A stretch of DNA of 64,000 nucleotides. Source: a bacterium. GTDB lineage: Bacteria; Patescibacteriota; Patescibacteriia; UBA1558; UBA10009. A model generated the notes under the pieces. The model had not been told where the DNA came from. It ran no database searches and saw only the letters and a program-made list of their open reading frames with translations. A program made the position numbers and the translations under genes. Where the stretch lies: positions 672,977 to 736,976 of the forward strand of contig JABHGM010000001.1 of NCBI GenBank assembly GCA_018672055.1, read 5' to 3'. Positions 1 to 64,000 of this stretch are shown here, piece after piece. Numbering within the stretch: position 1 is the stretch's first letter; each line of letters opens with the position of its first letter.

Positions 1-175
1 TTTAATATTAAAATAGTTTTCTTTTAAATATTTTACTGATTCATCATTAGAATTATTATCTACAACAATAGTTTCAAATTCAAATGGTAGAGATAGCTTA
101 TTAATTGATTTTAAACAATTCTTGACCATGCCAAGTTGTTTATAGTTTAATATAATAATTGATAATTTCATAATA

Positions 176-1195
176 CTATATATACCATTTACTTAATTCT
201 CTAGATTTAATTTTACGTATATTTTTTTTAATATACTTTCTTTTTTGCTTAATATACTTACGTTGTTTAAAAAACATTACTAAACCTTTTAATGTAGAAG
301 GTTCTAAGAATATAATATACATTATTTTTCTAAACTCATACCAAGTAATATGGAAAAAGTATTTAATAAAATTAGTAAAGAATTCATTTTTACAAAGAGT
401 TTGTAAATGATTTTTATATGAATATATTTTAACCATCTTATCTCTGTTCTTACGTGCTTTAATTATTGCTTTATTTGATACATCAAGTTTGCCTTTTACA
501 GTACGATCATGATAGGCAATTGAACTGGGAATATAGTATGATTTAAAACCTGCTAATCTAAATCTATAGGCTAGGTCAACATCTTCTTTGTACGAAAAAA
601 ATAATTCATCAAAGTATTCATCTGCACCTAGACTATTTTTTAATTTTACATCATTTAATGATTTAATTCTGTAAATAGGTGCAGCTCCGGATGTGCCAAA
701 GACTTCATTTTCTAAATCAGGAACATCTTTTAAACCTTGATCAATATCTACTACCATATGATTTTTAAATACCTTTAAACCTTTACTATCTACATTTGTT
801 AGTTTTTTATTATTCTTAAAATCCCAACTTAATATTTTACCAGTTACAGAGGCTACTTTTTCATTATCATCTAAAAACTCAACTAAATTTTTTAAATAAT
901 CCTTTTCAAGAATAACATCTTGATTAAGTAAACAGATATATTTAGCTTTGGACCAAGAAATTGCTTGATTATGTGCTTTAGCAAAACCAATATTACTACT
1001 ATGACTTACAATTTTAATTTGCGGATAATTTTCTTTTAAATGTTGTATTGTTCTATCACTAGATCCATTATCAATTACTAAAACTGAAAAATCATTAAAT
1101 GACTGCTCAAATAGTGAACTTAAACAAAAGGGTAGATACCTTTCTGCATTATATGTTACTAAGCTAATTGCTAATTTGTTTTCCGGGATTTTCAT
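176..1195 (-). CDS. Family 2 glycosyltransferase
   Basis: N-terminal GT2 signature (LVTYNAERYL...VLVIDNGSSDRT) with DxD-type region; 339 aa. Confidence 0.8.
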   Translation of the reverse strand: MKIPENKLAISLVTYNAERYLPFCLSSLFEQSFNDFSVLVIDNGSSDRTIQHLKENYPQIKIVSHSSNIGFAKAHNQAISWSKAKYICLLNQDVILEKDYLKNLVEFLDDNEKVASVTGKILSWDFKNNKKLTNVDSKGLKVFKNHMVVDIDQGLKDVPDLENEVFGTSGAAPIYRIKSLNDVKLKNSLGADEYFDELFFSYKEDVDLAYRFRLAGFKSYYIPSSIAYHDRTVKGKLDVSNKAIIKARKNRDKMVKIYSYKNHLQTLCKNEFFTNFIKYFFHITWYEFRKIMYIIFLEPSTLKGLVMFFKQRKYIKQKRKYIKKNIRKIKSRELSKWYI

Positions 1196-2636
1196 TTAAA
1201 TCTAAGTAATTAAGAATTACAGTTATTAATATGATTAAACCAATACCAAGAGGATGGTTTAAATATGGACTAAATATTGAGGTTATTATCAAAGCTAGAG
1301 TGCTAAGTAGTAACCAGAGATATATAATATTACTATTTAGTTTTGACAAACAATCAATTATTATCTTACCTAATAAGTAGAAATATGCAAGTAAACCAAA
1401 TAAACCTAATTTTAGCCATATATCTAAATATCCCCATTCAAAAGCATAGGTTGAATAAGTACCATCAGGTGACACTTGTCTAATTCGTGGATCTTCAGAA
1501 ATATAGGTTACTGTTTTACCAAAACCATAACCTAATACAGGTTTATACTTAATTGCTTCATAAAGTGGAACTAATTGATTAATTCTTGAACTAGCTGCTG
1601 GTTCATCAGTAGAATCATTAATCCTATTTTGTAAATTACCTGAAAAGTCTAAAGCTATTAAGTTTATAAAAAGTACACTTGTTAAGAAAATTAAAATTAG
1701 TGGCGTAAAAGTACTAAAGACTTTAATTAACTTTGGCTTTTCAATGATAATAAATAATATAAATAAAGCAACTAAAGCAGAAAACATACCAAGCCAAAAA
1801 CTTCTAGAAAAACTAATTAGTAAAGCTGATAAAACTAAAGTAGCTAATAAATAGATATTATGTTTTTTTAATATTTCAACTTTTTTAGAATAAATAATTA
1901 GTATAAATAGTAATATTAAACCAATAACTAAAAATAAATGAGCTTGAAAGAATATTCTATAAAAATTATCATTTATTTTAGTTATCTCACCTACTCCACT
2001 ATCTCTTACCCAGCGATATATAGGTAAAAGATTTAAATTAAATTGATGAATAAATAATATATATAGTAGTATTGTTTTAACTGATAAGTATGTGATACAA
2101 GCTAAGAATATATTAATAACTTTTTCTATAATACTACTATCTTTTATGATAGCTATTAAAACTGGCAATATAGCAAAGTATATCCAGCCATTAAAGTCAA
2201 AAAAAGCTAATTTAAAGCTACTATGAGCTAAACCATTAATAATACCTATTATAATAAAAACAAATAATATTAAGTATTGATAATAGTATTTAAAGCTTTT
2301 ATTAAATAAATATTTATCACTATTAAGGATAATTTTAATAAACCAAGCAAGAATTAGTATAATAAAAATTCCAATTCTTAAAGATAATCTAAAATCAAAA
2401 ATCTCAATAAAGAATAAGTAACCTTTTGATCCAATAAATAGTTCAGTTAATAATATATATATACCCCATTCTAATTTTTTAATAGATAGTATAAAAGTTA
2501 AACCTATTAGTATAAAGAATGTAAAGTAGTTTAATAAATAGTTTTGATGAGCTAAAAATGAAATAATTTCAATTACAACAATACTTATCAAAGCATACAA
2601 ATAAAATTTATTAAATACATTATTTAATTTAATCAT
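1164..2636 (-). CDS. Polytopic membrane protein, O-antigen ligase/polymerase (Wzy/WaaL)-like
   Basis: 490 aa with >10 predicted TM helices and a large loop in the C-terminal half, embedded between glycosyltransferases. The family call is by context and topology only. Confidence 0.45.
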   Translation of the reverse strand: MIKLNNVFNKFYLYALISIVVIEIISFLAHQNYLLNYFTFFILIGLTFILSIKKLEWGIYILLTELFIGSKGYLFFIEIFDFRLSLRIGIFIILILAWFIKIILNSDKYLFNKSFKYYYQYLILFVFIIIGIINGLAHSSFKLAFFDFNGWIYFAILPVLIAIIKDSSIIEKVINIFLACITYLSVKTILLYILFIHQFNLNLLPIYRWVRDSGVGEITKINDNFYRIFFQAHLFLVIGLILLFILIIYSKKVEILKKHNIYLLATLVLSALLISFSRSFWLGMFSALVALFILFIIIEKPKLIKVFSTFTPLILIFLTSVLFINLIALDFSGNLQNRINDSTDEPAASSRINQLVPLYEAIKYKPVLGYGFGKTVTYISEDPRIRQVSPDGTYSTYAFEWGYLDIWLKLGLFGLLAYFYLLGKIIIDCLSKLNSNIIYLWLLLSTLALIITSIFSPYLNHPLGIGLIILITVILNYLDLNENPGKQISN

Positions 2637-2880
2637 ACTTTTTTCTAAGCTCTAGTAACCTTTTAAATTTTTCTGGTGAAAGATCTTTATCTCCAAGATT
2701 AGCTTCTTCTTTTTGAAGTGTGGCTAATTCAGTAGCATCCTCCTTTGTCATTCCATTTCTTTCAAATATAATTTCGTGCCTTGTAATATAATCTTCATCT
2801 TTTTCATTGGCACCTTCTCTTACTATATTATCATCTGGATCAAAATTTTCATTTTTTGGAATTTGTTCATTTGACGACAT
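2629..2880 (-). CDS. Hypothetical small acidic protein
   Basis: 83-aa ORF whose boundaries overlap both neighbours in glycan locus 1, E/D/K-rich with no recognisable motif. Confidence 0.3.
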   Translation of the reverse strand: MSSNEQIPKNENFDPDDNIVREGANEKDEDYITRHEIIFERNGMTKEDATELATLQKEEANLGDKDLSPEKFKRLLELRKKYD

Positions 2881-2886
2881 AAGTTT

Positions 2887-3744
2887 TTATTTAATTTTTA
2901 AAATTTTTAGCATTTTAATTACTAAACTATATATTAATGTTATAAGCAAACTTAATGGAGTTAATAGTAATATTATTACCCAAGAAAATTTATTACTATG
3001 TTTCCATAAATATCTTAATCTACTTTTACTAAAAAACCATTGTTTTTTAACAGATGATGCTTGTTTAAAACTAGCATTTCCATAATGTATTACTTTAGCT
3101 ATGGGTGTGTAAATAGTTTTAAAACCTTTTTCTTTGGCCCTGGCTGAGTAATCTACTTCATCAAACCATAGATAAAATTTATCATCCATTAAACCTAGCT
3201 CTTCAAATACTTCACGTCTTATCATATAAAATGAACCCATAACTTGTTCCACTTCTTGTTCTTTACTATAATCTACATTTTTACCTAAGTAATCATTTAA
3301 TATAAAATGTTGAAATCTAAAAATCATAGCTAAATGTATTTTGAAAGTAGGTAATGTTCTAACTGATTCTTGAATTGATCCATCGTAATTTAAAAGCTTA
3401 CAACCTGCTAGACCAAATTCTTTATGTTTATCCATGTGAGCCACTATTTTATCCAAAGCATTATCAATTATTTTTGTATCAGGATTTAATAGTAATAAGT
3501 ATCTACCTGATGCTTGCTTTAAACCCATATTACAACCACCAGAGAATCCTAGATTACGTGACGAGCTAATTATTGTAACTTGAGGAAAATATTCCATCAG
3601 CATTTCAATAGTACCGTCACCTGAATTATTATCAACTACAAAAACTTCAAAATTAATATTCTGTGTTTCTTCAAAAATTGATTTTAAACAATCTTTAAGT
3701 AATTCTTTAACACGCCAACTAACTATTATTATAGATAAATCCAT
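2887..3744 (-). CDS. Family 2 glycosyltransferase
   Basis: GT2 N-terminus (IIIVSWRVKELL...VFVVDNNSGDGT) and a C-terminal TM segment. Confidence 0.8.
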   Translation of the reverse strand: MDLSIIIVSWRVKELLKDCLKSIFEETQNINFEVFVVDNNSGDGTIEMLMEYFPQVTIISSSRNLGFSGGCNMGLKQASGRYLLLLNPDTKIIDNALDKIVAHMDKHKEFGLAGCKLLNYDGSIQESVRTLPTFKIHLAMIFRFQHFILNDYLGKNVDYSKEQEVEQVMGSFYMIRREVFEELGLMDDKFYLWFDEVDYSARAKEKGFKTIYTPIAKVIHYGNASFKQASSVKKQWFFSKSRLRYLWKHSNKFSWVIILLLTPLSLLITLIYSLVIKMLKILKIK

Positions 3745-3745
3745 A

Positions 3746-4894
3746 CTATTGTTTAATTATTTCTAACATTCTATCTACTCTTTTTAACCAACTATGCTCC
3801 TTAACTACTTCTAATCTTTCTTTAATTAATTTATTATTATCTTCTTTTAAAGCTTTTTGGATATGATGATTAAATTGTCTATAATCATTTGTAATATGAA
3901 TTGATTCCTTAAACATTTCAATGCCAGAACCTGAAGTAGATATAATTGGTTTACCACATGCTAAGTATTCAAACATTTTCATAGGATTAGTAAATTTAAT
4001 AAATTTATCTAACTTATGTGGTATTATACCGATATCAAATTGTTGAATATACATAGGTACTTCAGTATATGATTTTCTACCAAGAAAATATATATTTGAA
4101 TACTTACTTAATTTATCAACAATTTCATTATTCCAAACAGGACCTACTATAACAATTGATTTATCATTATTTTCTTTAGCAATAAATTCGACTAAATCAA
4201 TATCAAATCTATCTTGCACTGTACCAACATAACCAATAATAGGTTTTTTAATTGATCCTATATCTCGGTTAACGATTGCATACTTTTGTTGATAATGTTT
4301 AATGTCAACACCATTTGGAATCCAATATACTTTGTCATGATTCAAAAATAAACTTTGCATTTCATCTGATACAGTAAAAATAATATCTGCTTTTTTGGAA
4401 ATTAATTCATAATTTTTTATTATTTTATTTTTAATCTTATTATATGCTGGATGTTCAGACCAATTATCAATGGCATCAAATATTTTTAGATCTGGTTTTA
4501 ATTTATCAAAATAATCTATACTTAGAGGGTAAGCTGACCATAGATGATAATTATTAAACTTAATAACTTTTAAGTACTTATTTAAATTACTATAAAATCT
4601 ATTTTTTGAAATAAATGGAAGTACCGAAGAATAAACAATTAATCTTTTATCTATTTCGTATACTTTAGTAAATAATCCATTTTTAATTACTTTTAACTTA
4701 TTATTTAAATAGTTTTCTTTATAATTCTTTACAAATCTTTTAAAATTATATGGCATATAATCAATAGCTACTATTTTTTCAATATTTTCATTTTTTAGAA
4801 GTGTCTTAAGAATATGATAATTCCTATTTTGGATACCACGTTGCCACTCAGAGTATGAGGACATATTAAACATTACTAAATTAATTTTATTCAT
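3746..4894 (-). CDS. Glycosyltransferase, group 1 (GT4-like)
   Basis: C-terminal GT-B motif ...FEYLACGKPIISTSGSG...; 382 aa. Confidence 0.6.
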   Translation of the reverse strand: MNKINLVMFNMSSYSEWQRGIQNRNYHILKTLLKNENIEKIVAIDYMPYNFKRFVKNYKENYLNNKLKVIKNGLFTKVYEIDKRLIVYSSVLPFISKNRFYSNLNKYLKVIKFNNYHLWSAYPLSIDYFDKLKPDLKIFDAIDNWSEHPAYNKIKNKIIKNYELISKKADIIFTVSDEMQSLFLNHDKVYWIPNGVDIKHYQQKYAIVNRDIGSIKKPIIGYVGTVQDRFDIDLVEFIAKENNDKSIVIVGPVWNNEIVDKLSKYSNIYFLGRKSYTEVPMYIQQFDIGIIPHKLDKFIKFTNPMKMFEYLACGKPIISTSGSGIEMFKESIHITNDYRQFNHHIQKALKEDNNKLIKERLEVVKEHSWLKRVDRMLEIIKQ

Positions 4895-6038
4895 ATTCTT
4901 TAATTATTTGTTCTAAATAACTTGCTTGTTTACTCCATTTAAATTCTTCAACATATTTAATTCCTTGATTTGAAATATCATTATATAACTTTTTGTCATT
5001 AATAAATTTTAATACTGCTTGTCCAAGTTCACCTTTATTTTTAGGATTAATTAATATGCCTGTCTTATTATCTAGTACTGCTTCAGCTATACCTCCTGAT
5101 TTACCAGCAATAATTGGTAAACCAAAGCTACTTGCTTCTAAGTATACAATGCCAAAGCCCTCAACATCACCTTCAATATTCTTTGCTGGCATTACAAATA
5201 AATCTGATAGTTTATAATAAGTAGCTAGTTCTTTATTACTTAACTTGCCTAAAAATATTACATTATTTTCTAAATTTAGTTTTATAACTAATTTTTCTAA
5301 TTCTTTTTGATAATCACCTGTTCCTGCTACTAAATAAACTATATCCGGATTACTATTTAATAATTCTGGAAGTATTTTAATTACTAATTTATGACCTTTA
5401 CGTCTTACAATACGACCTATTGTGATTAACTTAAACTTATCTCTAATATCATGCCTATCTAATTCAACATCAATGTCTTCTTCAGATACTTTATATCTCT
5501 TATCTGTAATACAGGGAGCAGGATATACTATCTTAAGTTTAGTATCGTCTATATTTAGATTATTTAATTCTAGTTTTGTATACTTACTATTTGTAGTTAT
5601 GAATAATGATTTTTTAAGCACCTTCTTCATAATTAATTCTTTTCTTTTATTTTTCTGAGGTAACATAATATCCATACCATGAGTTGAGATAAAATATGGT
5701 ATCTTATATAGCTTACTAATTAAATAACAGGCATTACCTACAGGCAATATATCACCTACCCATATAATATCAATTTTTTCTCTACTAACAATCTTTTTAA
5801 TAAGAATAAACAATTTAAACCATTTAGGATAAAAAAATCTATATAATAATTTTTCACGAATTATAGTAAATTTTTGATCAGTATCAAAATCACTAGCTTT
5901 TTTATAAGGTAGCGTTAAAACCACAAAATCATACTGAGTTGATTTTTTAATCAGATTATAATAATAATTCTCTACTCCACCAGGTTTAGGTGGAAATTCA
6001 AAAGTAACTAGTAATATTCTTTTTTTAGTTTTCTCCAT
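4887..6038 (-). CDS. Family 4 glycosyltransferase
   Basis: EGFGIVYLEASSFGLPIIAGKSGG motif (E-x7-E GT4 signature). Confidence 0.8.
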   Translation of the reverse strand: MEKTKKRILLVTFEFPPKPGGVENYYYNLIKKSTQYDFVVLTLPYKKASDFDTDQKFTIIREKLLYRFFYPKWFKLFILIKKIVSREKIDIIWVGDILPVGNACYLISKLYKIPYFISTHGMDIMLPQKNKRKELIMKKVLKKSLFITTNSKYTKLELNNLNIDDTKLKIVYPAPCITDKRYKVSEEDIDVELDRHDIRDKFKLITIGRIVRRKGHKLVIKILPELLNSNPDIVYLVAGTGDYQKELEKLVIKLNLENNVIFLGKLSNKELATYYKLSDLFVMPAKNIEGDVEGFGIVYLEASSFGLPIIAGKSGGIAEAVLDNKTGILINPKNKGELGQAVLKFINDKKLYNDISNQGIKYVEEFKWSKQASYLEQIIKEYE

Positions 6039-7482
6039 ACTCTTTTTTTACAATACTTTGATATAAAATTTGAACCTCTTCTTTAGATATCATTTTAAAT
6101 AGAAATAGTAGTAATATATATGTCAAACCACCTAGAGGTATCAGAATGATAAAGTTCATATATGACAATAGATAGATTAACAAATAATACATTATAAGTG
6201 AAGCAGCTAATATTTTCAAAAAATTAATAAACAAATATCTAATATTTAACTTAATAATCTGTCCTGACACATAAAATTGTAAACCAAACATGATTATAGT
6301 ACTAATTGTAGAGGCATATGCAGCTCCAAGGTAACTAAACTTTGGTATTAGTACAACATTTAAACATATATTTATGATCATAACTATACCTATATGTATT
6401 GTATTTCTAATTTGTCTGTTACAAGCATTTAATAAAGAACCCAGTGGAAAGTTAATAAATAGAAAGAATAAAGCAATCATTAATATTTTTAAAGGTAATA
6501 TAGAAGGTTCATATTCCTCAGTGTATACTTTTAATATTAAAGGTTTAGCTAAGGCTAAGATACCAAAAGTAATAGGAATTCCTATCATTGAAAGATAGAT
6601 TACTGATTTATGAAATATTTTACTTAATAACTCGTTTGATTTTAAAAAGTAGCTAGAAAATGCTGGATAAAGTGAGGCTACAAAGGCCATTGGAATAAAT
6701 TGTAAGGAAAAAGTAATCTTATATGGTAATGAATAATAGCCAACAGCTGTTTCATCAATTAATTGTTTCAATAATATGGTATCAATATATCCATAAACTC
6801 TTGTAAATATTCCAGCTAATGCAAAAGGTAAGCTAATTATTAGTATTTTTTTAATGATTTTTTTTCTTGATTTATGGAAATATTTAAGTTTTAATTTAAT
6901 TTTTATAAGTAATCCTGAATAGATAAAATTGAATGTACTCGCAGTAAGTAGTGCTAGAATCAAAATTCTTAAGTCATTAGTTATATTTACAATTATAAAA
7001 CCAGATATAGCTAAAATTATCTGGAATAATATTGTACCTAAGCTTTCTATCTTTAAATTTTGATGACCTCTTAATAAAGCATAAAAAGTTAAAGTAAAAG
7101 AATCAAGAACCATAACAATACCTGCTATATATACTAATTGTCTTACTAATAAGTTATCTTCTAATAAATTTATTAATATTACAGCTAGTAAATAGATGAT
7201 TATTGCTAGAGGTATTTTAATTGCTAACGCTGCTGAAAAATATTTTTGGCTTTTTTCTTTAAACTTAGCGACTTCTCTTACTAAAACATTAGAAATTCCT
7301 ATATCAACAAATACTGCTAAAATTGTTGTAAAGAACAAGGCAAAGGTATAATTTCCTAATGAACCTGCTCCAAGCTTAACAGCAATATATGAAAAATATA
7401 CAAATGATATTATTTTTTGTATAACTAATGCACCAGTAAAATAGCTTGTATTCCTGGTTATTTTATTTGTTTTATATTCCAT
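6025..7482 (-). CDS. Wzx-type polysaccharide flippase (MOP superfamily)
   Basis: 485 aa with ~12-14 TM helices and typical polysaccharide biosynthesis protein architecture, at the head of glycan locus 1. Confidence 0.65.
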   Translation of the reverse strand: MEYKTNKITRNTSYFTGALVIQKIISFVYFSYIAVKLGAGSLGNYTFALFFTTILAVFVDIGISNVLVREVAKFKEKSQKYFSAALAIKIPLAIIIYLLAVILINLLEDNLLVRQLVYIAGIVMVLDSFTLTFYALLRGHQNLKIESLGTILFQIILAISGFIIVNITNDLRILILALLTASTFNFIYSGLLIKIKLKLKYFHKSRKKIIKKILIISLPFALAGIFTRVYGYIDTILLKQLIDETAVGYYSLPYKITFSLQFIPMAFVASLYPAFSSYFLKSNELLSKIFHKSVIYLSMIGIPITFGILALAKPLILKVYTEEYEPSILPLKILMIALFFLFINFPLGSLLNACNRQIRNTIHIGIVMIINICLNVVLIPKFSYLGAAYASTISTIIMFGLQFYVSGQIIKLNIRYLFINFLKILAASLIMYYLLIYLLSYMNFIILIPLGGLTYILLLFLFKMISKEEVQILYQSIVKKEYGEN

Positions 7483-7510
7483 ATTTGTAGATTAATTATA
7501 TCATAAATAT

Positions 7511-7541
7511 CAAAAAATCCTCATTAACTGAGGATTTTATA
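7511..7541. terminator. Bidirectional rho-independent terminator downstream of rpsI
   Basis: Hairpin aatcctcattaactgaggatt flanked by an A-run on the 5' side and a T-run on the 3' side. Confidence 0.6.
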
Positions 7542-7557
7542 GTAATTATATAATATA

Positions 7558-8001
7558 TTAACGTTTTGCCCATTGTGGAGCACGTCTAGCACGTTTTAAA
7601 CCTGGTTTCTTTCTTTCTTTCTTACGTGAATCTCTGGTTAATAAACCTTGTGATTTTAACGTTTTTCTATAATCTTCATTAGTCATAAGTAGTATTTTTG
7701 ATATACCATGTCTAACGCTTTCTGCTTGACTCTTAATACCACCGCCTAATACTTTAACTGAAATATAGTACTTATTTAATAAATCTAATGTTTTTAAAGG
7801 TGTTAAAACTATATTTTGAAGTTCAATAGTTTGGAAATATTCATTAAGTTTCTTTTCATTAATTATAATGGCTTTTTCAGTTTTTCTTGAATACAATCTA
7901 ACACGAGCTATAGCAGTTTTACGTTTACCAGTAGCATAAATATAATCTTTTCTCTTTTTAGGAGTGCTAGCTTTTTTCTCAATTTTTTTCTTTTCTACCA
8001 T
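7558..8001 (-). CDS. rpsI: 30S ribosomal protein S9
   Basis: Conserved S9 core (GGGIKSQAESVRHGISKIL) and C-terminal ...RRAPQWAKR. Confidence 0.9.
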   Translation of the reverse strand: MVEKKKIEKKASTPKKRKDYIYATGKRKTAIARVRLYSRKTEKAIIINEKKLNEYFQTIELQNIVLTPLKTLDLLNKYYISVKVLGGGIKSQAESVRHGISKILLMTNEDYRKTLKSQGLLTRDSRKKERKKPGLKRARRAPQWAKR

Positions 8002-8002
8002 A

Positions 8003-8386
8003 TTAGTCTTGTTTTATATTAGTATCTGATTTAAATGTTAAACGTTTAATAATTTCTTTTCTCAATTTATTCTTTGGTAACATGTTATATACCATCTTTT
8101 TAAACACTTCTTCTGGTTTACTTTCGAATTTCTTTCCTAATTTAATTTCTTTAATACCACCTGGATATCCAGTATGATGATAAATTGATTTTTGCTTTAA
8201 TTTATTTCCACTAAATTTAAGTTTTGTTATATTTAAAATTTCAACAAAATCACCTTGATCTAAATGTCTTTCAAAGATTACTTTATGTTTACCCATAAGT
8301 AAAATTGCAACTTCAGTAGCTAAACGACCACCGATTTTATCTGTTGCATCTAATTGATGTTTTTCTCTTGTTATTTCATTATTCAT
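8003..8386 (-). CDS. rplM: 50S ribosomal protein L13
   Basis: DATDKIGGRLATEVAILLMGKHK...YHHTGYPGGIK matches the L13 family. Confidence 0.9.
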   Translation of the reverse strand: MNNEITREKHQLDATDKIGGRLATEVAILLMGKHKVIFERHLDQGDFVEILNITKLKFSGNKLKQKSIYHHTGYPGGIKEIKLGKKFESKPEEVFKKMVYNMLPKNKLRKEIIKRLTFKSDTNIKQD

Positions 8387-8388
8387 AT

Positions 8389-8739
8389 TTATACTAATTC
8401 AATTTGTGCCATTTTGGCTCCATCACCCTGTCTTACACCTAGTTTAATTATCCTTGTATAACCACCATTTCTATCCTTATATCTAGGTCCAATTACTTCA
8501 AATATCTTTTTATTAGCCTTTTTTAAAGTTAATTTAGATACAAGCATTCTTCTATTTGTTACATTATCAACCTTAGCTCTTGTTATATATTTCTCAACTA
8601 TTGGTTTAACAGTCTTAGCTTTAGCTTCAGTAGTCTTTATCTTTTCATAAATAATAAGTTGTGTTGCTAAATTATTAAGCAAAGCTGTTCTAGGAGCTTT
8701 TTTACGATCTAATATTTTTTTCTTACTTCTGTGTCTCAT
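8389..8739 (-). CDS. rplQ: 50S ribosomal protein L17
   Basis: MRHRSKKK...NGGYTRIIKLG...KMAQIELV matches L17 end to end. Confidence 0.9.
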   Translation of the reverse strand: MRHRSKKKILDRKKAPRTALLNNLATQLIIYEKIKTTEAKAKTVKPIVEKYITRAKVDNVTNRRMLVSKLTLKKANKKIFEVIGPRYKDRNGGYTRIIKLGVRQGDGAKMAQIELV

Positions 8740-8741
8740 AT

Positions 8742-9500
8742 TTATTTATCATCTTTCTTAACTTCTTCTTTCTTTGTCTCTTTAGTGCTAGCTTTTTTAA
8801 CTTTCTTAGCTTCTTTCTTCTTTTCACCACTTACTATAGTAAAATGGCTTACTAATACATCTGAAGCGCTTTTTACTGCTTCTTCAGGGGTAATAGTACC
8901 ATCAGTTTCAATATTTAAAATTAACTTTTCATAATCTGTTCTATCACCTACTCTAACATTTTCAATTTCAAAACCTACATTTTTCATTGGAGTATAGATT
9001 GAATCTACTTTAATAACACCGATATCAACTTTTTCACTTTCTCTTTCTTCTACTGAAACATACCCATGCCCTTTAGCTACTGTTAACTCCATTTCAAATT
9101 CAGTACTTTTATCTGTTACTGTACATATTAATTGTTTTGGATTTGATATTTCAACTTCAGCATTCTTTGTAATATCTGATGCTTTAATTTCTTTTTCACC
9201 CTTTACCTTAATATTTAAAATTACAGGTTCATCACTAAATATTTTTAGTCTAATTGCTTTTAAATTTAAAATTATTTCAATTAAATCCTCTTTTACATTT
9301 GGTAAATGTGAGAATTCATGATCTGTACCTTTAATTTTAAATGAAGTAATTGCACCACCTTCTAATGAAGATAGTAAAACCCTTCTTAATGAATTACCTA
9401 AAGTTACACCATAGCCAGGATAACATGGTTCTATGATAACTTGAGCTTTATTGCCCTTTTCATTGTTGATTTTTACTTCGTTTGGTAAAGGAATGTTCAT
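8742..9500 (-). CDS. rpoA: DNA-directed RNA polymerase alpha subunit, N-terminal domain only (no alpha-CTD; Lys-rich tail)
   Basis: Alpha-NTD motifs (GYGVTLGNSLRRVLLSSLEGGAITS..., EFEMELTVAKGHGYV) are present. The ORF ends after ~225 aa of NTD with a KKEAKKVKKASTKETKKEEVKKDDK tail. rplQ starts 3 nt downstream, so no CTD can be encoded. Confidence 0.85.
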   Translation of the reverse strand: MNIPLPNEVKINNEKGNKAQVIIEPCYPGYGVTLGNSLRRVLLSSLEGGAITSFKIKGTDHEFSHLPNVKEDLIEIILNLKAIRLKIFSDEPVILNIKVKGEKEIKASDITKNAEVEISNPKQLICTVTDKSTEFEMELTVAKGHGYVSVEERESEKVDIGVIKVDSIYTPMKNVGFEIENVRVGDRTDYEKLILNIETDGTITPEEAVKSASDVLVSHFTIVSGEKKKEAKKVKKASTKETKKEEVKKDDK

Positions 9501-9522
9501 AAGTTTTATATGTTACTTATAA

Positions 9523-10164
9523 TTATCGTGAATAAAATTCTACGATCATTGTTGGATCGAATGAAATTGGTAGATCTTGTCTTGTTGGTACTGATACAAG
9601 TTGACCTTCATGTTTTGCAGAATCAAGCGCTAACCAACTAGGGATCTCAACTTTAGCTAATTTTGGAAGTTGTGTTTTCCAATATGCTTTATCATTAGCT
9701 GTAGCTGAAACACTAATTTTTTGTCCAACTTTTATTTGAATACTAGGAATACTTGCTTTTTTACCATCAATAGTAATATGTCCATGAGTAACTAATTGTC
9801 TAGCTAAATCACGGGATGTAGCAAATCCTAATCTATATACTAAATTATCTAATCTTAATTCTAAAATTTGTAGTAAGTTTTCTGAGGTATCACCGGGCAT
9901 TTTGGAAGCTTTTGTAAAGTATAGTTTAAATTGTCTTTCCATTAATCTATATGTTCTTTTAGCTTTTTGCTTTTCTCTAAGCTGAATACCATAACTTGAT
10001 ATTCTTTTCTTTCTACCTTTTTTTGAGGCAGGTCCATGAACACCTGGAGCATAATCACGTTTTAACATAGGACAAGCAATTGAAAAACATTTATCTCCTT
10101 TAAGAAATAATTTAACACCTTCTCTTCTACATTGTTTACATTTTGGATCTAAATTTCTAGCCAT
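9523..10164 (-). CDS. rpsD: 30S ribosomal protein S4
   Basis: N-terminal Cys cluster (CKQCRREG...C...C) and S4 domain. Confidence 0.9.
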   Translation of the reverse strand: MARNLDPKCKQCRREGVKLFLKGDKCFSIACPMLKRDYAPGVHGPASKKGRKKRISSYGIQLREKQKAKRTYRLMERQFKLYFTKASKMPGDTSENLLQILELRLDNLVYRLGFATSRDLARQLVTHGHITIDGKKASIPSIQIKVGQKISVSATANDKAYWKTQLPKLAKVEIPSWLALDSAKHEGQLVSVPTRQDLPISFDPTMIVEFYSR

Positions 10165-10168
10165 ATAT

Positions 10169-10549
10169 TTAAACTCTTCTTACTTTCTTAGGACGACACC
10201 CATTATGTGGAATAGGTGTAACATCTTTTATAGTTATTACTTGTAAACCATTAGCGTGTAATGCACGAATTGCACCTTCTCTACCAGAACCAATACCTTT
10301 AACAAATACATCAATTTCTTTCATACCTACATTTTCTATTCTTTCTACAACATTTTTAACAATTATTGAAGCAGCATAAGGAGTTGCTTTTTTAGGTCCT
10401 TTAAAACCACAAACACCTGCAGATGATTGAGCTACAGTATTTCCATTTTGATCAGTAATAGTTACAATTGTATTATTATAAGTAGCTTGGACATGTGCTT
10501 GTCCACGCTTTATATTGATATTTGCTTTTTTCTTGCCTTTTTTAACCAT
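10169..10549 (-). CDS. rpsK: 30S ribosomal protein S11
   Basis: AHVQATYNNTIVTITDQNGN...GFKGPKKATPYAA... is typical S11. Confidence 0.9.
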   Translation of the reverse strand: MVKKGKKKANINIKRGQAHVQATYNNTIVTITDQNGNTVAQSSAGVCGFKGPKKATPYAASIIVKNVVERIENVGMKEIDVFVKGIGSGREGAIRALHANGLQVITIKDVTPIPHNGCRPKKVRRV

Positions 10550-10561
10550 AGTATTTAAAAT

Positions 10562-10954
10562 TTATGTCTTTTGAGTTGCTCCAACTTTACCACTGCCCAT
10601 AGTTCTTCTTACATTTCCACGAACTGTTCTAGAATTAGTTTTAGTTCTCTGACCTCTAACAGGTAAACCTCTTGAATGTCTGGAACCTCTATATGATTTA
10701 ATTTCTTTTAATCTTTTAATATTTGATAATTTTTCTCTCTTTAAATCACCTTCTACTTTAAATTCTTTCTCAATTAATGTTCTTAACTTATTTACCTCAT
10801 CATCACTTAAGTCTTTTACACGAATATCACCACTTATTTGAGTATCTTTTAAAATTTTATTTGCTCTACTAAATCCAATACCATAAATAGCTGTTAAACC
10901 AGCTTCAATTCTTTTTTCATTTGGTAGATTTATACTTGCTATTCTTACAGCCAT
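10562..10954 (-). CDS. rpsM: 30S ribosomal protein S13
   Basis: [11 protein letters not shown]...[23 protein letters not shown] matches S13. Confidence 0.9.
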
Positions 10955-10970
10955 AATATTAAATAATTAA

Positions 10971-11084
10971 TTAACCTTGTCTTTGTTTGTGCTTAGGATT
11001 CTTACAAATACAATGAACACGACCTTTGCGTCTTATTACTTTACAATCTTTACAAATTTTTTTAACTGAAGCACGTACTTTCAT
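10971..11084 (-). CDS. rpmJ: 50S ribosomal protein L36
   Basis: Not in the ORF track because it is too short. The minus-strand ORF reads [37 protein letters not shown], which is the C-x2-C-x12-C-x4-H L36 zinc ribbon. It sits between infA and rpsM as in the canonical alpha operon. Confidence 0.85.
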
Positions 11085-11126
11085 AATTTAATGAAATATA
11101 TTTATTAATATAAGGTATTTTTATTT

Positions 11127-11363
11127 TTACATTCTATAGGTAATGCGTCCCTTGGTTAAATCATATGGACTCATTTCAATTCTAACCTTATCCCCAGGTA
11201 ATAAGCGTATCTTATACATTCTCATTTTACCTGATAAATGGGCCAAAATCTCTTGTCCATTCTCTAATTTTACCTTAAAAGTAGTCGAGGGAAGCAATTC
11301 TTCAATAGAACCGATTACTTCAATAAAACCTTTTTGATTTGTTTTTGCTGTGTTTTCTTCCAT
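11127..11363 (-). CDS. infA: Translation initiation factor IF-1
   Basis: S1-like OB fold ([49 protein letters not shown]...) of the IF-1 family. Confidence 0.9.
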
Positions 11364-11501
11364 TTATTACTAATTTGGTATTAAAAAAGAAATTCTTCAC
11401 AAAATACTGTCACTTATTTAACTATATCTCGAATTTTGTTAGAATTTTCCTAAAATTAAGGAAATATTTAATCTTTTTAATAATTTCCACAAGTAGTAAG
11501 A

Positions 11502-11529
11502 ATTTTACACTATTTAAGAAATATGTCAA
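11502..11529 (-). promoter_or_regulatory. Candidate sigma70-type promoter for infA-rpmJ-rpsM... (minus strand)
   Basis: Minus-strand TTGACA (plus coords 11524-11529), a 16-nt spacer and TAAAAT (11502-11507), about 140 nt upstream of the infA start. Confidence 0.3.
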
Positions 11530-11542
11530 GAGTATTCTTTAA

Positions 11543-13294
11543 CTACTCTAAAATTGCCTTAATTCGTCTAATTCCTTTAGATGAGGCGCTTTCTTTCACT
11601 ATTTTAAAGTTCCCTAAATCAGCTATTGATTCAACATGTGGTCCACCACATATTTCTTTTGAATAATCACCTACACTATATACTTTAACCTTATTTCCGT
11701 ATTTATTACTAAATAGACCAATAGCGCCTTGCTTCTTGGCTTCATCAACTGTTAATTCTTCAAAACTTACTTCTAAACCTTCAGATATCTTATTATTTAC
11801 TAAGCTCTCAACTTGTTTTTTCTCTTCATCTGTCATCTTTTCTGAATGAGAAAAATCAAATCTTAGTCTTTCATCATTTATATTACTACCTCTTTGTTCA
11901 ACATGATCCCCTAAAACTTCTTTTAAGGCTTGATGTAATAAATGAGTGGCTGTGTGATATTTAATTGAATTTTCACTATGCCCTACCATACCACCTTTAA
12001 ACTTACCTTTAGTAGCAGTTTTTGATAATTCTTGATGTTTAATAAATTCAGTATTAAAACTTTTCTCATCTACTTTGATACTTTTTTCTTTTGCTAGTTC
12101 CTGAGTAATTTCAAGTGGAAAGCCATAAGTTGAATATAGATTAAAAGCATCTTTTCCTGATATATCATTATCTGATAGTTTATCAAATTCCTTTAAACCT
12201 TTCTCTAATGTTTTTTCAAAAGTATCTTCTTCAAAATTTAACTCATTAATTATTCTTTGCTTATCTTCTTTTAGCTCTGGATAAATATCTCCATATTGAT
12301 CTATGACTATGTTTACTAGCGGTGTTGTAACATCGGTTTCAGTAGTAATACCTATTTTTTTAGCATGTCGTATTGCTCGTCTAACTAATTTTCTAACAAC
12401 ATAACCCTGATCTAAGTTAGAAGGAATAATATTTGCTGGCTCTGACATTATTAAACAAGCGGCTCTAATATGATCAGAAATTATTCTAGCTGATGTTTCA
12501 TTATAATCTAGAGCTTTAGTTTTTAATATTTCAATCATATCTTTAAAGCCTTCAAGTTCATAAACAGATGACTTGCCTTGCATAATTGCGGCAACTCTTT
12601 CTAAACCTAGTCCAGTATCAACATTTTTTTGTTTTAAAGGTATGTATTTACCATCTTCTGGTTTTTCAAATTCTAAAAATACATTATTCCATATCTCAAA
12701 CCAATTACTATCCTCTGGATTAAAATTACTTGGAGCTTTACCTTGACCAGTCCAATAAAATATTTCTGAGTCTGGTCCTTGTGGTCCAACAGAATGACCA
12801 CCTGCAGGCCACCAATTATCATCTTTACCGAGCTTAGCAATTCTTTCTTCATTTATACCAAGCTTTATCCAAGTATCATATGATTCTTGATCAAAAGGAC
12901 AATCTGAATCACCTTTAAATACTGATACTGCAATTTTATCTTTATCTAAACCTAACCATTTATTACTTGTTATAAATTCATAACTTAATTTAATTGATTC
13001 TTCTTTCCAATAATCACCTAATGACCAATTGCCCATCATTTCAAAAAAGGTTAAATGTGAATTATCACCAACTTCATCAATATCCCCTGTTCTAATACAT
13101 TTTTGGGCATCAGTTAACTTTTTACCAGCAGGATGTGTTTCTCCCATTAAAAATGGAACTAAAGGATGCATACCAGCTGTAGTAAAGAGCACAGATGGAT
13201 CATTTTCAGGAATTAAAGAAGCAGAGGGTATTATTACATGATCCTTTGATTCAAAAAATTCTAAGTATTTTGCTCTAACCTCGTTTATTGTCAT
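11543..13294 (-). CDS. alaS: Alanine--tRNA ligase, short form (catalytic + tRNA-recognition + editing domains; no C-Ala domain)
   Basis: AlaRS class II N-terminus (FFESKDHVIIPSASLIP...TTAGM...) and editing-domain motifs (HTATHLLHQALKEVLG, CGGPHV). It is 583 aa versus ~870 aa for canonical AlaRS. Confidence 0.85.
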   Translation of the reverse strand: MTINEVRAKYLEFFESKDHVIIPSASLIPENDPSVLFTTAGMHPLVPFLMGETHPAGKKLTDAQKCIRTGDIDEVGDNSHLTFFEMMGNWSLGDYWKEESIKLSYEFITSNKWLGLDKDKIAVSVFKGDSDCPFDQESYDTWIKLGINEERIAKLGKDDNWWPAGGHSVGPQGPDSEIFYWTGQGKAPSNFNPEDSNWFEIWNNVFLEFEKPEDGKYIPLKQKNVDTGLGLERVAAIMQGKSSVYELEGFKDMIEILKTKALDYNETSARIISDHIRAACLIMSEPANIIPSNLDQGYVVRKLVRRAIRHAKKIGITTETDVTTPLVNIVIDQYGDIYPELKEDKQRIINELNFEEDTFEKTLEKGLKEFDKLSDNDISGKDAFNLYSTYGFPLEITQELAKEKSIKVDEKSFNTEFIKHQELSKTATKGKFKGGMVGHSENSIKYHTATHLLHQALKEVLGDHVEQRGSNINDERLRFDFSHSEKMTDEEKKQVESLVNNKISEGLEVSFEELTVDEAKKQGAIGLFSNKYGNKVKVYSVGDYSKEICGGPHVESIADLGNFKIVKESASSKGIRRIKAILE

Positions 13295-13916
13295 AGATAT
13301 TTAAATTTTTAATAATATAGTTAAATGTAAAGAAATATATTAATATTGAAGCTACTATTCCTCCAGATAAATCAAAAATTAAATCAGATAAAGTATCATA
13401 ATAGATTTCTCCATTTTGACCAAACATACTGGCCCCTTCAAAAATATCATCAATTGATTTTTCAAAAAATTCCCAAGAAAATGAAAGTAGAATTACTAAT
13501 ACAAAATTACCAAATATTGTAAATACTTTATTAATCTTTTTAAAAAAGAAATTCTGGTAAGAGATAACAAATAAGGCAGTTATACTAAAATAGAATATAG
13601 GAACAATAAAATGTAAGAATGCATCATACCATAATGTTTCAAGGTTATGATAAAAATTAAGTGCACCTAGTAAATTACCCAAACAAGAAAAAGCTATAAT
13701 AAGTTGAATAGCATTTATTAACTTGATATCAACAAAACTTTTTACTTTTTTAGACTGACTATACCAATAATCTGGAAGGACTATAAAAAAGAGTGATACA
13801 GCAAACCCTGAAAGTCTTAAAAAGTCATTAAAGTAAAACATTATTAAACAAGCAATAATAAGAATATTAATTATTACATTAACAAAATAATTACTAGTTT
13901 TTGGTAAATATCTCAT
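13275..13916 (-). CDS. Hypothetical integral membrane protein
   Basis: 213 aa with ~6 TM helices, between mnmA and alaS with overlapping boundaries. No family recognised. Confidence 0.4.
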   Translation of the reverse strand: MRYLPKTSNYFVNVIINILIIACLIMFYFNDFLRLSGFAVSLFFIVLPDYWYSQSKKVKSFVDIKLINAIQLIIAFSCLGNLLGALNFYHNLETLWYDAFLHFIVPIFYFSITALFVISYQNFFFKKINKVFTIFGNFVLVILLSFSWEFFEKSIDDIFEGASMFGQNGEIYYDTLSDLIFDLSGGIVASILIYFFTFNYIIKNLNIYDNKRG

Positions 13917-14965
13917 AATATTTTAGCCCCACCTAAACATATATCCTTATTATATAATACAATAAATTGTCCCGGAGTAATAGCCCTTTGCTTATTTTTA
14001 AACTTTACAACTAAAGTATCGTCTTTTTTATTAACTTCACACTCTTCATCTGGTTGCCTATATCTTATCTTAGAGAAGCATTTAAGAGGAAAACTAGGCT
14101 CTACACCACTTATCCAATATATTTCATTAGCAATTAACTCATGTTTGAATAAGGCATCATCTTTGTCACCTCTAGCTACAATTAAAATATTTTTTTTCAT
14201 ATCTCTATCTACCACATAGTATGGCATACCACCACCAACACCGATACCTCTTCTCTGACCAATAGTATAATACCAAACTCCTTCATGCTCACCTATCTTT
14301 TTACCTTCAGTTGTTATTATATCACCTTTCTTAGGCTTTAGTCTTTGTTTTAAAAATTCTTTCATTTCAACTTCACCTACAAAACAAATACCCTGACTAT
14401 CTTTTTTGCTATGAGTTATTAAGCCATGTTTTTTAGCTAGTTCTCTAATTTTAGATTTTTCGTACTCACCTATTGGGAATATACATTTTTTTAACTGATC
14501 TTTAGTTATTTGAAATAAAAAGTATGATTGGTCCTTGTTACCATCAACTCCTTTAGCTAGTTGATTATCAATATTTCTTACATAATGCCCAGTTGCTACA
14601 TAATCAGCGCCTTTAGCTAAAGCATAGTTTAAAAATGCTTTAAATTTTATCTGACTATTACATAATATATCAGGATTAGGTGTTCTACCCTCCTTATATT
14701 CTTTAAATAAATATTCAACTACATTTTCACGATATTCTTTTTCAAAATTTACTGTACTAAATTTAAGACCTAATTGACTAGCAACAACTCTAGCATCTTT
14801 TTCATCTGCTTTTAGCGGACACATTAAAAGACCTTCAGCTTCAGACTGAGGAGTCCAATTCTTCATAAATACTGCCTCTACATCATAACCTTGCTCTTTT
14901 AACAGATAACAAGCTACAGAAGAGTCTACGCCGCCTGATAAAGCAACGATCACCTTTTTATTCAT
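13913..14965 (-). CDS. mnmA: tRNA-specific 2-thiouridylase MnmA
   Basis: PP-loop SGGVDSS at the N-terminus and catalytic Cys region (QGICFVGE) typical of MnmA/TrmU. Confidence 0.9.
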   Translation of the reverse strand: MNKKVIVALSGGVDSSVACYLLKEQGYDVEAVFMKNWTPQSEAEGLLMCPLKADEKDARVVASQLGLKFSTVNFEKEYRENVVEYLFKEYKEGRTPNPDILCNSQIKFKAFLNYALAKGADYVATGHYVRNIDNQLAKGVDGNKDQSYFLFQITKDQLKKCIFPIGEYEKSKIRELAKKHGLITHSKKDSQGICFVGEVEMKEFLKQRLKPKKGDIITTEGKKIGEHEGVWYYTIGQRRGIGVGGGMPYYVVDRDMKKNILIVARGDKDDALFKHELIANEIYWISGVEPSFPLKCFSKIRYRQPDEECEVNKKDDTLVVKFKNKQRAITPGQFIVLYNKDICLGGAKIL

Positions 14966-14992
14966 ATATTATATATATAGTATATTCTAACT

Positions 14993-15020
14993 AAAAACAA
15001 GAGTTCAAGCTCTTGTTTTT
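14993..15020. terminator. Bidirectional rho-independent terminator
   Basis: Near-perfect palindrome aaaaacaagag-ttcaag-ctcttgttttt with A/T runs on both sides, between the coiled-coil gene 3' end and the mnmA start. Confidence 0.65.
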
Positions 15021-15029
15021 AGACATATA

Positions 15030-16358
15030 TTAATCTTCTAATTCTTCTAAAGATTTTTTAATCTTTTCATCATGTTTCTTTCTGACTTTAATCAAATCCT
15101 CTAACTTATCCATAATTTCATCATTATGATCTTCAATATCATTTTTTAATCTATAATCATTATTAATTTCATGTTTTAATTCTTCAATTTTTTCATGATC
15201 TGAAATATTTTCAATTCTATCATTAAAGTGATCCATCTGTCTTAATCTACTTGCTTCAACTGCTTCAATAGCTTCAGGATTTTTTAATCTTGCTTTTACT
15301 TGTTCAAGTGTTCTTACTGAATTTAATTCAGATGATTCAAAGGTTCTAAATATTTTTTCTTTTTCCTCATCTGAAATATTTTCTAACTTAATTTTAAGAG
15401 CTTCAATACCATTAATCTTTAATTCATCTAAGTCATTATGAAATTCATTTAGTTTCCAATTATTAACACGTGCTTCTTGAATTTTGTCATCAACAAAATT
15501 ATATACTCTTAATTTATAGCCATCATCCGTTTCTAAGTTTTCGAGTTTTAATTTAAATTCCATCATTACTTCATCTGAGGCATTTTCATCTAAGTAATTT
15601 ACTAACCTTTCTCTAATTTCAATTTTAGTTTCTAAGAAATCTTCTTTAAAGTTTTCATTTTCGAAAGTATCACCTAATTCTTCCATAACTTTTAAGTGAT
15701 TTATATATTGCAATTTATTCTTAGCTTGTTCTTTCATTATTTTTTGAAGTCTTTCTTTAGAATTATCTACATCAACCCTTTCAATTAAATTTCCATAATG
15801 CTCTAAAGCTTTTTTCTTTTCTTCTTTTAATTTATCAATTTCTTCACCACTTAAAGCATTTTCTAATTTCTTATGTAAATTAGCAAAGAAATCTTGATGT
15901 TTAAACTGATTATCTGTAACTCTATCTAATAGCTCATCAACAGCTTCATCACCATTATTTTCTTTAATCTTTTCAATCCTAGTACTAACCTTATCCATTA
16001 ATTTATTATATTTAACATGATGTTTTTTAATAAGTTCCTGTATCTTAGGATCATCTGATTCATTTTCAGTAATTTTTTTAAGTTCAAATATTTTTTCATT
16101 TGCATACTTTAGATTTAAATCAGCTTTTTTCTCTGGATCAAATGTTACAGCACTTCTAATTACTTGTCCTAAATTCTTAAAAAAATAACCAAATTTATTT
16201 GTAGGCAAAATAGTTGGTTCTTTAATATCTAATGATTCTGCAGTAAATTCAGATAAATCACTAGTTGCCCCTGAGGTATCTTCTTCCTGAGCATTTAATG
16301 TATTTAAGCTAACTAGACTAAAAGTTAGTATTAATATTAATAAAATTACTTTTTTCAT
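15030..16358 (-). CDS. Secreted coiled-coil protein (signal peptide, E/K/D-rich), function unknown
   Basis: N-terminal signal peptide (MKKVILLILILTFSLVSLNTLNA); the remainder is strongly charged low-complexity helical sequence. Confidence 0.5.
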   Translation of the reverse strand: MKKVILLILILTFSLVSLNTLNAQEEDTSGATSDLSEFTAESLDIKEPTILPTNKFGYFFKNLGQVIRSAVTFDPEKKADLNLKYANEKIFELKKITENESDDPKIQELIKKHHVKYNKLMDKVSTRIEKIKENNGDEAVDELLDRVTDNQFKHQDFFANLHKKLENALSGEEIDKLKEEKKKALEHYGNLIERVDVDNSKERLQKIMKEQAKNKLQYINHLKVMEELGDTFENENFKEDFLETKIEIRERLVNYLDENASDEVMMEFKLKLENLETDDGYKLRVYNFVDDKIQEARVNNWKLNEFHNDLDELKINGIEALKIKLENISDEEKEKIFRTFESSELNSVRTLEQVKARLKNPEAIEAVEASRLRQMDHFNDRIENISDHEKIEELKHEINNDYRLKNDIEDHNDEIMDKLEDLIKVRKKHDEKIKKSLEELED

Positions 16359-16453
16359 ACTTTATTTATTTTAATAATTATATGTATATTATATCAAATA
16401 TTGACAAAATTGCATATTTAACCTAGTTTAAAGTTAATTAAGGAGGTAAAATC

Positions 16454-16906
16454 ATGTTTTTAACAGGAATATCCTATATAAGTAATAATGTTAGTAGAAA
16501 AATAATTAACTTATTTATTCTCACATTATCTCTTATATGTATTTGTTCAGTTATAGCTATGTATTTTGATAATATAATTGATTCAGATAAATTAAATATT
16601 ACTGGTTTACGAAATAGTATAATATGTATTGTCTTATGGATGGGATTTGGAAGTTCAGCTATTATTCTAGATATGATGAAAATTAAAAAAAGATTCATAA
16701 TAATAGTATGTTCAGCTCTTCATTTCAGCTTTTCATTACCACTTATACTATTTTTCAAACTTCCAATAAATAAACTAATAATAACTAATCATGAGTTATA
16801 TGAATATTTATGGCAGTACTACACTATTTTAATCTATTTGCAATTTATATATATTTTATATATAGCTTTAAAATCATTTATTTATATCATTAAAAATGAT
16901 ACCTAA
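16454..16906 (+). CDS. Small hypothetical membrane protein (4 TM), paralog A
   Basis: 150 aa with a strong SD (ttaaggagg, 7 nt before ATG), its own downstream terminator, and 4 hydrophobic helices. Confidence 0.5.
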   Translation: MFLTGISYISNNVSRKIINLFILTLSLICICSVIAMYFDNIIDSDKLNITGLRNSIICIVLWMGFGSSAIILDMMKIKKRFIIIVCSALHFSFSLPLILFFKLPINKLIITNHELYEYLWQYYTILIYLQFIYILYIALKSFIYIIKNDT

Positions 16907-16937
16907 CCTCTTGTTAATTTAATAAGAGGTTTTTTTA
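16905..16937 (+). terminator. Rho-independent terminator after small membrane gene A
   Basis: acctctt-(11 nt loop)-aagaggt followed by ttttttt. Confidence 0.65.
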
Positions 16938-16966
16938 TTGACATAAAATAAATTATAAACTATGTT
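16938..16966 (+). promoter_or_regulatory. Candidate sigma70 promoter for small membrane gene B
   Basis: TTGACA (16938-16943), 17-nt spacer, TATGTT (16961-16966), then an aaaggagg SD before the ATG at 16993. Confidence 0.35.
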
Positions 16967-16992
16967 TAAATTAATTAAAGGAGGACCTAGCA

Positions 16993-17490
16993 ATGTTAAA
17001 AAGAATGAATGCTATTTATTCATTGGTATTTACTATATTTAGTATATTTTGCATAATAGGTACTATCCTAATGCATTATTATAATAATATAGGTATAGTT
17101 GGAAATAATTCAATAAATTTCCAAACTATAATAGTTTTATTATTCTTTATTAGTACTTTTACAGTCTTAACTAGAATTTATTTAGATTACTTTATAAATA
17201 ATAATTTAGATTACTTTTCTAAAAAACTGGGAGTACTAATAGGTAATAATGGTAAAAAGTTAAATATCAACTTCTATAATCAAGTTACTGTAGCTCATTT
17301 CATGATATCAGTTATATTAGCTTCAATTATATATAATATACCAATAGCTTCAGATATAGTAATATTTACTAAACTAGGAGAAATCTGGTATTTTATACTA
17401 AAAATCTGGTCATATACTTATATAATTTGGTTAATATTTAACTTTTATATATTATCTGGTATTGAACCTGAAACAAATTATGGGTCATAA
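16993..17490 (+). CDS. Small hypothetical membrane protein (4 TM), paralog B
   Basis: 165 aa with the same cassette organisation as the 16454 gene (promoter, aaaggagg SD, ORF, terminator). Similar hydropathy and Ile/Leu/Phe-rich composition. Confidence 0.5.
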   Translation: MLKRMNAIYSLVFTIFSIFCIIGTILMHYYNNIGIVGNNSINFQTIIVLLFFISTFTVLTRIYLDYFINNNLDYFSKKLGVLIGNNGKKLNINFYNQVTVAHFMISVILASIIYNIPIASDIVIFTKLGEIWYFILKIWSYTYIIWLIFNFYILSGIEPETNYGS

Positions 17491-17511
17491 CATTTTATGA
17501 CCCATTTTTAT
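17481..17511 (+). terminator. Rho-independent terminator after small membrane gene B
   Basis: gggtcat-aacatttt-atgaccc followed by attttta; the stop codon lies inside the stem. Confidence 0.65.
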
Positions 17512-17514
17512 TAC

Positions 17515-17543
17515 TTGACATATTTAAGTAATTAGGATAATAT
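17515..17543 (+). promoter_or_regulatory. Candidate sigma70 promoter for rpmA
   Basis: TTGACA (17515-17520), 17-nt spacer, TAATAT (17538-17543), about 30 nt upstream of the rpmA ATG. Confidence 0.4.
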
Positions 17544-17574
17544 ATTATCAATCTAAAATTAAACATTAAATTAT

Positions 17575-17850
17575 ATGGCACATAAGAAAGCAGGCGGCTC
17601 CACAGGGCTTGGACGAGATTCAATATCAAAAAGATTAGGTTTAAAAAAACATGACGGGCAAGAAGTAAAGGCCGGTATGATTATAGTAAAACAAAGAGGT
17701 ACAAAGTTTAGACCTGGAAGCAATGTTAAAAAAGGAAAAGATGATACAATATTTGCCATAGTTCCTGGAAAAGTTAAAATTACTCAAAGACAAGTAAAAA
17801 GATATGATGGTAGCTTAAAGCCAGCAAAATTTATTAGTGTAATTAAATAG
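17575..17850 (+). CDS. rpmA: 50S ribosomal protein L27
   Basis: [24 protein letters not shown]... is the hallmark L27 N-terminus. It is monocistronic here (no rplU upstream). Confidence 0.9.
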
Positions 17851-17860
17851 TTAGTAATAT

Positions 17861-17893
17861 AAAAATCCTTACAATATTTGAAAGGATTTTTTT
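17861..17893. terminator. Bidirectional terminator between rpmA and ftsX (convergent)
   Basis: atcctt-(12 nt)-aaggat hairpin with an A-run 5' and a T-run 3'. Confidence 0.6.
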
Positions 17894-17899
17894 AATTCT

Positions 17900-18808
17900 T
17901 TAAACTTTTAAGTATCTTCTAACTGCTAGTAAACTACTGGCCATAGTAATAATAATTGCAACAAAAAATTCAGAAGCAAATACCTTTATAAAGTTACTAT
18001 TTAAAGCTGAAATTAAATTTAAACTATATTCTCCAAAGAATCCATCAATATATGACTGTATAAAGCTTAAAAATGGATATAGTAGTATGAGAAGTAGAAT
18101 AAACCCTATAAAACTATAAAAGAAACCTTCAATTAGAAACGGTGATCTAATAAAACTATTTGAAGCACCAACTAATTTCATAATTCCTATTTCTTCACGA
18201 TGAGTATAGATACCTATTTGAATTGTATTAAAGACAACTAATACAGAAATTATTATAAATAATAAACTGATAAAGAAAAATGTTTTTTGAACTTTAACTG
18301 AATAATCAGAAATTCTTTCAATAAGTAATTTAGCTTCAGTAAATTCATTATCTTCTATCTCTAAAAATGGCGTATATTCTTCTTTAGACAATTCACTTAA
18401 AATTGCTGGAAAATCACCAATATCATGAACTGTTAATTTAATACTACCTTGGAATGGATTTTCTTCTAAAGCATCTAGTGATTCAATCATTAATGGATCA
18501 TGACTATGTCTGCTCGTAAAATCAACTAAAGTTTGCTCAGGAGTAACAAATATTGATTCTTTAATTGCTGGTAATTTATTAAGTTCAGAAACAAGTACTT
18601 CTGCTTGTTCATCTGTAGCTTCAGCTGTTAAGTCTATAAATACTTCAGTTCTATCTTCAACCACTTCTAAAACATGTTGAGTTAATATATTTACCATTAA
18701 TAAAAAGCTAATAGAAAATAATGATAGCGAAACTATAATAACAGTAACAACGGATAACCAAAAGTTTCTAAAGAAACTTTGGAATGCAAATTTTAACAAT
18801 CTTTTCAT
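17900..18808 (-). CDS. ftsX: Cell division ABC transporter permease FtsX
   Basis: 302 aa with the FtsX topology: N-terminal TM, a large extracytoplasmic loop, and 3 C-terminal TM helices. It lies immediately downstream of ftsE. Confidence 0.8.
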   Translation of the reverse strand: MKRLLKFAFQSFFRNFWLSVVTVIIVSLSLFSISFLLMVNILTQHVLEVVEDRTEVFIDLTAEATDEQAEVLVSELNKLPAIKESIFVTPEQTLVDFTSRHSHDPLMIESLDALEENPFQGSIKLTVHDIGDFPAILSELSKEEYTPFLEIEDNEFTEAKLLIERISDYSVKVQKTFFFISLLFIIISVLVVFNTIQIGIYTHREEIGIMKLVGASNSFIRSPFLIEGFFYSFIGFILLLILLYPFLSFIQSYIDGFFGEYSLNLISALNSNFIKVFASEFFVAIIITMASSLLAVRRYLKV

Positions 18809-18822
18809 TTTAATCTAATTAA

Positions 18823-19503
18823 TTATAATATATATCTTCCTTTAAGTTGATCGCTTACAATCTGACCTTCATCAATGGTAATAACTCTCTTTTTTAAACT
18901 ATTTACTACTTCCCTATTATGGGTTACTAAAATAACAGTAGTACCTAATTCATTAATTTTTTTAAGTAAATCAATAATCTCTTTAGTATTTAAGGAATCA
19001 AGATTCCCGGTAGGCTCATCAGCAACTAATAATTTTGGTTTATGAACTAATGATCTAGCAATAACAACTCGTTGTTGTTCACCACCAGATAATTGACTTG
19101 GATAATGTTCTGATTTACCTTCCAAGCTAACTATTTTTAAAATCTGAGGTATTACTTTGTCAATTCTTTCATTAGTAGCTCCACAACTTTCTAAAGCAAA
19201 TGAAATATTTTCAAAAACTGTTTTTTTCTGAAGTAACTTAAAATCTTGAAACACTACACCTATCTGTCTTCTTAAAAATGGTACTTCTCTTTCTCCAATA
19301 TTCGTTATATCCCAACCACCAACTATTATTTTACCCTCAGTAGCTCTTTCTTCAGCAATAATTAATCTAATTAAAGTAGTTTTACCAGTACCACTTTGTC
19401 CTACTATGGAAACAAACTCACCTGGGTTAATATTTAAATCAACATCCTTTAATGCATAGGTGCCTGTATTATAATATTTGCTTACTTTTTTTAATTTAAT
19501 CAT
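18823..19503 (-). CDS. ftsE: Cell division ATP-binding protein FtsE
   Basis: Walker A GQSGTGKTT, ABC signature LSGGEQQRVVIARSL, Walker B LLVADEPTGNLD; 226 aa. Confidence 0.9.
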   Translation of the reverse strand: MIKLKKVSKYYNTGTYALKDVDLNINPGEFVSIVGQSGTGKTTLIRLIIAEERATEGKIIVGGWDITNIGEREVPFLRRQIGVVFQDFKLLQKKTVFENISFALESCGATNERIDKVIPQILKIVSLEGKSEHYPSQLSGGEQQRVVIARSLVHKPKLLVADEPTGNLDSLNTKEIIDLLKKINELGTTVILVTHNREVVNSLKKRVITIDEGQIVSDQLKGRYIL

Positions 19504-20852
19504 TCTTGTTCAATTAATTCAATTTTAACAGGCATTACACCACCTCTTACATTACCAATCAAGCCATAAGCTACCTTATCTAAATCAATTATACGCTTTG
19601 TCCATAGTTCAGGACCATAATCATTAACCGTAATTATAACAGATTTGCCTCTATTTGAGCTATCACTCTGATTTGTTACTTTTATCTTACTACCTTTAGG
19701 AAAGTCACGTGAAGCGGCAAAATTACCACCTTTCCAGGCATACCAGCTAGCTTCACCTACCCAAGTATCAGTACTCTCAAATAATGCAATTGTTAATTCA
19801 GTAAGATTTGTTTCACCAGTTACAATATTAGTTTCATGATTATCAACAGATTGTAAGTAGTGCCACTCATTATTATCTAAATAATATACACTCTTAGCAA
19901 AATTATTATCTGATATATAACTTAATTTAAGTTCAATGAATGAACTTTTAGTTTTTTCTGAATCACAATAAATTTCATTAATTTTTTTAATGGTTGTTCT
20001 GTATACATTACCAGTACCTTCAGTTAAGTCCCAGGGATCTAAAATTTGAGATGCATACTTTAGTTGAAATGAATTAATTGCTTTAATTGTGTATGAATCA
20101 AATTCACCATCAGCTATTAATTTATGATTCTCATAATCTATTAAAAACTTTTGTAATTTTACCACATCATTAAAATCTTTTTTTACTTCATCAATATAAT
20201 TTTCTAAATATGGTTCACAGATGAATGGTACATTTGAATCACTTAAAGTTTCACTTATATTTATATCACTACTTAATTCAATGTTATATATTGGAGAAAC
20301 TCTTTTTAAAGAATTTTCTATTAATTCATTTGTAATTAATATATTAGTTGTAACTTTAGTCCCATCTATTACTTTAGGTAAAATTAATTCAAACTGACCA
20401 TCATTAAATACAATATTTTGTCCAGTACTTTCTAATTTTTCAACATCTAATAATTTAACTTTACCTTTTCTATTACTAAGTATTGCTTTAATTAAATTAT
20501 TATCGTAATCATAAATCACAGGAACTGATATCCAAGTTTTTAAACTAGTATTCCATTCATAGATTTGTTTTGTTTCATTTAAATCAGCTACAAAAGCTAT
20601 ATTAAATTTTGATTCATCATTAATTTCAGGTGAGATAAAATAGTACTTGTAATAATCATTTGATTTATAAATATGTACTTTTAATGATTCGTATTGATCT
20701 TGATCAATTAGTAATTTAAAATTGTTATCACTTGAACTAACAATTTGCTTTGCATTTAAATCATCAGAATTAAAATTACGGCTAATTGCTTTAGCCGAGT
20801 TAAATGGTATTATTAGTAATGTTAAAATGAATAATAATTTAATTAGTTGCAT
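19500..20852 (-). CDS. Secreted RlpA-like (double-psi beta-barrel) lytic transglycosylase-family protein with a peptidoglycan-binding domain
   Basis: Signal peptide, then a central PG_binding_1-like segment (...TIKAINSFQLKYASQIL...G...Y). The C-terminal DPBB/RlpA signature is GEASWYAWKGGNFAASRDFPKGSKIKVTN...SVIITVNDYGP. The stop overlaps the ftsE start by 4 nt. Confidence 0.7.
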   Translation of the reverse strand: MQLIKLLFILTLLIIPFNSAKAISRNFNSDDLNAKQIVSSSDNNFKLLIDQDQYESLKVHIYKSNDYYKYYFISPEINDESKFNIAFVADLNETKQIYEWNTSLKTWISVPVIYDYDNNLIKAILSNRKGKVKLLDVEKLESTGQNIVFNDGQFELILPKVIDGTKVTTNILITNELIENSLKRVSPIYNIELSSDINISETLSDSNVPFICEPYLENYIDEVKKDFNDVVKLQKFLIDYENHKLIADGEFDSYTIKAINSFQLKYASQILDPWDLTEGTGNVYRTTIKKINEIYCDSEKTKSSFIELKLSYISDNNFAKSVYYLDNNEWHYLQSVDNHETNIVTGETNLTELTIALFESTDTWVGEASWYAWKGGNFAASRDFPKGSKIKVTNQSDSSNRGKSVIITVNDYGPELWTKRIIDLDKVAYGLIGNVRGGVMPVKIELIEQE

Positions 20853-20874
20853 CTTTATTTATTTTTATTATAAT
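20847..20874 (+). promoter_or_regulatory. Candidate promoter for tRNA-Thr
   Basis: TTGCAT (20847-20852), 16-nt spacer, TATAAT (20869-20874), 11 nt before the tRNA 5' end. The -35 overlaps the start codon of the divergent RlpA-like gene. Confidence 0.35.
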
Positions 20875-20885
20875 TAGTTATACTT

Positions 20886-20963
20886 GCCAACGTAGCTCAG
20901 TTAGGCTAGAGCAATCCCTTCGTAAGGGAAAGGTCGTCGGTTCGATTCCGACCGTTGGCTCCA
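20886..20963 (+). tRNA. tRNA-Thr (anticodon CGU)
   Basis: Cloverleaf: acceptor GCCAACG/CGTTGGC, D-arm GCTC...GAGC, anticodon loop TTCGTAA (CGT), T-arm GTCGG-TTCGATT-CCGAC, discriminator T and encoded CCA. It is closely similar to E. coli tRNA-Thr(CGU). Confidence 0.8.
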
Positions 20964-22091
20964 CTAAATTCTTAATAATGTCACAATAGTAGCTTGTTGA
21001 ATCTGATCTTCTAAATATTCAATAAATGATGGTCTTTTTATAAATATATGACTAGCTTGATACAATGGTTCGTTTTCTTCGACCATTTTTTCATTTAATC
21101 TAATTATATGAAAACCATACCTTGTTTCAATTACTTCACTTATCTCACCTTCTCTTAGTTTTAATAATACAATCTCAAATTCAGGTACAGTTTCACCAAG
21201 TTTTATCCAGCCTAAATCACCAGATATTAATTTTGAGCTGTCCTGATTTATTTCAGAGGCTATCTCTTCAAATTGTGATTCATCTTCAATAACTACATCA
21301 TAAAAACCACTCATCTGACTTCTTATTTGATTTACACCATGTGATATATAAAAGTTTTCTTCTAACTTTTGAGCTAGTAATATAGGCCTTACTACTTTTT
21401 TAATATATGTTTTATAATTCCAACCATATAATTCTTCAGTAATATCACCAACTTCTTCATTTAAATTAGTTACACCTAATATTTCAATTAATTCCTCATC
21501 AATTTCTTCTTGTGTTAAATTTAGTTCTTTTTCATTAGCTAATTGTTCAATTACTTTTAATTCAATTATTTTTTCATATATTTGATTTCTAATTGACTCT
21601 TTATTGTAGTCTAAATTCTGTCGTGCAAAGTATTCAGTTAATATTTCTGAATCACTTAAAAAGTCATGAATACCTACAGATTCACCGTTAATATAAAAAG
21701 CAGGTAAGGGAATGTATCTACTTATTTGAGTTATAACAGGACTTTGCCATCTTCCTAGATATATACCTGCTAAAGTAATGCTAATTGATATTAAAATAAA
21801 AATGATTAAAGAACTGATAATAATTTTAAATTGCATCTTTGAATCAACTTTAATCATTTTCACAATACTCTTTTTATTTAAGTTGGATTTCTTTGATTTC
21901 TTTTTAATTATTGGCATCCGAGGAAGTAAAGGTTTATCTTTAATATTTTTAGCAGCTTTTTTCAAATTAGTTCCAATTTCTGACAAAATTACTTGACGCG
22001 CTTTATCAACATCAATATTATCAACATTTTCAGATCCTTCAGCAACTGCATCTTGAGTAATACTGTTTTCAATTTTTTTTTCATCTGCCAT
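20964..22091 (-). CDS. Membrane-anchored PpiC-type peptidyl-prolyl cis-trans isomerase (PrsA/SurA-like)
   Basis: N-terminal TM helix; C-terminal parvulin domain (...SGDLGWIKLGETVPEFEIVLLKLREGEISEVIETRYGFHIIRL...). Confidence 0.7.
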   Translation of the reverse strand: MADEKKIENSITQDAVAEGSENVDNIDVDKARQVILSEIGTNLKKAAKNIKDKPLLPRMPIIKKKSKKSNLNKKSIVKMIKVDSKMQFKIIISSLIIFILISISITLAGIYLGRWQSPVITQISRYIPLPAFYINGESVGIHDFLSDSEILTEYFARQNLDYNKESIRNQIYEKIIELKVIEQLANEKELNLTQEEIDEELIEILGVTNLNEEVGDITEELYGWNYKTYIKKVVRPILLAQKLEENFYISHGVNQIRSQMSGFYDVVIEDESQFEEIASEINQDSSKLISGDLGWIKLGETVPEFEIVLLKLREGEISEVIETRYGFHIIRLNEKMVEENEPLYQASHIFIKRPSFIEYLEDQIQQATIVTLLRI

Positions 22092-22092
22092 A

Positions 22093-22503
22093 TTAATTTA
22101 TATTAAAAAAGTAGTTCCACCACTTTTGAGGATTAGTTAAATGAATAATATTAGCTGAAGTTAATACAGCGCTATCAAAAAATGATTCATTATCCTCTGT
22201 TAACTCATCTTCAGTTATAACAATTATCTTTTCCCCAGGTTTTCTTAAATTTAGCTTAGTTCTAGCTTCTTTTTCAACAAAATCTAATGTTTCAAAATAA
22301 CCTATTAAAGATGATAATTCTTGATTCTTATTTTCCAACTTACTAATCTCTTCATCCAATGCTTTAATATCACTTTGTAACTCTCGCCTGTTAATAACTT
22401 CATTAATTAGATTAAATGAAAAAAAAACTAAAATTAATAAACTTACGAATAATAAGCTCTTTGAATTGAATAATTGTTTACCAATATTACTATTTCTAAC
22501 CAT
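22093..22503 (-). CDS. Septum formation initiator family protein (FtsB/DivIC/FtsL-like)
   Basis: 136 aa with an N-terminal TM followed by a coiled-coil (LQSDIKALDEEISKLENKNQELSSLIGY) and a beta-rich tail, which is the FtsB/DivIC architecture. Confidence 0.55.
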   Translation of the reverse strand: MVRNSNIGKQLFNSKSLLFVSLLILVFFSFNLINEVINRRELQSDIKALDEEISKLENKNQELSSLIGYFETLDFVEKEARTKLNLRKPGEKIIVITEDELTEDNESFFDSAVLTSANIIHLTNPQKWWNYFFNIN

Positions 22504-22692
22504 ATATTATGGGTAAATTATAACATAAATAAAGGCTATCAGCAAAAATATACATATTCTTAAATATCTGCTAAAATATATACTATGTTAAGAAGAAAAA
22601 CAGTAAAAATTATTTGGATAATCCTGAGTATATTTATCATTTGTTCAATGGTATTCTTTACTCTTGGCTCATTATTCTACTAGATAGTTAAA

Positions 22693-22730
22693 TAAAAAAA
22701 TCCCTGTCATTTAAAACAACGGGGATTTTA
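22693..22730. terminator. Bidirectional terminator downstream of the 214-aa gene
   Basis: aaaaatccc-(loop)-gggattttt hairpin with flanking A/T runs. Confidence 0.5.
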
Positions 22731-22745
22731 TAATTGACAAAAGGA

Positions 22746-23390
22746 TTATTCACATTCAAAAAATTTGAAAATAGTTTCTATTTCATACTTTCCTTTTCCC
22801 AATGAATATGGATAGATATCTTTTAAGATATTAACTCCAGAGCTTTCAGTTACAGTGTCATCATTAAATCTTAAAAATTCACTAAAACTTCCTAGTTGTG
22901 CGTTAGTCCAACCTACTAAAGCTATCTTTAATTTGTTCACGTGTATTTTTGAATAACAAATTGATTCAAAAAACTTACAGCAAGTTTTTAATTGACCTGG
23001 AAATATTATAATACCATTTGCAATATCTAAAATGTCACTGAATGAATTTAAGCCAGACCTAAATGATCCATTACCGATCATCATATTTCCAACATTGAAA
23101 TTCTGATCTCGTGTTAGATCTCTATTAATTTGACTTAGTCTACACTCAATCTTTGGATATTCATTTCTATTTAATAAAGATTGTAACGATTTAATAATCA
23201 ACTCTGATTCTCCATCAATTACTATCTTTACTTCTCTTTTTAACAATCCATCACAGATTAGCTGTATATGACATTTTTTGGTACTTTCATCTTTTGATGA
23301 ACCCTTTAATCTTACTGGATTGCCTAATAATCCGATTATCTTATCCACAGTATTTTCCTCCTTGTTAAAGATCCTTTTAAACTTTAACAA
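22746..23390 (-). CDS. Hypothetical cytoplasmic protein (214 aa), no recognisable family
   Basis: Intact ORF with a plausible start; Cys- and Gly/Asn-rich central region. Located between lepA and the ftsB-like gene. Confidence 0.4.
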   Translation of the reverse strand: MLKFKRIFNKEENTVDKIIGLLGNPVRLKGSSKDESTKKCHIQLICDGLLKREVKIVIDGESELIIKSLQSLLNRNEYPKIECRLSQINRDLTRDQNFNVGNMMIGNGSFRSGLNSFSDILDIANGIIIFPGQLKTCCKFFESICYSKIHVNKLKIALVGWTNAQLGSFSEFLRFNDDTVTESSGVNILKDIYPYSLGKGKYEIETIFKFFECE

Positions 23391-23425
23391 TTAAGTAAGT
23401 TGCTGTCAAAAAAGATGAGTTATAC

Positions 23426-25195
23426 TCATCTTTTTAAAACTGCCATGAATGCTTCTTGTGGTATATCTACTTTACCAGACTGCATCATTTTCTTCTTACC
23501 TTTCTTTTGTTTTTCAAGTAATTTTCTCTTTCTCGTTACATCACCACCATATAACTTAGATGTAACATCTTTTCTTAGAGCTGAGAGTCGTTCAGCTGCA
23601 ACTATCTTACCACCCAAGGCTGCTTGTATTTTAACTACGAATTGTTGTTTAGGTAATACTTCTTTTAATGACTTAACGATTTTTTTACCTACAATATGTG
23701 ATTCATCTCTATATACAATTATTGAAAGAGATTCAACCATTTCTTCAGCTACTAAAATGTCCATTCTAACAACATCGGCCACCCTATAATCTAAAAGCTC
23801 ATAATTTAATGAAGCATAACCTGATGAAATACTTTTTAAGTTATCATAGAAATCAACTAAAATTGCAGATAGTGGAATAATATAATGTAAAATTACTCTA
23901 TTTTCATCTATATATTCTGTATTTTGATACTCACCTCTTTTTTCTTGAACCATTTTCATTATATTACCCATATAATCTTTAGGAGTAATAACATCAATTG
24001 TAACGTATGGTTCTTTAATTTCAGTAATAAAGTTTGGATCTGAGAGCTCATGTGGATTATGAATAACAATATCTTTACCATTTGATGTTTTTACTTGATA
24101 AGCAACTGAAGGTGTAGTAATTACTAAATCTAAATTATATTCTCTACTTAATCTTTCTTGAAATATTTCTAAATGTAGAAGTCCTAAAAACCCGCATCTA
24201 AAACCAAAGCCTAGAGCTGAAGAATTTTCTGGCTCATAGAATAAAGCAGAATCATTTAGTTTTAATTTATTGATAGCTTCACGTAATTTCTGATAATCAT
24301 CACCCTCTTTACAAAAAACACCAGCATAAACCATTGGTTTTACTTCTTTGTAACCTGGTAATGGTTTGCCAGAATTTTTAGCTAAAGTTATAGTATCACC
24401 AACACGTACATTAGATAATTCTTTCAAACCAGTAACAATGTATCCAATTTCACCAGCTACTAAACTTTTTGCCTTAACATATTTTGGTTTAAAATGACCT
24501 ACTTCTAATACTTCGGAAGTAGTATTAGTTGCTATGTATTCAATTTTATCCCCTATTTTAATAGTTCCATTTATAACCCTAACATCAGCAACTACACCTC
24601 TATACTCATCAAAAGATGAATCAAATATTAAGGCTTGTACATTCTCATCAGAATCTCCTTTAGGTTTAGGAGTTTTTTTAATTATTTCTTTTAAAACACT
24701 TTCTACATTAGCTCCTGTTTTAGCACTAACCTCAATTATATCTTCTTCCTTACAACCAACTAAATTAATAATCTCTTGTTTAACTTTTTTAGCATTAGCA
24801 GCAGGTAAATCAATTTTATTTACTACAGGTATAATTTCTAAATTTTGTTCAATGGCTAAGTATAGATTAGCTACAGTTTGTGCTTCTATGCCTTGTGTAG
24901 CATCAACTAAAAGCAAAGCTGATTCAACAGCAGCTAAAGAACGTGATACTTCATAAGTAAAATCAACATGACCTGGAGTATCAATTAAGTTTAAAATATA
25001 TCCTTCATATTCCATTCTAACTGGTTGAAGTTTTATAGTAATACCTCTTTCTCTTTCAATATCCATAGTATCCAATAACTGATCTTGCATTTTTCTAGAT
25101 TCAACAGTTTTAGTTAATTCTAAAAATCGATCAGCTAAAGTTGACTTGCCATGATCGATATGAGCTATTATACAAAAATTTCTTATCTTATCCAT
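23426..25195 (-). CDS. lepA: Elongation factor 4 (LepA)
   Basis: NFCIIAHIDHGKSTLADR G1 motif, DTPGHVDF, NKIDL, and LepA-specific C-terminal domain; 589 aa. Confidence 0.9.
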   Translation of the reverse strand: MDKIRNFCIIAHIDHGKSTLADRFLELTKTVESRKMQDQLLDTMDIERERGITIKLQPVRMEYEGYILNLIDTPGHVDFTYEVSRSLAAVESALLLVDATQGIEAQTVANLYLAIEQNLEIIPVVNKIDLPAANAKKVKQEIINLVGCKEEDIIEVSAKTGANVESVLKEIIKKTPKPKGDSDENVQALIFDSSFDEYRGVVADVRVINGTIKIGDKIEYIATNTTSEVLEVGHFKPKYVKAKSLVAGEIGYIVTGLKELSNVRVGDTITLAKNSGKPLPGYKEVKPMVYAGVFCKEGDDYQKLREAINKLKLNDSALFYEPENSSALGFGFRCGFLGLLHLEIFQERLSREYNLDLVITTPSVAYQVKTSNGKDIVIHNPHELSDPNFITEIKEPYVTIDVITPKDYMGNIMKMVQEKRGEYQNTEYIDENRVILHYIIPLSAILVDFYDNLKSISSGYASLNYELLDYRVADVVRMDILVAEEMVESLSIIVYRDESHIVGKKIVKSLKEVLPKQQFVVKIQAALGGKIVAAERLSALRKDVTSKLYGGDVTRKRKLLEKQKKGKKKMMQSGKVDIPQEAFMAVLKR

Positions 25196-25196
25196 A

Positions 25197-26777
25197 CTAT
25201 TTTTTAACTAATGGTTTTAAATATTTCATCATAAATCTCTTTACTATTACAACTTCTTCACATGAAGTAATTACACTAAGTATTATATATATAATAATAC
25301 CTGCTAAACCAGCAACTAAACCTTGAGTAAATACACCAATAAAGGTTCTCATATTAACTAAATCTGCCATTATTTGCAAGCAACCATACACTACAGTACC
25401 AGCAAGTACAGAATTTATAGAAGTTAATACTAAAGAATTAACTATTTTCTTATCATCTAAATTACCCATTCTAAAACGTAAAACAAAGAGTAGTCCTAAC
25501 ATATTAACAATAGCAGCAAAAGAAAAGGCCATAGCTAAACCTTCTACACCATATAATTTGCCTAAATAGAGAGAACCAACAATATTTAGAGTTATTGCCC
25601 CAAGTCCAATATAAACAGGTGTCTTAGTGTCTTCTAAGGCGTAAAAAGACCTAGCTAACATTGGAATCAAACTCTGAGCAAATAATGAGACAACAAACCA
25701 ACCTAAAGTTTGTGCTGTGTAATAGGTATCAGACCAATCAAAATTACCAAAACCAAGAATAACTCTAACAATTTGAGCACGAAGCAGAAGCATAAATACA
25801 GAAATTGGAATTATGAGAAATAGTAAACGTCTTAAATTAAGAGAAAAAGTTCTTTTAAAATCTGATTTATCATTACGAGCTAAGCTTTCTGTAAATGCAG
25901 GAAATACTGCAATAGCCAGTGATACACCAAATATAGAAGTTGGTAGGCTTTGTAAATTATTTGCTAAATTAAATACAGCAATTGAACCAACAGCTAAGGT
26001 AGAAGCAATACCAGTTATAACTAACTGATTAACTTGAGAAGCAGCTAGACCAATTGTTCTTGGAATCATTAATTTAAAAACACGTTTTACACTACCAGTT
26101 ATTTTCCAATTAAAACTATATCTATAGCCTACTTTTAGAACTTCAGGTATTTGTACAAGTAAATGTAAAACAGAACCAAAGACTACACCCCAAGCTAGAC
26201 CTTCAATACCCCAAATTGAATGAAAAAATGTTATACCTACAATAATACCTAAGTTATAGAAAACAGGTGCTAAAGAAAAAGTAAAAAACCTTTTTAATGA
26301 ATTTAAAATACCCCCTATTACATTAGATATAGTAAAAAATATAATACTAAGTAACATTATTCTAGATAAAGTAATAGTTTGCATTAATACTTCACCAGAA
26401 AAACCAGGTGTAATAATAGATACTAATTTAGGAGCAAAAATATACATTACTAAACTAATTAGTAATATAAAGACAACTAAGTAATTTAATAAAGTATTAG
26501 CTAGTAAAAAAGCTTGCTTCTTATTTCTAAACCAAGATCTAGTAAACACAGGAATAAATGCGGCAGCTAAAGCCCCGAGAACTAATGTATTAAAAACTAA
26601 ATCAGGTAATTTAAAAGCAGCATAGTAACTATCTAACATGCTGCCAGCACCAAAATATGAGGCAAGTAACCTATCCCTTACTAAACCAAGTATTTTACTT
26701 ATTATAGTAAAGAAAGTAATTAAGACTGCACCACCAGTAACAGTAGTACCCAATTTTTTCCAAATTATAGATAACAT
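25197..26777 (-). CDS. murJ: Lipid II flippase MurJ (MviN)
   Basis: 526 aa with 14 TM helices and the conserved MurJ N-terminus (...ILGLVRDRLLASYFGAGSMLDSYYAAFKLPD...). Confidence 0.85.
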   Translation of the reverse strand: MLSIIWKKLGTTVTGGAVLITFFTIISKILGLVRDRLLASYFGAGSMLDSYYAAFKLPDLVFNTLVLGALAAAFIPVFTRSWFRNKKQAFLLANTLLNYLVVFILLISLVMYIFAPKLVSIITPGFSGEVLMQTITLSRIMLLSIIFFTISNVIGGILNSLKRFFTFSLAPVFYNLGIIVGITFFHSIWGIEGLAWGVVFGSVLHLLVQIPEVLKVGYRYSFNWKITGSVKRVFKLMIPRTIGLAASQVNQLVITGIASTLAVGSIAVFNLANNLQSLPTSIFGVSLAIAVFPAFTESLARNDKSDFKRTFSLNLRRLLFLIIPISVFMLLLRAQIVRVILGFGNFDWSDTYYTAQTLGWFVVSLFAQSLIPMLARSFYALEDTKTPVYIGLGAITLNIVGSLYLGKLYGVEGLAMAFSFAAIVNMLGLLFVLRFRMGNLDDKKIVNSLVLTSINSVLAGTVVYGCLQIMADLVNMRTFIGVFTQGLVAGLAGIIIYIILSVITSCEEVVIVKRFMMKYLKPLVKK

Positions 26778-26823
26778 ATATAGGTATTAATAAACCTCAA
26801 TTTGCATGAGGTATAACTGATAT

Positions 26824-26832
26824 ATTATAGCA
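26824..26832 (-). promoter_or_regulatory. Candidate extended -10 promoter (TGcTATAAT) for murJ-lepA
   Basis: Minus-strand TGCTATAAT about 45 nt upstream of the murJ ATG; weak -35. Confidence 0.3.
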
Positions 26833-26864
26833 AAAAAATCGAATTTAATAAAACAAAAAGCTGC

Positions 26865-26959
26865 GCTATTAGTTAAACATTTTAAAATAATTTTAAGGAG
26901 AGAGATTTCCGTATAAATACGGATAAAATTATTTTAAAATACTAAAGGCGCAGCTTTTT
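26865..26959. repeat. Long imperfect inverted repeat / compound hairpin (~95 nt) with flanking A/T runs
   Basis: Outer stem aaaaagctgcgc/gcgcagcttttt (12 bp), middle stem ttttaaaataatttta (16 bp), inner stem tccgta-taaa-tacgga. There is an asymmetric 12-nt bulge aggagagagatt. T-run on plus and A-run/T-run on minus. Confidence 0.6.
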
Positions 26960-27555
26960 ATCTACAACTAAATTAATGGAGGGTGAATCCCGCTTTGAAA
27001 CGGGCAGAATGATATTTTAGCAAGTTCTTAGTAAAGAAAGAGATCTCACCAAGAAAAGAATGCTAATTTATTAAACTGTTGACAAGCTTTTTAAACAAAT
27101 TAATAAGCTCTCCCCCTCCAATAACTTAGTTGTAAATAACACCGCAAAATATACTAATTTTTAAATATACTTTGATAGTGTGCCAAGGATAAGAAATTAA
27201 AATTTATTTTTATATAAATTATTTCAAATCCTTGGCAATTACTACTTTATCCGTTCTTTTGGGAATATACTATATTTACTTCTAAAATATTTGATCAAGT
27301 TTAATATGTATTCCCCCGGATATTCAACGTTTAGTTGAATTGTGAAATGCAATTAGATTGCATATGGTTGTTTTATCAATAAGTTACTCATAATATTATT
27401 AAACTGGAATATTAGTAGTTACTTTTGATTTTTAAGTTGCCTTATCTTATGATATATCTCCAGGCAAATCTCTCCTTTTTAAGATTGTTTTGGTTTTTAT
27501 TTCCGGCACTTCAGCATCTTGCAGTTTAGATAGTTTTCTAACTCTTAGCAAGAAT

Positions 27556-27590
27556 CAATCATAATAGCACATATATGTATAAATGTCAAG
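27556..27590 (-). promoter_or_regulatory. Strong candidate sigma70 promoter firing into the non-coding block (minus strand)
   Basis: Minus strand reads TTGACA-tttatacatatatgtgc(17)-TATTAT (plus coords ~27585-27590 for the -35). No ORF >12 codons follows. Confidence 0.45.
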
Positions 27591-27610
27591 GATATGGGTT
27601 AAAATGTATT

Positions 27611-27633
27611 AAAAAAAGGCTAATGTTAGCCTT
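27611..27633 (-). terminator. Rho-independent terminator of the 888-aa gene
   Basis: aggcta-atgt-tagcct hairpin; A7 on plus is a U-run on the minus transcript. Confidence 0.6.
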
Positions 27634-27655
27634 AAATAAGATATTATAAAATATT

Positions 27656-30322
27656 CTATTCTTCTCTTGAAATAATAGTTGCGTAAAATTGATCAGTATT
27701 TAACTCAGTACTGAATTTCAATCCATTATCCTTGATTACAGTATCAGAACCATTGGTATTGTTTAACCAGTTAATACTAAAACCTTCTGGTAAGTAAAGA
27801 TATGAATTAAAATAGTTATTTTCTACACCTGATTGCTTTTGAACAAGTAAGCTATGATCTAAAACATCATCCTTTTTAAACCATTTAAAGAAACCGCTTT
27901 CTTCTAAATCTAATTCAAAAGGTAGTCTATATGAAAAGGTTAAAGTAGAACTTTCACCAGGTTCAACTTGTATCCAATGTCCAAATACAGTTTTATTTAA
28001 TTCATTATTTATTCTAGTTCTAGATTTTGGATCTGTATATACTTCACCATTTATATTCAACAAATCAATATCTAAACTATATCCAGAATAAATATCTTTG
28101 AATAATGAATCATCTGGTGGCATGAAACCTGTTACTTCAATTAACTCTGAGCCTTCTGGTACATAAATTCTTAAATAATCAACATTATTATCTTTAGCAA
28201 AAACATATCGAGCATCATCTTCTGGTATTAAGTCACCTTGATGTGATCTTTTAATAGAAACTGTATTTACAATCGAACCATCTGATTCAATATATGAATA
28301 ATGATTAATTTCTTGATTAATATATTCATCCGTCTTACCTCCAGCTATATTTGTATTAACTACCATTAAATAATCATGATCAGTATCTTCAATCTCCCCT
28401 GTCCAACCAAATGATCTTGCCTTTTCTTGCATAGAACTGTCAGGGAAATAGAATTGAAAATCTTTCGATTCAAAAGCACTATTTAAAGTTAAAACCAAAG
28501 GTAGAGTATGTTCTGATTTACTAGATAATAGCTTATCAACTAATAATGGCATTAAATCTCCAATAATTTCTTTTGGCTTATTATCTTCATATTCAAATAA
28601 AGTAGCGTGTTGAAGAGCAAGTACTACATTATCTGGAGTTAATACTTTATCGTACTCTGGCATTTCAATATTTCCTACTACTTCTAAAAGATCTGGAACA
28701 ATTGACGAATTTATTGATATGACACCATCAACTGAAGGCCAGTTAGAATTCTCAAAAAACCAAGTTATTTTTTCAGCAGAAGTTGGAAAATCAGCCCACC
28801 AATTAGCATCCCAAATATTCCAAGCTGTTCCAACTAAATGCATTGGGTCTGGAGATATAACTTTTTTAGTTAAATAGCCTTTTAGATCATATGTACCTCC
28901 TGGAGGAACTTCCATATTAATTATTTCACCTTTAACTAAATCAACTAAAGCAAATGTTCCAAAAAATCCTCCAGTTGGTCTTAACTCATTATTATTTTGA
29001 AACATAAACAAATATCTTTTCGGTGACTCATGTCCTAAAACATCTAATGAAAATTTAAATAACTCACTATTATGATTTAAACTATTTTTTAAAATAGGCA
29101 AAGCTTCTTGTAATTGATTAAATGTATCTCTGTATTCACCAGGAATAATTGAGCTATCAACTTCAATTAAATCAGAAATTACTAGATCAAGATCACTATT
29201 AATCTTTTCTAACCCATTATATATAACAACTAAATTATCTGTTAAAGCTTGATCTAAGTCTTTAAATTCTTGACTCTTACTTAAAACTAAAGTTAATTCT
29301 TGAGCAATATCTGAGAACTTTTCACCAGCACTTACCAATTTTTCAGCAGAACTTACTTTTTTCCCAGTTACTGGCAAACCTTTTAAAATTTCAATGAATG
29401 TATGATTAAAATTATCAGTATACTGTTTTACTTCATTAAAATACTGACTAGCACTACCGAAAGAAATACCTGCTTGTTGCCAATTCAAGTCTTGTATAGC
29501 ATCAACACCCGATTTAAACTCATCTAAAGCAACTTCAGAAACACCTAAGACTTCTCCCTTTGTTTCTTGTAAATATTTATAGAAGAATAAGCCACGTATT
29601 GGAATAATTAAAAGTAGAGCTACTAAAGCAAAATTAAGAGCAAATCTAAAATTAATTAACCACTTTTTATCAAATGTAGGAGTTTTGTGTTTAGTTTCTA
29701 ACTTTTTAATTTTTGGAAATTGATTATATATTTTAATTCCAAAATTATCTAACTTTTCTAAGATTCTTTTTCTTTTTAAAAGATTTGTATAACTTGTTTT
29801 CTTTACGATTGGTACTTCAATATTATTAACTAATTTATCTGGTCCTTCTTTTAAATTACTATCAACCTGATTAAAAAACTTAGTAACCAAACTTTCTGGT
29901 GGTTTTTCTAATTTTGATTTTTTTTGAATTCTATCTTTTAAATTTAATAAATATGCTGAGTTATCTAAACTTTGTGAAGTTTTCTTAGTACTAAACTTTC
30001 CATTTTTAAATAATTTAATTTTAATCTCATTTTTAGGTAATAACTCTTTTTTATTCTTGAGACTTGATTCACTACTAATTATTTTATCTAATTCTGAATA
30101 TACTTTTTGTTTCTTTCTAAATTCTAAACTTTCAACTTGATTCATCTCAGCTAAAAATTCAATTTGTTCATCAATTAAAAGATGATCAAGATTAACATTG
30201 TCCTGATCATTTTTTACAGCTTTAATACGTATTGATTTTTTAGCAGGTTTTTTTCTAATAACTTTACTTTTAACTACCTTTTTTTTCAAAGCCTTTTTTT
30301 GTTTTGTTTTAGCTTTAGCCAT
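27656..30322 (-). CDS. Large membrane-anchored extracytoplasmic protein with Lys-rich cytoplasmic N-terminus; possible DUF4012-like domain
   Basis: 888 aa. The first ~230 aa are extremely K-rich low complexity, followed by a single TM (FALNFALVALLLIIPI) and a ~640-aa extracellular region containing NNELRPTGGFFGTFALVD, a motif I recall from the DUF4012 family (unverified). Confidence 0.5.
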   Translation of the reverse strand: MAKAKTKQKKALKKKVVKSKVIRKKPAKKSIRIKAVKNDQDNVNLDHLLIDEQIEFLAEMNQVESLEFRKKQKVYSELDKIISSESSLKNKKELLPKNEIKIKLFKNGKFSTKKTSQSLDNSAYLLNLKDRIQKKSKLEKPPESLVTKFFNQVDSNLKEGPDKLVNNIEVPIVKKTSYTNLLKRKRILEKLDNFGIKIYNQFPKIKKLETKHKTPTFDKKWLINFRFALNFALVALLLIIPIRGLFFYKYLQETKGEVLGVSEVALDEFKSGVDAIQDLNWQQAGISFGSASQYFNEVKQYTDNFNHTFIEILKGLPVTGKKVSSAEKLVSAGEKFSDIAQELTLVLSKSQEFKDLDQALTDNLVVIYNGLEKINSDLDLVISDLIEVDSSIIPGEYRDTFNQLQEALPILKNSLNHNSELFKFSLDVLGHESPKRYLFMFQNNNELRPTGGFFGTFALVDLVKGEIINMEVPPGGTYDLKGYLTKKVISPDPMHLVGTAWNIWDANWWADFPTSAEKITWFFENSNWPSVDGVISINSSIVPDLLEVVGNIEMPEYDKVLTPDNVVLALQHATLFEYEDNKPKEIIGDLMPLLVDKLLSSKSEHTLPLVLTLNSAFESKDFQFYFPDSSMQEKARSFGWTGEIEDTDHDYLMVVNTNIAGGKTDEYINQEINHYSYIESDGSIVNTVSIKRSHQGDLIPEDDARYVFAKDNNVDYLRIYVPEGSELIEVTGFMPPDDSLFKDIYSGYSLDIDLLNINGEVYTDPKSRTRINNELNKTVFGHWIQVEPGESSTLTFSYRLPFELDLEESGFFKWFKKDDVLDHSLLVQKQSGVENNYFNSYLYLPEGFSINWLNNTNGSDTVIKDNGLKFSTELNTDQFYATIISREE

Positions 30323-30380
30323 TGGGGAAAACTTAAATCATTTGAGCTTTATTATACCACAAAATGACTTGTTATGTAAA

Positions 30381-31472
30381 TTACTTTTTATATAATATAT
30401 TTGTTTCATTTACCATTTTATTCCAACTATATGCTTTTATATTTTCTAAACCTTTTACAATTAATTCTTCTCTTAAATTCTTATCACTTAGTAACATATC
30501 AATTTTATCAAACATATCTGATTCATTATTTGGATCAAAATATATTACTGAATCTTTTAATATTTCTACTAAGCATGATTTATTTGAACTAATAACTGGT
30601 ACACTATGTGCTTGAGCTTCTAAAGGTGGTAAACCAAAACCTTCATAGAGTGAAGGAAATACGTATATTAAAGAATTTTGATATAAAGTTTTTAGTTCTG
30701 ACTCAGAAACATAACCAGTAAATATGACATTAGAATTATTTACTTTTTTTTGTAACTTCCTATAAAACTCATCAACTTCACCTACAAAAACTAATTGATA
30801 TTTATTCTGCTTATTTAATTTATTAAATACTTCTAGTAACTTATCTAAATTCTTATGAGGATAAGCAGATCCTACATATAGTAAATATGGTTTATCTATA
30901 TTAAATCTACTAATTTCTGATTCAGCTTGAGTTTTATCCAAAAAGTAACCTTCATAAATAACACTAATCTTTTCTTGAGGTACTTGATATAGAGAAACTA
31001 GATCAACTTTACCAAATTCACTAGGAACTATTATTTTATTTGCCTTAGCTACTGCATGCTTCATAATTCTCTTATAACCTTTTAATTTAAGGCTATATTG
31101 CCATTTTGGTAAATTAGTAGCCCGTGAATCAGGAAAATGATCAATTATTAAATCATGTATAGTTACAATATACTTTTTATTATATCTAAGTGGTACATTA
31201 AAATGTGGAAAGTGCATTAAATCAACTTTTTCTTTTTTTATGATCCAAGGTACTAATATTTGTTCTTTTAAGCTATACCATCTAGCATTCATTAAAACTT
31301 TTTTAACTCTTTTATTGGATGTACTAAACTCATCATAATTTTCATTAGTTAAAAAAATAACATAATAATTTTTATTATCAAGCTTAATAACACCATCTAC
31401 TAATTTTTTTATATACCTGCCTAGTCCCCTATATTTTGTACCATAGAGTCTAGCATCTATTCCTATTCTCAT
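30381..31472 (-). CDS. Family 4 glycosyltransferase
   Basis: EGFGLPPLEAQAHSVPVISS GT4 signature. Confidence 0.8.
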   Translation of the reverse strand: MRIGIDARLYGTKYRGLGRYIKKLVDGVIKLDNKNYYVIFLTNENYDEFSTSNKRVKKVLMNARWYSLKEQILVPWIIKKEKVDLMHFPHFNVPLRYNKKYIVTIHDLIIDHFPDSRATNLPKWQYSLKLKGYKRIMKHAVAKANKIIVPSEFGKVDLVSLYQVPQEKISVIYEGYFLDKTQAESEISRFNIDKPYLLYVGSAYPHKNLDKLLEVFNKLNKQNKYQLVFVGEVDEFYRKLQKKVNNSNVIFTGYVSESELKTLYQNSLIYVFPSLYEGFGLPPLEAQAHSVPVISSNKSCLVEILKDSVIYFDPNNESDMFDKIDMLLSDKNLREELIVKGLENIKAYSWNKMVNETNILYKK

Positions 31473-32572
31473 AGTTTAAATAGTTTATTAATTTCTAAAG
31501 CTGATTTAGACCAGCTAAACTTTAACATTTTATCCCTACCTTTATTTATTAAATCATCTCTTAATTTATTATCTGTTAATAGCTGATTAATTGCAAATGT
31601 TATTTCTGAAACATTATATGAATTAACTAAAAGTGCTGCATCACCTACTACCTCAGGCATTGATGAATTACTAGATACTATAACTGGACAACCTTGACAC
31701 ATAGCTTCAAGTGGTGGAAAACCAAATCCTTCATAGTAAGATGGCCATACTAACATCTTAGCATTTTTATATATCTCCCATCTTTGATCTGGTAATATGT
31801 AATCAAGTAAATATATTTGTTCTTTTTTAGAAGACTCTTTAACTTGTCTCTTTATTTTATTATATAACCAACCATTACCTCCGGCTATAACTAAATGTAA
31901 GTAAGGATCATTTATTTCTTCAAATGCTTTAATTATAGTGCCAACATTTTTACGAGGTTCTATGGTACCAAGATAAAGAATATATTTTTTAGGTAAAGCC
32001 ATATCAACAATTTTAAATCCAGTATTTTCTAACTCAATTCCAGGATATATAACTTGTATTTTAGATTCATCTAAACCATATAATTTAATTAAATCATTTT
32101 TTGTATTTTCTGATACTGCTATTATTTTATCTGCTTTACTTAATTTGTTCTTTGGATTAATTAAATAATGCCATAATCTCATCTTCCATGAATAAAAGTA
32201 AGGCAGTATCTTAAATGATAAATCATGTACAGTAATTATAGTTTTACAAGATTTGCTAACATGCAAAAAATTTAAATTAGGAAACCAAAAGTAATCAACA
32301 CCTTTAACCAACTTGTCTAATCTTCTAAGTTTTAAAATTAATACTAAATTTAATAGTTTATTAGGCACTCCCTTATGTATTAACTTAACATTAGGATAAC
32401 TCTTTAACTCTTTACGTATCTTAGTATCTAATGGAGTTGCTGAGTTATAGAATAGCTTATACTCATTCTCAGTATCTACTAGTAATAGATTTTTAAGTAT
32501 ATAAAAAGTATAAATACCAACACCAGTAAGCTTATTTCCTCCTAAACATCTAATATCCACACCTATTGTCAT
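31469..32572 (-). CDS. Family 4 glycosyltransferase
   Basis: EGFGFPPLEAMCQGCPVIVSS GT4 signature; start overlaps the previous gene. Confidence 0.8.
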   Translation of the reverse strand: MTIGVDIRCLGGNKLTGVGIYTFYILKNLLLVDTENEYKLFYNSATPLDTKIRKELKSYPNVKLIHKGVPNKLLNLVLILKLRRLDKLVKGVDYFWFPNLNFLHVSKSCKTIITVHDLSFKILPYFYSWKMRLWHYLINPKNKLSKADKIIAVSENTKNDLIKLYGLDESKIQVIYPGIELENTGFKIVDMALPKKYILYLGTIEPRKNVGTIIKAFEEINDPYLHLVIAGGNGWLYNKIKRQVKESSKKEQIYLLDYILPDQRWEIYKNAKMLVWPSYYEGFGFPPLEAMCQGCPVIVSSNSSMPEVVGDAALLVNSYNVSEITFAINQLLTDNKLRDDLINKGRDKMLKFSWSKSALEINKLFKL

Positions 32573-32663
32573 ATATAAGGATTTTACACTAAATATTAGC
32601 TTAAATAAAGCTAAATTTAGCCTCTGTTGATAATATATTAATATTTAAGTATAATTATGCCAT

Positions 32664-33641
32664 ATGAGTGATAAAATAGGTAAAAACATAGTAGTAACAG
32701 GTGGTGCAGGCTTTATTGGTTTCCACTTATCTAAGAGATTATTAGAACTAGGTCATAAAGTGACTATTATTGATAATTTAAGTGATTATTATAATACTAA
32801 GCTTAAAAATGATCGTTTAGCTGAAATCACTGAGAATCCAAACATAACAATACATGAAATAGACATATCTAAACCTCAAGAACTAAATGATATATTTAAA
32901 AATAATAATTTTGATTTAGTGTATCATATAGCAGCTCAACCTGGAGTTAGATATTCATTTGAAAATCCAGAAGTATATTTAACTACTAATATTGAAGGTA
33001 CAAATAATATATTAGAGTTGATGGTAAAGTATAAGATAAAAAATATTATATTTGCTTCTTCGTCATCAGTATATGGTAATTCAGATAAAGAATCATTTAG
33101 TGAAGATGATAACACGAGTAATCCTGTCTCACTTTACGCTGTTACTAAATTAACTTGTGAAAGCTTATTAAAATATTATCATCATCAATATAATTTAAAT
33201 GTAATTGCTTTTAGATTCTTCACAGTTTATGGTCCATGGGGTAGACCAGATATGGCACCCTTCCTATTTACAGAAAAAATCTCTAAAGGAAAAGAAATAG
33301 ATGTGTACAATAATGGCAAGCATCAACGTGACTTTACATATATAGATGACATAATAGAAGGTAATATAAAAGCATTGGATGTAATTAAAGATGGAATGTT
33401 TGAAATAATTAATTTAGGCAATTCTAAATCAATTGAACTAGAATACTTTATTTCAGTGATAGAAAAAGAATTAAATCAAACAGCAAAAAAGAATTATCTA
33501 CCTATGCAACCCGGAGATGTTGTAAAAACGTCAGCTGATATTAGTAAAGCTAAAGAGTTACTTAATTGGCAACCAACAACTTCAATAGAAGTAGGTATGA
33601 ATAAATTTATTAACTGGTATAAAGATTATTTTAAAATTTAA
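32664..33641 (+). CDS. NAD-dependent nucleotide-sugar epimerase, UDP-glucuronate 4-epimerase-like (SDR)
   Basis: [22 protein letters not shown]...[17 protein letters not shown]-terminus and YAVTK catalytic YxxxK closely resemble the UDP-GlcA 4-epimerase (Cap1J/LpsL) subgroup. Confidence 0.6.
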
Positions 33642-33652
33642 ATAGTATAAAT

Positions 33653-34684
33653 ATGAAAAAAGCATTAATAACCGGTATCACCGGACAAGATGGAAGTTAC
33701 TTAGCAGAATTCCTATTAAAAAAAGGTTATGAAGTATATGGTATACAACGCAAGGCTTCTACTTTTAATACAATTAGAATTAATCATATATATGATGATA
33801 ATCCTGAAGTAAAAAACTTTCACACAATATATGGTGATTTAACAGATGGTAGTAATTTAAGTAGAACTATAGAAAAAATAAGTCCAGATGAAATATATAA
33901 CTTAGGAGCACAAACTCATGTTCAAGTTAGTTTTCAAATTCCAGTCTATACTTCTAACGTAGATGGCTTAGGTGTTCTTAGAATGCTTGATGCAATTAAA
34001 GAATCTGAAATTAAAACTAAATTCTATCAAGCTTCTTCATCAGAAATGTTTGGTAATAGTAAAGAGTCTCCACAGAATGAAAATACAATATTTAATCCTC
34101 GTTCACCATATGCCTGTGCTAAAGTTTTTGCACATTATTTAACAGTTAATTACAGAGAAGCATATAATCTATTTGCTTGTTCAGGTATACTATTTAACCA
34201 TGAATCACCAAGAAGAGGCGAAACATTTGTTTCAAGAAAAATAACTAGAGGTTTTGCAAGAATTAAACTAGGGTTAGATGATAAATTAATACTTGGTAAC
34301 TTAGAAGCTAAAAGAGATTGGGGTTTTGCTCCTGAATATATAGAAGCTATGTGGTTAATGTTACAACAAGATAAACCTGATGATTTTGTAATAGCTACTG
34401 GAGAAAATCACACAGTAAGAGAATTTGTGGAAAAAACAGCTAAATATTTCGATTTTGATTTAGAATGGCAAGGAACAGGAGTAAAAGAAAAAGGAATTGA
34501 TAAAAAATCAGGTAAAATAATTGTAGAAATAAGTGAATCATACTTTAGACCAGCAGAAGTTGATGAATTAATTGGTGATTATTCAAAAGCTAAAGAATTA
34601 CTTAATTGGGAACCTAAAGTTAAATTCGACGAATTAGTTAATATAATGTCAGAAGCAGATTTTAAACAACAAGATAAAAAATAA
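33653..34684 (+). CDS. gmd: GDP-mannose 4,6-dehydratase
   Basis: [28 protein letters not shown]...; catalytic YACAK; full-length Gmd (343 aa). Confidence 0.85.
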
Positions 34685-34687
34685 TTT

Positions 34688-35626
34688 ATGATTAAAGACA
34701 AAAAAATATTAGTAACTGGAGGATCAGGTTTTCTAGGTAAACGTGTTATTAAACGTTTAAAAGAAGAAGGATATAATTTCTGTAGCACTTCTTTAAGTGA
34801 AGGTGTTGATTTCAGAAATTATAATCAAACAATTGAATATTTTAAAAAAGAAAAACCTGATATAGTAATTAACTGTGCAACATTTATAGGTGGTATAAAA
34901 TTTGGAATGGATCATAGAGGTGAAATATATTATAATAATACATTAATATCAAATAATTTAATTGAAGCTTCTAGAGAACTTAAAGTAGAAAGATTCATTA
35001 ACCCAATTTCAAACTGTTCATACCCAAATGTTGGAGATAGAAAATTTAAAGAAGAAGACTGGTGGCAAGGAGAACTAGATGAATCAGTTATGGTTTATGG
35101 AATGTGTAGAAAAATGAGCTGGGTTCAAGCTTACGCATATCATAAACAATATGGTATGAATTTTATTAACTTAATTATTCCAAATATGTATGGACCTGGT
35201 GATCATTTTGAAGAAGTAAGATCACATGCTCTCGGTGCTCTAGTCATGAAAATTGTTAAAGCTAAAGAAGAAAACTTACCAGAAGTAACTGTTTGGGGTA
35301 CAGGTAGCCCAGTAAGAGAATGGTTATATATAGATGATACAGTAGAAATATTATTAGAGTCACTTGAAATAGAACCATTTATTGAAGCAATAAACATTGG
35401 TGTAGGAAAAGGCGTTACTATAAAAGAATTAGCAGAAACTATAAAAGAACAAGTAGGTTATGAGGGTAATTTAACTTTTGATACAGAAAAACCAGATGGT
35501 GCTCCTTATAAAGCGATGGATATAACAAAGAGTAAAAAAATATTTAAAAATTTACCTAATACAGAATTAGATCAAGGAATTAAACAAACAATTGAATATT
35601 ATTACAAAGAAGTATTAAAAAAATAA
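34688..35626 (+). CDS. fcl: GDP-L-fucose synthase (GDP-4-keto-6-deoxymannose 3,5-epimerase/4-reductase)
   Basis: Fcl block ...PNMYGPGDHFEE...VTVWGTGSPVREWLYIDD...INIGVGKGVTIKELAETIKEQVGYEGNLTFDTEKPDGAP... aligns with E. coli Fcl (...PTNLYGPHDNF...VVVWGSGTPMREFLHVDD...VGYKGRVVFDASKPDGTP...). It lies directly after gmd. Confidence 0.8.
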   Translation: MIKDKKILVTGGSGFLGKRVIKRLKEEGYNFCSTSLSEGVDFRNYNQTIEYFKKEKPDIVINCATFIGGIKFGMDHRGEIYYNNTLISNNLIEASRELKVERFINPISNCSYPNVGDRKFKEEDWWQGELDESVMVYGMCRKMSWVQAYAYHKQYGMNFINLIIPNMYGPGDHFEEVRSHALGALVMKIVKAKEENLPEVTVWGTGSPVREWLYIDDTVEILLESLEIEPFIEAINIGVGKGVTIKELAETIKEQVGYEGNLTFDTEKPDGAPYKAMDITKSKKIFKNLPNTELDQGIKQTIEYYYKEVLKK

Positions 35627-35669
35627 TATAATAAAAAAACTGGTTTAAAAAAATCAGTTTTTTGTTTAT

Positions 35670-36923
35670 TTAATTCAATAACTTTTTATATATCTCAACT
35701 TGTCTATCAATTAAAATATTTGAGTCATAATTTTTTAATACATGGTCTCTGCCAAAATTACTAAACTCTGGCCATAAGTCTGAGCTATTTATATAAGTAA
35801 GAATTTTTTCAGCTAATTCTTTGTAATTATTCTCATCAACTAAAAAACCATTCTTACCATCAATGATCTGGTCAGGTAAACCACTATGTCTTGTAGTAAT
35901 TACCGGTAAACCTGTAGCTAAAGCTTGTGATATTACAGTATTCATAAATTATTCCATGTCCCCATCCTTAGCAGTTTTTGAAGGTTGAATAAACAAATGC
36001 ATATCCTTAAAATATTTAATTACATTCTCTAATTTCATATAACCTTTAAATTCTACTAAATTTTTTAAATTTAACTTACTATATAAGTCATATATTTCGT
36101 CTTTTAATGGACCATCCCCTATTATATAACATTTAAATTTTTTATTTGTTTTTACTTTAACAATAGCTAAAGCTTTTAATAAATCATCAAATCCTTTTTT
36201 CTCAACAAAATTACCTACAGAAATCAAATTAATCTGTTCATCATTTTCTAAACTTCTTTTATTAAAAGGATATGACTCAACATCAATACTAACTGGTAAA
36301 ACTTCTACCCTATCTTCAGGAAAACCATACTCCACTACCCTTTCTTTCATATTATTTGACATAACTAAAAAGTTGGAAGATTGTTTTATTAATTTATCAT
36401 AATAGCTACTTGGTTTTTCTCTAAATGATCTAGATACATCATACCCATATAAAGTAGTAACTATCTTTTGTTTTAAATTAAGAATTTCTTTAACTATTAA
36501 ATATCTATTTGCTACTGGTCCAAAATGACAATGAACTAAATCAAACTTTTTATTAATAAATGGAGTTACCCAAAAAATTAATTTAAGTGAAGAAGCGTTT
36601 CTACCATACTTTTTAAAATTAAATAAATCTATTAAGATTATTGGTTTAGTAAATAATATTAATATAATTTTAGGAATAGCAAGTAGGATCCTAAGTAAAT
36701 AATTTTTTGGCATTTCTAAATAATTAATAATATCTTTCATATTATATTCCTGAAATCTATCTGAAATTATATCATTACCTTTAAAATCTTTTCTAAATGA
36801 AAATACTTCTACTTCTATTCCCCTATCTTTTAAATCAGCAATTTGATTGATAATAAAAGTTTCGGAAACTCTGGGAAAGTTTCCGACTACAAAAGCAACT
36901 TTAATTTTATTATCATTTTTCAT
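35670..36923 (-). pseudogene. GT4 glycosyltransferase interrupted by a single in-frame TAA (35949-35951) at the conserved EGFG motif
   Basis: ORFs 35949..36923 and 35670..35945 are in the same frame, separated by TAA-TTT-ATG, and read ...FIQPSKTAKDGDME*FMNTVISQALATGLPVITT... This reconstitutes the GT4 E(G)F...E...G.PV signature, with the stop at the Gly position. Confidence 0.55.
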
Positions 36924-38016
36924 AAAATTCTCTAATCTTCAAACATACATATTTAATTTCTTTAACAGTAAGCTCAGGACTAAGTGGTAAAGAAAGAATC
37001 TCTTTTGAAATTTTACTAACTACAGGAAGATCACTATTTTTTAATTTTAAAAAATTATAACATTTTTGTAAATGAATTGGCTTAGGATAATGAATACCAG
37101 TTTGAATATTGTGCTTTGTTAAATATTGTTGTAACTTATCCCTTTTACTAGTTTGTATTACAAATAAATGCCAAACTCTTTTAATCTTTTTACTAGAACT
37201 AAGTGGTAATTTAATTGGCAAACCTTTTAATTCATTCAAATATATTTTAGCTAATTGATTTCTCTCTTTATTCAAACGAGCAAGTTTAGTTAAACCAAAA
37301 CTTAATAATCCGGCCTGTACTTCATCAAGACGTGAATTATATCCTTCATATACAGAATTATTACGCCCAACTTCGCCATAATGCCTAAGTGCCCTTAATT
37401 TATCACCTAGAGCCTTATTATTCGTTACAACAGCACCAGCATCACCAAAGGTACCTAATATTTTAGTAGGATAAAAGCTAAAACAACTAATATCACCAAA
37501 TGTACCCAGAAATTTATTATTATACTTAGCACCAAAAGATTGAGCCACATCTTCAATTAAAAATAAGCCATACTTTTTAGCTAAGCTTTTTATTTTTAAA
37601 ATTTCTGCAGGATAACCATATAAATGGACCAGAACAATAGCTTTAGTTTTCTTAGTAATTTTTTTTTCAATTAACTCAACATCTATATTGTATGTATCTA
37701 CGTTTATATCAATAAGTATAGGCATAGCACCTGTTTGTCTAATTGCACTAATGGTAGGTACTGCAGTATGAGATGTAGTAATTACTTCATCTTTCTCAGT
37801 TATACCTAATGCTTTTAATGCTAAAAATAATGCATCAGTACCAGAACTTACACCTATAACATGCTTAATATTGAATAATTTACTTAACTTTTTTTCTAAT
37901 TTATCTAATTCTTTACCTAAAATAAAATTACCACTACTGAATATTCTATCCATTACTTTAATAATTTCTTTCTTATTTAATCTATATCTTTTTTTAAAGT
38001 TATTAAATAATATCAT
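36913..38016 (-). CDS. DegT/DnrJ/EryC1/StrS-family PLP-dependent sugar aminotransferase
   Basis: ...HVIGVSSGTDALFLALKALGI...; full-length match to sugar 3-/4-aminotransferases (FdtB/QdtB-like by context). Confidence 0.8.
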   Translation of the reverse strand: MILFNNFKKRYRLNKKEIIKVMDRIFSSGNFILGKELDKLEKKLSKLFNIKHVIGVSSGTDALFLALKALGITEKDEVITTSHTAVPTISAIRQTGAMPILIDINVDTYNIDVELIEKKITKKTKAIVLVHLYGYPAEILKIKSLAKKYGLFLIEDVAQSFGAKYNNKFLGTFGDISCFSFYPTKILGTFGDAGAVVTNNKALGDKLRALRHYGEVGRNNSVYEGYNSRLDEVQAGLLSFGLTKLARLNKERNQLAKIYLNELKGLPIKLPLSSSKKIKRVWHLFVIQTSKRDKLQQYLTKHNIQTGIHYPKPIHLQKCYNFLKLKNSDLPVVSKISKEILSLPLSPELTVKEIKYVCLKIREFYEK

Positions 38017-38017
38017 G

Positions 38018-38467
38018 TTAATTATTTATTGATTTAATAAAATCCTCATAATTTCTAAAATAATCAGCTTCATCAAAGTAATCACTAGCTAGTACCAATA
38101 TTACACAATCTTTTGAAAAACTTGTCATCTCATGCCATAATTTTGGTCCTAGCCTAATACCAATATATGGATCATTCATTACTATTTCTTGTTTATTTGT
38201 ACCATCATCCAATTTAATCTTAAATGAACCATTTACACAAAAAATATACTGCTCTAACTTCTTATGAGCGTGTTTACCTCTAACTGATCTAAATCTATGT
38301 AAGTTATTTATAAAATAAACTCTTTTTATATCAAAAGGAACACTTTTCATAGATTCAGCTATTACTAAGTTACCATCAGGTTCATCATTAAAAAATTGTA
38401 ATTTAATTACACCCGAATTCTTTACTAAAATTTCAATATCTTTTTTCATACTATTTTTTACCAACAA
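38018..38467 (-). CDS. FdtA/QdtA (WxcM)-like cupin, predicted dTDP-4-keto-6-deoxyhexose 3,4-ketoisomerase
   Basis: RGKHAHKKLEQYIFCVNGSFKIKLDDG core (RGxHAHK motif of FdtA/QdtA); 149 aa. Confidence 0.7.
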   Translation of the reverse strand: MLVKNSMKKDIEILVKNSGVIKLQFFNDEPDGNLVIAESMKSVPFDIKRVYFINNLHRFRSVRGKHAHKKLEQYIFCVNGSFKIKLDDGTNKQEIVMNDPYIGIRLGPKLWHEMTSFSKDCVILVLASDYFDEADYFRNYEDFIKSINN

Positions 38468-39230
38468 TTAATATTTCAAAGCCAAATTTTTTAGAAAAAT
38501 ATCTATTTGTAAATTTATCTAAAAACTTAGTTATTCTATTAAACGCTTTACCTAGCAATTTAAATATACTATGTATATATTTTAATCTAAAAATTCCATA
38601 AGCAAAGTAAAAACCATCTTCATTAATTATTTCTAAACCAGCTTCATTATATAATCTACGTAATTCTTTCTTACTATATGATTTTTCATAACCGTAAGTA
38701 TATTCTTTTCTATGAAATAACTTATACAAAGTATGTGGTAAGTTAAATAAATTAACACCTGATACTATAATAACTCCACCTGGCTTTAAAATCTTTGTCA
38801 TTTCTTTAATAGCTTTCAAATCATTAGGTAAATGTTGTATAACTACATCGCTTATTATTAAATCAAAATAATCTTCTCTAAACTCTAAATTATATACATC
38901 TGCTTTTTTAACTTCAACATTAGTTAAATTCAATTCATTTTTTAATCTTTCGATAAATTTAACTGATGAATCAACAATATCAGTAATAGTAACTTGAGCA
39001 TCTGGAAATTCTTGAGCTATTTTTAAACCATATCTTCCAGTTCCACCACCAATTTCAATAACCCTATTAAAATTATTAGGAAAATGTTTTTTAAATACAG
39101 GATATCCTTCAATAAATAAGCGACTACTAAATATCATTTTAGGAGTAGTCTTGTCTTCTTGTTGCCATACTTTACTCCAAATATTATTTACTTGATCTTG
39201 TTTTATATGTTTTTCTTTAACCATAACCAT
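38451..39230 (-). CDS. Class I SAM-dependent methyltransferase
   Basis: Motif I VIEIGGGTGRYGLKIA, motif post-I ITDIV. Confidence 0.75.
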   Translation of the reverse strand: MVMVKEKHIKQDQVNNIWSKVWQQEDKTTPKMIFSSRLFIEGYPVFKKHFPNNFNRVIEIGGGTGRYGLKIAQEFPDAQVTITDIVDSSVKFIERLKNELNLTNVEVKKADVYNLEFREDYFDLIISDVVIQHLPNDLKAIKEMTKILKPGGVIIVSGVNLFNLPHTLYKLFHRKEYTYGYEKSYSKKELRRLYNEAGLEIINEDGFYFAYGIFRLKYIHSIFKLLGKAFNRITKFLDKFTNRYFSKKFGFEILIVGKK

Positions 39231-40702
39231 GATTCATAATATTTTCTACCAAATACTTTATCTAATAAATAAATTGAAATAAAATATATTATAATACCAA
39301 AAATAATATATAATACTAAAATAAAAGGATTAGTTATTAAAAATATACTTTTTAAAGTATGCATTATATTAAACATAATTAAACTTGCAATTATAGGTAA
39401 ACTAATTATATTAAAAAACCCCTTAAATCCTAATTTAATTGTATGTTTAATCTTAAAAAATAAAATTGACTGTGAAATAAGTAAACTACTAGCTACAGAT
39501 AAAGCAATACCAACAACTCCAAACATCTTGGCCAGTGGCACTATTAACGAGAACATTATAATTGATTGAATAGTTAAAATATATGTATTAATTTTAGGTT
39601 TTCCTATACCTAGAAATAATGGATTAACAATAAGTTCAAATGATCTAAGAATAGCTATTATTAATACAATGTTTAATATAGGAATCATAGCTGTCCACTT
39701 AGATCCATAAACTATATAAACAATTTCATTATTTAAAGTAAATATACCTATTAAAGCGGGAATAATGAATGCATAAAGAACTCTAAATAATCTTATAAAT
39801 GAACTTTTTAATAACTCAAGATCATTTTGAATTTTGGAAAAGAATGGAAATAAAACATTACCCATTACTTTAGATATTTCAGTTGATGGTAAAGTACCAA
39901 GTGATAAAGCTAAAGAATATAAACCAAGATCATATGTAGTAAGCAACTTACCTATCATAATAGCATCACCTTGTCTTGTGATAAAAGTAATAATTCCAGC
40001 AAGACCTATCCATTTGCCAAATTTAAATAATTGCTTAGTAACTTCTAAATTAAATTTAAATCTAGGTCTGTAAGAATGAAAAACATATGATAATATAATA
40101 TCTGCAAATTTACCAAAAGCAACACCTATTAATAATGCCCAAGGACTTCTTAAATAGAAAGCTGCTATTATTACAGCACTTATTTCAATAAATACAGCTG
40201 ATATATCATAGAAAAACTTTTTATTAAATCTCAACTCTTTATTTAATAAAATAACACCAATATTCTGGAATCCTTCAAAAAATACTATAATAGCTAAAAC
40301 CTTTATAAAAGGTATAACATTTATATTATTAAAAAATCCAGCTGCCAAATTAGGAGCTATAAAAAATAGAACTAAAGCAACTAAAGTATTACGTAAAATA
40401 TTTACAGTCCATGCTCCATTTAAATACTTACTATTTGATTCTTTATGATGAACTAATGCAGTATTAAAACCATGTTGAAATATTGTTCCGACAAATGTCA
40501 TTGTTAAACTTGCTAAACCGAATAAACCAAAATCTTCAGGAAATAAAAGTCTAGCCAAAATTATAGTTTTAATAAGTTGTAAACTTTTAATTAATACTCG
40601 GCTTAATAATACTAAAATACTGCCACGTGCAACCTGTTGACCAGTGTCATCAGTAGTTTTCCAAATATTAAAAAACCTATTTTTTAAATCTTTAAGCTTC
40701 AT
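39203..40702 (-). CDS. Wzx-type polysaccharide flippase (MOP superfamily)
   Basis: 499 aa with ~14 TM helices, the polysaccharide biosynthesis protein family architecture. Confidence 0.7.
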   Translation of the reverse strand: MKLKDLKNRFFNIWKTTDDTGQQVARGSILVLLSRVLIKSLQLIKTIILARLLFPEDFGLFGLASLTMTFVGTIFQHGFNTALVHHKESNSKYLNGAWTVNILRNTLVALVLFFIAPNLAAGFFNNINVIPFIKVLAIIVFFEGFQNIGVILLNKELRFNKKFFYDISAVFIEISAVIIAAFYLRSPWALLIGVAFGKFADIILSYVFHSYRPRFKFNLEVTKQLFKFGKWIGLAGIITFITRQGDAIMIGKLLTTYDLGLYSLALSLGTLPSTEISKVMGNVLFPFFSKIQNDLELLKSSFIRLFRVLYAFIIPALIGIFTLNNEIVYIVYGSKWTAMIPILNIVLIIAILRSFELIVNPLFLGIGKPKINTYILTIQSIIMFSLIVPLAKMFGVVGIALSVASSLLISQSILFFKIKHTIKLGFKGFFNIISLPIIASLIMFNIMHTLKSIFLITNPFILVLYIIFGIIIYFISIYLLDKVFGRKYYESWLWLKKNI

Positions 40703-41738
40703 TTTTTAATTGTTTTCTTTCATTTATAAATTCTATTCTGTTTTCTGGACAAATACTACACATACGATTTTGTCCACGATTAGTATTGATTTGATTTCTT
40801 AATTTATTATACCTACTACCTTTCCAGATTTTTTTAAGTGATGTTTCAAATACATTACCCATAATATATTGAGAAAATAAATCATAACAACAAGGTACTA
40901 CATCACCATTAACATTAATTGCTGCTACACCTAATACTTGATCACAATGATTTGTAATTTTACCCTTTAATATAAACTGATCATTTTCATCTTTCTCATA
41001 ACGACTAAACTTTTGATCATTTGGTAAAAATTTCTTAGCCATCAGCTGCATATCTGGTGTATCATAAAGAAATATAGTTTTAGCAGCAAAGATATCTACA
41101 CCTAATTCCTTAGCAAATTCTTCCATTCTTTCTTTTTGATGCTCATTATGTTTCATTACTAAAAACTGTAATTCAATTTTAGGTAACTTTGAATTAGCTT
41201 TTTTCTTTGTAGCCATCATCATTTTAATATTATTTACTTCATTTTCGTAATTAGCACCTACTCTATACTGTTCTAATGTTTCTTGGTCTAAACCATCTAA
41301 ACTAATTATTAAATGTTTTAATTTACTTTCAATTATTCCATCACATAACTCTTGTTTATCTAATAATTGAGCATTAGTACTCATCTTTACATTAATTCCA
41401 GCATCAGTTGCATACTTTGCCATTTTAAACACCTCATCATTTAATAATGGTTCACCATAGTTAAATAAAAACATCTTATTAACATAACCTCTTACTTGAT
41501 CAATAATATACTTAAATCTATCAAAACTCATTAGTTCTGGTTTTCTATTTAGTCTACCTGAACCCGTTGGACATAAAGGACATCTTAAATTACAATAATT
41601 TACTGGTTCAACAAGTAAAGTAAAAGGAAGAGGCGGTACCATATCTTTAACTCCAAGTTTTCTTAGTAACTTAAACCAGAATAAATCAAATTTACCTTGT
41701 ATTAATAACTTAATAGCATTCTTTATTTTATTTATCAT
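40692..41738 (-). CDS. Radical SAM enzyme with C-terminal SPASM-like Cys cluster
   Basis: CNLRCPLCP (Cx3Cx2C) radical-SAM cluster near the N-terminus. C-terminal cysteines (...HCDQV...VPCCYD...CSICP) are consistent with an auxiliary-cluster SPASM/twitch domain. Confidence 0.7.
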   Translation of the reverse strand: MINKIKNAIKLLIQGKFDLFWFKLLRKLGVKDMVPPLPFTLLVEPVNYCNLRCPLCPTGSGRLNRKPELMSFDRFKYIIDQVRGYVNKMFLFNYGEPLLNDEVFKMAKYATDAGINVKMSTNAQLLDKQELCDGIIESKLKHLIISLDGLDQETLEQYRVGANYENEVNNIKMMMATKKKANSKLPKIELQFLVMKHNEHQKERMEEFAKELGVDIFAAKTIFLYDTPDMQLMAKKFLPNDQKFSRYEKDENDQFILKGKITNHCDQVLGVAAINVNGDVVPCCYDLFSQYIMGNVFETSLKKIWKGSRYNKLRNQINTNRGQNRMCSICPENRIEFINERKQLKNEA

Positions 41739-42643
41739 ATTAATATATCATTTATTTTTAATTTATTAGTTGACTCATAGTCATTTATTATTAGTAATCC
41801 ATCTTTTAACTTAATAACTGGTTTATCATCTATTACTTTTACTACTTCACCTATTTTACCATCTATATCCTCTTCATGTATTAAAGCTTTCCAAATAGTA
41901 ACTTTATTCTCTTTATTATAGCAGAAAGCGCCAGGAAATGGTTTAGTAACACCTCTAATTAAATTATATATTTCTCTTAACGTATTATTAAAATCAATTT
42001 TACCATCAGAAGGAGTTCGTTTAGGATAGTATGTTGACTTACCAGACTGCTTAGTTAATTTAATATTATTCTCTTTATATGCAGTTAATAGTTCTTTTAA
42101 TTGAACTTTAGCAGTTTCAATAGATTTTTCTTGTAGATTTGATATATCATCTAACTCTTCAATATTAAAATCCATAATATTAAATATAGGGCCTTCATCA
42201 GCACCAGTACCATATTTAAATAAATGATTATGAATTACTTTTCTATCTTCGATAATAGACCAATTAAGTGGTGACCTACCTTTACCTTCTGGTAAATACT
42301 TAGAACTACCATGAAAACCAAATACACCTGACTCAAATTTACTTAATATATTATCTGGTATTAAACGTTGCCAACCATATGATATTCCTATACTAAATTC
42401 ATTTGAATTAAAAAATTCTAAATCCTTTTTATCTTTTAGCTCATAATCATTTAATGCCAAATATTCAATATTATATTTAGAAGCTATACCTCTTAAATTC
42501 TGAAAACCTGATATATGATGCTTTTTAACACACTCTTCATCTAAAGAAACTAATAGATCTATTTTATAGCCTTCACTAATTAAATAATCAATTACTTTCG
42601 AAGAAGTACTCTTAACACCAAAAAATGTAATATTATATTTCAT
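41735..42643 (-). CDS. Formyltransferase-family protein, predicted sugar N-formyltransferase
   Basis: FHGSSKYLPEGKGRSPLNWSII matches the N10-formyl-THF transferase catalytic motif (cf. ArnA/Fmt HGSLLPxxRGxAPxNW). It sits beside FdtA-like and DegT genes. Confidence 0.65.
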   Translation of the reverse strand: MKYNITFFGVKSTSSKVIDYLISEGYKIDLLVSLDEECVKKHHISGFQNLRGIASKYNIEYLALNDYELKDKKDLEFFNSNEFSIGISYGWQRLIPDNILSKFESGVFGFHGSSKYLPEGKGRSPLNWSIIEDRKVIHNHLFKYGTGADEGPIFNIMDFNIEELDDISNLQEKSIETAKVQLKELLTAYKENNIKLTKQSGKSTYYPKRTPSDGKIDFNNTLREIYNLIRGVTKPFPGAFCYNKENKVTIWKALIHEEDIDGKIGEVVKVIDDKPVIKLKDGLLIINDYESTNKLKINDILI

Positions 42644-42645
42644 AA

Positions 42646-43407
42646 CTATTTATATAACTTTCTGAAACTTTGACAATCATGTTTCATAGTTTCAATAAAC
42701 TCTGTACTCTTTTGTTTAATTAAAATATCAAAAGCATCTAAATTTTCCTTATACCCTTCATTTGACCATTCATATGCGTGTGTCAATAACTGAGCTTTTT
42801 TAATATCATCATTAATCATATCTAGTGGATAGCCATAAGGCCATCTTTTTTCTGGTAACTTATTTGATTCAGCTAAATACAAAACATCTAATTTTTTATC
42901 TGCATCATCACCATTATATGTAAAGAACTCACTATTATATGGATTAATTATCCCTTCAATCCTAATATCTTTCTCTAAGACAGCTACTGGTGGTCTATGA
43001 TATGAAAAACGATCAATCTTCATGCCTAAACCATTTTCCATAACTTCAATTTCATTTTTAATTATTTTAGCGTAATCATTACCAGTTTTACTTTCTAAAT
43101 AAATATGTAAACCAATCTTATGACCTAATTTATGAATTTCATTTATTAAATCATGATTACTCTTTGAGAATATATTATATGCATTATTTCTAAGTTGAAC
43201 AAAGTAACTTGTTGAAATTCCCATTTCATTTGCTTCAAACTTTGCAAATTCATAGGCTCTTTCTATTGAAAACTCAACATCATGTCTTAAAACTAAAAAC
43301 TTTTCAGTTTCTTTATTAATCTCTGAATAATCCATTAAAGGTAAATACTTAGTAAGCCCTTCAATTATATTTTTATATTCTCCATACGAGAATGATTCTT
43401 TAAGCAT
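42646..43407 (-). CDS. Hypothetical protein (possible divergent deacetylase/hydrolase-like)
   Basis: 253 aa; the His/Asp-containing segments LRHDVEF and HKIGLH weakly recall metal-dependent hydrolases, but no firm family assignment. Confidence 0.35.
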   Translation of the reverse strand: MLKESFSYGEYKNIIEGLTKYLPLMDYSEINKETEKFLVLRHDVEFSIERAYEFAKFEANEMGISTSYFVQLRNNAYNIFSKSNHDLINEIHKLGHKIGLHIYLESKTGNDYAKIIKNEIEVMENGLGMKIDRFSYHRPPVAVLEKDIRIEGIINPYNSEFFTYNGDDADKKLDVLYLAESNKLPEKRWPYGYPLDMINDDIKKAQLLTHAYEWSNEGYKENLDAFDILIKQKSTEFIETMKHDCQSFRKLYK

Positions 43408-43409
43408 AA

Positions 43410-44270
43410 TTATTTATTTATAATTATTAAGTAATGTAATATATATCTTAATTTAAATATATTCTTAAACCAAGCTTTTTTAAAATATGTTCTAGCATTT
43501 AAATAATCTTTATTTTCTCTATAAAATAAAGCAAGTTGAAAATAATGTTTAGCTAGAATTTTTGGTATAGTATTATATTCATCAATATATTTTTCTATAA
43601 TCATTTTTCTACCACTTATCTTTTTTACTATATTACTACCAATATGATCATGTCCTTCTTTCATATTTAAATAAACTAAAGGTTTGTTAACTCCTAAACC
43701 TTTAAATTTTCTAGTTACTCTTATCATTAAATCAGGCTCTTGATGACTAACAAAGTTTATATCAAAATTACCAACTTCATCAAATACATATTTCTTAATA
43801 ATTAAAGTAACTGTTAAAAACCCTTTAAATCTTCTTAAGACAAGCTCATGATAATCAGCAACTCCTTCAGAAACTGAAGTATTTTTTTTATTATTATTTC
43901 CATAATCACACTCAACAGCACAAAAACAAAATCCAACATCTCTTCCTGTCTTTTCAAATTCTTTCATCTGTATTTCTAATTTATTTTCAAACCAAGCATC
44001 ATCATCATCTAAAAATGCAATATATTCACCTCTAGCATGTTTAAGACCCGTATTTCTAGCTGCTCCACCACCTTTATTTACTTCATGTTGAACATATTTA
44101 ACTCTTTTGTCATCTATCTCATTAATTACTGATTCTGCTCTAATATCCACACCATCATCAACTACAATAACTTCTAAATCAGTATATGTTTGATTTAAAA
44201 CAGAAAGCACAGAATCTTTAATTAATTCTGGTCTATTAAATGTTGGGATTATAACAGAAACTTTAGGCAT
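43410..44270 (-). CDS. Family 2 glycosyltransferase
   Basis: VSVIIPTFNRPELIKDSVLSVLNQTYTDLEVIVVDDG; DDD motif. Confidence 0.8.
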   Translation of the reverse strand: MPKVSVIIPTFNRPELIKDSVLSVLNQTYTDLEVIVVDDGVDIRAESVINEIDDKRVKYVQHEVNKGGGAARNTGLKHARGEYIAFLDDDDAWFENKLEIQMKEFEKTGRDVGFCFCAVECDYGNNNKKNTSVSEGVADYHELVLRRFKGFLTVTLIIKKYVFDEVGNFDINFVSHQEPDLMIRVTRKFKGLGVNKPLVYLNMKEGHDHIGSNIVKKISGRKMIIEKYIDEYNTIPKILAKHYFQLALFYRENKDYLNARTYFKKAWFKNIFKLRYILHYLIIINK

Positions 44271-45276
44271 GTTTTAAAATATTTTCTAATTTATTAGTTT
44301 GGTCTTGCCACTTAGGCATACTTAAAATATGATTATAGCCATTCTCAGCAATTTGCTCTCTTAAATCTTTATCTTTTACCAATAGTTCTAATTTATCTCT
44401 TAAATCATTCTGATCTTTTCTGCTAGCTACCATAGCTGTTTTATTTTCAAAAGCATAATCTCTTGATCCACCATTGTCATATGTTACTAAAGCACATTTA
44501 CAAGCCATAGCTTCCATTGAAGGAAGTCCAGAACCTTCATCCCATGATGGGCATAAAAAGATATTACAACTTGAATAAAGATCTTTTAATTTGCTTTGAG
44601 ATAAATTATAGTGATATTCATCACATGGTATATCTATATCTTTTTTTCTAACCCCAAATAATACTAGTTCAATATGAGGATAATTATTTTTTAAATCATT
44701 TACTATTTTAATACCAACCTTAGAACCTTTCCAATCATAATCATGATGTAGTAACAATATTCTTACTTTATTTAAATCTCTTTTACTTTTAACTTTATGA
44801 AATTGATTTAAATCTATAGGATTTAATAATAGCTCAGAATCTTGATTAAAATCATTTTTAACTATTCCTTTAAGCCAAGTAGATACAACTATTTTTTTAA
44901 ATGGCAAATTAAATACTTTTTCAACTTCTTCTTTATTACCATGATATAATCTTTCATCATGTTGAATAAAATGAATTTTCTTTCCTTTTAACTTATTAAT
45001 ATCATTTACATTATTCCAAGCAGAGGCGATTATAACATCAGACTCAGGAATATATTTATCACTAATTTCTTTTACTTTTATTATTCTACCTTTAAACTCT
45101 TTGAACCATTTAGGTTTATGTAAAATTAAATTTGAAATATTTCTGGTTAAAAAGCGTGAGTTCTTTACAATTACTTTTACCTTATAACCACGTTCAGCTA
45201 AAAAATGAGCATACATTAATATAATACGTACACCTCCAGATATTTTTAAATGTGGTAATAAAAAATTAATTCTCAT
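44263..45276 (-). CDS. Glycosyltransferase family 4
   Basis: GT-B C-terminal motif ...SWDEGSGLPSMEAMACKCALVTYDNGG. Confidence 0.7.
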   Translation of the reverse strand: MRINFLLPHLKISGGVRIILMYAHFLAERGYKVKVIVKNSRFLTRNISNLILHKPKWFKEFKGRIIKVKEISDKYIPESDVIIASAWNNVNDINKLKGKKIHFIQHDERLYHGNKEEVEKVFNLPFKKIVVSTWLKGIVKNDFNQDSELLLNPIDLNQFHKVKSKRDLNKVRILLLHHDYDWKGSKVGIKIVNDLKNNYPHIELVLFGVRKKDIDIPCDEYHYNLSQSKLKDLYSSCNIFLCPSWDEGSGLPSMEAMACKCALVTYDNGGSRDYAFENKTAMVASRKDQNDLRDKLELLVKDKDLREQIAENGYNHILSMPKWQDQTNKLENILKHA

Positions 45277-46304
45277 AACTCATTTATTAATTTATTTACT
45301 ATTATCTTTGATAAACACTTTTCTTTAAACAATTTATATCCATTATCAGCTATATCTCCTCTTAACTTACTATCATTCCTAAGTAATAGTATTTTTTCTA
45401 CTAAATCTTTACTATCTGCCTGATTACATAATAATATATTTTCTTTATCTTTAAATAATTCATTAATTGCAGGAGTATTAGCAGTAATAACTGCCTTTTG
45501 CATAGCTATTGCTTCATATACTTTATTTGGTATTACTCTAGTTGTTTTTTGACCCTTTCCAAATATACCTAAACAAATATCAGATTGACTAATATACTTT
45601 GTTAAATCGGAATATGATTGCTTCGAAATAAAATTTATATTATTTACATCTAACTTACTAGCTAGTTTAATTATTTTATCATGTTCTTGCCCAGAACCAA
45701 CTAAATTAAATTTAATATCCTTATATTCTTCTAAAGCTTTAGCTGCTTCAATAATATATTCTATTCCTTGCAATGGAATATATTTACCATGGAAATGAAT
45801 TACAAAACTATTACTTTGTTCTTTAACTTTTGGCAAAAAAACAGATTCATCACTACCAACTAATACTTTAATATATTTATTTCCTCCAAAAGTCGTTTTA
45901 AAATATTTAATATGCTCATTTGTATCAAGTAATACTTTATTTGCTAACTTAATACTTAACCAATCAAGCAACCAATAATACTTAGATTTAAAACTATTTC
46001 TAGAAACTAACTTCTTATCATTAACCCAAGAATCATATAATGAATAAAAAGCATCCCAAATAATTGGTTTATTACTTATTAACTTAGCAATAGGTACCAT
46101 AAATTGATTATCTGAATAACCAACTATTAATTGATCGTATTTATTTTCAACATCTTTATGTTTATTAATTAACTCTTTAATACTCTTAGCATTAACAAAA
46201 AGTACTTCTATATTATTCTCCTTAAAACCTTTTATTAAAACTCTATTCCTAGAATAATTAGGATCAAAATCTCCAAAATAACATATTGTATTTATACTAC
46301 TCAT
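45273..46304 (-). CDS. Glycosyltransferase, group 1-like (GT-B)
   Basis: GT-B fold pattern; 343 aa; overlapping boundaries with both neighbours. Confidence 0.6.
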   Translation of the reverse strand: MSSINTICYFGDFDPNYSRNRVLIKGFKENNIEVLFVNAKSIKELINKHKDVENKYDQLIVGYSDNQFMVPIAKLISNKPIIWDAFYSLYDSWVNDKKLVSRNSFKSKYYWLLDWLSIKLANKVLLDTNEHIKYFKTTFGGNKYIKVLVGSDESVFLPKVKEQSNSFVIHFHGKYIPLQGIEYIIEAAKALEEYKDIKFNLVGSGQEHDKIIKLASKLDVNNINFISKQSYSDLTKYISQSDICLGIFGKGQKTTRVIPNKVYEAIAMQKAVITANTPAINELFKDKENILLCNQADSKDLVEKILLLRNDSKLRGDIADNGYKLFKEKCLSKIIVNKLINEL

Positions 46305-47743
46305 TAATTTGCTTCTTTCTTTTTAATAAAAAACGATAGTAAAGCTTTAAAACCAGATGATAATATCTTTAAATCATCAAGTGATCTTATGCTAAGTAAT
46401 TTTTTAAAAATATACTTAGGTCTAAAGTAGAATCTTCGATACATGTGCTTATACAACTTCTTAATTTCATCAGCTGTTAAATTTTCTAATCTCATAACTG
46501 GCTTAGCTAAAGTGTAATCATCCCATTCATAGGTTAAAATTAAATCTTTAGACTTTGCCCAATCAAACATATCAGTTCCAGGAAAAGGTGTAGTAATATT
46601 TACAACAATTAAATCTGGATCCATTTTAATTGCAAACTTAGTATTTTTCTTTAAAATTTCCATATTATCTCCAGGGTTACCTACCATAAATGCTAAACGA
46701 CATTCTATACCAACTTGCTTAGTCCATTTAACTGCATTTTTAACTTGATCAATATTTATTTTCTTATTTATATTTCTTAAAACGCCTTCATCAACATTTT
46801 CTACACCATACATAATCTGATGGCAGCCAGAATCTTTCATCTTCTGAAGCATTTCTTTATCAATAAAATCTACTCTAGCAAAACAAGTCCATGATATATC
46901 AATATTATTTTCAAGTAATAGATCACATAACTTAACTACATTCTCTTTAAAAACAGTAAATGTATCATCATAGAAAAGTATTTGCTTTATGCCCCAATTA
47001 TCTATTAAATACTTAATCTCTTTAAATATAACCTCAGCTGATTTAAAAACTAATATATTACCTAAAGTCTTACTACAAAAAGTACATCTTCCAGGACAGC
47101 CACGTGAAGTCATCATGCTCATTGCTGGTAACCTTTTATATGAGCCTTTAGCTGGCTTATACTTTAGAACTGGTAATAAATCATATGCAGGAATTGGTAA
47201 TTCATCTAGCTTCATTATTCTATTTCTTGGCTTATTCTTAATTACTTCACCATCTTTCTTGTAAACAATGCCATCTATTTCTGAAAGTTCTTTTCCTTTA
47301 ACTATTTCAGTAACAGTTAATTCACCTTCACCAATTACTACAATATCAACACTTTCTTTAGCAATAACTTCATCAGTTACAAAAGTAGCATGAACTCCAC
47401 CAAACATTACTACAGCATCAGGATAATATTTTTTACATATCTCAGAAATTAAATATGCCTTTTTTATTGTACAAGTCATAGCAGTTAATCCAATATATTT
47501 AATTGACTCATACTTATTAACAAATTCTTTCTCAAAATACTCAGAAAATGATTCAACAGAAGGAGAATATACATTACAATCAACTATCTTAACTGAAAGA
47601 TCTTGCTCTCTTAAATAACCAGCAATAAAAGCTAATCCAAGAGGTGGAAAATTTGAATTAATTTCCTTCCATATATTTTCCTTATCTTCGTAAAATATGG
47701 GAGGAGATATTAATAAGCAATCAAGTTGTTTCTTCTCATTCAT
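46304..47743 (-). CDS. B12-binding domain radical SAM enzyme (class B rSAM)
   Basis: N-terminal cobalamin-binding-like Rossmann region (LDCLLISPP...PPLGLAFIAGYL) followed by MTSRGCPGRCTFC (Cx3? non-canonical CxxxxCxxC spacing of class B rSAM) and a TIM-barrel region. Confidence 0.75.
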   Translation of the reverse strand: MNEKKQLDCLLISPPIFYEDKENIWKEINSNFPPLGLAFIAGYLREQDLSVKIVDCNVYSPSVESFSEYFEKEFVNKYESIKYIGLTAMTCTIKKAYLISEICKKYYPDAVVMFGGVHATFVTDEVIAKESVDIVVIGEGELTVTEIVKGKELSEIDGIVYKKDGEVIKNKPRNRIMKLDELPIPAYDLLPVLKYKPAKGSYKRLPAMSMMTSRGCPGRCTFCSKTLGNILVFKSAEVIFKEIKYLIDNWGIKQILFYDDTFTVFKENVVKLCDLLLENNIDISWTCFARVDFIDKEMLQKMKDSGCHQIMYGVENVDEGVLRNINKKINIDQVKNAVKWTKQVGIECRLAFMVGNPGDNMEILKKNTKFAIKMDPDLIVVNITTPFPGTDMFDWAKSKDLILTYEWDDYTLAKPVMRLENLTADEIKKLYKHMYRRFYFRPKYIFKKLLSIRSLDDLKILSSGFKALLSFFIKKKEAN

Positions 47744-48441
47744 TATTTAAATAAATTATATTTTATAATATGCCAAAATGCAGCAATACCATCTTTCCAA
47801 TTGATCTTTTTACCCTCTTCATATGTTCTACCATAATATGAGATACCAACTTCATAAATTCTGAACTTACCTTTAGAAACAAGAGCTGTTATTTGAGGTT
47901 CAATACCAAATTTCTGAGCACTTAACCTATCTTTTAAATAATCAATTGCTTGCCTATTAAATGCCTTATAGCAAGTTTCCATATCAGTTAAAGTTAAATT
48001 AGTAAGCATATTAGAAAATGTAGTCAGCACTCTATTCCCTACTGAATGCCAGAAATACAAGACACGATGTGGTTTACTACTAATAAAACGTGAACCATAT
48101 ACAACATCAGCTTTATTTTCTAAAATTGGACTTAAAACATCAATGTATTCTTTAGGATCATATTCTAAATCAGCATCTTGAATTATTAAGATATCCCCTG
48201 TTGCTTCTTTAAAACCCAGAGTAATTGCAGAACCTTTACCACCATTTTCATCTTTCAGTATAACTTTATACTGATCCGTAAGCATTTTTAATATATCTCG
48301 AGTACCATCAGTTGATTTATCATCAATAATTATTATTTCTTTTTCAATATCTGGAAGTTCAACAGACTCTACTAATTTAAGTAATTTATTAATAGTATTT
48401 TTTTCATTATATACAGGAATTATAATTGATAGTTTTTTCAT
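47743..48441 (-). CDS. GT2 polyprenyl-phosphate glycosyltransferase (Dpm1/ArnC/GtrB-like)
   Basis: LSIIIPVYNEKNTINKLLKLV...IIIIDDKSTDGTRDIL...IIQDADLEYDP is a short (232 aa) Dpm1-type GT2. Confidence 0.8.
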   Translation of the reverse strand: MKKLSIIIPVYNEKNTINKLLKLVESVELPDIEKEIIIIDDKSTDGTRDILKMLTDQYKVILKDENGGKGSAITLGFKEATGDILIIQDADLEYDPKEYIDVLSPILENKADVVYGSRFISSKPHRVLYFWHSVGNRVLTTFSNMLTNLTLTDMETCYKAFNRQAIDYLKDRLSAQKFGIEPQITALVSKGKFRIYEVGISYYGRTYEEGKKINWKDGIAAFWHIIKYNLFK

Positions 48442-49793
48442 AAGTATTTAAAATTAAATTTTTTAAGTAAGGTATATAAACCGTAAAATGATAGCATAAA
48501 ATATACTGGTAATATTGGCATTATAAATCTAGGATTACCTTGTAAGAAAAATACAATCATATTAACACTCAAAACAAATAGTATTAATATATAAGCTAAA
48601 TCTTTTTTTTCTTTAATAACACTATAACTTCCATAAATCATAAATAATATAAATAGTAACCAATCAATTCTCATTAAAGTAATAACTAATACTTTAAATA
48701 ATGTATTACTATCTAAATCACTTTCATGAAATATACTAATCTGTCTTTCGTAATAATACATAGGACTATTTAAATTAATAACTTCTACCAAACCAAACAT
48801 AAAATACTTAAAAGGATTCTCTTTAATAATATTAATACCTTCTTTCTTCATTTCAATATCAATTAAATCGTAATTATAATTATCTTTATCACCTGTACGA
48901 CTTAAAACAAATTCATCTAAAGCATTTTTATTAATATAACTTTTTTCAAATACATATTCTGAATCAATAAATTTTCTAACTAAATATTCACCCGACATAG
49001 CTGATAATACATATTTTTTTACTTCTGATTTATCATATAGATTTTTAACAGCTCTAGTATATACCATATTGCCATCTCTCGAAGCTAATGCAAATCTATC
49101 AAAATTATTATAATTTCTACTTAACCAAGGTACAACAACAATACAAAACATAAGAAAAAATAATACTGATTTTTTCAAATTACCTTGCCAATCAGTTTTA
49201 ATATCTTTGAACAAGATTAATAATGGTACTAAACCAGCCATTAATATAAAAGCGCCTTTAGATAGAATTAATATACCTAGTATTATTCCAAGTAAAGCAT
49301 ATAAATAGTATTTATTCAGAGTTACAGCTTTATAATAAGTAAATAAAAATAGCATTACTAAAAATAAAGCTAAAGTTTCAGAATAAATAAAACTAGTATA
49401 AATATTTAAAATTGGATAAATTGCTATTAAAACTGTAACTATTTTTGCAACTAGCTCATTAAATATTCTTTTAGATAAATAATATGTAATTAAAACTGAA
49501 AAATATAATAATAAAACTTGAATAACCCTAACAACTCCTGGATTAACTCCAAATATTTTGTAAATAACAGACATAAAGAAAGAATAACCTGGTTCTCTCA
49601 TCATAGTTGATTCACCATCTAAATTATAACCTTCTCCATTTGTTAAACTAACAGCAATATTATGATACTGATATGCATCATCAGCTATTTCAAATTTACC
49701 AAAATTATTCCACCAAAAAATTGTACTAACAATTATTAATACTAAAAGTATTATAAAAAAACTATTCTTTTTCAATAAATTAATTAAATTCAT
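48438..49793 (-). CDS. GT-C fold glycosyltransferase (PMT_2/ArnT-like, GT39/GT83-type)
   Basis: Polytopic (451 aa) with a first-loop acidic motif FEIADDAYQYHNIAVSL...GEGY of the DE-motif type used by PMT/ArnT enzymes with polyprenyl-P-sugar donors. Confidence 0.55.
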   Translation of the reverse strand: MNLINLLKKNSFFIILLVLIIVSTIFWWNNFGKFEIADDAYQYHNIAVSLTNGEGYNLDGESTMMREPGYSFFMSVIYKIFGVNPGVVRVIQVLLLYFSVLITYYLSKRIFNELVAKIVTVLIAIYPILNIYTSFIYSETLALFLVMLFLFTYYKAVTLNKYYLYALLGIILGILILSKGAFILMAGLVPLLILFKDIKTDWQGNLKKSVLFFLMFCIVVVPWLSRNYNNFDRFALASRDGNMVYTRAVKNLYDKSEVKKYVLSAMSGEYLVRKFIDSEYVFEKSYINKNALDEFVLSRTGDKDNYNYDLIDIEMKKEGINIIKENPFKYFMFGLVEVINLNSPMYYYERQISIFHESDLDSNTLFKVLVITLMRIDWLLFILFMIYGSYSVIKEKKDLAYILILFVLSVNMIVFFLQGNPRFIMPILPVYFMLSFYGLYTLLKKFNFKYL

Positions 49794-51385
49794 AAATCAT
49801 TATTATTTTCATAAATTCTAAGTGAACTATTTATTAAACAAGCTTCTTCAGATTCAAGCCAACCTATTTCATTACATATATAATTATAGTAAGGATGTTC
49901 AAATATTTTAATTGGAGTATTCTCTGAAACAAATTTACTCCACTGCTCTAACTGTATAGGTACGTATGATGTCTCCCATGATAAAATAACATACTGAGCC
50001 TTAAAACATTCTTCATCTGTCATCTGACTATTAATAGAATAATCATCTAAATAAAATTTAACATTTTCAGCACCATTTCTGGTACCACAGATTTCTTTAA
50101 TTTCTTTAGATTGAGATTGTAAAAAATTTGCAGCATCATCATATGGATTATCAAAATTACTAAAAGTATATGCTGTTTTAAGACCGAAAAACATAATTAC
50201 TACTAATATTACAGAACCTAAAATAATTCGTATATTTTTAACCTTTATATAATTAATTAAACCAAAAACACCAAAAGAACAAACAATAGCAATAAGTGGT
50301 AACAAAGTAGCTAGGTTATAAGAAATTCTTAGTTTAATTAAGCTATAAACAATGAAAGGAATATAAGTAAGAGCAAAAATAAATGTATAATTATCATTTC
50401 TCCACCACTTTTTAATTATAAATAAAACTAAACTTAGAACAAATAAAGAAACAATAATTATACTGTCATAAACATTCATAAACTTAAAATATTGAAATAT
50501 AGAATCATTAACAGTGTATCTGTCTGCAAAGTCAGGAATAATTGTATAAATATGCTTAATCTCTTCTAAATAAGTAAAATATTTAGCTTGGAAATTCCAT
50601 GATTGAAAAACCCTTAACTTAATATATGTCAAAGTCTGAAATAAAATAATAAATGGTAGAGCATAAGGAATAAGTATTTTTAATCTTTCTTTTAACTTCT
50701 TCTTTCTTAAAGCTTGAACAATTTCAAAAATACCTATTATTCCAAAAAATAAAAATGTGCTGTAATGTACAGTAATTGTAAAACCAAATACTAAAGCTGA
50801 GAGCTTAAGATAACGTTTAGTATTTTTACTTTCGTTCCAAGTATAGAAATAAAAGAGTAAACCTAACATTAAGAAAAAAGCAGCCGTTGTTTGTGATAAG
50901 CCAGTTCTAGCAAAAAACACACTGTAACCAGAAATAGTAAGTAATAAAGAAGCTAGTAAACCAATTTTATGCTTACCAGTTATTTCAAAAGTAACCTTAT
51001 ATACTAAATAGATTGTAATTAATGAAAGAATAGCATTTAAAATTGTTGGAATATAATCCTGAACACCTAAAAATAAAGTTGGAATTGTAATTAATAGAAT
51101 ATAGCCTGGTCTTGCAAATGTATAATCTCTAAAACTACCTGAGAAAAATTCTTTAGCCCCATCTCTAATATTCGAAGTATCAAAACCATTAGCTACAAAA
51201 TTCTTAAAAAACTCAAAAGAATTCCTAAAGCTTTTAGCAATATTTAAAAATGATTCATCATCCCCATTAATTACACCACCCTGAATAATAAGACCATGAA
51301 AACGAAAATATGCAGCTAAAAGCAATATAAGTGCTAAAACTATTCTTATCTTATACTTTATTATGAATTCTTTTATATTTAACAT
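49790..51385 (-). CDS. GT-C fold glycosyltransferase (PMT_2/ArnT-like), second copy
   Basis: 531 aa, polytopic, with first-loop GVINGDDESFLNIAKSF motif; a paralogous arrangement with the upstream gene. Confidence 0.5.
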   Translation of the reverse strand: MLNIKEFIIKYKIRIVLALILLLAAYFRFHGLIIQGGVINGDDESFLNIAKSFRNSFEFFKNFVANGFDTSNIRDGAKEFFSGSFRDYTFARPGYILLITIPTLFLGVQDYIPTILNAILSLITIYLVYKVTFEITGKHKIGLLASLLLTISGYSVFFARTGLSQTTAAFFLMLGLLFYFYTWNESKNTKRYLKLSALVFGFTITVHYSTFLFFGIIGIFEIVQALRKKKLKERLKILIPYALPFIILFQTLTYIKLRVFQSWNFQAKYFTYLEEIKHIYTIIPDFADRYTVNDSIFQYFKFMNVYDSIIIVSLFVLSLVLFIIKKWWRNDNYTFIFALTYIPFIVYSLIKLRISYNLATLLPLIAIVCSFGVFGLINYIKVKNIRIILGSVILVVIMFFGLKTAYTFSNFDNPYDDAANFLQSQSKEIKEICGTRNGAENVKFYLDDYSINSQMTDEECFKAQYVILSWETSYVPIQLEQWSKFVSENTPIKIFEHPYYNYICNEIGWLESEEACLINSSLRIYENNNDL

Positions 51386-51393
51386 AAATATTA

Positions 51394-52857
51394 TTACCTA
51401 ATTAAATTTCTTGTTTCCTGACCTTTTGTTAGATGTGCATAGAAATAATAACCAGCATCATCAAATGATTTATACTTTATAGAATCTTTTATTGCGCCAT
51501 AAACAGCATCAATATTTTTTAAAGCAAATATTGAAAGATTAAATAAAAATTTTGGATTTTTAAAGAAGAACATAATATTATTCCATCTAACCTGTTTTAA
51601 AAATTTATTCCTATAAACTTCTAAAGTATGATGATCTAAATTAACTCTCCAAATCTTATTAGCTCTGACATACCATTTAGACATATCATTCTCAATAATC
51701 CTATCCTCTTTAATTGCTTGTTCATAAAGTTCTGAAGCTGGATAAGGTGTAGCAAAGTAAGCTGTTGAAAAATCAATATCAAGATCAGCAACTAAATTAA
51801 TAGTATCCATTAAATTTTCAATCTTGTCATCAGGAAATCCAAAAATAAATGAAGCCTGAGCTCTTAAACCAATTTTTTTTGTTAATCTAAGAGCATCTTT
51901 AATCTTATTTATATCAACATTCTTTTTAATTGCTTTTAAAACTGGTACTGAACCACTTTCAACTCCATATTCTACTTGAACACAACCAGCTCTTTTAACA
52001 GCTCTTAAGATTCTTTCATTAACTGTATCTACCCTGCCGTAACATGAAAATTTAATATTAAATTTCTTAGCAATGAATTTATCACTAAACTCTTCTATCC
52101 ATTCTGTATTCATTAAAAATGTATCATCCATAAAGTATAAGCTATCAATATTATGCTCCTTAATCATGAATTCAATTTCACTAATAACACTATCAACTGT
52201 TCTCCTTCTATACATTTTATTATATAAATAATTAACTCCACAATAAGTACATCTTCCAGGACAACCTCTACTGGTTGATAAATTAGCTGATCTTTCTGTC
52301 CAAACACCACGAATTAGACCTGGTGGTTGTAAATATGTATCATAATTAACAAGCTCTCTAGCTGGGAAAGGCATTTCATCTAAATCAGGAATAAGCTCTC
52401 TTGGTAAATTAATTGAAATTTGATCACCGTTTCTATATATTAAACCTCTAATATCTGACATATCAGTTTTTTTAGAATCAATTGCATTACAAAGCTCATT
52501 CATAGTAATCTCACCTTCACCATATACAATATAATCAATATTATTTTCTTCTAAAAACTTTTGCTTAAAATATGATGGATGAATTCCACCAGCAACAATT
52601 GGAAGATCTGGTCTATCATTTTTAAGCTTTTTAAAAATCTTTTGAGCAAAACGAAGTTGTGGTGTTGTTATACTAACACCAATAATATCAGCTTCTTGAA
52701 CTTTAGGATGATCAAGTAAATCAAAATCATTATCTTTAATATCTAAAAAGGTTACATTATGTCCCTGACTCTTAATATATGAAGCTACATAACCAAGTCC
52801 GAGTGGGAAAAAATTTAAATTTATATCTCTAGGATAAATTAAGCAAACGTTTGCCAT
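51394..52857 (-). CDS. B12-binding domain radical SAM enzyme (class B rSAM), second copy
   Basis: ANVCLIYPR...FPLGLGYVASYI B12-like domain plus TSRGCPGRCTYC cluster; a paralog of the 46304 gene. Confidence 0.75.
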   Translation of the reverse strand: MANVCLIYPRDINLNFFPLGLGYVASYIKSQGHNVTFLDIKDNDFDLLDHPKVQEADIIGVSITTPQLRFAQKIFKKLKNDRPDLPIVAGGIHPSYFKQKFLEENNIDYIVYGEGEITMNELCNAIDSKKTDMSDIRGLIYRNGDQISINLPRELIPDLDEMPFPARELVNYDTYLQPPGLIRGVWTERSANLSTSRGCPGRCTYCGVNYLYNKMYRRRTVDSVISEIEFMIKEHNIDSLYFMDDTFLMNTEWIEEFSDKFIAKKFNIKFSCYGRVDTVNERILRAVKRAGCVQVEYGVESGSVPVLKAIKKNVDINKIKDALRLTKKIGLRAQASFIFGFPDDKIENLMDTINLVADLDIDFSTAYFATPYPASELYEQAIKEDRIIENDMSKWYVRANKIWRVNLDHHTLEVYRNKFLKQVRWNNIMFFFKNPKFLFNLSIFALKNIDAVYGAIKDSIKYKSFDDAGYYFYAHLTKGQETRNLIR

Positions 52858-52878
52858 AATATTTTAGTAAGTTAATTT

Positions 52879-53541
52879 TTATTTTTTTAATAATATATTA
52901 AAATACAAGCCAAAACTCTTTGGTAAAAACTTAGGCATTGTATTTATTTTTTCTAATTCAAATTCTTTACTTGCAAACTTTAAAAATTCTTTATAATTAG
53001 TAACGTGATGATCATTTATTTCATTAAAACCTATTGTTACAAATAATTTCTCCATAAATTTATCTACTCTTGGCATACCAACTAATAATTCACCACCTGG
53101 TTTTAATATTCGATGCAATTCTTTTAAAATTTGATCAGGTTCTTTAATATGTTCAAATACAGAAAAAGCTACAATTAAATTAAAACTATTTGATTCTAAA
53201 TTAAGTGTAGTAATATCTTCTTGATACAGTTGAGCATTAATATTTAATTTATCTAAACTTTCTTTAACTAGCTTAGTATCTGCATCTAAATCAACAGCAG
53301 TTAAATTATTTGAAATTGAATTAAGCGTTGGTAATAAAAGTCCAGAACCAGAACCAAACTCTAATATTGAATCATATTCTTTATTCAATAAATCCAAACC
53401 CATTTGAATACGCTTAACATATAATTTACCAACAAGTGGTCTATAATAATAATCTAATGGATCACTAGGCCCATTAACTTTAAAAATTCCTGATTTTGGT
53501 AATATAAATTTTATTTTTGACATACAAACATTATTTTCCAA
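52879..53541 (-). CDS. Class I SAM-dependent methyltransferase
   Basis: ILEFGSGSGLLLPTL motif I; 220 aa. Confidence 0.7.
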   Translation of the reverse strand: MENNVCMSKIKFILPKSGIFKVNGPSDPLDYYYRPLVGKLYVKRIQMGLDLLNKEYDSILEFGSGSGLLLPTLNSISNNLTAVDLDADTKLVKESLDKLNINAQLYQEDITTLNLESNSFNLIVAFSVFEHIKEPDQILKELHRILKPGGELLVGMPRVDKFMEKLFVTIGFNEINDHHVTNYKEFLKFASKEFELEKINTMPKFLPKSFGLYFNILLKK

Positions 53542-54275
53542 TGCTTATCAGTAGCTACTTCATTCAAATTAAAATTTTCATAACATTCAAACTTAGTAAA
53601 GCCAGCTAAACCTAAAGCGTCTTTTATTTGATTAGGTGTCCAAAGATACTGATCTAAATCGTATTTATCTTCTATTACTTCCCCATTTTCTTTAGTTACT
53701 CGTAAATTATATCTAAGAGTAGTTTTTTGATTAATAAAATCAGTATTACTTTCTAACTTACAATTAATTTCTTCATTATTATTTTTAACTGAATATTCTT
53801 TACCCTTAGGTGGATCTAATAAAGCTGCAGAGCCATTCCAACAATCAAATATATATACAGAATCATCACTTAATGAATTATATATAGCATTAAAAAAACT
53901 AACTAACTCATTAAACTTAGGAATATATGTAACAACATTAAATAAGCTAAAACAAATATCAAAATCTTTTAAATCTAAATCTTGTATTCGTTTATCATAT
54001 ATTTCTACATTAGATATATTATTTTCTTTTATTTTCTCCCTACATCTAGTTATCATTTCTTGATCTACATCTATTGAAGTAATTGGAATATTTAATTTAG
54101 CTAGTTCTAAAGTATGACTACCAGTACCACAACCTATCTCTAATATATTTTTAGGTTCATGATTTAAATACTTCTTAGCAATTTCAAGAGACTTAAATAC
54201 TTCTTCTTCGTAATCTTTTGAAGTAAATAATATATCGTAATACTTGTAGAATAAATTACTCATAATACTTTTCAA
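53511..54275 (-). CDS. Class I SAM-dependent methyltransferase
   Basis: ILEIGCGTGSHTLELA motif I; 254 aa. Confidence 0.7.
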   Translation of the reverse strand: MKSIMSNLFYKYYDILFTSKDYEEEVFKSLEIAKKYLNHEPKNILEIGCGTGSHTLELAKLNIPITSIDVDQEMITRCREKIKENNISNVEIYDKRIQDLDLKDFDICFSLFNVVTYIPKFNELVSFFNAIYNSLSDDSVYIFDCWNGSAALLDPPKGKEYSVKNNNEEINCKLESNTDFINQKTTLRYNLRVTKENGEVIEDKYDLDQYLWTPNQIKDALGLAGFTKFECYENFNLNEVATDKHWKIMFVCQK

Positions 54276-55362
54276 TTACAGTACATACATAATCTAATTC
54301 TTCTTCACTAAGCGTTGGGAAAGATGGCAAACATATTCCATACTCATAGCCATATATAGAATTAGGATAATTTTTACTATCCAAAGTTTCTGGAATAATA
54401 TCTTTTAAATACTTAAAACATGGTTGCTTGTGAAGTGGATAGAAAAATGTTCTTACTTCAACTTCATTTTCTGACATATATTTCATTAACTTTTCAGCTT
54501 CTTCAACTAAAATTCCAACCCTAAATGGAATCCAATCAGCACCATCAAATGGTTTAAAGAAATTAATTTCTTTTATCTTACTTAACCTATTAAAGTAATA
54601 ATCTTTTATCTTATTCTTTCTTTCAATTATTTGATCTAACTTTCCTAGCTGAACAAGTCCTACAGCAGCTTGTAAATCAGTCATTCTAAAATTATAACCT
54701 ATTTCTGGATGTATAAATGAACCTCTTTCAATACGACCCTGATTTCTTAAATATAATAACTTCTCATACTTTTTCTTATCATTAGTAACTACTAAACCAC
54801 CTTCTGCTGTAGTAATGGTTTTATCAGCAAAAAATGAAAATATACTAACATCACCATAAGTACCAGCATGCTTATCTTTGTAATGGACACCAATAGCTTG
54901 AGCAGCATCTTCAACAACACTCAAATTGTGTTTTTTAGCAAATTCCATTACTTCATCCATTTTAGCCATAGTGCCATAAATATGGACAGGCATAATAGCT
55001 TTAGTCTTAGGATTAATAAATTTCTCAGCACTATCTAAATCAAGCTGAAAATTCTCTTTATTTACATCAATAAATACTGGTACTCCACCAGCCATTTCAA
55101 CTGCTGATGCTGAACCTAAAAATGTAAAATCAGGAACTAATACTTGATCTCCTGGTTTTAAATCAATTGCTCTTAAAGCTAAATAAATTGCTAAAGTACC
55201 ATTAGGAGCTAACACGCCATACTTAGCACCAGTTAAATCTAATAACTGCTTTACAAATTCTTTTGACTTAGGTCCTTCAGTAATCCAGTTTTCTGTAAAA
55301 CATCCTTCAATCTCTTTATATTCTTCTTCTCCAACCCATGGTTTAAATTGATTTACTTTCAT
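54256..55362 (-). CDS. DegT/DnrJ/EryC1/StrS-family sugar aminotransferase (second copy)
   Basis: ...GVLAPNGTLAIYLALRAIDL...; PLP-Lys region FSFFADKTITTAEGG. Confidence 0.8.
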   Translation of the reverse strand: MKVNQFKPWVGEEEYKEIEGCFTENWITEGPKSKEFVKQLLDLTGAKYGVLAPNGTLAIYLALRAIDLKPGDQVLVPDFTFLGSASAVEMAGGVPVFIDVNKENFQLDLDSAEKFINPKTKAIMPVHIYGTMAKMDEVMEFAKKHNLSVVEDAAQAIGVHYKDKHAGTYGDVSIFSFFADKTITTAEGGLVVTNDKKKYEKLLYLRNQGRIERGSFIHPEIGYNFRMTDLQAAVGLVQLGKLDQIIERKNKIKDYYFNRLSKIKEINFFKPFDGADWIPFRVGILVEEAEKLMKYMSENEVEVRTFFYPLHKQPCFKYLKDIIPETLDSKNYPNSIYGYEYGICLPSFPTLSEEELDYVCTVIEKYYE

Positions 55363-55363
55363 A

Positions 55364-56680
55364 TTATTTTTTATTATAGTTTTTTAAATGTCTAAAAATA
55401 AAGTTACCTTTTAAAACAAATATGAATAACTTAATACCATGTTTAAATACATGTGTTTTAGTTTCACCATATTCTCGTGGGTAATATTTCATAGGTATTT
55501 CACCTAATTTTAAATTAAATCTAGCTGCACCATATAATAGCTCAAAATCACCAAATGGATCATGTAAATTAAGTGATCCCCAATTATTATATATATCCTG
55601 ATAACTTTCTTTGGAAATAGCTTTAATACCACTTAAAACATCAGTCATATAACTCTTTAAGAACCAAGAAAACCAATTAGCAAATACCATATTACCTAGC
55701 TTATTAACTAAAGGCATAGATTTAAGAGATAATGGATATACAAAACGACTTCCTTCAATAAATTCTAAACGTCCACTAGCAATAGCATCATAGAAATATT
55801 TAATATCATCTGGTTCAGAAGTTCCATCACCTTCATATAATATAATTACATCACCACTTGCATCTTTAAAGCCAACTCGTATAGCATCACCTTGACCAAT
55901 ACCAGGCTGACCTATTACTCTAATATTCTTATCAGAATACACATCTTTAACTCTATGTATCTCTTCTAAAGTATTATCCGTTGAATGACCTTCTACAAAT
56001 AATATTTCTTGATTTTGACATACCTTAGGTAATGCTTTAACAATAGGTTCAATATTTTCTTTTTCATCTCTTACTGTAATACAAATAGTTAAACTTTTTT
56101 CTTCAGACTCATCCTTTACAAGCAATCTAGCAACTATAAATTGATTAATTTTAAATATATCAAATAATGGAATAATAATAGATATTAAATTAATAATATT
56201 ACCAAAGAATAATATATTAGTAGGCCATAATGTTTTTTTATAAGTCCTGATAGTTTCATAACCAAAAGATTTTAAATATGTATTAGTATCATGTACTGAT
56301 AACCAATTATGATTTAATTCTTTATTTTTTATCCTAAATAGACTACCTAGCTTTAAAAATGGCATCCATAGATAATTATGCTGATAAATTATTACTCGAG
56401 TACTTGAAGTGATACCTGATTTAATATTTCTAAGTACATCACAAATATTTTCACTAATACCTAGTACTGAAAATATAATAATATAATCATATTTTTTATC
56501 TGGTACAAATGTATCAATATCTTTATTTACTATATCTAAACTCTTAGGCCTAGCATTTTTTAAAAAATCATAATTATATTCACCAATAAAAAGTATATTC
56601 TTACCTTCAGGTATTAAAAAACTTAAAGCACTTATTGCCTGATGCCAAAAATATTTATGCCATTTATATTTCTTATACAT
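55364..56680 (-). CDS. Two-domain protein: N-terminal unknown (~190 aa) + C-terminal GT2 glycosyltransferase
   Basis: C-terminal half LTICITVRDEKENIEPIVKAL...FVEGHSTDNT...ILYEGDGTSEPDD is Dpm1/GtrB-like GT2. Confidence 0.65.
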   Translation of the reverse strand: MYKKYKWHKYFWHQAISALSFLIPEGKNILFIGEYNYDFLKNARPKSLDIVNKDIDTFVPDKKYDYIIIFSVLGISENICDVLRNIKSGITSSTRVIIYQHNYLWMPFLKLGSLFRIKNKELNHNWLSVHDTNTYLKSFGYETIRTYKKTLWPTNILFFGNIINLISIIIPLFDIFKINQFIVARLLVKDESEEKSLTICITVRDEKENIEPIVKALPKVCQNQEILFVEGHSTDNTLEEIHRVKDVYSDKNIRVIGQPGIGQGDAIRVGFKDASGDVIILYEGDGTSEPDDIKYFYDAIASGRLEFIEGSRFVYPLSLKSMPLVNKLGNMVFANWFSWFLKSYMTDVLSGIKAISKESYQDIYNNWGSLNLHDPFGDFELLYGAARFNLKLGEIPMKYYPREYGETKTHVFKHGIKLFIFVLKGNFIFRHLKNYNKK

Positions 56681-56691
56681 ATTATTTTATT

Positions 56692-57807
56692 TTAAACATG
56701 AATAATATCTAATATTTTTTTTACTCTATTTTCCCAAGTAAACTTCTTAACAAATTCATAACCATTTTCAATCTCTTTATCATTATTTTTAATTAATATA
56801 TTATTTATTTTATTTACTAAATCTTCTACATTATCAACTTCATAAAAAGTTACTTCCTTATTAGTTACTATATTTGTCATACTCTCAACTTCAGGAGCTA
56901 AAACCGGAACCTTAGAAGCTAAATATTCAAATAATTTTATAGGTGAAGTATATTTAATTGATTCTTTACTATTTTTATTTGCAGTTATAATTAAAATATC
57001 TGCTGACTTTAAATATTTAGCAACCATGTCTCTCTTTTTAGTATTTACAAGCTTAATATTTGATAAATTATTTATTATTTCTTTATCTAATAAATCAGTA
57101 CCACCAGCTAATACCAATTCAATATTATTATCTAATTTTTCAGCTGCTTTTAATAATATGTCAGTTCCTTTCCAGGTATAGTAATGACCTAAATACATTA
57201 CAATTTTCTTATCATTAGATAAATCTAATTCATCTCTTAATTCATTTTTAGTCTTTTGAATCGAGTCAAAATCATTTAATTCAACACCATTAGGACAACT
57301 ATGTACATTAGTAAAGTTATTTTCTAAAAATTCATCTTTAGTACCTATTGAATTAGTAATTATTAAATCAGCTTTTTTACTTAACTTAAAAAATAATTTT
57401 TGATTACTTTCTGGTATAAAATGACATTCAAATATAGTCCTATAACCTATCTTAGCAAAGTACCAAGCTATTAAAACTTCTCTAGTATATATAGTTAATT
57501 CTCTTGAATTGAATAGATATCTAAATGATAATGATATAAGGAAAGTAACCTGCTTAACTAGATATGTAAATTTTGGAAATATCTTATTTAAAAATTTTAA
57601 ATCAATTACTAAATACTTTTTAATATCAAAATTCTTACTAACACCATAATAACTAAATGTTTCTTCTTTAATACAATTTCTAAAATTAGGTATTACTAAT
57701 TCAATATCAACTCCCATCTTTGAAAATTTTTCACAAGTTCTAATTATTTGATAACCTCTAGCTTTTTCAGTAGGTATTCTAGAATTAGTTATATACTCAA
57801 TCTTCAT
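56692..57807 (-). CDS. Family 4 glycosyltransferase
   Basis: GT-B architecture with ...KLFEYLASKVPVLAPEV C-terminal motif. Confidence 0.65.
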   Translation of the reverse strand: MKIEYITNSRIPTEKARGYQIIRTCEKFSKMGVDIELVIPNFRNCIKEETFSYYGVSKNFDIKKYLVIDLKFLNKIFPKFTYLVKQVTFLISLSFRYLFNSRELTIYTREVLIAWYFAKIGYRTIFECHFIPESNQKLFFKLSKKADLIITNSIGTKDEFLENNFTNVHSCPNGVELNDFDSIQKTKNELRDELDLSNDKKIVMYLGHYYTWKGTDILLKAAEKLDNNIELVLAGGTDLLDKEIINNLSNIKLVNTKKRDMVAKYLKSADILIITANKNSKESIKYTSPIKLFEYLASKVPVLAPEVESMTNIVTNKEVTFYEVDNVEDLVNKINNILIKNNDKEIENGYEFVKKFTWENRVKKILDIIHV

Positions 57808-58424
57808 ATATCTAGATTATTAGTTATTTCTAAAAACACTTCATCAATATCTCTATTTGCATCAACTATTTTTACTTTACAAGGCAAGCTAGGAAATAGC
57901 TTTTTAAAAGTTACAAAATTAGTACGAACTACTTCTTTCCATTTTTTTAAATACTCAGCAGTTAAAAATGGTCTAGTAAAATGCCCACGCTTTTCAATTC
58001 TAGAATCTAACACATCATAAGGTGCTTCAAAAAATATTAGTAAGTCAGGAAATAATAAATATTTAGAATATTTTTTAATTTCTTCCTCTGTTACTTCTCG
58101 TTCAAATATAGATCCAACACTCTGCATAAAACCTTGATCTAATAAAGCTAAATCATATTTTGTAGCTTTTTCAAACTTCGCATTAGTATTTAAAAATACA
58201 TTCATGAATTTAAAATAGAACATTTTAAAAGAAACTGAGTTTCTAAATACATATATTAAACGTACAATGAATTTAATAGGATGCTTAATAAGAAATAACA
58301 AGTTATACCAAATAAGTTCATACTTATTATCAATTCTAATTCTTTGTATATTCTTTTCACCTACTAATCTTCTAGCAATTGTAGATTTACCAGTTCCTGG
58401 TAAACCAGAAAATTCAATAATCAT
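57804..58424 (-). CDS. P-loop NTPase of unknown function (kinase/sulfotransferase-like?)
   Basis: Walker A FSGLPGTGKSTIARRL at residues 5-20; 206 aa; no further family motif recognised. Confidence 0.45.
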   Translation of the reverse strand: MIIEFSGLPGTGKSTIARRLVGEKNIQRIRIDNKYELIWYNLLFLIKHPIKFIVRLIYVFRNSVSFKMFYFKFMNVFLNTNAKFEKATKYDLALLDQGFMQSVGSIFEREVTEEEIKKYSKYLLFPDLLIFFEAPYDVLDSRIEKRGHFTRPFLTAEYLKKWKEVVRTNFVTFKKLFPSLPCKVKIVDANRDIDEVFLEITNNLDI

Positions 58425-59182
58425 TACTTTTTAAATTTAATAGCGTAAGACTCTGATAAAAAACCACTTAATTTATTCAAAGGGAGTCTATATAATATAA
58501 AGTGGACTAGCCTATTTATTATATTTGATTTAAATACAGGTACAGAAATAGTAACAGGATATTCTGTTACTTCTCTAAAACCTACTTCTTTAAATATACA
58601 TTTTAATCTACATGCTTTAACTTGACCTTGATGCATTCTAGAATTCTTTCTTTTAAGAAGCTTATTAATAAAATCCTTAGGAGTTTTAGTAATTAAATAC
58701 CCCTCACCATTATTATTCAACATATCAAATATTTTCTTTACTGCTTCTTGCTTGTCTGGAATATATTCTAAAACTCTTGAGGAAAAGAAAACATCATACT
58801 TTTTATTTGGTATATAATCTAAAAAATTAGAAACAGTATAATCTATATCATTAAAATCTTTTAAATTATTCTTAGCTTGCTCTAACATATTTTCTGAGAC
58901 ATCAACAAGCTTCAAACTATCAAATTCACTATTCTCATGCATTACACGAGTCCAAGTTCCAGCACCAGGACCTAGTTCAAAATAGCTTCCTTTAAACTTT
59001 TTACCATTTAAAAAATGACCTTTAATTGCTTTAAGAGTCATTATATAGCCTGTTTTTGCAGGGCTAGATTTAAACCAACGATGATATTCGTAGTTTTCCA
59101 CATACTTATTTTTGGCTAAGTTATCGTATTTTTTTTGTATTTGTTGTGTATCCATATAGTCAAAATATTGAATATTATACAA
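58424..59182 (-). CDS. Class I SAM-dependent methyltransferase
   Basis: YFELGPGAGTWTRVM motif I; 252 aa. Confidence 0.7.
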   Translation of the reverse strand: MYNIQYFDYMDTQQIQKKYDNLAKNKYVENYEYHRWFKSSPAKTGYIMTLKAIKGHFLNGKKFKGSYFELGPGAGTWTRVMHENSEFDSLKLVDVSENMLEQAKNNLKDFNDIDYTVSNFLDYIPNKKYDVFFSSRVLEYIPDKQEAVKKIFDMLNNNGEGYLITKTPKDFINKLLKRKNSRMHQGQVKACRLKCIFKEVGFREVTEYPVTISVPVFKSNIINRLVHFILYRLPLNKLSGFLSESYAIKFKK

Positions 59183-59287
59183 TATTTTAGATAATTTATC
59201 AAATTATTTTTATATTTTATCCCCATTTATTATACATTGACTTTTAATTATATATAATTATAATACATTATGTAATATATTAAACAT

Positions 59288-59512
59288 ATGACTAAAAATC
59301 ATAATAAATACACTACTATCTCTATACCTGTTCAGCTTAATGAAAAGCTGAAAGATCTAATAAAGGATACTGGTTTTAATTCAGCATCTTCTTTTGTTAC
59401 TTATGTCTTAAGACAAATTGTTTCAGAAGGAGTTAATTCAAAAGAAGGCTTTACTAAATCAGATGAACAAAAGGTAAAAGATAGATTAAAAAGTCTAGGC
59501 TACTTAAAATAG
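59288..59512 (+). CDS. Small ribbon-helix-helix (CopG/Arc-like) protein
   Basis: TISIPVQLNEKLKDLIKDTGFNSASSFVTYVLRQIV fits a beta-strand, helix, helix RHH DNA-binding fold; 74 aa, 2 nt before cysD. Confidence 0.4.
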   Translation: MTKNHNKYTTISIPVQLNEKLKDLIKDTGFNSASSFVTYVLRQIVSEGVNSKEGFTKSDEQKVKDRLKSLGYLK

Positions 59513-59513
59513 T

Positions 59514-60317
59514 ATGGATCATTTAGATGAGCTAGAAAATAAATCAATATATATTATTAGAGAAGCTTTTCATGATTTTAAAGACATGGCTCTTTTATGG
59601 TCTATTGGTAAAGACTCGACTACCCTACTTTGGCTTTGCATGAAAGCTTTTTTTGGTAAACTACCTTTTCCAGCAGTTCACATTGACACTACTTTTAAGT
59701 TTCCTGAAATGTATGAGTTTCGCGATAAGTACGCTAAAGAGTTTAATTTAAACTTAATTGTTGGTAAAAATGAAGAAGCTTTAAAAAAAGGAGTGAATTA
59801 CCAAGACACTGATACTTTTGAATGCACTCACCTCTTAAAAACAGAAGCTTTAAAACAAACTATTGCAAAACATAAGTTTAAAGCATTATTAGTTGGTATA
59901 AGACGTGATGAACATGGTATTAGAGCTAAAGAAAGATACTTTTCACCTAGAAATAAAGATTTTAAATGGAATTACAAAGATCAACCTGCAGAACTATGGG
60001 ATCAATATAAGTCAAAAGCAGAAGAAGATGTTCATTTAAGAGTTCATCCTCTACTCCATTGGACTGAACAAGATATTTGGGAATATACTAAGCGAGAAAA
60101 TATTCCAGTTAACAAACTTTACTTTGCAAAAGATGGTAAACGTTTTAGAAGTTTAGGTTGTATGCCAATTACTAAACCAATTAAATCAGAAGCAGATACA
60201 ATAGATAAAGTAATTGAAGAAATTAAAAATACCAAAGAAGCAGAAAGAGCAGGCAGATTACAAGATAAAGAACAAGCAAATACTATGGAAAAATTAAGAA
60301 GCTTAGGTTACATGTAA
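59514..60317 (+). CDS. cysD: Sulfate adenylyltransferase subunit 2
   Basis: PAPS-reductase-like PP-loop (SIGKDSTTLLWL) and full-length CysD/NodP similarity; 267 aa. Confidence 0.85.
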   Translation: MDHLDELENKSIYIIREAFHDFKDMALLWSIGKDSTTLLWLCMKAFFGKLPFPAVHIDTTFKFPEMYEFRDKYAKEFNLNLIVGKNEEALKKGVNYQDTDTFECTHLLKTEALKQTIAKHKFKALLVGIRRDEHGIRAKERYFSPRNKDFKWNYKDQPAELWDQYKSKAEEDVHLRVHPLLHWTEQDIWEYTKRENIPVNKLYFAKDGKRFRSLGCMPITKPIKSEADTIDKVIEEIKNTKEAERAGRLQDKEQANTMEKLRSLGYM

Positions 60318-60318
60318 T

Positions 60319-61524
60319 ATGATAAAAGAATATTTAAAATTTGTAATAGTTGGACATGTTGATCACGGTAAGTCTTCTTTAATTGGCAGATTACTTTTTG
60401 ATACTAAGTCTATTCCACAAGAAAAAATAGATGAAGTAAAAACCGTTTGCGAAGCACTAGGCAAAGACTTTGAATTCTCTTACCTCATGGATTATTTAAC
60501 TGAGGAAAGAGAAAAAAATATTACTATAGATACAACGCAAACTTTTTTTAAAACTAAACAAAGAGATTACGTTATTATAGATGCTCCAGGACATAAGGAA
60601 TTTTTAAAAAACATGATAACTGGTTCTTCTCTAGCAGAAGCTGCCATACTTATTGTAGATGCTGATGAAGGTATAAAAGAACAAACTAAAAGACATGCAT
60701 ACCTATTAAACCTACTTAATTTAAAACAAATAATTGTTGTTATAAATAAAATGGATTTAGTAGATTACCAAGAAAAACGTTTTAAAGAAGTAGAACAAGA
60801 AGTAATAACTCATTTAAATAAACTTAATTTAAAACCAAACTATATTATCCCCATATCTGCTAAAAATGGTGATAATATAGCTACTAAGGATAATAATTTA
60901 AATTGGTTTCAAGGTCCAACTGTTTTAGATGCTCTAGATTCATTTACTAATCAATTTCAAGAAGAAAACCTTCCTTTAAGACTCCCCGTACAAGATATCT
61001 ATGAAGATATGGTAGTTGGTAGAATTGAGAGTGGTAAGATAGAAAAAAACCAAGAAATTACTATTTTACCTAGTAATGTGAGTAATAAAGTATTATCCAT
61101 TAAAAAGTGGCGTGAAGAGCTAGATTTAGCTTCTTACGGACATTCAATTGGTTTAAAGTTAGATGATATACAAGTTAAAAGAGGTCAGATTATATGTGAT
61201 AAAGATAACTTACCTCAAGTAGTAAATAATTTTAAAGCAACTATATTTTGGATGAGTAGTAATGAAATAAAAGTAAATGAAATAGTATCTCTTAAAATAG
61301 TTACTCAAGAACAAGATGTAGTAATTAAAAAAATCCATAAACTTATGGACTCCTCTACTTTAGAAGAAATAGATGGTGATGTTATAAAAGAAACATATAT
61401 TGCAGAAGTAGAATTTAAATCAGATAAACCACTCGTAATCGAGAATTATAATAAGATACCAGAAATGGGTAGATTTGTTTTAATACAAAATGAAGATATT
61501 GTAGCTGGTGGAATTATAGTATAA
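60319..61524 (+). CDS. cysN: Sulfate adenylyltransferase subunit 1 (GTPase), without fused APS-kinase domain
   Basis: GHVDHGKSSLIGRLL G1, DAPGHKEF, NKMDL motifs and EF-Tu-like domains II/III; 401 aa. Confidence 0.85.
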   Translation: MIKEYLKFVIVGHVDHGKSSLIGRLLFDTKSIPQEKIDEVKTVCEALGKDFEFSYLMDYLTEEREKNITIDTTQTFFKTKQRDYVIIDAPGHKEFLKNMITGSSLAEAAILIVDADEGIKEQTKRHAYLLNLLNLKQIIVVINKMDLVDYQEKRFKEVEQEVITHLNKLNLKPNYIIPISAKNGDNIATKDNNLNWFQGPTVLDALDSFTNQFQEENLPLRLPVQDIYEDMVVGRIESGKIEKNQEITILPSNVSNKVLSIKKWREELDLASYGHSIGLKLDDIQVKRGQIICDKDNLPQVVNNFKATIFWMSSNEIKVNEIVSLKIVTQEQDVVIKKIHKLMDSSTLEEIDGDVIKETYIAEVEFKSDKPLVIENYNKIPEMGRFVLIQNEDIVAGGIIV

Positions 61525-61553
61525 AAAAATCGCCGAGTGTATTACTCGACGAT
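61523..61553 (-). terminator. Terminator-like hairpin after the NUDIX gene (minus orientation)
   Basis: cgagt-gtatt-actcg with extended outer pairing, and an A7 on plus (U-run on the minus transcript). Confidence 0.45.
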
Positions 61554-61570
61554 CAATAAGTATATTTACT

Positions 61571-62134
61571 TTAATGTAAATGACGCTTAAGAACTTTCCG
61601 TTCAATTATTCTATTGGCAAGATATTGAACATATTCAGGGAAGTTTGTATTTACAAAATCAATGTCTTTATGAAAAGAAAATGAATCAAACCATTTAAGC
61701 GAAGTATGCTCATAATTATGTGTAATATCTTCCGCTTTAAACATTTCAGTAACAGATAATAGAAGCATATGTGGCCAAGCACTATCATGACGAGTTTCAT
61801 CTCCATCACAAGCCATAGTCATATAAGGAAGATCTAAATAATCAAATCTTTCAGATTCATACTTTAATCCAAGTTCTTCTTCTATTTCCCTACTGCATGT
61901 TTCTCCAGGTTCTTCAAATGCATTAATAACACCACCAGGAAAGCACCACATACCTTTAAACGGATCAATTGCTCTTTTTCCAAGTAAAAACTTACCATCT
62001 GCAGAAACAATTATCACATCGACAAAACTAATTGATACTGAGTTTAAAATCTTTCTCCAATCCTTATCAGAAAAATAAACTCTTTCTACTTCAGGTTTTT
62101 TTCCTGTTATAAAACAAGGTACTTTATTTGCCAT
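61571..62134 (-). CDS. NUDIX hydrolase
   Basis: Nudix box GGVINAFEEPGETCSREIEEELGL (Gx5Ex7REUxEExGU). Confidence 0.8.
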   Translation of the reverse strand: MANKVPCFITGKKPEVERVYFSDKDWRKILNSVSISFVDVIIVSADGKFLLGKRAIDPFKGMWCFPGGVINAFEEPGETCSREIEEELGLKYESERFDYLDLPYMTMACDGDETRHDSAWPHMLLLSVTEMFKAEDITHNYEHTSLKWFDSFSFHKDIDFVNTNFPEYVQYLANRIIERKVLKRHLH

Positions 62135-62267
62135 TTATTTTCTCTCCTATTCTATTCTGTTATATAAAAACGTAATATATTAAACTAGCATAAATATAAT
62201 AAATTGTCAATCATAATAGCAATAATATACTAATATTATTGCTATTTTAGTTAATTATAATAGATCA

Positions 62268-62296
62268 TTGACAATTTTGAATAAATATACTATACT
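62268..62296 (+). promoter_or_regulatory. Near-consensus sigma70 promoter for the 62333 gene
   Basis: TTGACA (62268-62273), 17-nt spacer, TATACT (62291-62296). SD aaggag 7-12 nt before the ATG at 62333. Confidence 0.55.
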
Positions 62297-62332
62297 AATA
62301 TATCAATTTGAAAATAAATAAGGAGAAAGATA

Positions 62333-62854
62333 ATGACTATTAAATATCGTAGTCGTAACGGTGATCTATTAGCTATAGATACATCTAATAAAGCCATTCT
62401 TGAATTCGGTTTTAATTCAGATGAGAAAATATTAATTCCAAGGATTAAAAAAGAAGGCAGAGTTATAGGAGTGGCAATCTTACCATGTGATATGTGTACT
62501 TTAAACAAAGGAGATATTGCTCTCTGGATCCAACTTAATGGAGAAGATGATCTTGTAACATTCCCTGATCCAAAAAATGATTTGGAAAAAATATATGAGA
62601 CTATTACTCAAGCTAGACTAGAAATCGACACTTCTGATAAAGCATGTAGAAAATTCGGATTCGAACACAATGATAAAGTAATACTTCCTTTATCTGGGGA
62701 TATAACCGGTACTATAATTGGTGTAGCAGATATGCCAGAAGAACCTGATGTAATTAAAAGAAATGAAAAATTTCTTTGGATTCATCTAGATGATACAGCG
62801 ATAAATGTCTTGGTTTTCTCTACATACCCTAAGAGTGAATTAAAAAAAATCTAA
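62333..62854 (+). CDS. Hypothetical cytoplasmic protein built from two tandem ~80-aa repeats
   Basis: Halves align: LAIDTSNKAILEFGFNSDEKILIPRIKKEGRVIGVAILP...LWIQLNGEDDLVTF versus LEIDTSDKACRKFGFEHNDKVILPLSGDITGTIIGVADMP...LWIHLDDTAINVLVF. Confidence 0.5.
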   Translation: MTIKYRSRNGDLLAIDTSNKAILEFGFNSDEKILIPRIKKEGRVIGVAILPCDMCTLNKGDIALWIQLNGEDDLVTFPDPKNDLEKIYETITQARLEIDTSDKACRKFGFEHNDKVILPLSGDITGTIIGVADMPEEPDVIKRNEKFLWIHLDDTAINVLVFSTYPKSELKKI

Positions 62855-62875
62855 AAAAAGATTTTACTTATCATA

Positions 62876-62904
62876 AAAGGACTTCCTAAAAGTCCTTTTT
62901 TTTA
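62876..62904. terminator. Bidirectional rho-independent terminator
   Basis: aaaggactt-cctaa-aagtccttt followed by T8. Serves the convergent 62333 (+) and deacetylase (-) genes. Confidence 0.65.
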
Positions 62905-63582
62905 TATCCATTTCTTAAAATCGTAACATCCTTTAAACCATAGATTAAATATCCAATTCGGAGTATCTACATCTAAAGAATCTCTATGTAATTTATATGA
63001 ATTACTTTTTTTATTATTAAAACCAGGTATTATACTAAAAGCGTATTTATAATTCTCACTTACTTTATTTATTACTTCCTTATTATAACTCTTCTTATCA
63101 CCAAAAGGATATGCAAAGTAATCAGATGGTACACTACCAGCTACTTCTTGATTTAATTCTTCATCATTTATCTTAGTTAAATACTTATGTGACATACTAT
63201 GACCACCTAAGGTATGACCTTTTTCTGTTAATAAGCTACTATACTCTTTAAAATCATCGTTAATAAAAAATAATGCTTTAATAGAGTATTTATCTAATAC
63301 TGGTAATATATATTCTAACCAATTACTATACCCATCATCAAAAGTAAATAATATATTTAATTTCTTTTTATCTAAGTTATTACTTTTAAAATCATCAATA
63401 CTTATTATATTATACTTACTCTTTAAGTACTTAACCTTTTCTTCAAACTTCCCTACTTCACTTTCTTTAATATCATGTAAACACCAAATACGTAGTAAAG
63501 GTTTATTAAGCATAATCCTTCTTAAAAAAGGTATACCTGTTAAGTAAAATAGTATTATTAAGATGTTACGTAATTTATTCAT
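62902..63582 (-). CDS. Polysaccharide deacetylase (NodB-homology, CE4) family protein
   Basis: N-terminal TM/signal, FTFDDGYSNW (motif 1 TFDDG) and GGHSMSH (His motif). Confidence 0.75.
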   Translation of the reverse strand: MNKLRNILIILFYLTGIPFLRRIMLNKPLLRIWCLHDIKESEVGKFEEKVKYLKSKYNIISIDDFKSNNLDKKKLNILFTFDDGYSNWLEYILPVLDKYSIKALFFINDDFKEYSSLLTEKGHTLGGHSMSHKYLTKINDEELNQEVAGSVPSDYFAYPFGDKKSYNKEVINKVSENYKYAFSIIPGFNNKKSNSYKLHRDSLDVDTPNWIFNLWFKGCYDFKKWI

Positions 63583-64000
63583 AATTATTGAATTTCAAAG
63601 CTAGATAAAATGTTCAAAAAATCATAATAAGTTAATCTATTGCCTTCTCCTGCCTTATAAGTTAATAAATATGAAGAACTCTCTCTCACTATAACTAAAC
63701 CAATATAAGGTGAACCTTCATAAACCTCTGTTGCTAAATATTTTATAGCAGGTTCATTATCTACCATAACAATACCTTGATGTTCTAATTTTTCATTATC
63801 AATCTGTATAATCTCACCTTCTTCAATTGAGCTTAATTTTTCATAAACATTTAATGACCAACTATAACTACCATAAGAAGTATTTTTATCATATGCTTTT
63901 TCAGCAAATATTTTTACTTCTTCGCAACCATCCGTGCATCTACTATTATTTATATCTGATTCTTTACTAAGAGCAAGCCTTAAAAAAGGTCTTATTTTTT

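Follow-up and report, generated by a model that had tools for sequence, protein, structure and literature searches.

A putative two-cassette surface-glycan operon that combines 3-amino-3,6-dideoxyhexose genes with an ArnA-like formyltransferase homologue

The operon described here lies in a 64-kb window (the whole stretch of DNA analysed, 64,000 nucleotides) from a small-genome, uncultured bacterium of 26% G+C. It runs from 43407 to 35670 on the minus strand, inside a 30-kb surface-glycan locus, and is tightly packed, its ORFs overlapping or nearly abutting; all the ORFs that a preliminary description had placed in this sub-cluster are present, on that strand and at the same coordinates. Comparison with related loci suggests that it is composed of two independently inherited cassettes. 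Cassette A comprises a Wzx flippase, a methyltransferase, an FdtA isomerase, a DegT aminotransferase (DegT1) and a split GT4 glycosyltransferase, and cassette B a CE4-like deacetylase homologue, a formyltransferase homologue and a SPASM radical-SAM enzyme.

The FdtA gene (38018-38467, minus strand) encodes a cupin of the FdtA/QdtA family of NDP-4-keto-6-deoxyhexose 3,4-ketoisomerases, with 150.7 bits on the Pfam FdtA model (cut-off 23 bits) and PDB matches to FdtA (2pa7, 3.5e-38) and QdtA (2e-34). Its RGKHAHK motif (38261-38281) aligns with the catalytic His pair of FdtA 2pa7, and the pair is intact. Translation more likely starts at the ATG at 38449, which gives 143 aa and is the start annotated in the public contig, than at the TTG at 38467. 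The adjacent DegT1 (36913-38016, minus strand; Pfam DegT_DnrJ_EryC1, 359.7 bits) belongs with the PLP-dependent NDP-3-keto-6-deoxyhexose C-3 aminotransferases of the QdtB/FdtB/WlaRG type. The solved structures nearest to it are those of C-3 sugar aminotransferases (7b0d, 3.7e-105; QdtB, 1.5e-92; WlaRG, DesV and WbpE), the Schiff-base Lys lies in SFYPTK (37462-37479), and orthologues with 52-57% identity follow FdtA in the related loci L091, L110 and L111. Both genes had been recognized in the preliminary description, and since the two assignments are firm, the 3-amino part of the 3-formamido-3,6-dideoxyhexose branch that it predicted is well supported; formylation of that sugar is not established by the data presented below.

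The class I SAM methyltransferase of cassette A (259 aa, 38451-39230, minus strand; Pfam Methyltransf_31/25/11) ends in a TAG stop, with a single base between it and the FdtA ATG. The two proteins are fused in L091 (a 406-aa ORF); of 73 family members, at least 9 carry the fusion, and in the unfused relatives L111 and L108 the methyltransferase lies immediately upstream of FdtA. By these sequence comparisons it is the conserved, sometimes fused, partner of FdtA. Its structural model (pLDDT 91) retrieved generic methyltransferases with Foldseek, the sugar O-methyltransferases AtmM and RebM being near the top and TylM1/DesVI outside the best 50 matches; N- and O-methylation of a sugar are both candidate activities. 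The first gene of the cassette encodes a Wzx/MOP-family flippase (39203-40702, minus strand; Pfam Polysacc_synt_3, 249.5 bits), for which L091, L111 and L112 have orthologues of 43-47% identity at the corresponding place. The last is a GT4 glycosyltransferase (35670-36923, minus strand; Pfam) present as two ORFs of 324 aa (35949-36923) and 91 aa (35670-35945), with an in-frame TAA between them in the window. The split recurs in L091, L110, L111 and L112 (315-324 aa plus 91-94 aa; GT4 identity 54-59%), and the relative frames of the two ORFs differ among relatives. This GT4 is presumably the transferase for the amino sugar.

In cassette B, the formyltransferase homologue (302 aa, 41735-42643, minus strand) has a C-terminal OB-like domain that matches Pfam Formyl_trans_C with 63.4 bits, while Pfam Formyl_trans_N gave no match at E<=0.001. 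On the NCBIfam models it scores 135.7 bits for ArnA, 122.4 for PRK06988 and 81.7 for fmt, each under its own cut-off. Among structures it is closest to the ArnA N-domain (about 3e-23), followed by Fmt (6e-13), WbkC (3e-7), QdtF (5e-5) and FdtF (3e-4); aligned directly with the ArnA N-domain, it shows 30% identity (E 2.5e-27). The preliminary description had located this gene correctly but set it two genes from FdtA, where three genes intervene. It had also credited it with the catalytic formyltransferase motif, of which His111 and Asp149 are retained; the catalytic Asn, found in all characterised formyltransferases, is replaced by Gly109 in the motif GFHGSSKYLPEGKGRSPLNW (GFHG, 42308-42319). 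Gly109 (the ArnA Asn102 column), His111 and Asp149 are invariant in the 121 of 121 family members aligned. A bona fide fmt, an alternative that the preliminary description had named, is rejected (81.7 bits against an equivalog cut-off of 201.5) despite the C-terminal domain, which ArnA also has. By sequence, the protein is ArnA-like and neither fmt nor FdtF/QdtF/WlaRD-like, with formyl transfer by this Gly-for-Asn enzyme as its putative activity.

Directly upstream, a 253-aa protein (42646-43407, minus strand) has no Pfam or NCBIfam match. Its family alignment contains the invariant motifs RHDVE (43273-43287), GxH and FSxHRP, and the family profile gave weak matches to chitin deacetylases in the PDB (2iw0, 0.0044). 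With its AlphaFold model (pLDDT 92.6), the best 25 Foldseek matches in the PDB were all of the deacetylase superfamily (E from 1.9e-5, TM 0.3-0.5): 22 were CE4/NodB proteins, including ArnD (8t0j), and the others ChbG and PuuE allantoinase. We regard it as a probable divergent CE4/NodB-fold (polysaccharide deacetylase/ArnD-like) protein, an assignment from predicted fold at modest TM-scores of 0.3-0.5. It adjoins the formyltransferase in seven related loci (L002, L009, L042, L074, L084, L088 and L112) and is its conserved upstream partner. The third member of cassette B, 348 aa long, is a SPASM-domain radical-SAM enzyme (40692-41738, minus strand; Pfam Radical_SAM and SPASM), with CxxxCxxC at 41571-41594; its ORF shares 4 nt with the end of the formyltransferase gene and 11 nt with the beginning of Wzx. 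The preliminary description had rightly listed it, with the methyltransferase and Wzx, in the sub-cluster. Its NCBIfam matches are all under cut-offs, and its nearest solved relatives, weak ones, are sugar-active (BtrN, 7e-9; BlsE, 5e-8; DesII, 6e-4). It is missing from the FdtA-cassette relatives L091, L110 and L111, and a 49%-identical orthologue directly follows the formyltransferase in L112; it travels with the formyltransferase cassette.

Other genes of the locus have to be considered as well. A convergent trio on the plus strand (32664-35626; NCBIfam and PDB matches) encodes a UDP-glucuronate-4-epimerase-like SDR (32664-33641; matches to 5u4q and the B. cereus UDP-GlcA 4-epimerase), whose motif is ASSSSVYG and not the TDE of dehydratases, a Gmd (33653-34684; 540 bits, cut-off 415), which is the sole 4,6-dehydratase in the window, and an Fcl-like reductase/epimerase (34688-35626; 226 bits, under the cut-off of 500). 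A second aminotransferase, DegT2 (54256-55362, minus strand; Pfam DegT, 342 bits), lies 11.6 kb from the formyltransferase, flanked by two methyltransferases of its own. Its best solved relatives are perosamine synthetases (3bn1/3dr4/3dr7, 6e-67); the LegC and PseC models of NCBIfam also score, all matches being under cut-offs, so its substrate is not certain. It is plausible that Gmd and DegT2 form a route to GDP-4-amino-4,6-dideoxymannose, an alternative formyl acceptor. Further on the minus strand, an ArnC-like GT2 (47743-48441; 27% identity, E 4e-12) and two PMT_2/PMT-type GT-C transferases (48438-49793 and 49790-51385; Pfam) might possibly serve a polyprenyl-phosphate sugar route like that of ArnC/ArnT. 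In L112, a 45%-identical GT2 and PMT_2 pair follows the split GT4.

The two cassettes are found separately in other genomes. Cassette A occurs without the formyltransferase in L091/L092, L110 and L111 (43-68% identity), where the formyltransferase slot is occupied by a carbamoyltransferase (L111) or methyltransferases (L091, L110). The formyltransferase family was sampled by tblastn in 80 genome loci, and in none of them did FdtA lie beside it. The family is usually accompanied by a deacetylase-like protein and TviB/TviC-like enzymes: a TviB-like dehydrogenase was found in 68 loci, an SDR in 74 and a CE4-like protein (the 253-aa family or DUF2334) in 53. Around the five closest homologues, FdtA was not adjacent to the formyltransferase in four; in three of these contexts no aminotransferase was visible, the 253-aa protein being directly upstream in two (L084, L088) and a PIG-L deacetylase nearby in the third (L086). 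The fifth context, L112, has the rest of cassette A and no FdtA, in the order 253-aa protein, formyltransferase, radical-SAM enzyme, Wzx, methyltransferase, with a C-methyltransferase in the would-be FdtA place. In these comparisons, cassette B recurs without FdtA. In the window as in L112, it immediately precedes Wzx, methyltransferase, aminotransferase and GT4.

Regarding the nucleotide carrier, the preliminary description had correctly reported a Gmd and no RmlA or RmlB in the 64-kb window, and had considered a GDP-linked 3-formamido sugar. FdtA would then act on the GDP-4-keto-6-deoxymannose of Gmd, leading to a GDP-3-amino (and 3-formamido) 3,6-dideoxyhexose of the mycosamine type. Besides the missing RmlA and RmlB, the position of Gmd, less than 1 kb past cassette A, in the place that rmlB-rmlA take in L111, speaks for this; a GDP-specific 3,4-ketoisomerase has yet to be identified (PMC8944477), so there is no comparison enzyme. 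However, GDP-mannose pyrophosphorylase is also absent from the window, and since the supply genes of neither carrier are complete there, their absence does not discriminate between carriers. Most long FdtA loci have no rml genes nearby (L089, L091/L092, L094, L102, L103, L106, L107 and L109), so their lack in the window is not unusual. In L111, the closest syntenic relative (FdtA 61% and DegT 52% identical), rmlB-rmlA directly follow cassette A, and its RmlB is 44% identical to that of E. coli and has the TDE motif; rmlA and/or rmlB adjoin FdtA of 56-65% identity in four more loci (L097-L099 and L101), with the full RmlA-FdtA-DegT-RmlB order in L098. This argues for a dTDP-linked and not a GDP-linked donor. 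Moreover, Gmd is convergent to the operon, the neighbouring Fcl-like gene and the Per-like DegT2 account for it fully, and L102, the one further FdtA locus in which a Gmd lies within 10 kb, does not form an operon. The GDP-linked product is therefore very improbable. Judging from these gene neighbourhoods, the amino-sugar donor is almost certainly dTDP-linked, and the operon very probably yields an ordinary thymidine-linked 3-amino-3,6-dideoxy sugar.

Which amine is formylated is a different matter. Because the formyltransferase belongs to a separate, uncharacterised cassette, a 3-formamido sugar is just one candidate product among several; the candidate acceptors are the 3-amino sugar, perosamine and a de-N-acetylated hexosamine. 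We rank the hexosamine first, at somewhat short of an even chance; against it, the window encodes no TviB-like NDP-HexNAc 6-dehydrogenase, unlike most loci of the formyltransferase family, and the CE4 assignment comes from a predicted fold. The sugar of cassette A follows as a tentative second candidate, in the scheme of the preliminary description with a dTDP carrier: FdtA and DegT1 would make dTDP-Fuc3N or dTDP-Qui3N, the formyltransferase would convert it into dTDP-Fuc3NFo or dTDP-Qui3NFo, GT4 would install it and the methyltransferase would O-methylate it, as the likeness of its model to AtmM and RebM allows. All these genes share one co-directional, overlapping operon, no other N-acyltransferase was found within the 30-kb locus, and L112 repeats the formyltransferase block beside Wzx, methyltransferase, aminotransferase and GT4. 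With other group-transfer enzymes filling its place in relatives, the variable slot upstream of Wzx would fit an exchangeable N-cap for the cassette-A amine. Nevertheless, the two cassettes occur apart in the contexts described above, QdtF and FdtF are remote relatives compared with ArnA, the catalytic Asn is a Gly, and the CE4-like partner would have no role. GDP-perosamine, made by Gmd and DegT2 and formylated to GDP-N-formylperosamine as by WbkC, seems a doubtful third. Brucella has an established gmd/per/wbkC pathway (PMC5981137), the Gmd of the window exceeds its equivalog cut-off, DegT2 is closest to perosamine synthetases among solved structures, and WbkC matches the formyltransferase better than FdtF or QdtF; but DegT2 is distant, has its own methyltransferases and an uncertain substrate, and no association with Gmd or Per was seen across the formyltransferase-family loci examined.

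From family memberships, synteny, gene fusions and co-occurrence, we infer the carrier, every substrate and the succession of steps as follows. RmlA and RmlB, presumably encoded outside the window, would supply cassette A with dTDP-4-keto-6-deoxyglucose, which FdtA would isomerise to the 3-keto sugar and DegT1 would aminate to dTDP-3-amino-3,6-dideoxyhexose; the methyltransferase would methylate the 3-amino sugar, GT4 would add it to a lipid-linked glycan and Wzx would flip the glycan. Cassette B would be a self-contained unit handling formyl groups on sugar amines, with the formyltransferase placing the formyl. Its CE4-like partner may de-N-acetylate a HexNAc-type sugar to give the amine (an acetyl-to-formyl swap) or, like ArnD in the Ara4N pathway, strip the formyl at a later stage. 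Taken as a whole, this combination of a dTDP-3-amino sugar with a separate formyl-handling unit is, in our view, about evenly balanced between right and wrong.

FdtA/FdtB of Aneurinibacillus thermoaerophilus, QdtA/QdtB of Thermoanaerobacterium and WlaRB/WlaRG of Campylobacter jejuni belong to dTDP-3-amino-3,6-dideoxyhexose pathways and present the same isomerase-then-aminotransferase order as the operon, for which Fuc3N or Qui3N are the candidate products. In contrast to them, the operon has neither an LbH N-acetyltransferase (FdtC/QdtC) nor an FdtF/QdtF/WlaRD-type formyltransferase, rmlA and rmlB are not linked, and the conserved third partner is the class I methyltransferase, which some relatives carry fused to FdtA. 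These fusions follow the logic of the WxcM/FdtD acetyltransferase-isomerase (PDB 4mzu), in which an FdtA domain is joined to a post-transamination enzyme, but with an N-terminal SAM methyltransferase instead of the LbH acetyltransferase; in the window the two are separate ORFs. As in the WbkC/Gmd/Per system of Brucella N-formylperosamine, a Gmd, a perosamine-synthase-like aminotransferase and a formyltransferase homologue share one glycan locus, although here the three genes are spread over 21 kb and the formyltransferase is remote and has an extra C-terminal domain. With Fmt it shares the two-domain architecture with Formyl_trans_C, but it lies in a glycan operon, lacks the Asn and is much closer to ArnA. 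Compared with the Arn system of Ara4N lipid A, the UDP-GlcA decarboxylase domain and Ugd are absent from the window, Gly stands for Asn102 of ArnA, all NCBIfam Arn models are under cut-offs, and the CE4-like protein has no sequence-level similarity to ArnD. Nonetheless, the formyltransferase most resembles the ArnA N-domain and shares its C-terminal subdomain, its pairing with a CE4-fold protein mirrors that of ArnA with ArnD, and the ArnC-like GT2 and PMT_2 GT-C enzymes of the locus recall ArnC and ArnT.

The surface-glycan genes form one large block at 27.6-59.2 kb, nearly all of them on the minus strand, and the G+C content is 23-30% all along the window. The ORFs on which the preliminary description was built were recovered in place by ORF calling and Pfam. 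From the upstream end, the minus strand carries a 253-aa ORF (42646-43407), a formyltransferase homologue (41735-42643), a radical-SAM enzyme with a SPASM domain (40692-41738), a Wzx/MOP flippase (39203-40702), a class I methyltransferase of 259 aa (38451-39230), an FdtA cupin (38018-38467) and a DegT/DnrJ/EryC1 aminotransferase (DegT1, 36913-38016; Pfam, 359.7 bits). Neighbouring ORFs overlap by 4 nt (ATGA), 11 nt or 28 nt, or lie 1-2 nt apart; with junctions this tight they make up one operon, including the 253-aa ORF upstream and a GT4 gene downstream. The formyltransferase, which had been placed two genes from FdtA, is separated from it by three. The operon is pieced together from two cassettes: Wzx, methyltransferase, FdtA, DegT1 and a split GT4 constitute cassette A, and the 253-aa protein, the formyltransferase and the radical-SAM enzyme constitute cassette B. 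The glycan locus is flanked by the gene of an 888-aa DUF4012 protein (27656-30322, minus strand). In addition, a second, separate glycan gene set is present at 176-7482 on the minus strand, with a GT2, a Wzy_C/O-antigen-ligase-like protein, a further GT2, a pair of GT4 genes and a flippase that is again Wzx-type. RpoA (8742-9500, minus strand) is only 252 aa long; together with a G+C of 26% and contigs no longer than 0.96 Mb, this points to a host of the candidate-phyla type with a small genome.

The 149-aa FdtA cupin falls inside the FdtA/QdtA family: it matches PF05523 with 150.7 bits against a cut-off of 23, over profile positions 2-129 of 131, and a PDB sequence search returned the solved Aneurinibacillus FdtA (2pa7, 3.5e-38) and QdtA (2e-34). 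The catalytic His pair is kept, with RGKHAHKK aligned on RGFHAHKK of 2pa7 (His49/His51 of FdtA), and the H-to-N mutant entries 2pae and 2pak deviate at exactly these two positions. The start codon is probably the ATG at 38449, as in the public contig. DegT1 begins 2 nt past the FdtA stop; its nearest solved relatives are all C-3 sugar aminotransferases, including QdtB (1.5e-92), WlaRG, DesV and WbpE, and its PLP Lys, in SFYPTK, is kept in the alignment to 7b0d. An FdtA with the His pair and an aminotransferase with C-3 relatives make a predicted 3-amino-3,6-dideoxyhexose branch well supported, and this part of the initial proposal is firm by Pfam, solved relatives and catalytic residues. The product would have either the gluco (Qui3N) or the galacto (Fuc3N) configuration.

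A six-frame scan for the GGxGTRL motif, together with tblastn using E. coli RmlA and RmlB, confirmed the reported absence of RmlA and RmlB from the 64-kb window, in which no ManC-type nucleotidyltransferase was found either. The ORF at 32664-33641, RmlB-like in Pfam, was rejected as RmlB: it reads ASSSSVYG and not STDEVYG, is 26% identical to E. coli RmlB and scores 164.9 against 365 for TIGR01181. Its nearest solved relatives are PDB 5u4q and the B. cereus UDP-GlcA 4-epimerase, with the same SSSS motif. The closest one, 5u4q, is labelled dTDP-glucose 4,6-dehydratase and carries the epimerase-type YASSSSVYG, not TDE; this label is probably an annotation error, so that similarity to 5u4q is no evidence for RmlB. 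The sole 4,6-dehydratase in the window is Gmd (33653-34684, plus strand; TIGR01472, 540.2 bits against a cut-off of 415), which is transcribed convergently and followed by an Fcl-like gene. A second DegT aminotransferase, DegT2 (54256-55362, minus strand), is closest to GDP-perosamine synthase (6e-67). With the Fcl-like gene and DegT2 present, Gmd would be fully employed without FdtA.

The metagenome scan for FdtA relatives gave 21 loci. On four short contigs, rmlA and/or rmlB directly adjoin FdtA relatives of 56-65% identity, and the complete order RmlA-FdtA-aminotransferase-RmlB is found in locus L098. In locus L111, a genuine RmlB (44% to the E. coli protein, with the VSTDEVYG motif) and an RmlA (44%) come directly after the split GT4. 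Most long FdtA loci are, like the window, without rml genes within 10 kb. From the rml-flanked relatives and the rmlB-rmlA pair behind the L111 cassette we infer dTDP-4-keto-6-deoxyglucose as the predicted substrate of FdtA. The preliminary description had raised the idea of a GDP-linked precursor from Gmd and a GDP-3-formamido sugar; FdtA would then act on GDP-4-keto-6-deoxymannose and yield a GDP-3-amino- or 3-formamido-3,6-dideoxyhexose. Since a 3,4-ketoisomerase that acts on GDP-sugars has yet to be identified (PMC8944477), this reading would be novel; if true, the FdtA homologue would be the long-sought GDP-sugar 3,4-ketoisomerase, apparently absent from mycosamine-type pathways. The rml-linked FdtA relatives, and a Gmd otherwise employed, make it highly improbable. 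L102, the sole other FdtA locus with Gmd within 10 kb, was discarded as a Gmd-FdtA operon, its FdtA being an orphan among unrelated genes.

Two relatives' loci of 30% G+C, L091 and L092, are syntenic with the window: GT4, GT4, GT2, Wzx, methyltransferase, FdtA (68% identity), aminotransferase (57%) and GT4 (56%). The slot that separates their GT2 from Wzx is occupied by two methyltransferases plus a different SPASM protein, and none of the 253-aa protein, the formyltransferase and the window radical-SAM enzyme was found in it; the SPASM protein of L091 was rejected as a homologue of the latter, with no detectable homology. In L111 the variable slot holds a carbamoyltransferase, and the order is Wzx, methyltransferase, FdtA (61%), aminotransferase (52%) and split GT4. 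L111 has the methyltransferase and FdtA unfused; in L091 and L092 a single ORF of 406 aa encodes both. Relatives of the methyltransferase make up a small family (73 matches, mostly from candidate-phyla bacteria), nine members of which are methyltransferase-FdtA fusions of about 400 aa. Such fusions occur mainly on candidate-phyla (Patescibacteria-type) metagenome contigs, examples being L091 9206-10426 and the proteins P0140, P0141, P0143, P0144, P0146, P0147, P0175, P0176 and P0196. In L110, another fusion locus, the aminotransferase and then the split GT4 are arranged as in the window. To our knowledge, neither these recurrent fusions, defining a cassette of Wzx, methyltransferase, FdtA, aminotransferase and split GT4, nor the variable slot beside it with formyl, carbamoyl or methyl transferases has been described.

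The methyltransferase was also considered as a TylM1/DesVI-type N,N-dimethyltransferase, and this was rejected for lack of specific similarity by sequence or predicted structure: neither TylM1 nor DesVI is among its 54 PDB sequence matches (E<=0.001) or in the top 50 Foldseek matches of its predicted structure. Foldseek places AtmM and RebM, both of them sugar O-methyltransferases, among its nearest folds. From the fusion to FdtA only, and by analogy with WxcM/FdtD, we infer that the methyltransferase may act after transamination. Cassette A would make and install a methylated, almost certainly dTDP-derived 3-amino-3,6-dideoxyhexose, with the methylation on N or O.

The GT4 of cassette A (35670-36923, minus strand) is divided into two ORFs of ~320 aa and ~92 aa, with an in-frame TAA between them. 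The same split is observed in L091 (11535-12772), L110 (13050-14305), L111 (12307-13564) and L112 (7797-9057). Since it is conserved in four related loci with differing relative frames, it looks like a two-polypeptide GT-B enzyme and not a recent pseudogene. An alternative genetic code was rejected as the cause, given that the stop is TAA and that the split is kept elsewhere in different relative frames.

In the formyltransferase of cassette B, Formyl_trans_C (63.4 bits) is the one significant Pfam domain; Formyl_trans_N is not detected at E<=0.001 and is weak in the homologues. By phmmer, residues 87-271 align to the ArnA N-domain (~3e-23), and the other solved relatives are Fmt (6e-13), the GDP-perosamine formyltransferase WbkC (3e-7), QdtF (5e-5) and FdtF (3e-4). 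The protein is not a bona fide fmt, a possibility that had been raised at the outset (TIGR00460, 81.7 bits against a cut-off of 201.5). Identity with the bifunctional ArnA or PRK06988 was likewise rejected, as both NCBIfam scores are below cut-off (135.7 against 777 and 122.4 against 316, respectively) and the sole nearby SDR is epimerase-type (SSSSVYG). The catalytic-region motif reads GFHGSSKYLPEGKGRSPLNW, and the folate-loop region, HGSSKYLPEGKGRSPLNW, has a two-residue insertion relative to HxSLLPxxRG..PxxW. Gly109 occupies the column of the ArnA catalytic Asn102, with His111 and Asp149 present, and the Asn-His-Asp triad of sugar N-formyltransferases (ArnA-N, WlaRD, FdtF, QdtF, WbkC, VioF) is thus incomplete by an Asn-to-Gly change. 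When the window protein and its 120 best database relatives were aligned with E. coli ArnA, this column was Gly in 121 of 121 family members and the catalytic His and Asp were invariant. The family comprises 1,524 database matches at E<=1e-10, with hosts in Komeilibacteria, Lachnospiraceae, Legionellaceae and Bacillus.

For the 253-aa protein, Pfam, NCBIfam and a single-sequence PDB search all gave no match, and its family profile gave weak chitin deacetylase matches in PDB (0.0044). Its AlphaFold model (pLDDT 92.6) has 25 top PDB fold matches that all belong to the deacetylase superfamily, at TM values of only 0.3-0.5, with CE4/NodB enzymes, ArnD among them, in the majority. The family alignment has two invariant motifs, RHDVE and GxH, as candidate counterparts of the CE4 metal-binding/catalytic motifs. 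The solved relatives of the radical-SAM enzyme are weak and sugar-active (BtrN, BlsE and DesII).

We compared 80 genome loci containing formyltransferase relatives of 42-48% identity, using tblastn with the window proteins. An SDR was present in 74 of them, usually immediately upstream, an NDP-sugar 6-dehydrogenase (TviB-like) in 68, a DUF2334/polysaccharide-deacetylase protein in 46, mostly adjoining, and the 253-aa protein in 26; one or both of these deacetylase-like proteins occur in 53. None of the 80 loci yielded FdtA, the methyltransferase, the radical-SAM enzyme or RmlA. For the dehydrogenase and the SDR of one complete Lachnospiraceae genome, the best-scoring models are those of TviB, a UDP-GlcNAc 6-dehydrogenase, and TviC, a UDP-GlcNAcA 4-epimerase. 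A module of TviB-like, TviC-like, formyltransferase and DUF2334/CE4-like genes is conserved in gut Lachnospiraceae, where the formyltransferase clade is widespread, and in their relatives (L002-L081, e.g. L054 7577-11667); it is a possible sign that their capsules contain a hexuronic acid with a 2-formamido group, or one that is transiently formylated. For the closest formyltransferase homologues (53-61% identity), the 253-aa protein is encoded directly upstream in a Komeilibacteria MAG and a Logan contig, and a Tara contig with a close homologue has a PIG-L deacetylase nearby; neither FdtA nor an aminotransferase was visible in these contigs. We know of no description of a large ArnA-like formyltransferase clade with the catalytic Asn always Gly and, almost always, a deacetylase-fold partner.

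Locus L112 contains the 253-aa protein (48%), the formyltransferase (57%), the SPASM radical-SAM enzyme (49%), Wzx (47%) and the methyltransferase (50%); a 420-aa C-methyltransferase-type protein occupies the position of FdtA, and next come a different DegT (36%), the split GT4 (59%), a GT2 (45% to window 47743-48441) and a PMT_2 GT-C enzyme. This order puts cassette B beside a Wzx-methyltransferase-aminotransferase-GT4 block in a second organism, without FdtA. Linkage of the formyltransferase to an aminotransferase cassette was seen in the window and in L112, and linkage to FdtA in 0 of the 80 other loci.

Several other genes of the glycan locus deserve mention. DegT2 overlaps a pair of methyltransferases (53511-54275 and 52879-53541), and a B12-binding radical-SAM enzyme comes next (51394-52857, minus strand); this cluster and Gmd suggest that a second branch leads to a GDP-linked, possibly methylated 4-amino-4,6-dideoxyhexose. 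Another B12-binding radical-SAM enzyme lies at 46304-47743 (minus strand). The best matches of both are HpnJ, BchE and P-/C-methyltransferase families, all below cut-off, and they may C-methylate or otherwise tailor sugars. An ArnC/DPM1-like GT2 and then two PMT/PMT_2 GT-C transferases are located at 47743-51385, and an AglJ-like GT2 at 55364-56680 (all minus strand); as a group, these enzymes resemble a route by which polyprenyl-phosphate sugars would serve glycosylation outside the cytoplasm. L112 keeps the GT2 and PMT_2 pair beside its split GT4. The stretch 57804-61524 starts, at the end of the locus, with a 206-aa P-loop protein (weak AAA_33); behind it come two sulfate adenylyltransferase genes, one CysD-like (59514-60317) and one CysN-like (60319-61524), which may supply activated sulfate for a sulfated glycan.

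With regard to the formyl acceptor, the preliminary description predicted a 3-formamido branch, in which the formyl group goes on the 3-amino sugar. The position in the operon, the L112 arrangement and the fact that no other N-acyltransferase was found in the locus speak for this acceptor, but the family-wide formyltransferase neighbourhoods disfavour it; the isomerase and aminotransferase steps stand, and formylation of their product appears doubtful. Since a deacetylase partner is often present in the family and an aminotransferase is not visible in several loci, two mechanisms fit. The formyltransferase and its deacetylase-fold partner could exchange the acetyl group of a sugar of the HexNAc(A) type for a formyl group, or they could take part in an Arn-like cycle, in which the sugar would be formylated, transferred and deformylated. 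The locus does contain Arn-like parts: one GT2 shares 27% identity with ArnC, the aminotransferases share 29-32% with ArnB, and two GT-C enzymes are of the PMT type. We tentatively propose, at less than even confidence, that the Gly-for-Asn formyltransferase and its CE4-like partner form an undescribed module of acetyl-to-formyl exchange or transient formylation for sugar amines. Our literature search gave nothing specific on deacetylase-plus-formyltransferase routes to formamido sugars. If either the exchange or the Arn-like protection and deprotection were true, some formamido or free-amino sugars could arise without a dedicated aminotransferase, and the formyltransferase/CE4 pair would help to predict surface-glycan chemistry in gut and uncultured bacteria. 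A different product, GDP-N-formylperosamine, has its precedent in gmd/per/wbkC of Brucella (PMC5981137); here we regard it as unlikely.

In relation to known systems, FdtA and its aminotransferase add one more routine example to a pathway that has been studied well. The cassette with methyltransferase and FdtA, and the formyltransferase that has Gly for Asn and a CE4-like partner, vary known kinds of system in a new way, with a chemistry that is predicted from sequence. In WxcM/FdtD an acetyltransferase is fused to the isomerase, whereas in the relatives described here it is a methyltransferase that is fused to FdtA.

Follow-up and report, generated by a model that had tools for sequence, protein, structure and literature searches.

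ArnC and ArnT are the Und-P-L-Ara4FN synthase and the lipid A Ara4N transferase (family GT83), respectively, and ArnT carries an Asp residue in its first loop as well as a further periplasmic Asp (D158 region). In Haloferax, AglJ acts with a Dol-P-sugar-dependent GT-C in N-glycan decoration, and PpgS/Rv3779 is the mycobacterial counterpart. Protein O-mannosyltransferases (PMTs) of family GT39 are defined by a full PMT domain together with a C-terminal PMT_4TMC domain, and in eukaryotes by a MIR domain as well.

In Gram-positive bacteria, multi-component transmembrane glycosylation of cell-wall polymers is carried out by GacI/GacJ/GacK/GacL of Streptococcus pyogenes (GAS), CsdA-F of Lactococcus lactis, and GtsABC of Bacillus anthracis (reviewed in PMC8035078). 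A GT-A enzyme makes a C55-P-sugar, a flippase moves this product across the membrane, and a PMT_2-type GT-C with an acidic outer-loop motif then decorates a surface polymer with the sugar (PMC8035078). The GAS variant uses a GT-A enzyme that lacks a membrane anchor, along with a partner protein and a Wzx-type flippase, the proposed flippase being GacK (PMC8035078). Furthermore, a single cell-wall-polysaccharide locus of Streptococcus mutans encodes two Und-P-sugar synthases of the GT2 type and two partner transferases, and the resulting pairs (SccN/SccM and SccP/SccQ) install side-chain sugars at different positions (PMC11754754).

We propose that a locus in a 64-kb window (the whole stretch of DNA that was analyzed) is a further member of this already known kind of system, in Patescibacteria. 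On balance, we regard it as probable that the locus encodes a multi-component transmembrane glycosylation module inside a large operon for surface glycans. The host is a tiny uncultured Patescibacteria (CPR) bacterium. The ORF list places two polytopic proteins of 531 and 451 aa, followed by a 232-aa GT2, at positions 47743-51385 of the minus strand, and these coordinates exactly match those of the earlier note. In the direction of transcription, the gene order is a B12-binding radical-SAM gene (487 aa, 51394..52857), GT-C531 (49790..51385), GT-C451 (48438..49793), GT2_232 (47743..48441), and a second B12-binding radical-SAM gene (479 aa, 46304..47743). As read from the sequence, the 531/451 and 451/GT2 junctions are both ATGA, and the three genes are translationally coupled via these 4-nt overlaps. 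The upstream radical-SAM gene ends 8 nt before GT-C531, and the stop codon of GT2_232 overlaps the downstream radical-SAM gene by 1 nt (TAATG). The earlier note had placed the GT2 immediately upstream of the membrane proteins with a 4-nt overlap. The overlap holds, but transcription runs along the minus strand, and the GT2 therefore lies downstream of both GT-C genes.

The module is embedded in a glycan-biosynthesis operon of 23 genes (35949..59182, minus strand), and neighboring genes in this operon abut or overlap. Pfam and NCBIfam scans identified five GT1/GT4, three GT2, and two GT-C transferases, as well as five SAM methyltransferases plus a methyltransferase-like domain that is fused to a GT2. 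The remaining assignments include two DegT aminotransferases, FdtA, a formyltransferase, a SPASM radical-SAM protein, the two B12 radical-SAM proteins, and a Wzx/MOP-family flippase (39203..40702, minus strand; Pfam Polysacc_synt_3, 5e-74; NCBIfam MOP flippase, 4.5e-60), whereas no Wzy, WaaL, or LCP was found in the operon by these scans. Wzx is the sole flippase candidate in the operon; there is no GtrA-family protein within the window and no GacJ/DPM3-like small membrane partner among the operon ORFs. The fused GT2 (55364..56680, minus strand) has a methyltransferase-like N-terminal region and an AglJ/Dpm1-like domain (aa ~195-427) that matches the NCBIfam models for AglJ (2.1e-28) and dolichyl-phosphate hexose transferase (2.9e-15). 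Its identity with GT2_232 across the entire GT2 domain is 25%, and the protein might be a second lipid-linked sugar synthase. Neither this second GT2 nor the flippase of the same operon was mentioned in the earlier note.

In the mechanism that we favor, GT2_232, which has no TM segment, would act at the cytoplasmic face of the membrane, where its family resemblance suggests that it uses a nucleotide sugar to add a single sugar residue to polyprenyl phosphate, giving a polyprenyl-P-sugar. The lipid-linked sugar would then be flipped, presumably by the operon Wzx in a role comparable to that of GacK. Outside the membrane, GT-C531 and GT-C451, which are paralogous but divergent, would each transfer the sugar to an acceptor by using a loop-1 Asp (D42 and D39, respectively). 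The acceptor is most likely a glycan built by the GT1, GT4, and GT2 enzymes of the operon, and each of the two GT-Cs would serve its own position or its own acceptor; a surface protein is a possible acceptor as well. Because the operon carries a second Dpm1-like GT2, two donor/transferase pairs analogous to SccN/SccM and SccP/SccQ are plausible. The Wzx protein might instead flip an oligosaccharide made by the operon rather than a lipid-linked monosaccharide. Extracytoplasmic glycosylation was the central proposal of the earlier note, and as the main reading it is supported by the Pfam and Foldseek results, the loop-1 Asp residues, and the class of the GT2, as described below.

Judging from these Pfam matches, AF2 models searched with Foldseek, profile matches, invariant loop-1 Asp residues, and an HHalign comparison, both membrane proteins belong to the GT-C fold glycosyltransferase superfamily. 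The HMM check that had been suggested gave 41.9 bits for GT-C451 on Pfam PMT_2 (PF13231; gathering score 26.1) and 26.5 bits for GT-C531 on Pfam PMT (PF02366; gathering score 22.7). The AF2 models have pLDDT values of 88.5 (GT-C451) and 94.2 (GT-C531), and their significant Foldseek matches in the PDB (E<=1e-3) are exclusively GT-C enzymes (17/17 and 28/28, respectively; probability 1.0, TM-score about 0.5-0.6). HHalign aligns the GT-C451 and GT-C531 families with a probability of 99.3 over the N-terminal ~245 aa, and thus the two proteins have a GT-C N-terminal module in common. GT-C531 has ~12-13 TM helices and an extracytoplasmic alpha/beta domain of ~115 aa at its C terminus in which four Cys residues are kept in close orthologues. 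GT-C451 is without a C-terminal soluble domain and carries a helical insertion of ~130 aa (about aa 232-363).

The first-loop DD/DE motifs described in the earlier note also survive proper alignment. GT-C531 carries D42-D43-E44 just after TM1, where D42 is shared by all 48 homologues compared (18-55% identity) and aligns with the Asp of the ArnT loop-1 sequence 'PDEGRY'. Similarly, GT-C451 carries D38-D39 just after TM1; here D39 is present in all 13 homologues and aligns with the same ArnT residue. Other invariant residues are Y43 (loop 1), E139, and R422 in GT-C451 and R160 in the GT-C531 family. The Lys/Arg-rich N termini that precede TM1 suggest that loop 1 is located outside. Both proteins thus have the fold and the conserved Asp, and presumably carry out GT-C chemistry.

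The PMT match of GT-C531 bears on protein O-glycosylation, an acceptor route raised in the earlier note that is one possibility among others but finds no specific support here. The donor pathway would be the same, and one or both GT-Cs, like a bacterial PMT or TfpW, would glycosylate Ser/Thr residues of a secreted, S-layer, or pilin protein. GT-C531 is above the gathering score, but its match is partial (profile positions 87-209 of 245), and no PMT_4TMC or MIR domain was detected in either GT-C at E<=0.01 (Pfam). For the same reasons, neither protein is classified as a strict protein O-mannosyltransferase (CAZy GT39). The loop-1 consensus of the GT-C531 family, 'DE', does resemble that of PMTs, its orthologues are named 'glycosyltransferase family 39' by NCBI, PgfS of the S. 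mutans protein-glycosylation system is among the proteins that GT2_232 resembles, and Wzx weakly matches an O-glycosylation flippase model (9e-34, below the cut-off). However, the window contains no Ser/Thr/Pro-rich ORF, the module is part of a polysaccharide-type operon that includes Wzx and many GT1/GT4 genes, and the characterized PMT_2-type bacterial GT-Cs that PMC8035078 lists decorate glycopolymers. We therefore consider O-glycosylation unlikely.

Less probable still is en-bloc transfer or polymerization, whereby one GT-C would use a Wzx-flipped polyprenyl-PP-oligosaccharide and so supply the ligase, oligosaccharyltransferase, or polymerase activity that the operon lacks. The most plausible candidate would be GT-C531, which has a Cys-rich outer domain, and the other GT-C alone would use the GT2 product. 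The Foldseek matches of GT-C531 comprise STT3, AglB, ALG12/9, Pmt4, ArnT, PglB, DPY19, AftB, and Emb. Its family profile matches AglB (9e-4), STT3, and ArnT, and STT3 and AglB are its best matches overall. Indeed, the top Foldseek matches of both GT-Cs are oligosaccharyltransferases, which is a counterpoint to the main reading. GT-C451 has profile matches to PIG-M (1e-3) and ArnT (1.7e-3). The ArnT matches are weak for both proteins (E of 0.05 for GT-C531), there is no ArnT NCBIfam match for either at E<=0.01, and the public annotation already reads 'ArnT-like'. The two active sites differ because, at the second acidic position of ArnT, GT-C451 has S138-E139, whereas GT-C531 has S164-Q165, lacks the acidic residue, and carries an invariant Arg instead.

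This difference, the STT3 and AglB matches, and the presence of Wzx in an operon without Wzy, WaaL, or LCP are consistent with such a role for GT-C531, but to our knowledge all characterized PMT/PMT_2-type enzymes use polyprenyl-P-monosaccharide donors. No WWD motif occurs in either GT-C; WW pairs are confined to 'KKWWRN' (aa 325-330), which lies in a short inter-helix loop, and to 'FWWNN', where TM1 ends. WWDxG is likewise missing from the C-terminal domain of GT-C531, which is small for such an enzyme, and the absence of this motif together with the size of this domain (none in GT-C451) argues against placing either protein among the STT3/PglB/AglB oligosaccharyltransferases. An O-antigen ligase or polymerase, which the earlier note had named as the competing assignment, was also rejected: Wzy_C (PF04932) is absent from both proteins at E<=0.01, and there is no WaaL or Wzy structure among the Foldseek matches of either. 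The Wzy_C model works on this genome, as an ORF elsewhere in the window (1164-2636) scores 54.4 bits, and the presence of this gene also counts against en-bloc transfer or polymerization by a GT-C. Finally, top matches to STT3, AglB, and PglB are reported for bona fide monosaccharide-transferring GT-Cs, whose HHpred matches are ArnT, STT3, AglB, PglB, and AftD (PMC8035078).

The remaining component of the proposed module, GT2_232, matches Pfam Glycos_transf_2 (2.3e-33), and its best NCBIfam models (AglJ, 2e-31; ArnC; PgfS; PpgS) are all polyprenyl-P sugar synthases, although it falls far below every equivalog cut-off (e.g., 109 versus 325 for AglJ). When compared with the PDB, its family profile aligns with the dolichol-P-mannose synthase PfDPMS (2.9e-30, positions 2-204) and with ArnC (1.6e-24, positions 2-216), whereas ordinary GT2s align over the N-terminal ~115 residues only. 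The DxD motif is D89-A-D91, with D91 invariant. This GT-A fold, DxD motif, C-terminal interface region, and near full-length alignment fit the DPMS/ArnC/GtrB type, in agreement with the Dpm1/ArnC-type assignment made earlier. Based on these resemblances, GT2_232 probably attaches a sugar to a lipid carrier in the membrane. Its orthologues across Patescibacteria are 64-77% identical and usually adjoin a B12-radical-SAM gene.

The arrangement recurs in other genomes. The complete order is kept in MAG JBDRDI01 (L002), and a Portnoybacteria MAG (L003) keeps the GT-C pair, followed by a different Dpm1-like GT2. In four further contexts, other GT-C-type genes lie no more than ~3.7 kb from GT2_232 orthologues. 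Three of these contexts (L082-84, L085/86, and L088) have PMT/PMT_2 matches, and the fourth (L089) has a GT-C-type gene without a Pfam match that is nevertheless homologous to those of the other three. In Niyogibacteria, the GT2_232 orthologue overlaps a GT-C gene by 4 nt, as it does here. Dpm1-like GT2s also adjoin PMT_2 genes at many unrelated metagenome loci: 31/71 distant PMT_2 loci have a same-strand GT2 at a distance of up to about 2 kb. Eight GT2s beside GT-C genes were sampled (six from distant PMT_2 loci, plus those of L003 and L085), and all eight best match AglJ, PpgS, PgfS, Dol-P-hexose transferase, or ArnC models. A candidate C55-P-sugar synthase is therefore co-encoded with a GT-C by gene overlap here and by adjacency in L002, L003, L085/86, L088, L082-84, and the distant loci. 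This pairing is frequent but not obligate, since two Buchananbacteria loci with GT2_232 orthologues have no GT-C within 6 kb and L007/L008 carry GT-C451 orthologues without a nearby GT2. Given the curated thresholds passed, the confident structure models, and the conserved synteny, the module is far beyond chance.

The least likely alternative is that GT2_232 is an ordinary elongating or core GT2 of a CPR-wide pathway, with the GT-C donor coming from the second GT2 or from elsewhere, a reading in line with its lack of TM helices, its far greater conservation and wider distribution than the GT-Cs, the loci without a GT-C within 6 kb, and the different GT2 of L003, but opposed by its near full-length alignment to polyprenyl-P sugar synthases only, by the 4-nt overlaps with GT-C genes here and in Niyogibacteria, and by the existence of TM-less members of this class (PpgS, human DPM1, and GacI).

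Both flanking genes encode Pfam B12-binding and Radical_SAM domains, as the earlier note had recognized, and the two proteins are 28% identical to each other. The best NCBIfam model for the 487-aa protein is BchE (208 bits, below every equivalog cut-off), and that for the 479-aa protein is HpnJ (231 bits, cut-off 577). Orthologues of the former (60-65% identity) occupy the same position, with adjacency to GT-C531 kept in L002 and L003/L004. Orthologues of the latter (65-69% identity) adjoin GT2 orthologues in L002 and L081, and this protein and GT2_232 are encoded by the most conserved genes of the module.

Among the known systems, ArnC/ArnT resembles the proposed module in that ArnC ranks second among the solved relatives of the GT2_232 family, ArnT is matched by both GT-C profiles with the loop-1 Asp aligned, and a DegT aminotransferase and an ArnA-like formyltransferase are encoded in the operon as well. 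However, there is no ArnT/ArnC equivalog score here, ArnD and ArnE/F are missing, a monoderm-type CPR cell lacks lipid A as an acceptor, and the formyltransferase beside FdtA and DegT fits a nucleotide-linked 3-formamido-3,6-dideoxyhexose route. For Dpm1/Ppm1 with PMT (GT39), Pyrococcus furiosus DPMS is the best solved relative of GT2_232, and GT-C531 passes the PMT threshold with a DE-type loop-1 motif, but the PMT match is partial, PMT_4TMC/MIR are missing, and the window offers no candidate protein acceptor. Both Dpm1-like GT2s of the operon have AglJ as their best NCBIfam model, and the model for the mycobacterial PpgS, a short TM-less polyprenyl-P-sugar synthase, also matches GT2_232. Unlike the archaeal system, GT2_232 scores well below the AglJ cut-off and its host is bacterial, as indicated by MurJ, LepA, FtsX, and DivIC in the window.

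As in the S. mutans Scc locus, the operon has two Dpm1-like GT2s and two GT-Cs, but one of these GT2s carries a fused methyltransferase-like domain, and no rhamnan backbone genes are evident. The Gac/Csd/Gts systems share the synthase-flippase-GT-C scheme, with the TM-less GT-A and Wzx-type flippase of GAS as would apply here, and the HHpred match list of their GT-Cs agrees with the Foldseek list of GT-C531 and GT-C451. They differ in that the present locus has no GacJ-like partner or GtrA, and has two adjacent divergent GT-Cs, two conserved B12 radical-SAM flanking genes, and a Patescibacteria host. The less ordinary features of this further member are the 64-77% identity of GT2_232, its usual B12-radical-SAM neighbor, and the second Dpm1-like GT2 in the operon.

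The feature at 47743-51385 lies within an unbroken minus-strand run of 23 genes (35949-59182) that abut or overlap one another. Its three genes are GT-C531 (49790-51385, 531 aa) and GT-C451 (48438-49793, 451 aa), which encode polytopic membrane proteins, and GT2_232 (47743-48441, 232 aa), which encodes a Dpm1/ArnC-type GT2. Genes with B12-binding and Radical_SAM domains (B12-rSAMs) are located upstream of GT-C531 (51394-52857) and downstream of GT2_232 (46304-47743), all on the minus strand. Direct reading of the sequence revealed 4-nt ATGA overlaps at the GT-C531/GT-C451 and GT-C451/GT2_232 junctions, a 1-nt overlap (TAATG) between the GT2_232 stop and the next start, and 8 bases between GT-C531 and its upstream gene. 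The ORFs, junctions and Pfam domains thus agree with the coordinates and the two flanking B12-rSAM genes described in the earlier note. The adjacency and 4-nt overlap that it reported also hold, but its placement of the GT2 upstream of the membrane proteins does not. Because all of the genes are on the minus strand, the order is B12-rSAM, GT-C531, GT-C451, GT2, B12-rSAM, and GT2_232 follows the GT-Cs. A scan for promoters and terminators returned matches at chance level only.

The window has a G+C content of 23-30%. An ENA metagenome contig (525 kb) is identical to it, and the same proteins are found on approximately 60-73 contigs of up to 963 kb. Bacterial housekeeping genes are present (MurJ, LepA, FtsX/E, DivIC and ribosomal proteins), as is DUF4012, and the nearest relatives are Patescibacteria MAGs.

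Both membrane proteins are predicted to be GT-C-fold enzymes on the combined basis of Pfam, family profiles and structural models. GT-C451 matches Pfam PMT_2 (41.9 bits, gathering score 26.1) and GT-C531 matches PMT (26.5 bits, gathering score 22.7), as the HMM check proposed in the earlier note had anticipated. Neither matches Wzy_C at E<=0.01, although this model does work on the window, where it gives 54 bits for the ORF at 1164-2636. Single-sequence phmmer searches of the PDB with GT-C531 and GT-C451 yielded only noise, and family profiles were needed for matches: archaeal AglB (9e-4), STT3 (3e-3) and ArnT (0.05) for GT-C531, and GPI mannosyltransferase I (1e-3) and ArnT (1.7e-3) for GT-C451. 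AlphaFold models built from family alignments have a pLDDT of 94.2 and pTM of 0.94 for GT-C531, and 88.5 and 0.90 for GT-C451. All significant Foldseek PDB matches of both models are GT-C enzymes (STT3, AglB, PglB, ALG9/12, Pmt4, Pmt1/2, ArnT, DPY19, AftB and Emb), with no WaaL or Wzy among them. The GT-C identity originally assigned to both proteins is therefore retained. An O-antigen ligase or polymerase identity was rejected given the lack of a Wzy_C match and of a WaaL-like fold, and oligosaccharyltransferase membership was rejected because the WWDxG motif is absent. The same list of ArnT, STT3, AglB, PglB and AftD matches is obtained for proven monosaccharide-transferring Gram-positive GT-Cs (PMC8035078), and therefore oligosaccharyltransferases among the top matches are no argument for that function here.

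The first-loop acidic motifs noticed initially withstand proper alignment. In GT-C531, a Lys/Arg-rich N-terminus and TM1 are followed by G-D42-D43-E44, and D42, R160 and G201 are invariant in 48 homologues (18-55% identity). In GT-C451, K8-K9 and TM1 are followed by A-D38-D39, and D39, Y43, E139 and R422 are invariant in 13 homologues. Profile alignments place both D42 and D39 on the Asp of the ArnT loop-1 motif ‘PDEGRY’. The two families are paralogous across their first ~245 residues (HHalign probability 99.3, E 6e-21). The second acidic position is not shared: E139 of GT-C451 corresponds to Q165 of GT-C531, which has the invariant R160 instead. Beyond the ~245-residue module, their architectures diverge. 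GT-C531 ends in an alpha/beta domain of ~115 aa, whose four Cys residues are kept among close orthologues and so suggest an extracytoplasmic, disulfide-bonded domain, whereas GT-C451 lacks a C-terminal domain and carries a helical insertion of ~130 aa. Because of these differences, the two enzymes are unlikely to be redundant with each other.

There is good family-level evidence that GT2_232 is a candidate polyprenyl-phosphate sugar synthase. The protein carries a D89-A-D91 motif and has no hydrophobic segment. Among NCBIfam models it scores highest with AglJ (2e-31), ArnC, PgfS, PpgS and dolichyl-phosphate hexose transferase, in each case under the equivalog cut-off. A profile of 24 family members matches the PDB entry for P. 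furiosus dolichol-P-mannose synthase at 2.9e-30 (profile positions 2-204), three ArnC structures at ~1e-24 to 1e-22 (positions 2-216) and GtrB at 2e-19, whereas alignments with ordinary GT2 enzymes are confined to the N-terminal nucleotide-binding half. The protein encoded at 55364-56680 (-) joins a methyltransferase-like N-terminus to a second AglJ/Dpm1-like GT2 domain (aa ~195-427; AglJ 2e-28, Dol-P-hexose transferase 3e-15), which is 25% identical to GT2_232 across the whole domain. Two lipid-P-sugar synthase candidates thus stand alongside the two GT-Cs in the operon. The orthologue of this fusion protein in L002, a locus in MAG JBDRDI01, occupies the same position (470 aa, 34% identity).

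Relatives of the GT-Cs were recovered far more completely by exhaustive representative search (551) than by word-indexed search (4 and 16). Orthologues are rare: a search with four close sequences found them in 2 of 185,579 species representatives and in none of the JGI metagenomes. L002 keeps the gene order in full (MT, kinase-like, GT1, MT::GT2, MT, rSAM, GT-C531, GT-C451, GT2, rSAM, ..., GT1, ..., GT1, GT2, SPASM), with identities to the window of 73% for the GT2, 65-69% for the rSAMs and 52% for the GT-Cs. A Portnoybacteria MAG (L003) retains the rSAM-GT-C531-GT-C451 triad followed by a different Dpm1-like GT2, and its true GT2_232 orthologue (61%) lies at a distance of 10 kb, with a B12-rSAM on one side and a short PMT_2 protein on the other. 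The GT2_232 family is much larger, with >8000 matches at E<1e-10, and the best 120 non-identical matches are 64-77% identical and come from Buchanan-, Portnoy-, Falkow-, Niyogi- and Parcubacteria.

We sampled six further contexts of GT2_232 orthologues. A GT-C-type gene lies within ~3.7 kb of the orthologue in four of them, and in Niyogibacteria the two genes overlap by 4 nt. Three of these neighbours match PMT/PMT_2; the fourth (L089) is a 373-aa protein with no Pfam match that belongs to a family of short GT-C-like proteins in which a loop-1 ‘GDxxxY’ motif is invariant. The remaining two contexts, both from Buchananbacteria, have no GT-C within 6 kb. Members of this short membrane family (332-373 aa) are located near GT2_232 orthologues at L003 802-1800, L082 9138-10247, L088 8551-9582 and L089 6696-7817, and share an invariant K-E pair in addition to the loop-1 motif; the window has no orthologue. 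In the Portnoybacteria loci L082-L084, an N6_N4 methyltransferase/EcoO109I-type restriction-modification pair and two small ORFs (6743-9084) split the GT2_232 orthologue from its PMT_2 neighbour. Another compared locus, L007, has a homologous glycan cluster in which a 318-aa ORF (4874-5830), which by eye we take to be Fic-like, lies between a methyltransferase and the GT1_343 orthologue.

Among 71 distant metagenomic PMT_2 relatives, 31 have a GT2 on the same strand within ~2 kb, and many of the other contigs are too short to show such a neighbour. Furthermore, all eight sampled GT2s that adjoin GT-Cs (six distant PMT_2 loci, L003 and L085) match polyprenyl-P sugar synthase models best. The donor-synthase/GT-C association thus recurs across very different lineages, which is the strongest non-experimental argument for functional coupling. 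Less ordinary, though not part of the feature as first described, are three observations: GT2_232 is very highly conserved among Patescibacteria, it is habitually paired with B12-dependent radical-SAM enzymes, and its GT-C partner is swapped lineage by lineage.

No genes of the cluster are better conserved than GT2_232 and the two B12-rSAMs, which are 60-77% identical across candidate phyla, and a B12-rSAM adjoins or is one gene away from the GT2_232 orthologue in seven of the nine contexts examined. Within the window, the two B12-rSAMs share only 28% identity, and their best NCBIfam matches, HpnJ (231 bits) and BchE (208 bits), are far under cut-off. Others occur near GT2_232 orthologues in L081 (857-2302, 4513-5985 and 10151-12310), L087, L088 and L089; in Buchananbacteria loci there are three, of which one is a 719-aa fusion with a SAM-methyltransferase domain. 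Given this conservation and pairing, and the changing GT-C partner, a speculative and rather improbable reading is that GT2_232 and the B12-rSAMs form a conserved, cobalamin-dependent core for surface-glycan synthesis throughout the Patescibacteria, in which the rSAM would modify a lipid-linked intermediate before variable, lineage-specific GT-Cs transfer it to the outside. The enzyme might C-methylate the polyprenyl-P-sugar or rearrange it in the manner of HpnJ, or it might methylate the isoprenoid carrier. Literature searches turned up no report of either a B12-rSAM/GT-C association or this CPR module. The usual pairing would imply that scavenged cobalamin is needed for surface-glycan synthesis in these auxotrophs.

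The operon also encodes a Wzx/MOP flippase (39203-40702, -), five GT1/GT4 proteins, one TuaG/WcaA-like GT2, two DegT aminotransferases, FdtA, an ArnA-N-like formyltransferase, five SAM methyltransferases and a SPASM radical-SAM enzyme. FdtA, DegT and the formyltransferase (36913-38467 and 41735-43407, -) fit a route to a 3-formamido-3,6-dideoxyhexose-type sugar. The Arn (lipid A Ara4N) pathway was considered for the DegT, formyltransferase, GT2 and GT-C genes and rejected, since there is no ArnD or ArnE/F, no score reaches equivalog level and the formyltransferase lies beside FdtA. The 253-aa product of an ORF (42646-43407, -) that separates the formyltransferase gene from a GT2 gene has no match in Pfam or NCBIfam. 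The second gene of the operon (57804-58424, -) encodes a P-loop kinase-like protein of 206 aa, and divergent genes beside the operon encode the ATP sulfurylase proteins CysD (59514-60317, +; 360 bits, cut-off 195) and CysN (60319-61524, +; 340 bits, cut-off 336). Together these may supply activated sulfate for a sulfated glycan, although no accompanying sulfotransferase was seen. Convergent with the operon (32664-35626, +) are genes for a GalE/RmlB-like epimerase/dehydratase, for Gmd (540 bits, above cut-off) and for an Fcl-like GDP-fucose synthase; these enzymes would provide GDP-6-deoxyhexose.

Elsewhere in the window, a separate polysaccharide locus (176-7482, -) has two GT2 genes, two GT1/GT4 genes, a second Wzx (6025-7482) and the Wzy_C protein (1164-2636), which is the sole Wzy/ligase-type gene in the window. 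An 888-aa DUF4012 protein (27656-30322, -) has no NCBIfam match and is adjoined by two GT4 genes (30381-32572). The window contains no priming phosphoglycosyltransferase, LCP ligase or GtrA, nor other GtrA/GacJ-like small membrane proteins. Adjacent ORFs at 16454-16906 (+; 150 aa, four predicted TM) and 16993-17490 (+; 165 aa, three predicted TM) match no family and are not GtrA-like by Pfam.

We propose that GT2_232 would form a polyprenyl-P-monosaccharide at the inner face of the membrane. The lipid-linked sugar would then be flipped, a step for which the operon offers no candidate other than Wzx, in a role like that proposed for GacK. Finally, GT-C531 and GT-C451 would each use their loop-1 Asp to transfer the sugar to an extracytoplasmic acceptor, a step in which the modelled fold and the residue are in evidence and the chemistry is a prediction. 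Because polysaccharide-type genes surround the module, this acceptor is more likely to be a glycan than a protein. Extracytoplasmic glycosylation was also the original prediction, which named protein O-glycosylation as one possibility. Protein O-glycosylation would use the same donor logic, but the domain architecture is not that of GT39 enzymes, and a search of the 64-kb window for Ser/Thr/Pro-rich proteins gave no candidate acceptor; we consider it unlikely. GT-C531 might instead act on a PP-linked oligosaccharide as the missing ligase, oligosaccharyltransferase or polymerase of an operon that lacks Wzy and LCP, and its active-site residues do differ. Nevertheless, its PMT-type family assignment, small outer domain and lack of WWDxG make this quite unlikely. 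That GT2_232 is not the donor synthase, as its far wider distribution than the GT-Cs might indicate, is also quite unlikely, given that it resembles DPMS and ArnC along almost all of its length and overlaps GT-C genes by 4 nt in two lineages.

CPR bacteria are ultra-small and mostly episymbiotic, and their surface is the contact with the host. We know of no experimental work on how this surface is constructed. The donor-synthase/GT-C module offers a concrete, testable three-enzyme handle on it, and because GT2_232 is among the best-conserved glycosylation genes of the group, knowing which lipid-linked sugar it makes would be informative for thousands of genomes. Public records name these proteins ‘phospholipid carrier-dependent glycosyltransferase’, ‘ArnT-like’ or ‘GT family 39’. 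The GT2 plus GT-C architecture itself is established (ArnC/ArnT, GtrB/Gtr, Ppm1/PMT, PpgS/Rv3779, GacI/GacL, CsbB/YfhO and Scc); to our knowledge no such system has been studied in this phylum. In Streptococcus mutans, SccN/SccM and SccP/SccQ add glucose to different positions of the wall polysaccharide (PMC11754754). With its two Dpm1-like GT2s and two probably non-redundant GT-Cs, the operon described here has its nearest worked example in that system.

Follow-up and report, generated by a model that had tools for sequence, protein, structure and literature searches.

The stretch of patescibacterial DNA analyzed here (64 kb; hereafter, the window) includes a glycan locus in which two groups of genes lie back to back. 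Within the Patescibacteria, the organism is placed close to Komeilibacteria. All the open reading frames underlying the original prediction were recovered in place, with cysD and cysN on the strand opposite to the glycan genes, as it had described. On the reverse strand, a NodS-like class I SAM methyltransferase (58424-59182; matches to PF08242, PF08241 and PF05401) is followed by a 206-aa P-loop protein, a predicted glycan or sugar kinase (57804-58424), and a GT4/GT1 glycosyltransferase (56692-57807; PF00534, 60.8 bits). The three genes overlap (TAATG, ATGA), with the start of the GT4 gene sharing ATGA with the stop codon of the P-loop gene; translation of the methyltransferase probably starts at the ATG at 59155 (243 aa), as in the source contig call. 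The putative sigma-70-like promoter of this operon (59174-59202, reverse strand; TTGATA-17-TATAAT, 11 of 12 positions) is a consensus match only.

On the forward strand, an RHH-like leader protein of 74 aa (59288-59512), the short-type, 267-aa catalytic subunit CysD (59514-60317) and the 401-aa GTPase subunit CysN (60319-61524) of a heterodimeric ATP sulfurylase are encoded with spacings of 1 nt. Upstream of this cassette are a putative sigma-70-like promoter (59237-59264, forward strand; TTGACT-16-TATAAT, 11 of 12 matches) and a predicted RHH operator, TAATTATATATAATTA (59245-59260, no strand assigned), a 16-bp perfect palindrome that overlaps the promoter spacer and the -10 box. Beyond cysN, a terminator-like hairpin (61528-61554, reverse strand; stem of 11 bp with 5 G-C pairs and a T-run; consensus match only) separates it from a convergent NUDIX hydrolase gene (61571-62134, reverse strand; PF00293, 53.4 bits), possibly an accessory gene, followed by a CE4 polysaccharide deacetylase gene (62902-63582, reverse strand; PF01522, 63 bits).

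ATP sulfurylase and its leader protein

CysD matches PF01507 (159.8 bits) and NF003587 (360 bits; cutoff 195), aligns with the Pseudomonas syringae CysD structure 1ZUN_A (E=1e-66), retains the PP-loop SIGKDS, and shows 61-88% identity to CysD from other loci of Patescibacteria and Chloroflexota. CysN is borderline for TIGR02034 (340 bits; cutoff 336.1) and aligns with 1ZUN_B (E=9e-71), with slightly higher scores for archaeal EF-1alpha structures; its G1, G3 and G4 motifs (GHVDHGKS, DAPGH and NKMD) are intact. A Pfam search detected no PF01583 domain in CysN, which stops at residue 401, in agreement with the earlier observation that it lacks the fused APS kinase found in NodQ. Judging from these sequence comparisons, CysD and CysN make up an intact ATP sulfurylase. 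Family membership and the intact motifs suggest that CysD would form APS by adenylylating sulfate, with GTP hydrolysis by CysN as the driving force.

The leader protein has no match in Pfam or NCBIfam and no significant one in Foldseek; its assignment as RHH is based on the topology of the AF2 model (extended segment 8-14; helices 15-24, 33-48 and 57-69), the annotation of homologs as CopG or Arc/MetJ-type in source records, and the operator. It has 24 close homologs and belongs to a family encoded at 560 GTDB loci, mostly archaeal. The RHH gene is located directly upstream (+1) of Sat in 43 of 45 loci and of CysD in 17 of 19, leading loci of either the Sat type (50) or the CysDN type (19), which are never seen together. 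By this gene order, the 74-aa protein is a conserved leader of sulfation operons.

The exact TAATTA-N4-TAATTA motif occurs at a single site in the window, on the cassette promoter. In 40 of 72 loci (58 with relaxed half-sites), it lies between positions -160 and +30 relative to the start of the RHH gene, whereas 1.0 Mb of sequence from these loci contains 4 background matches; it is also retained across CPR loci. In L007, L009 and L011, the -35 box and the spacer of the cassette promoter are kept and the remaining intergenic sequence has diverged. Operators with phased half-sites over the repressor's own promoter are typical of RHH repressors. From the position and conservation of the operator, we infer autorepression, in which the RHH protein would bind the palindrome that overlaps the spacer between the -35 and -10 boxes of its promoter and keep the operon repressed until a sulfur-nucleotide or sulfate signal relieves it. 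The protein resembles the MetJ, Arc and CopG repressors in its small size, the beta-alpha-alpha core topology (about 45 aa), the predicted operator (palindromic or tandem, the half-sites being in phase) over its own promoter and the place of its gene at the head of the operon that it is predicted to regulate. Unlike these repressors, it matches no RHH model in the two databases, carries an extra C-terminal helix that has an invariant RLRxLGY tail, and has an operator that is conserved from Archaea to Patescibacteria. This cross-domain conservation extends, and strongly supports, the original suggestion that the RHH protein regulates cysD.

Sulfation operons and glycan loci

In archaea, the RHH gene and Sat or CysDN are followed by a DHH PAP phosphatase, an APS kinase, a sulfotransferase and a sulfate symporter; Pfam matches (PF01747, PF01583, PF01368, PF00685, PF13469, PF00939 and PF01663) confirmed the identities of the clusters. 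Among 80 RHH-led loci examined, 37-50 encode Sat, APS kinase and the DHH PAP phosphatase after the RHH gene; none of the 80 contains a second gene of the PAPS_reduct family, and no reductive gene is present in them. On this comparative evidence, RHH-cysD-cysN represents the CysDN variant of a 'sulfation operon' that spans domains and is common to hundreds of archaea. About 14 archaeal loci have a NUDIX homolog, encoded 1-1.5 kb upstream of RHH. The enzymes of the RHH-led loci are shared with a cluster of Methanothermococcus thermolithotrophicus (ATPS, APSK and DHH-type PAP phosphatase), which provides an experimental precedent for the phosphatase (PMC10322725). The pathway of M. thermolithotrophicus ends in PAPS reduction, whereas the RHH-led operons include sulfotransferases and no reductase; furthermore, that study does not mention an RHH regulator (PMC10322725), and the window holds the CysDN step only. 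In Thermoplasmatota, CysDN together with CysC has been interpreted as a source of PAPS for sulfotransferases (PMC6864105).

In all 13 distinct CPR/Chloroflexi-type loci, the cassette lies within a glycan locus. It is flanked by an ortholog of the GT4 glycosyltransferase (31-42% identity) in 10 of these loci and by a CE4 deacetylase in 8, so the association with glycan loci is not due to chance. Orthologs of the deacetylase (50-57% identity), convergent on cysN, are present in L007-L014, L016, L017 and L019, and this gene is the most constant neighbor of the cassette in Patescibacteria. In L016, a patescibacterial relative, cysDN is accompanied in the same glycan locus by an APS kinase (PF01583, 182 bits) and a Sulfotransfer_3 protein (96 bits), both encoded in one operon with the GT4 ortholog.

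CysDN is the standard assimilatory enzyme of many bacteria. The cassette might accordingly serve assimilatory sulfate reduction and hence the synthesis of cysteine; cysC, cysH and sulfite reductase would then be encoded elsewhere, and the position of the cassette beside a glycan locus would be incidental. The genes sat, cysC and cysN have been noted in a few Patescibacteria (PMC12239599). We give this possibility little credence: Patescibacteria are generally unable to make amino acids (PMC12239599), the RHH-led loci carry sulfotransferases and PAP phosphatases instead of a second PAPS_reduct-family gene, and the glycan context of the CPR/Chloroflexi-type cassettes is uniform. These observations support the view, already taken in the original prediction, that cysDN is an accessory to the glycan locus and not a part of an assimilatory operon.

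Precomputed Pfam matches for the window with its flanks of about 15 kb (~79 kb in all) include none to APS_kinase, Sulfotransfer_*, a second PAPS_reduct or sulfite reductase families, in accord with the reported absence of cysH and cysIJ from the window, and neither a PAP phosphatase nor a PF01663 protein is encoded in the same region. Searches with the locus cluster HMMs at E<=10 yielded no APS kinase, sulfotransferase or reductase match, and a scan for the PAPS-binding-loop motif yielded no sulfotransferase candidate. Because the kinase, the transferase and the PAP phosphatase are all absent from the window and its flanks, only part of a sulfation pathway is visible here; an APS kinase and a transferase would have to be encoded outside the about 79 kb or be non-canonical.

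A non-canonical solution could be that APS rather than PAPS is the product that matters, being used by a non-canonical transferase such as the PF01663 protein, a member of the alkaline phosphatase (AP) superfamily, or by an unrecognized enzyme. In most CPR/Chloroflexota loci, cysDN occurs together with the PF01663 protein but not with an APS kinase: among the 14 short-CysD loci, it is present in 8, and a canonical APS kinase is found within 10 kb only in L016. In L020, L021, L037 and L047, the PF01663 gene is inside or directly after the RHH-cysDN operon, and its occurrence is anti-correlated both with that of the DHH phosphatase and with that of the small sulfotransferase (p about 2e-6, from counts that are not phylogenetically independent), as if it replaced both. 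Nevertheless, we consider this scenario unlikely. The window contains no PF01663 homolog, and in archaeal loci the PF01663 gene has Sat on one side and a canonical APS kinase on the other, which indicates that PAPS is made there; moreover, we know of no sulfotransferase of the AP superfamily.

Supply of activated sulfate for a glycan or glycolipid by a dedicated ATP sulfurylase is known from NodP/NodQ and mycobacterial CysDNC. In both the NodP/NodQ-NodH and the mycobacterial CysDNC-Stf systems, as in the window, a CysD/CysN-type enzyme is encoded among glycan or glycolipid genes. NodQ and CysNC contain a fused APS kinase domain and have a sulfotransferase partner, in contrast to the 401-aa CysN, near which neither kinase nor transferase is encoded; conversely, neither the nod nor the mycobacterial systems are known to have an RHH leader and operator. 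Since the patescibacterial cassettes are always found in glycan loci, sulfation of an envelope glycan is their most probable role, although the supply of activated sulfate for this purpose is the weakest step of the proposed mechanism. The sulfated glycan originally proposed is thus plausible in view of the glycan-locus cassettes and the kinase and sulfotransferase of L016; the pathway behind it is only partly encoded in the window.

The P-loop protein and its module

The original prediction had offered two possible identities for the 206-aa protein, a divergent APS kinase and a P-loop sulfotransferase. Its conserved motifs are Walker A (GLPGTGKST), D96xG98 and a LID, R142xxxR146GxxxxR151. The AF2 model (pLDDT 84) has its best Foldseek matches in 2jas (dAK), 2bwj (AK5) and 2ccg (TMK), and hhalign aligns the protein over its full length (165 columns) with thymidylate kinase; the Pfam scores are below the gathering cutoffs (dNK, 23.1 against 27; Thymidylate_kin, 22.5 against 27). 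With the dNK, thymidylate and adenylate kinases, the protein shares Walker A, the PDLxI(F/Y)(F/L) beta-4 strand, the RxxxRGxxxR LID and the overall fold. It differs from them in a conserved hydrophobic three-helix insert (34-87) that replaces the NMP/nucleoside-binding region and in its gene context, which is glycan synthesis and not nucleotide metabolism.

The family has 1375 representatives, and its genomic neighborhoods are consistent with glycan modification. A methyltransferase homolog is encoded immediately upstream on the same strand in 64 of 75 loci. Fusion to GT4 is seen in 28 of 80 cases; proteins in which the GT4 domain is fused C-terminally to the P-loop domain have about 570-720 aa, and in P0126, P0132 and P0144 the methyltransferase is fused N-terminally; overall, the fusions are of the P-loop-GT4, methyltransferase-P-loop and P-loop-methyltransferase-GT types. 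None of 80 loci (37 of which span at least 8 kb) encodes CysD, CysN, Sat or RHH near the P-loop gene, and only one encodes a true APS kinase. By these criteria, the P-loop gene belongs to a methyltransferase-kinase-GT4 module separate from the cassette, and the methyltransferase is its obligate partner.

The P-loop protein is a genuine kinase by its Walker A and LID motifs, and APS kinase itself belongs to the NMP-kinase-like fold group, so that a non-orthologous APS kinase, converting the APS made by CysDN to PAPS for glycan sulfation, has to be considered. The P-loop gene adjoins RHH-cysDN divergently in the window, where a canonical APS kinase is missing, and shares the locus with it in L007 and L008; in L016, the canonical APS kinase is located between the methyltransferase and the GT4 ortholog, with a 4-bp overlap, in the very slot held by the P-loop gene in the window, as expected of a non-orthologous replacement. 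We nonetheless regard such a function as very improbable. Alignment with APS kinase is confined to 22-32 Walker A columns, and neither LDGD nor FTGID is present, upholding the original remark that the motifs beyond the P-loop do not match CysC; the P-loop gene is found in only 2 of the 13 CPR-type cassette loci and is missing in the closest relative, L015; the conserved and swapped unit is the methyltransferase-kinase pair, not the kinase alone; neither CysD, CysN, Sat nor RHH is encoded nearby in the 80 family loci; and the fusions fit a glycan-acting enzyme rather than a nucleotide kinase.

Sulfotransferases likewise have an NMP-kinase-like fold with a P-loop-related PAPS-binding loop, and the fusions to glycosyltransferase and methyltransferase domains would suit any glycan-modifying enzyme, including one that uses APS or PAPS directly. 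A sulfotransferase is, however, hardly credible here: the Walker A motif is the canonical GxxGxGK[ST]T, not the [KR][ST]G[ST][ST] PSB loop, there is no Sulfotransfer match in Pfam, no alignment to either sulfotransferase cluster profile (hhalign probability below 1%) and no sulfotransferase among the Foldseek top 50, and the gene does not co-occur with sulfate-activation genes. Both proposed identities are therefore abandoned; assignment of the protein to an unrelated kinase family is half of what the original prediction had itself named as counting against it.

Methyltransferase-kinase chain terminators with non-homologous kinases and fusions to glycosyltransferase modules are established (PMC3482155; PMC11231755). 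In WbdD (Escherichia coli O9a and Klebsiella pneumoniae O3) and ORF6-O7 (K. pneumoniae O7), as in the module described here, a kinase and a SAM methyltransferase form a pair that is linked, physically or genetically, to a polymerizing glycosyltransferase (GT4 WbdA or fused GT2 modules), and the kinase folds of the two already differ (PMC3482155; PMC11231755). The differences are that these kinases are eukaryotic-type or AmiN-like, compared to the P-loop dNK/TMK fold, that no coiled-coil ruler is evident in the module, and that the locus encodes a Wzx-type flippase where capped O-antigens typically have an ABC transporter with a CBM; a search of the methyltransferase against the PDB did not retrieve WbdD. 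By analogy with the WbdD-type methylphosphate cappers, the P-loop protein most likely phosphorylates a glycan residue. The genes for the methyltransferase, kinase and GT4 (59182-56692, reverse strand) make up a translationally coupled module, in which the ATP-dependent kinase would phosphorylate a sugar residue and the sugar phosphate or a neighboring hydroxyl would then be methylated, as in the O-antigen capping pairs.

Taken together, we favor, with a probability of roughly 0.6, the interpretation that the RHH-cysDN cassette and the methyltransferase-kinase-GT4 genes are two independent accessory modules placed back to back in a patescibacterial cell-envelope glycan locus, with probable roles in glycan sulfation and glycan phosphorylation, respectively.

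The P-loop protein and its methyltransferase partner

All ORFs of the original prediction were recovered at the positions assigned to them. On the minus strand, the gene for the 206-aa Walker-A protein (57804-58424; hereafter, the P-loop protein) is bracketed by those for a SAM methyltransferase (58424-59182) and a GT4 glycosyltransferase (56692-57807), and the genes of this module overlap at their stop and start codons (TAATG and ATGA). On the plus strand lies a cassette, with spacings of 1 nt each, that encodes a 74-aa RHH-like protein (59288-59512), CysD (267 aa; 59514-60317) and CysN (401 aa; 60319-61524). The GC content of the window is ~26%; LepA is 76-77% identical to that of Candidatus Komeilibacteria, which places the organism next to these bacteria within Patescibacteria, and proteins identical to those of the window are present in more than 125 assembly blocks. 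In the metagenome contig k141_190969 (ENA ERZ27250245; 524,895 bp), the window corresponds to positions 251,140-315,139.

The P-loop protein had been proposed to be either a divergent APS kinase or a P-loop sulfotransferase; in profile comparisons, neither PF01583 nor the sulfotransferase families were matched. Curated libraries yield only generic or sub-threshold kinase matches, to AAA_33 at the N-terminus and to dNK and Thymidylate_kin at the C-terminus. The scores against PF01712 (dNK, 23.1 bits) and PF02223 (Thymidylate_kin, 22.5 bits) both miss the cutoff of 27; the protein shares the fold of these two curated families without membership in either. A word-indexed search retrieved 5 relatives, and an exhaustive profile search, 1375 cluster representatives, 119 of these below 1e-30. 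Conserved in an alignment of 40 family members are Walker A (GxPGxGK[ST]T), DxG and the NMP-kinase LID (RxxxRGxxxxR). Foldseek pairs the AlphaFold model (pLDDT 84), at a probability of 1.00 and TM scores of 0.5-0.63, with structures of deoxyadenosine kinase, adenylate kinase, thymidylate kinase and UMP/CMP kinase (2jas, 2bwj, 2ccg and 2ukd), and in hhalign the alignment between the 40-sequence profile and a thymidylate-kinase cluster spans 165 columns. From the model and the family profile, the protein is predicted to adopt the P-loop NMP/deoxynucleoside/thymidylate kinase fold. The place of the NMP-binding domain (residues 34-87, given as window positions 57906-58322) is taken by an insert of three helices, conserved, very hydrophobic and aromatic, in which P49, N75, A82, K86 and A87 are nearly invariant among the 40 sequences; a membrane-interface or lipid-linked-glycan binding element is a possible role for this insert.

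The same comparisons bear on the two proposed activities. No APS kinase or sulfotransferase appears among the top 50 Foldseek matches of the model, and in hhalign the family profile aligns with the APS-kinase cluster over 22-32 columns only, all of them in Walker A. The P-loop protein does not match PF01583, for which the APS kinase of the related locus L016 (7634-8173; 182 bits) served as a positive control; it scores 12.6 bits against the APS-kinase cluster HMM, and a test for LDGD..R, ISPY and FTG(I/V)D gave no match beyond Walker A. It also lacks the 5'-PSB loop [KR][ST]G[ST][ST] and the 3'-PB motif, does not match PF00685 or PF13469, and has an hhalign probability below 1% against two sulfotransferase clusters. 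Gene neighborhoods show the same contrast: a canonical APS kinase is encoded in 41 of 50 loci with Sat, the ATP sulfurylase that other loci replace by CysDN, versus an ATP sulfurylase in none of 80 loci of the P-loop family (up to 10 kb; CysD, CysN, Sat and the RHH gene are all missing from these); one distant family member lies near a true APS kinase. The sole observation favoring the APS-kinase reading is that, in L016, a canonical APS kinase occupies the same slot, between a methyltransferase and the GT4 ortholog. However, the content of this slot is variable: it holds a methyltransferase and the P-loop protein in the window and in L007, a methyltransferase and an APS kinase in L016, a methyltransferase alone in L014, and a glycosyltransferase in L015 (the closest relative, with an 88% identical CysD). 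Because the slot varies and the unit that travels is the methyltransferase-kinase pair, both readings are rejected; that the protein is an APS kinase is very improbable, and that it is a sulfotransferase is scarcely credible. The two assignments were examined by Pfam/NCBIfam and PDB sequence searches, AF2 modeling with Foldseek, profile-profile comparison, fusions and co-occurrence in the 80 loci; their rejection corrects a tempting mis-annotation, namely that of an orphan P-loop gene beside cysDN as cysC.

The gene context of the family was sampled in the 80 loci from metagenomes (37 of at least 8 kb), collected with an N-terminal peptide pattern, such that C-terminal P-loop fusions are under-sampled; ORFs in fetched loci were called crudely (longest ORFs, table 11), and locus counts are not phylogenetically independent. 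A methyltransferase homolog is the immediate upstream gene in 64 of 75 loci, 28 of 80 P-loop ORFs are fused to a glycosyltransferase, and 16 of 67 are followed by a GT4 homolog as a gene of its own. The fusions comprise P-loop-GT4 (~570-720 aa), methyltransferase-P-loop (~430-460 aa) and P-loop-methyltransferase-GT (792 aa) proteins, and the gene order in the window, methyltransferase, P-loop, GT4, is the unfused form of this module.

In O-antigen systems, methylphosphate caps are known to be added to the chains by methyltransferase-kinase pairs, with kinases that are non-homologous between serotypes and can be fused to glycosyltransferase modules (PMC3482155, PMC11231755). These pairs are the best functional analogy for the P-loop module, as an analogy and not as membership, and by this analogy the P-loop kinase, methyltransferase and GT4 would form a P-loop version of the methylphosphate-capping arrangement on a glycan. 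WbdD-type terminators couple a SAM methyltransferase to a kinase and to the polymerizing glycosyltransferase, as the P-loop module does through its upstream gene and its fusions, but their kinases are eukaryotic-type or AmiN-like whereas that of the window has a P-loop fold; compared with both ORF6-O7 and WbdD, the window module is alike in logic but not in fold. The coiled-coil ruler of the WbdD type is not evident in the module, the locus uses a Wzx flippase, and a search of PDB with the methyltransferase did not retrieve WbdD at E<=0.01. If the analogy holds, this kinase family, with at least 1375 cluster representatives so far annotated merely as 'AAA family ATPase', would add a third solution, without structural relation to the other two, for the methyltransferase-kinase module that modifies or terminates glycans in O-antigen biosynthesis.

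CysD, CysN and the RHH protein

CysD passes the family cutoffs (360.3 bits versus 195 for NF003587; 159.8 versus 22.5 for PF01507) and stays below the stricter models TIGR02039 (271.9 versus 396.6) and NF009214 (290.6 versus 413), which fits a short, divergent subtype. It aligns over nearly its full length with the solved CysD of P. syringae (1ZUN_A; E=1.2e-66), including SIGKDS (PP-loop), HIDT, RRDE...RAKER and FRSLGC, with a deletion of ~25 residues relative to 1ZUN positions 233-259. By family and motifs, it qualifies as subunit 2 of sulfate adenylyltransferase and is predicted to form APS. CysN, whose start codon lies 1 nt past the cysD stop, is a borderline pass of TIGR02034 (340.0 bits versus 336.1); EF-1alpha models score it similarly yet fail their own cutoffs (353 versus 502), and the GTPase motifs G1 (GHVDHGKS), G3 (DAPGH) and G4 (NKMD) are intact. 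The protein ends at residue 401, covers only positions 22-430 of the 632 of NF004035, and has no C-terminal PF01583 match; it is not a bifunctional enzyme of the NodQ/CysNC type, as had been noted. The literature searched on the CysD tail and on cysDN of CPR (Patescibacteria) holds nothing specific to them.

By precomputed Pfam matches, cluster HMMs (E<=10) and a scan for the PAPS-binding loop, the window and ~15 kb of its flanks encode neither an APS kinase nor a sulfotransferase, and neither a sulfite reductase nor a second PAPS_reduct protein, in accord with the initial observation that reductive assimilation genes are missing. Look-ups anchored on window proteins extended ~5 kb beyond the left end and 7.5 kb beyond the right end. 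A search of unannotated ORFs of the window, L007 and L010 for a hidden sulfotransferase or APS kinase was equally negative (Pfam at E<=1; cluster HMMs at E<=10 with filters off; PSB-loop scan). A NUDIX hydrolase gene (61571-62134, minus strand) converges on cysN, and ~14 archaeal loci, many of them from Thermoplasmatota (e.g. L018 7655-8068), encode homologs of it (cluster C12, 24-37% identity) at a distance of 1-1.5 kb upstream of the RHH gene; this could be mere synteny or a functional link, for instance hydrolysis of APS, PAPS or a nucleotide sugar.

The 74-aa leader protein is strongly conserved (24 clusters at 56-97% identity) and has no Pfam or NCBIfam match; phmmer against PDB and Foldseek gave no significant match either. 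Its AF2 monomer (pLDDT 74) comprises an extended segment (8-14) and helices 15-24 and 33-48, compatible with a beta-alpha-alpha topology, plus a C-terminal helix; the best weak, non-significant Foldseek matches are a TCP domain and the ParD RHH domain (TM 0.53, E=4.4), and homologs are annotated as Arc/MetJ-type or CopG by JGI and NCBI. Upstream of the RHH gene, the palindrome TAATTA-N4-TAATTA is found exactly in 40 of 72 regions and, with relaxed half-sites, in 58 of 72, often in phased 10-bp arrays, versus 4 exact matches in the remaining 1.0 Mb. The only exact copy in the very AT-rich 64-kb window (59245-59260) lies inside the best sigma-70-like promoter (59237-59264, TTGACT-16-TATAAT), and CPR loci that have diverged elsewhere in their intergenic sequence share this promoter-operator block. 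A palindromic or tandem operator at the gene's own promoter is the arrangement found for RHH DNA-binding proteins, and the palindrome is accordingly a predicted binding site. The modeled topology and the operator make it highly probable that the protein is an RHH repressor that controls its own expression and is dedicated to sulfation operons, which strengthens the suggestion in the original prediction that it may regulate cysD.

The C-terminus of the RHH protein (59486-59512) reads ...RL[RK][AS]LGYL[DEK], with R66, L67, G71 and Y72 invariant in a 16-sequence alignment (A2), and that of the short 267-aa CysD (60291-60317), ...KLR[SA]LGYM, whereas the archaeal 303-aa CysD retains the canonical ...RKKEGYF; the CysD HMM also matches some RHH ORFs weakly (9-10 bits; RHH and CysD ORFs in L013-L092). 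The idea that the RHH tail is a CysN-binding mimic of the CysD tail was rejected, the same conservation being found in 47 Sat-type loci without CysN.

RHH-led sulfate-activation operons

A GTDB scan identified 560 loci encoding the RHH protein, most of them in Archaea (Thermoplasmatota, DHVE2, Hadarchaeota, Asgard, Thermoproteota and Theionarchaea) and the others in Chloroflexota and a few Patescibacteria. Operon content was counted in the best 80 of the 560 loci, as counts that are not phylogenetically independent, and all gene clusters were confirmed by Pfam. Among these 80, the RHH gene has Sat at +1 in 43 of 45 cases. The genes that come after Sat encode a DHH phosphoesterase in 39 loci, an APS kinase in 49, a small Sulfotransfer_1 protein in 30 and a Na/sulfate symporter in 18; CysD-CysN replaces Sat in 19 loci, and the two never occur in one locus. 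Because a second PAPS_reduct-family gene is absent from these 80 RHH-led loci, we interpret them as sulfation operons and not reductive ones. A PAP-phosphatase relative of the DHH enzyme has been characterized experimentally (PMC10322725), and CysDN with CysC of Marine Group II archaea has likewise been read as serving sulfation (PMC6864105). The operon family resembles the ATPS-APSK-PAPP cluster of M. thermolithotrophicus but ends in sulfotransferases. The window cassette shares the CysDN logic with NodPQ and mycobacterial CysDNC and differs from them in the missing kinase domain and in its predicted RHH/operator switch.

Some RHH loci encode a PF01663 protein (type I phosphodiesterase/NPP, alkaline-phosphatase superfamily; ~460 aa) between sulfurylase and kinase, a recurrent gene in sulfate-activation loci (e.g. 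L007 10512-11930, L014 14501-15910, L017 15397-16860, L020 14654-16198 and L083 11490-12878). Across loci that are not phylogenetically independent, it is anti-correlated with the DHH PAP phosphatase (5 loci with both, 37 with DHH only, 22 with PF01663 only and 11 with neither; Fisher p=1.7e-6) and with the small sulfotransferase (p=2e-6). Its gene lies after cysDN in Chloroflexota/CPR loci, where no APS kinase is encoded within 20 kb. The PF01663 protein might act as an alternative PAP phosphatase, or it might have a more unusual function. In L017, a CPR-type cysDN locus, the gene next to that of the PF01663 protein on its far side from cysDN encodes a 166-aa AAA_33/KTI12-like P-loop kinase (14886-15386, minus strand), in the position of the canonical APS kinase in archaeal Sat-PF01663-APSK operons. 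This kinase reaches 25 bits with the APS-kinase cluster HMM, does not match PF01583, falls outside the P-loop family of the window and has no homolog there; compared with the P-loop protein, it is the stronger contender for a divergent APS kinase.

The glycan loci and the case for sulfation

Sugar genes of the main glycan locus (36913-43407, minus strand) encode DegT-type aminotransferases, an FdtA-like isomerase, a formyltransferase (Formyl_trans_C) and a SPASM radical-SAM enzyme, and two B12-binding radical-SAM enzymes are encoded further along (46304-47743 and 51394-52857), which together suggests a glycan with 3-formamido-3,6-dideoxyhexose and unusual C-methylations; a 253-aa ORF (42646-43407) matches no family (Pfam at E<=1). 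The left edge of this locus is marked by an 888-aa DUF4012 protein (27656-30322, minus strand), and a second polysaccharide cluster at the left end of the window (176-7482, minus strand; Wzy_C polymerase, Wzx-type flippase, GT2 and GT4 genes) adjoins a ribosomal-protein/rpoA block. To the right, a stretch covered by the fetched locus L001 (13267-21206, equivalent to window ~63.6-71.5 kb) encodes a 533-aa membrane protein without a family, a second small NUDIX protein, an HTH/SocA_Panacea antitoxin-like protein, several small orphan ORFs, and PDDEXK_1 and ResIII proteins; it looks like a defense or mobile island marking the end of the glycan locus.

The RHH-CysD(267 aa)-CysN cassette lies inside glycan gene clusters in all 13 distinct loci of the Patescibacteria/Chloroflexota type. 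A GT4 ortholog and a methyltransferase are present in 10 loci each, and a convergent CE4 deacetylase and the PF01663 protein in 8 each. In L016 (RHH 72% and CysD 75% identical to the window proteins), the canonical APS kinase and a Sulfotransfer_3 enzyme (96 bits) are encoded in the same operon as the GT4 ortholog, so that, judged by its gene content, this close relative has a complete route to a sulfated glycan. CPR-type short cysD cassettes (67-88% identity) also occur in low-GC glycan loci of records labeled 'uncultured Gammaproteobacteria bacterium' or 'Candidatus Micrarchaeota archaeon' (L015, L017 and L022, i.e. CAZSGB010000051, CAZPMS010000001 and CAZQLY010000029, and L021, JBDRCX010000006), which reflects either unreliable taxonomy or lateral movement of the cassette.

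The sulfated glycan of the original prediction is thus upheld in part: the placement of the cassette in glycan loci (13 of 13) and the full gene set of L016 speak for it, and the window locus stops at APS, with no kinase or transferase among the genes of the window and ~15 kb of flanks. We put the probability of glycan sulfation in this organism at about 0.5. An assimilatory role of cysDN is quite improbable, and a non-canonical route that uses APS is unlikely. Such a route would combine with the operon data as follows: the RHH protein and its operator would be a single ancient switch of sulfation operons producing PAPS or APS, attached to Sat or to CysDN across Archaea, Chloroflexota and Patescibacteria, and APS would be the direct sulfuryl donor in Patescibacteria; taken as a whole, this is a long shot. 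It would involve a non-canonical envelope-glycan sulfotransferase, which is similarly doubtful, the candidates being the PF01663 partner of the relatives or an unrecognized enzyme in this organism.

Nothing in these loci is categorically new; rather, two uncharacterized protein families, the RHH leader and the putative P-loop glycan kinase, gain specific functional predictions, and what goes beyond family membership is inferred from sequence, predicted structure and gene context. The archaeal sulfate-activation papers searched do not mention the RHH protein; if its predicted role is correct, archaeal PAPS and sulfation operons would have in it a first candidate for their regulator, and the simple, very well conserved operator could be used to define sulfation regulons from sequence. 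Patescibacteria rely on contact with a host, and the glycans of their envelope have hardly been characterized; if the glycan-sulfation reading is correct, a dedicated and regulated sulfate-activation cassette in glycan loci would predict sulfated surface glycans in these bacteria.
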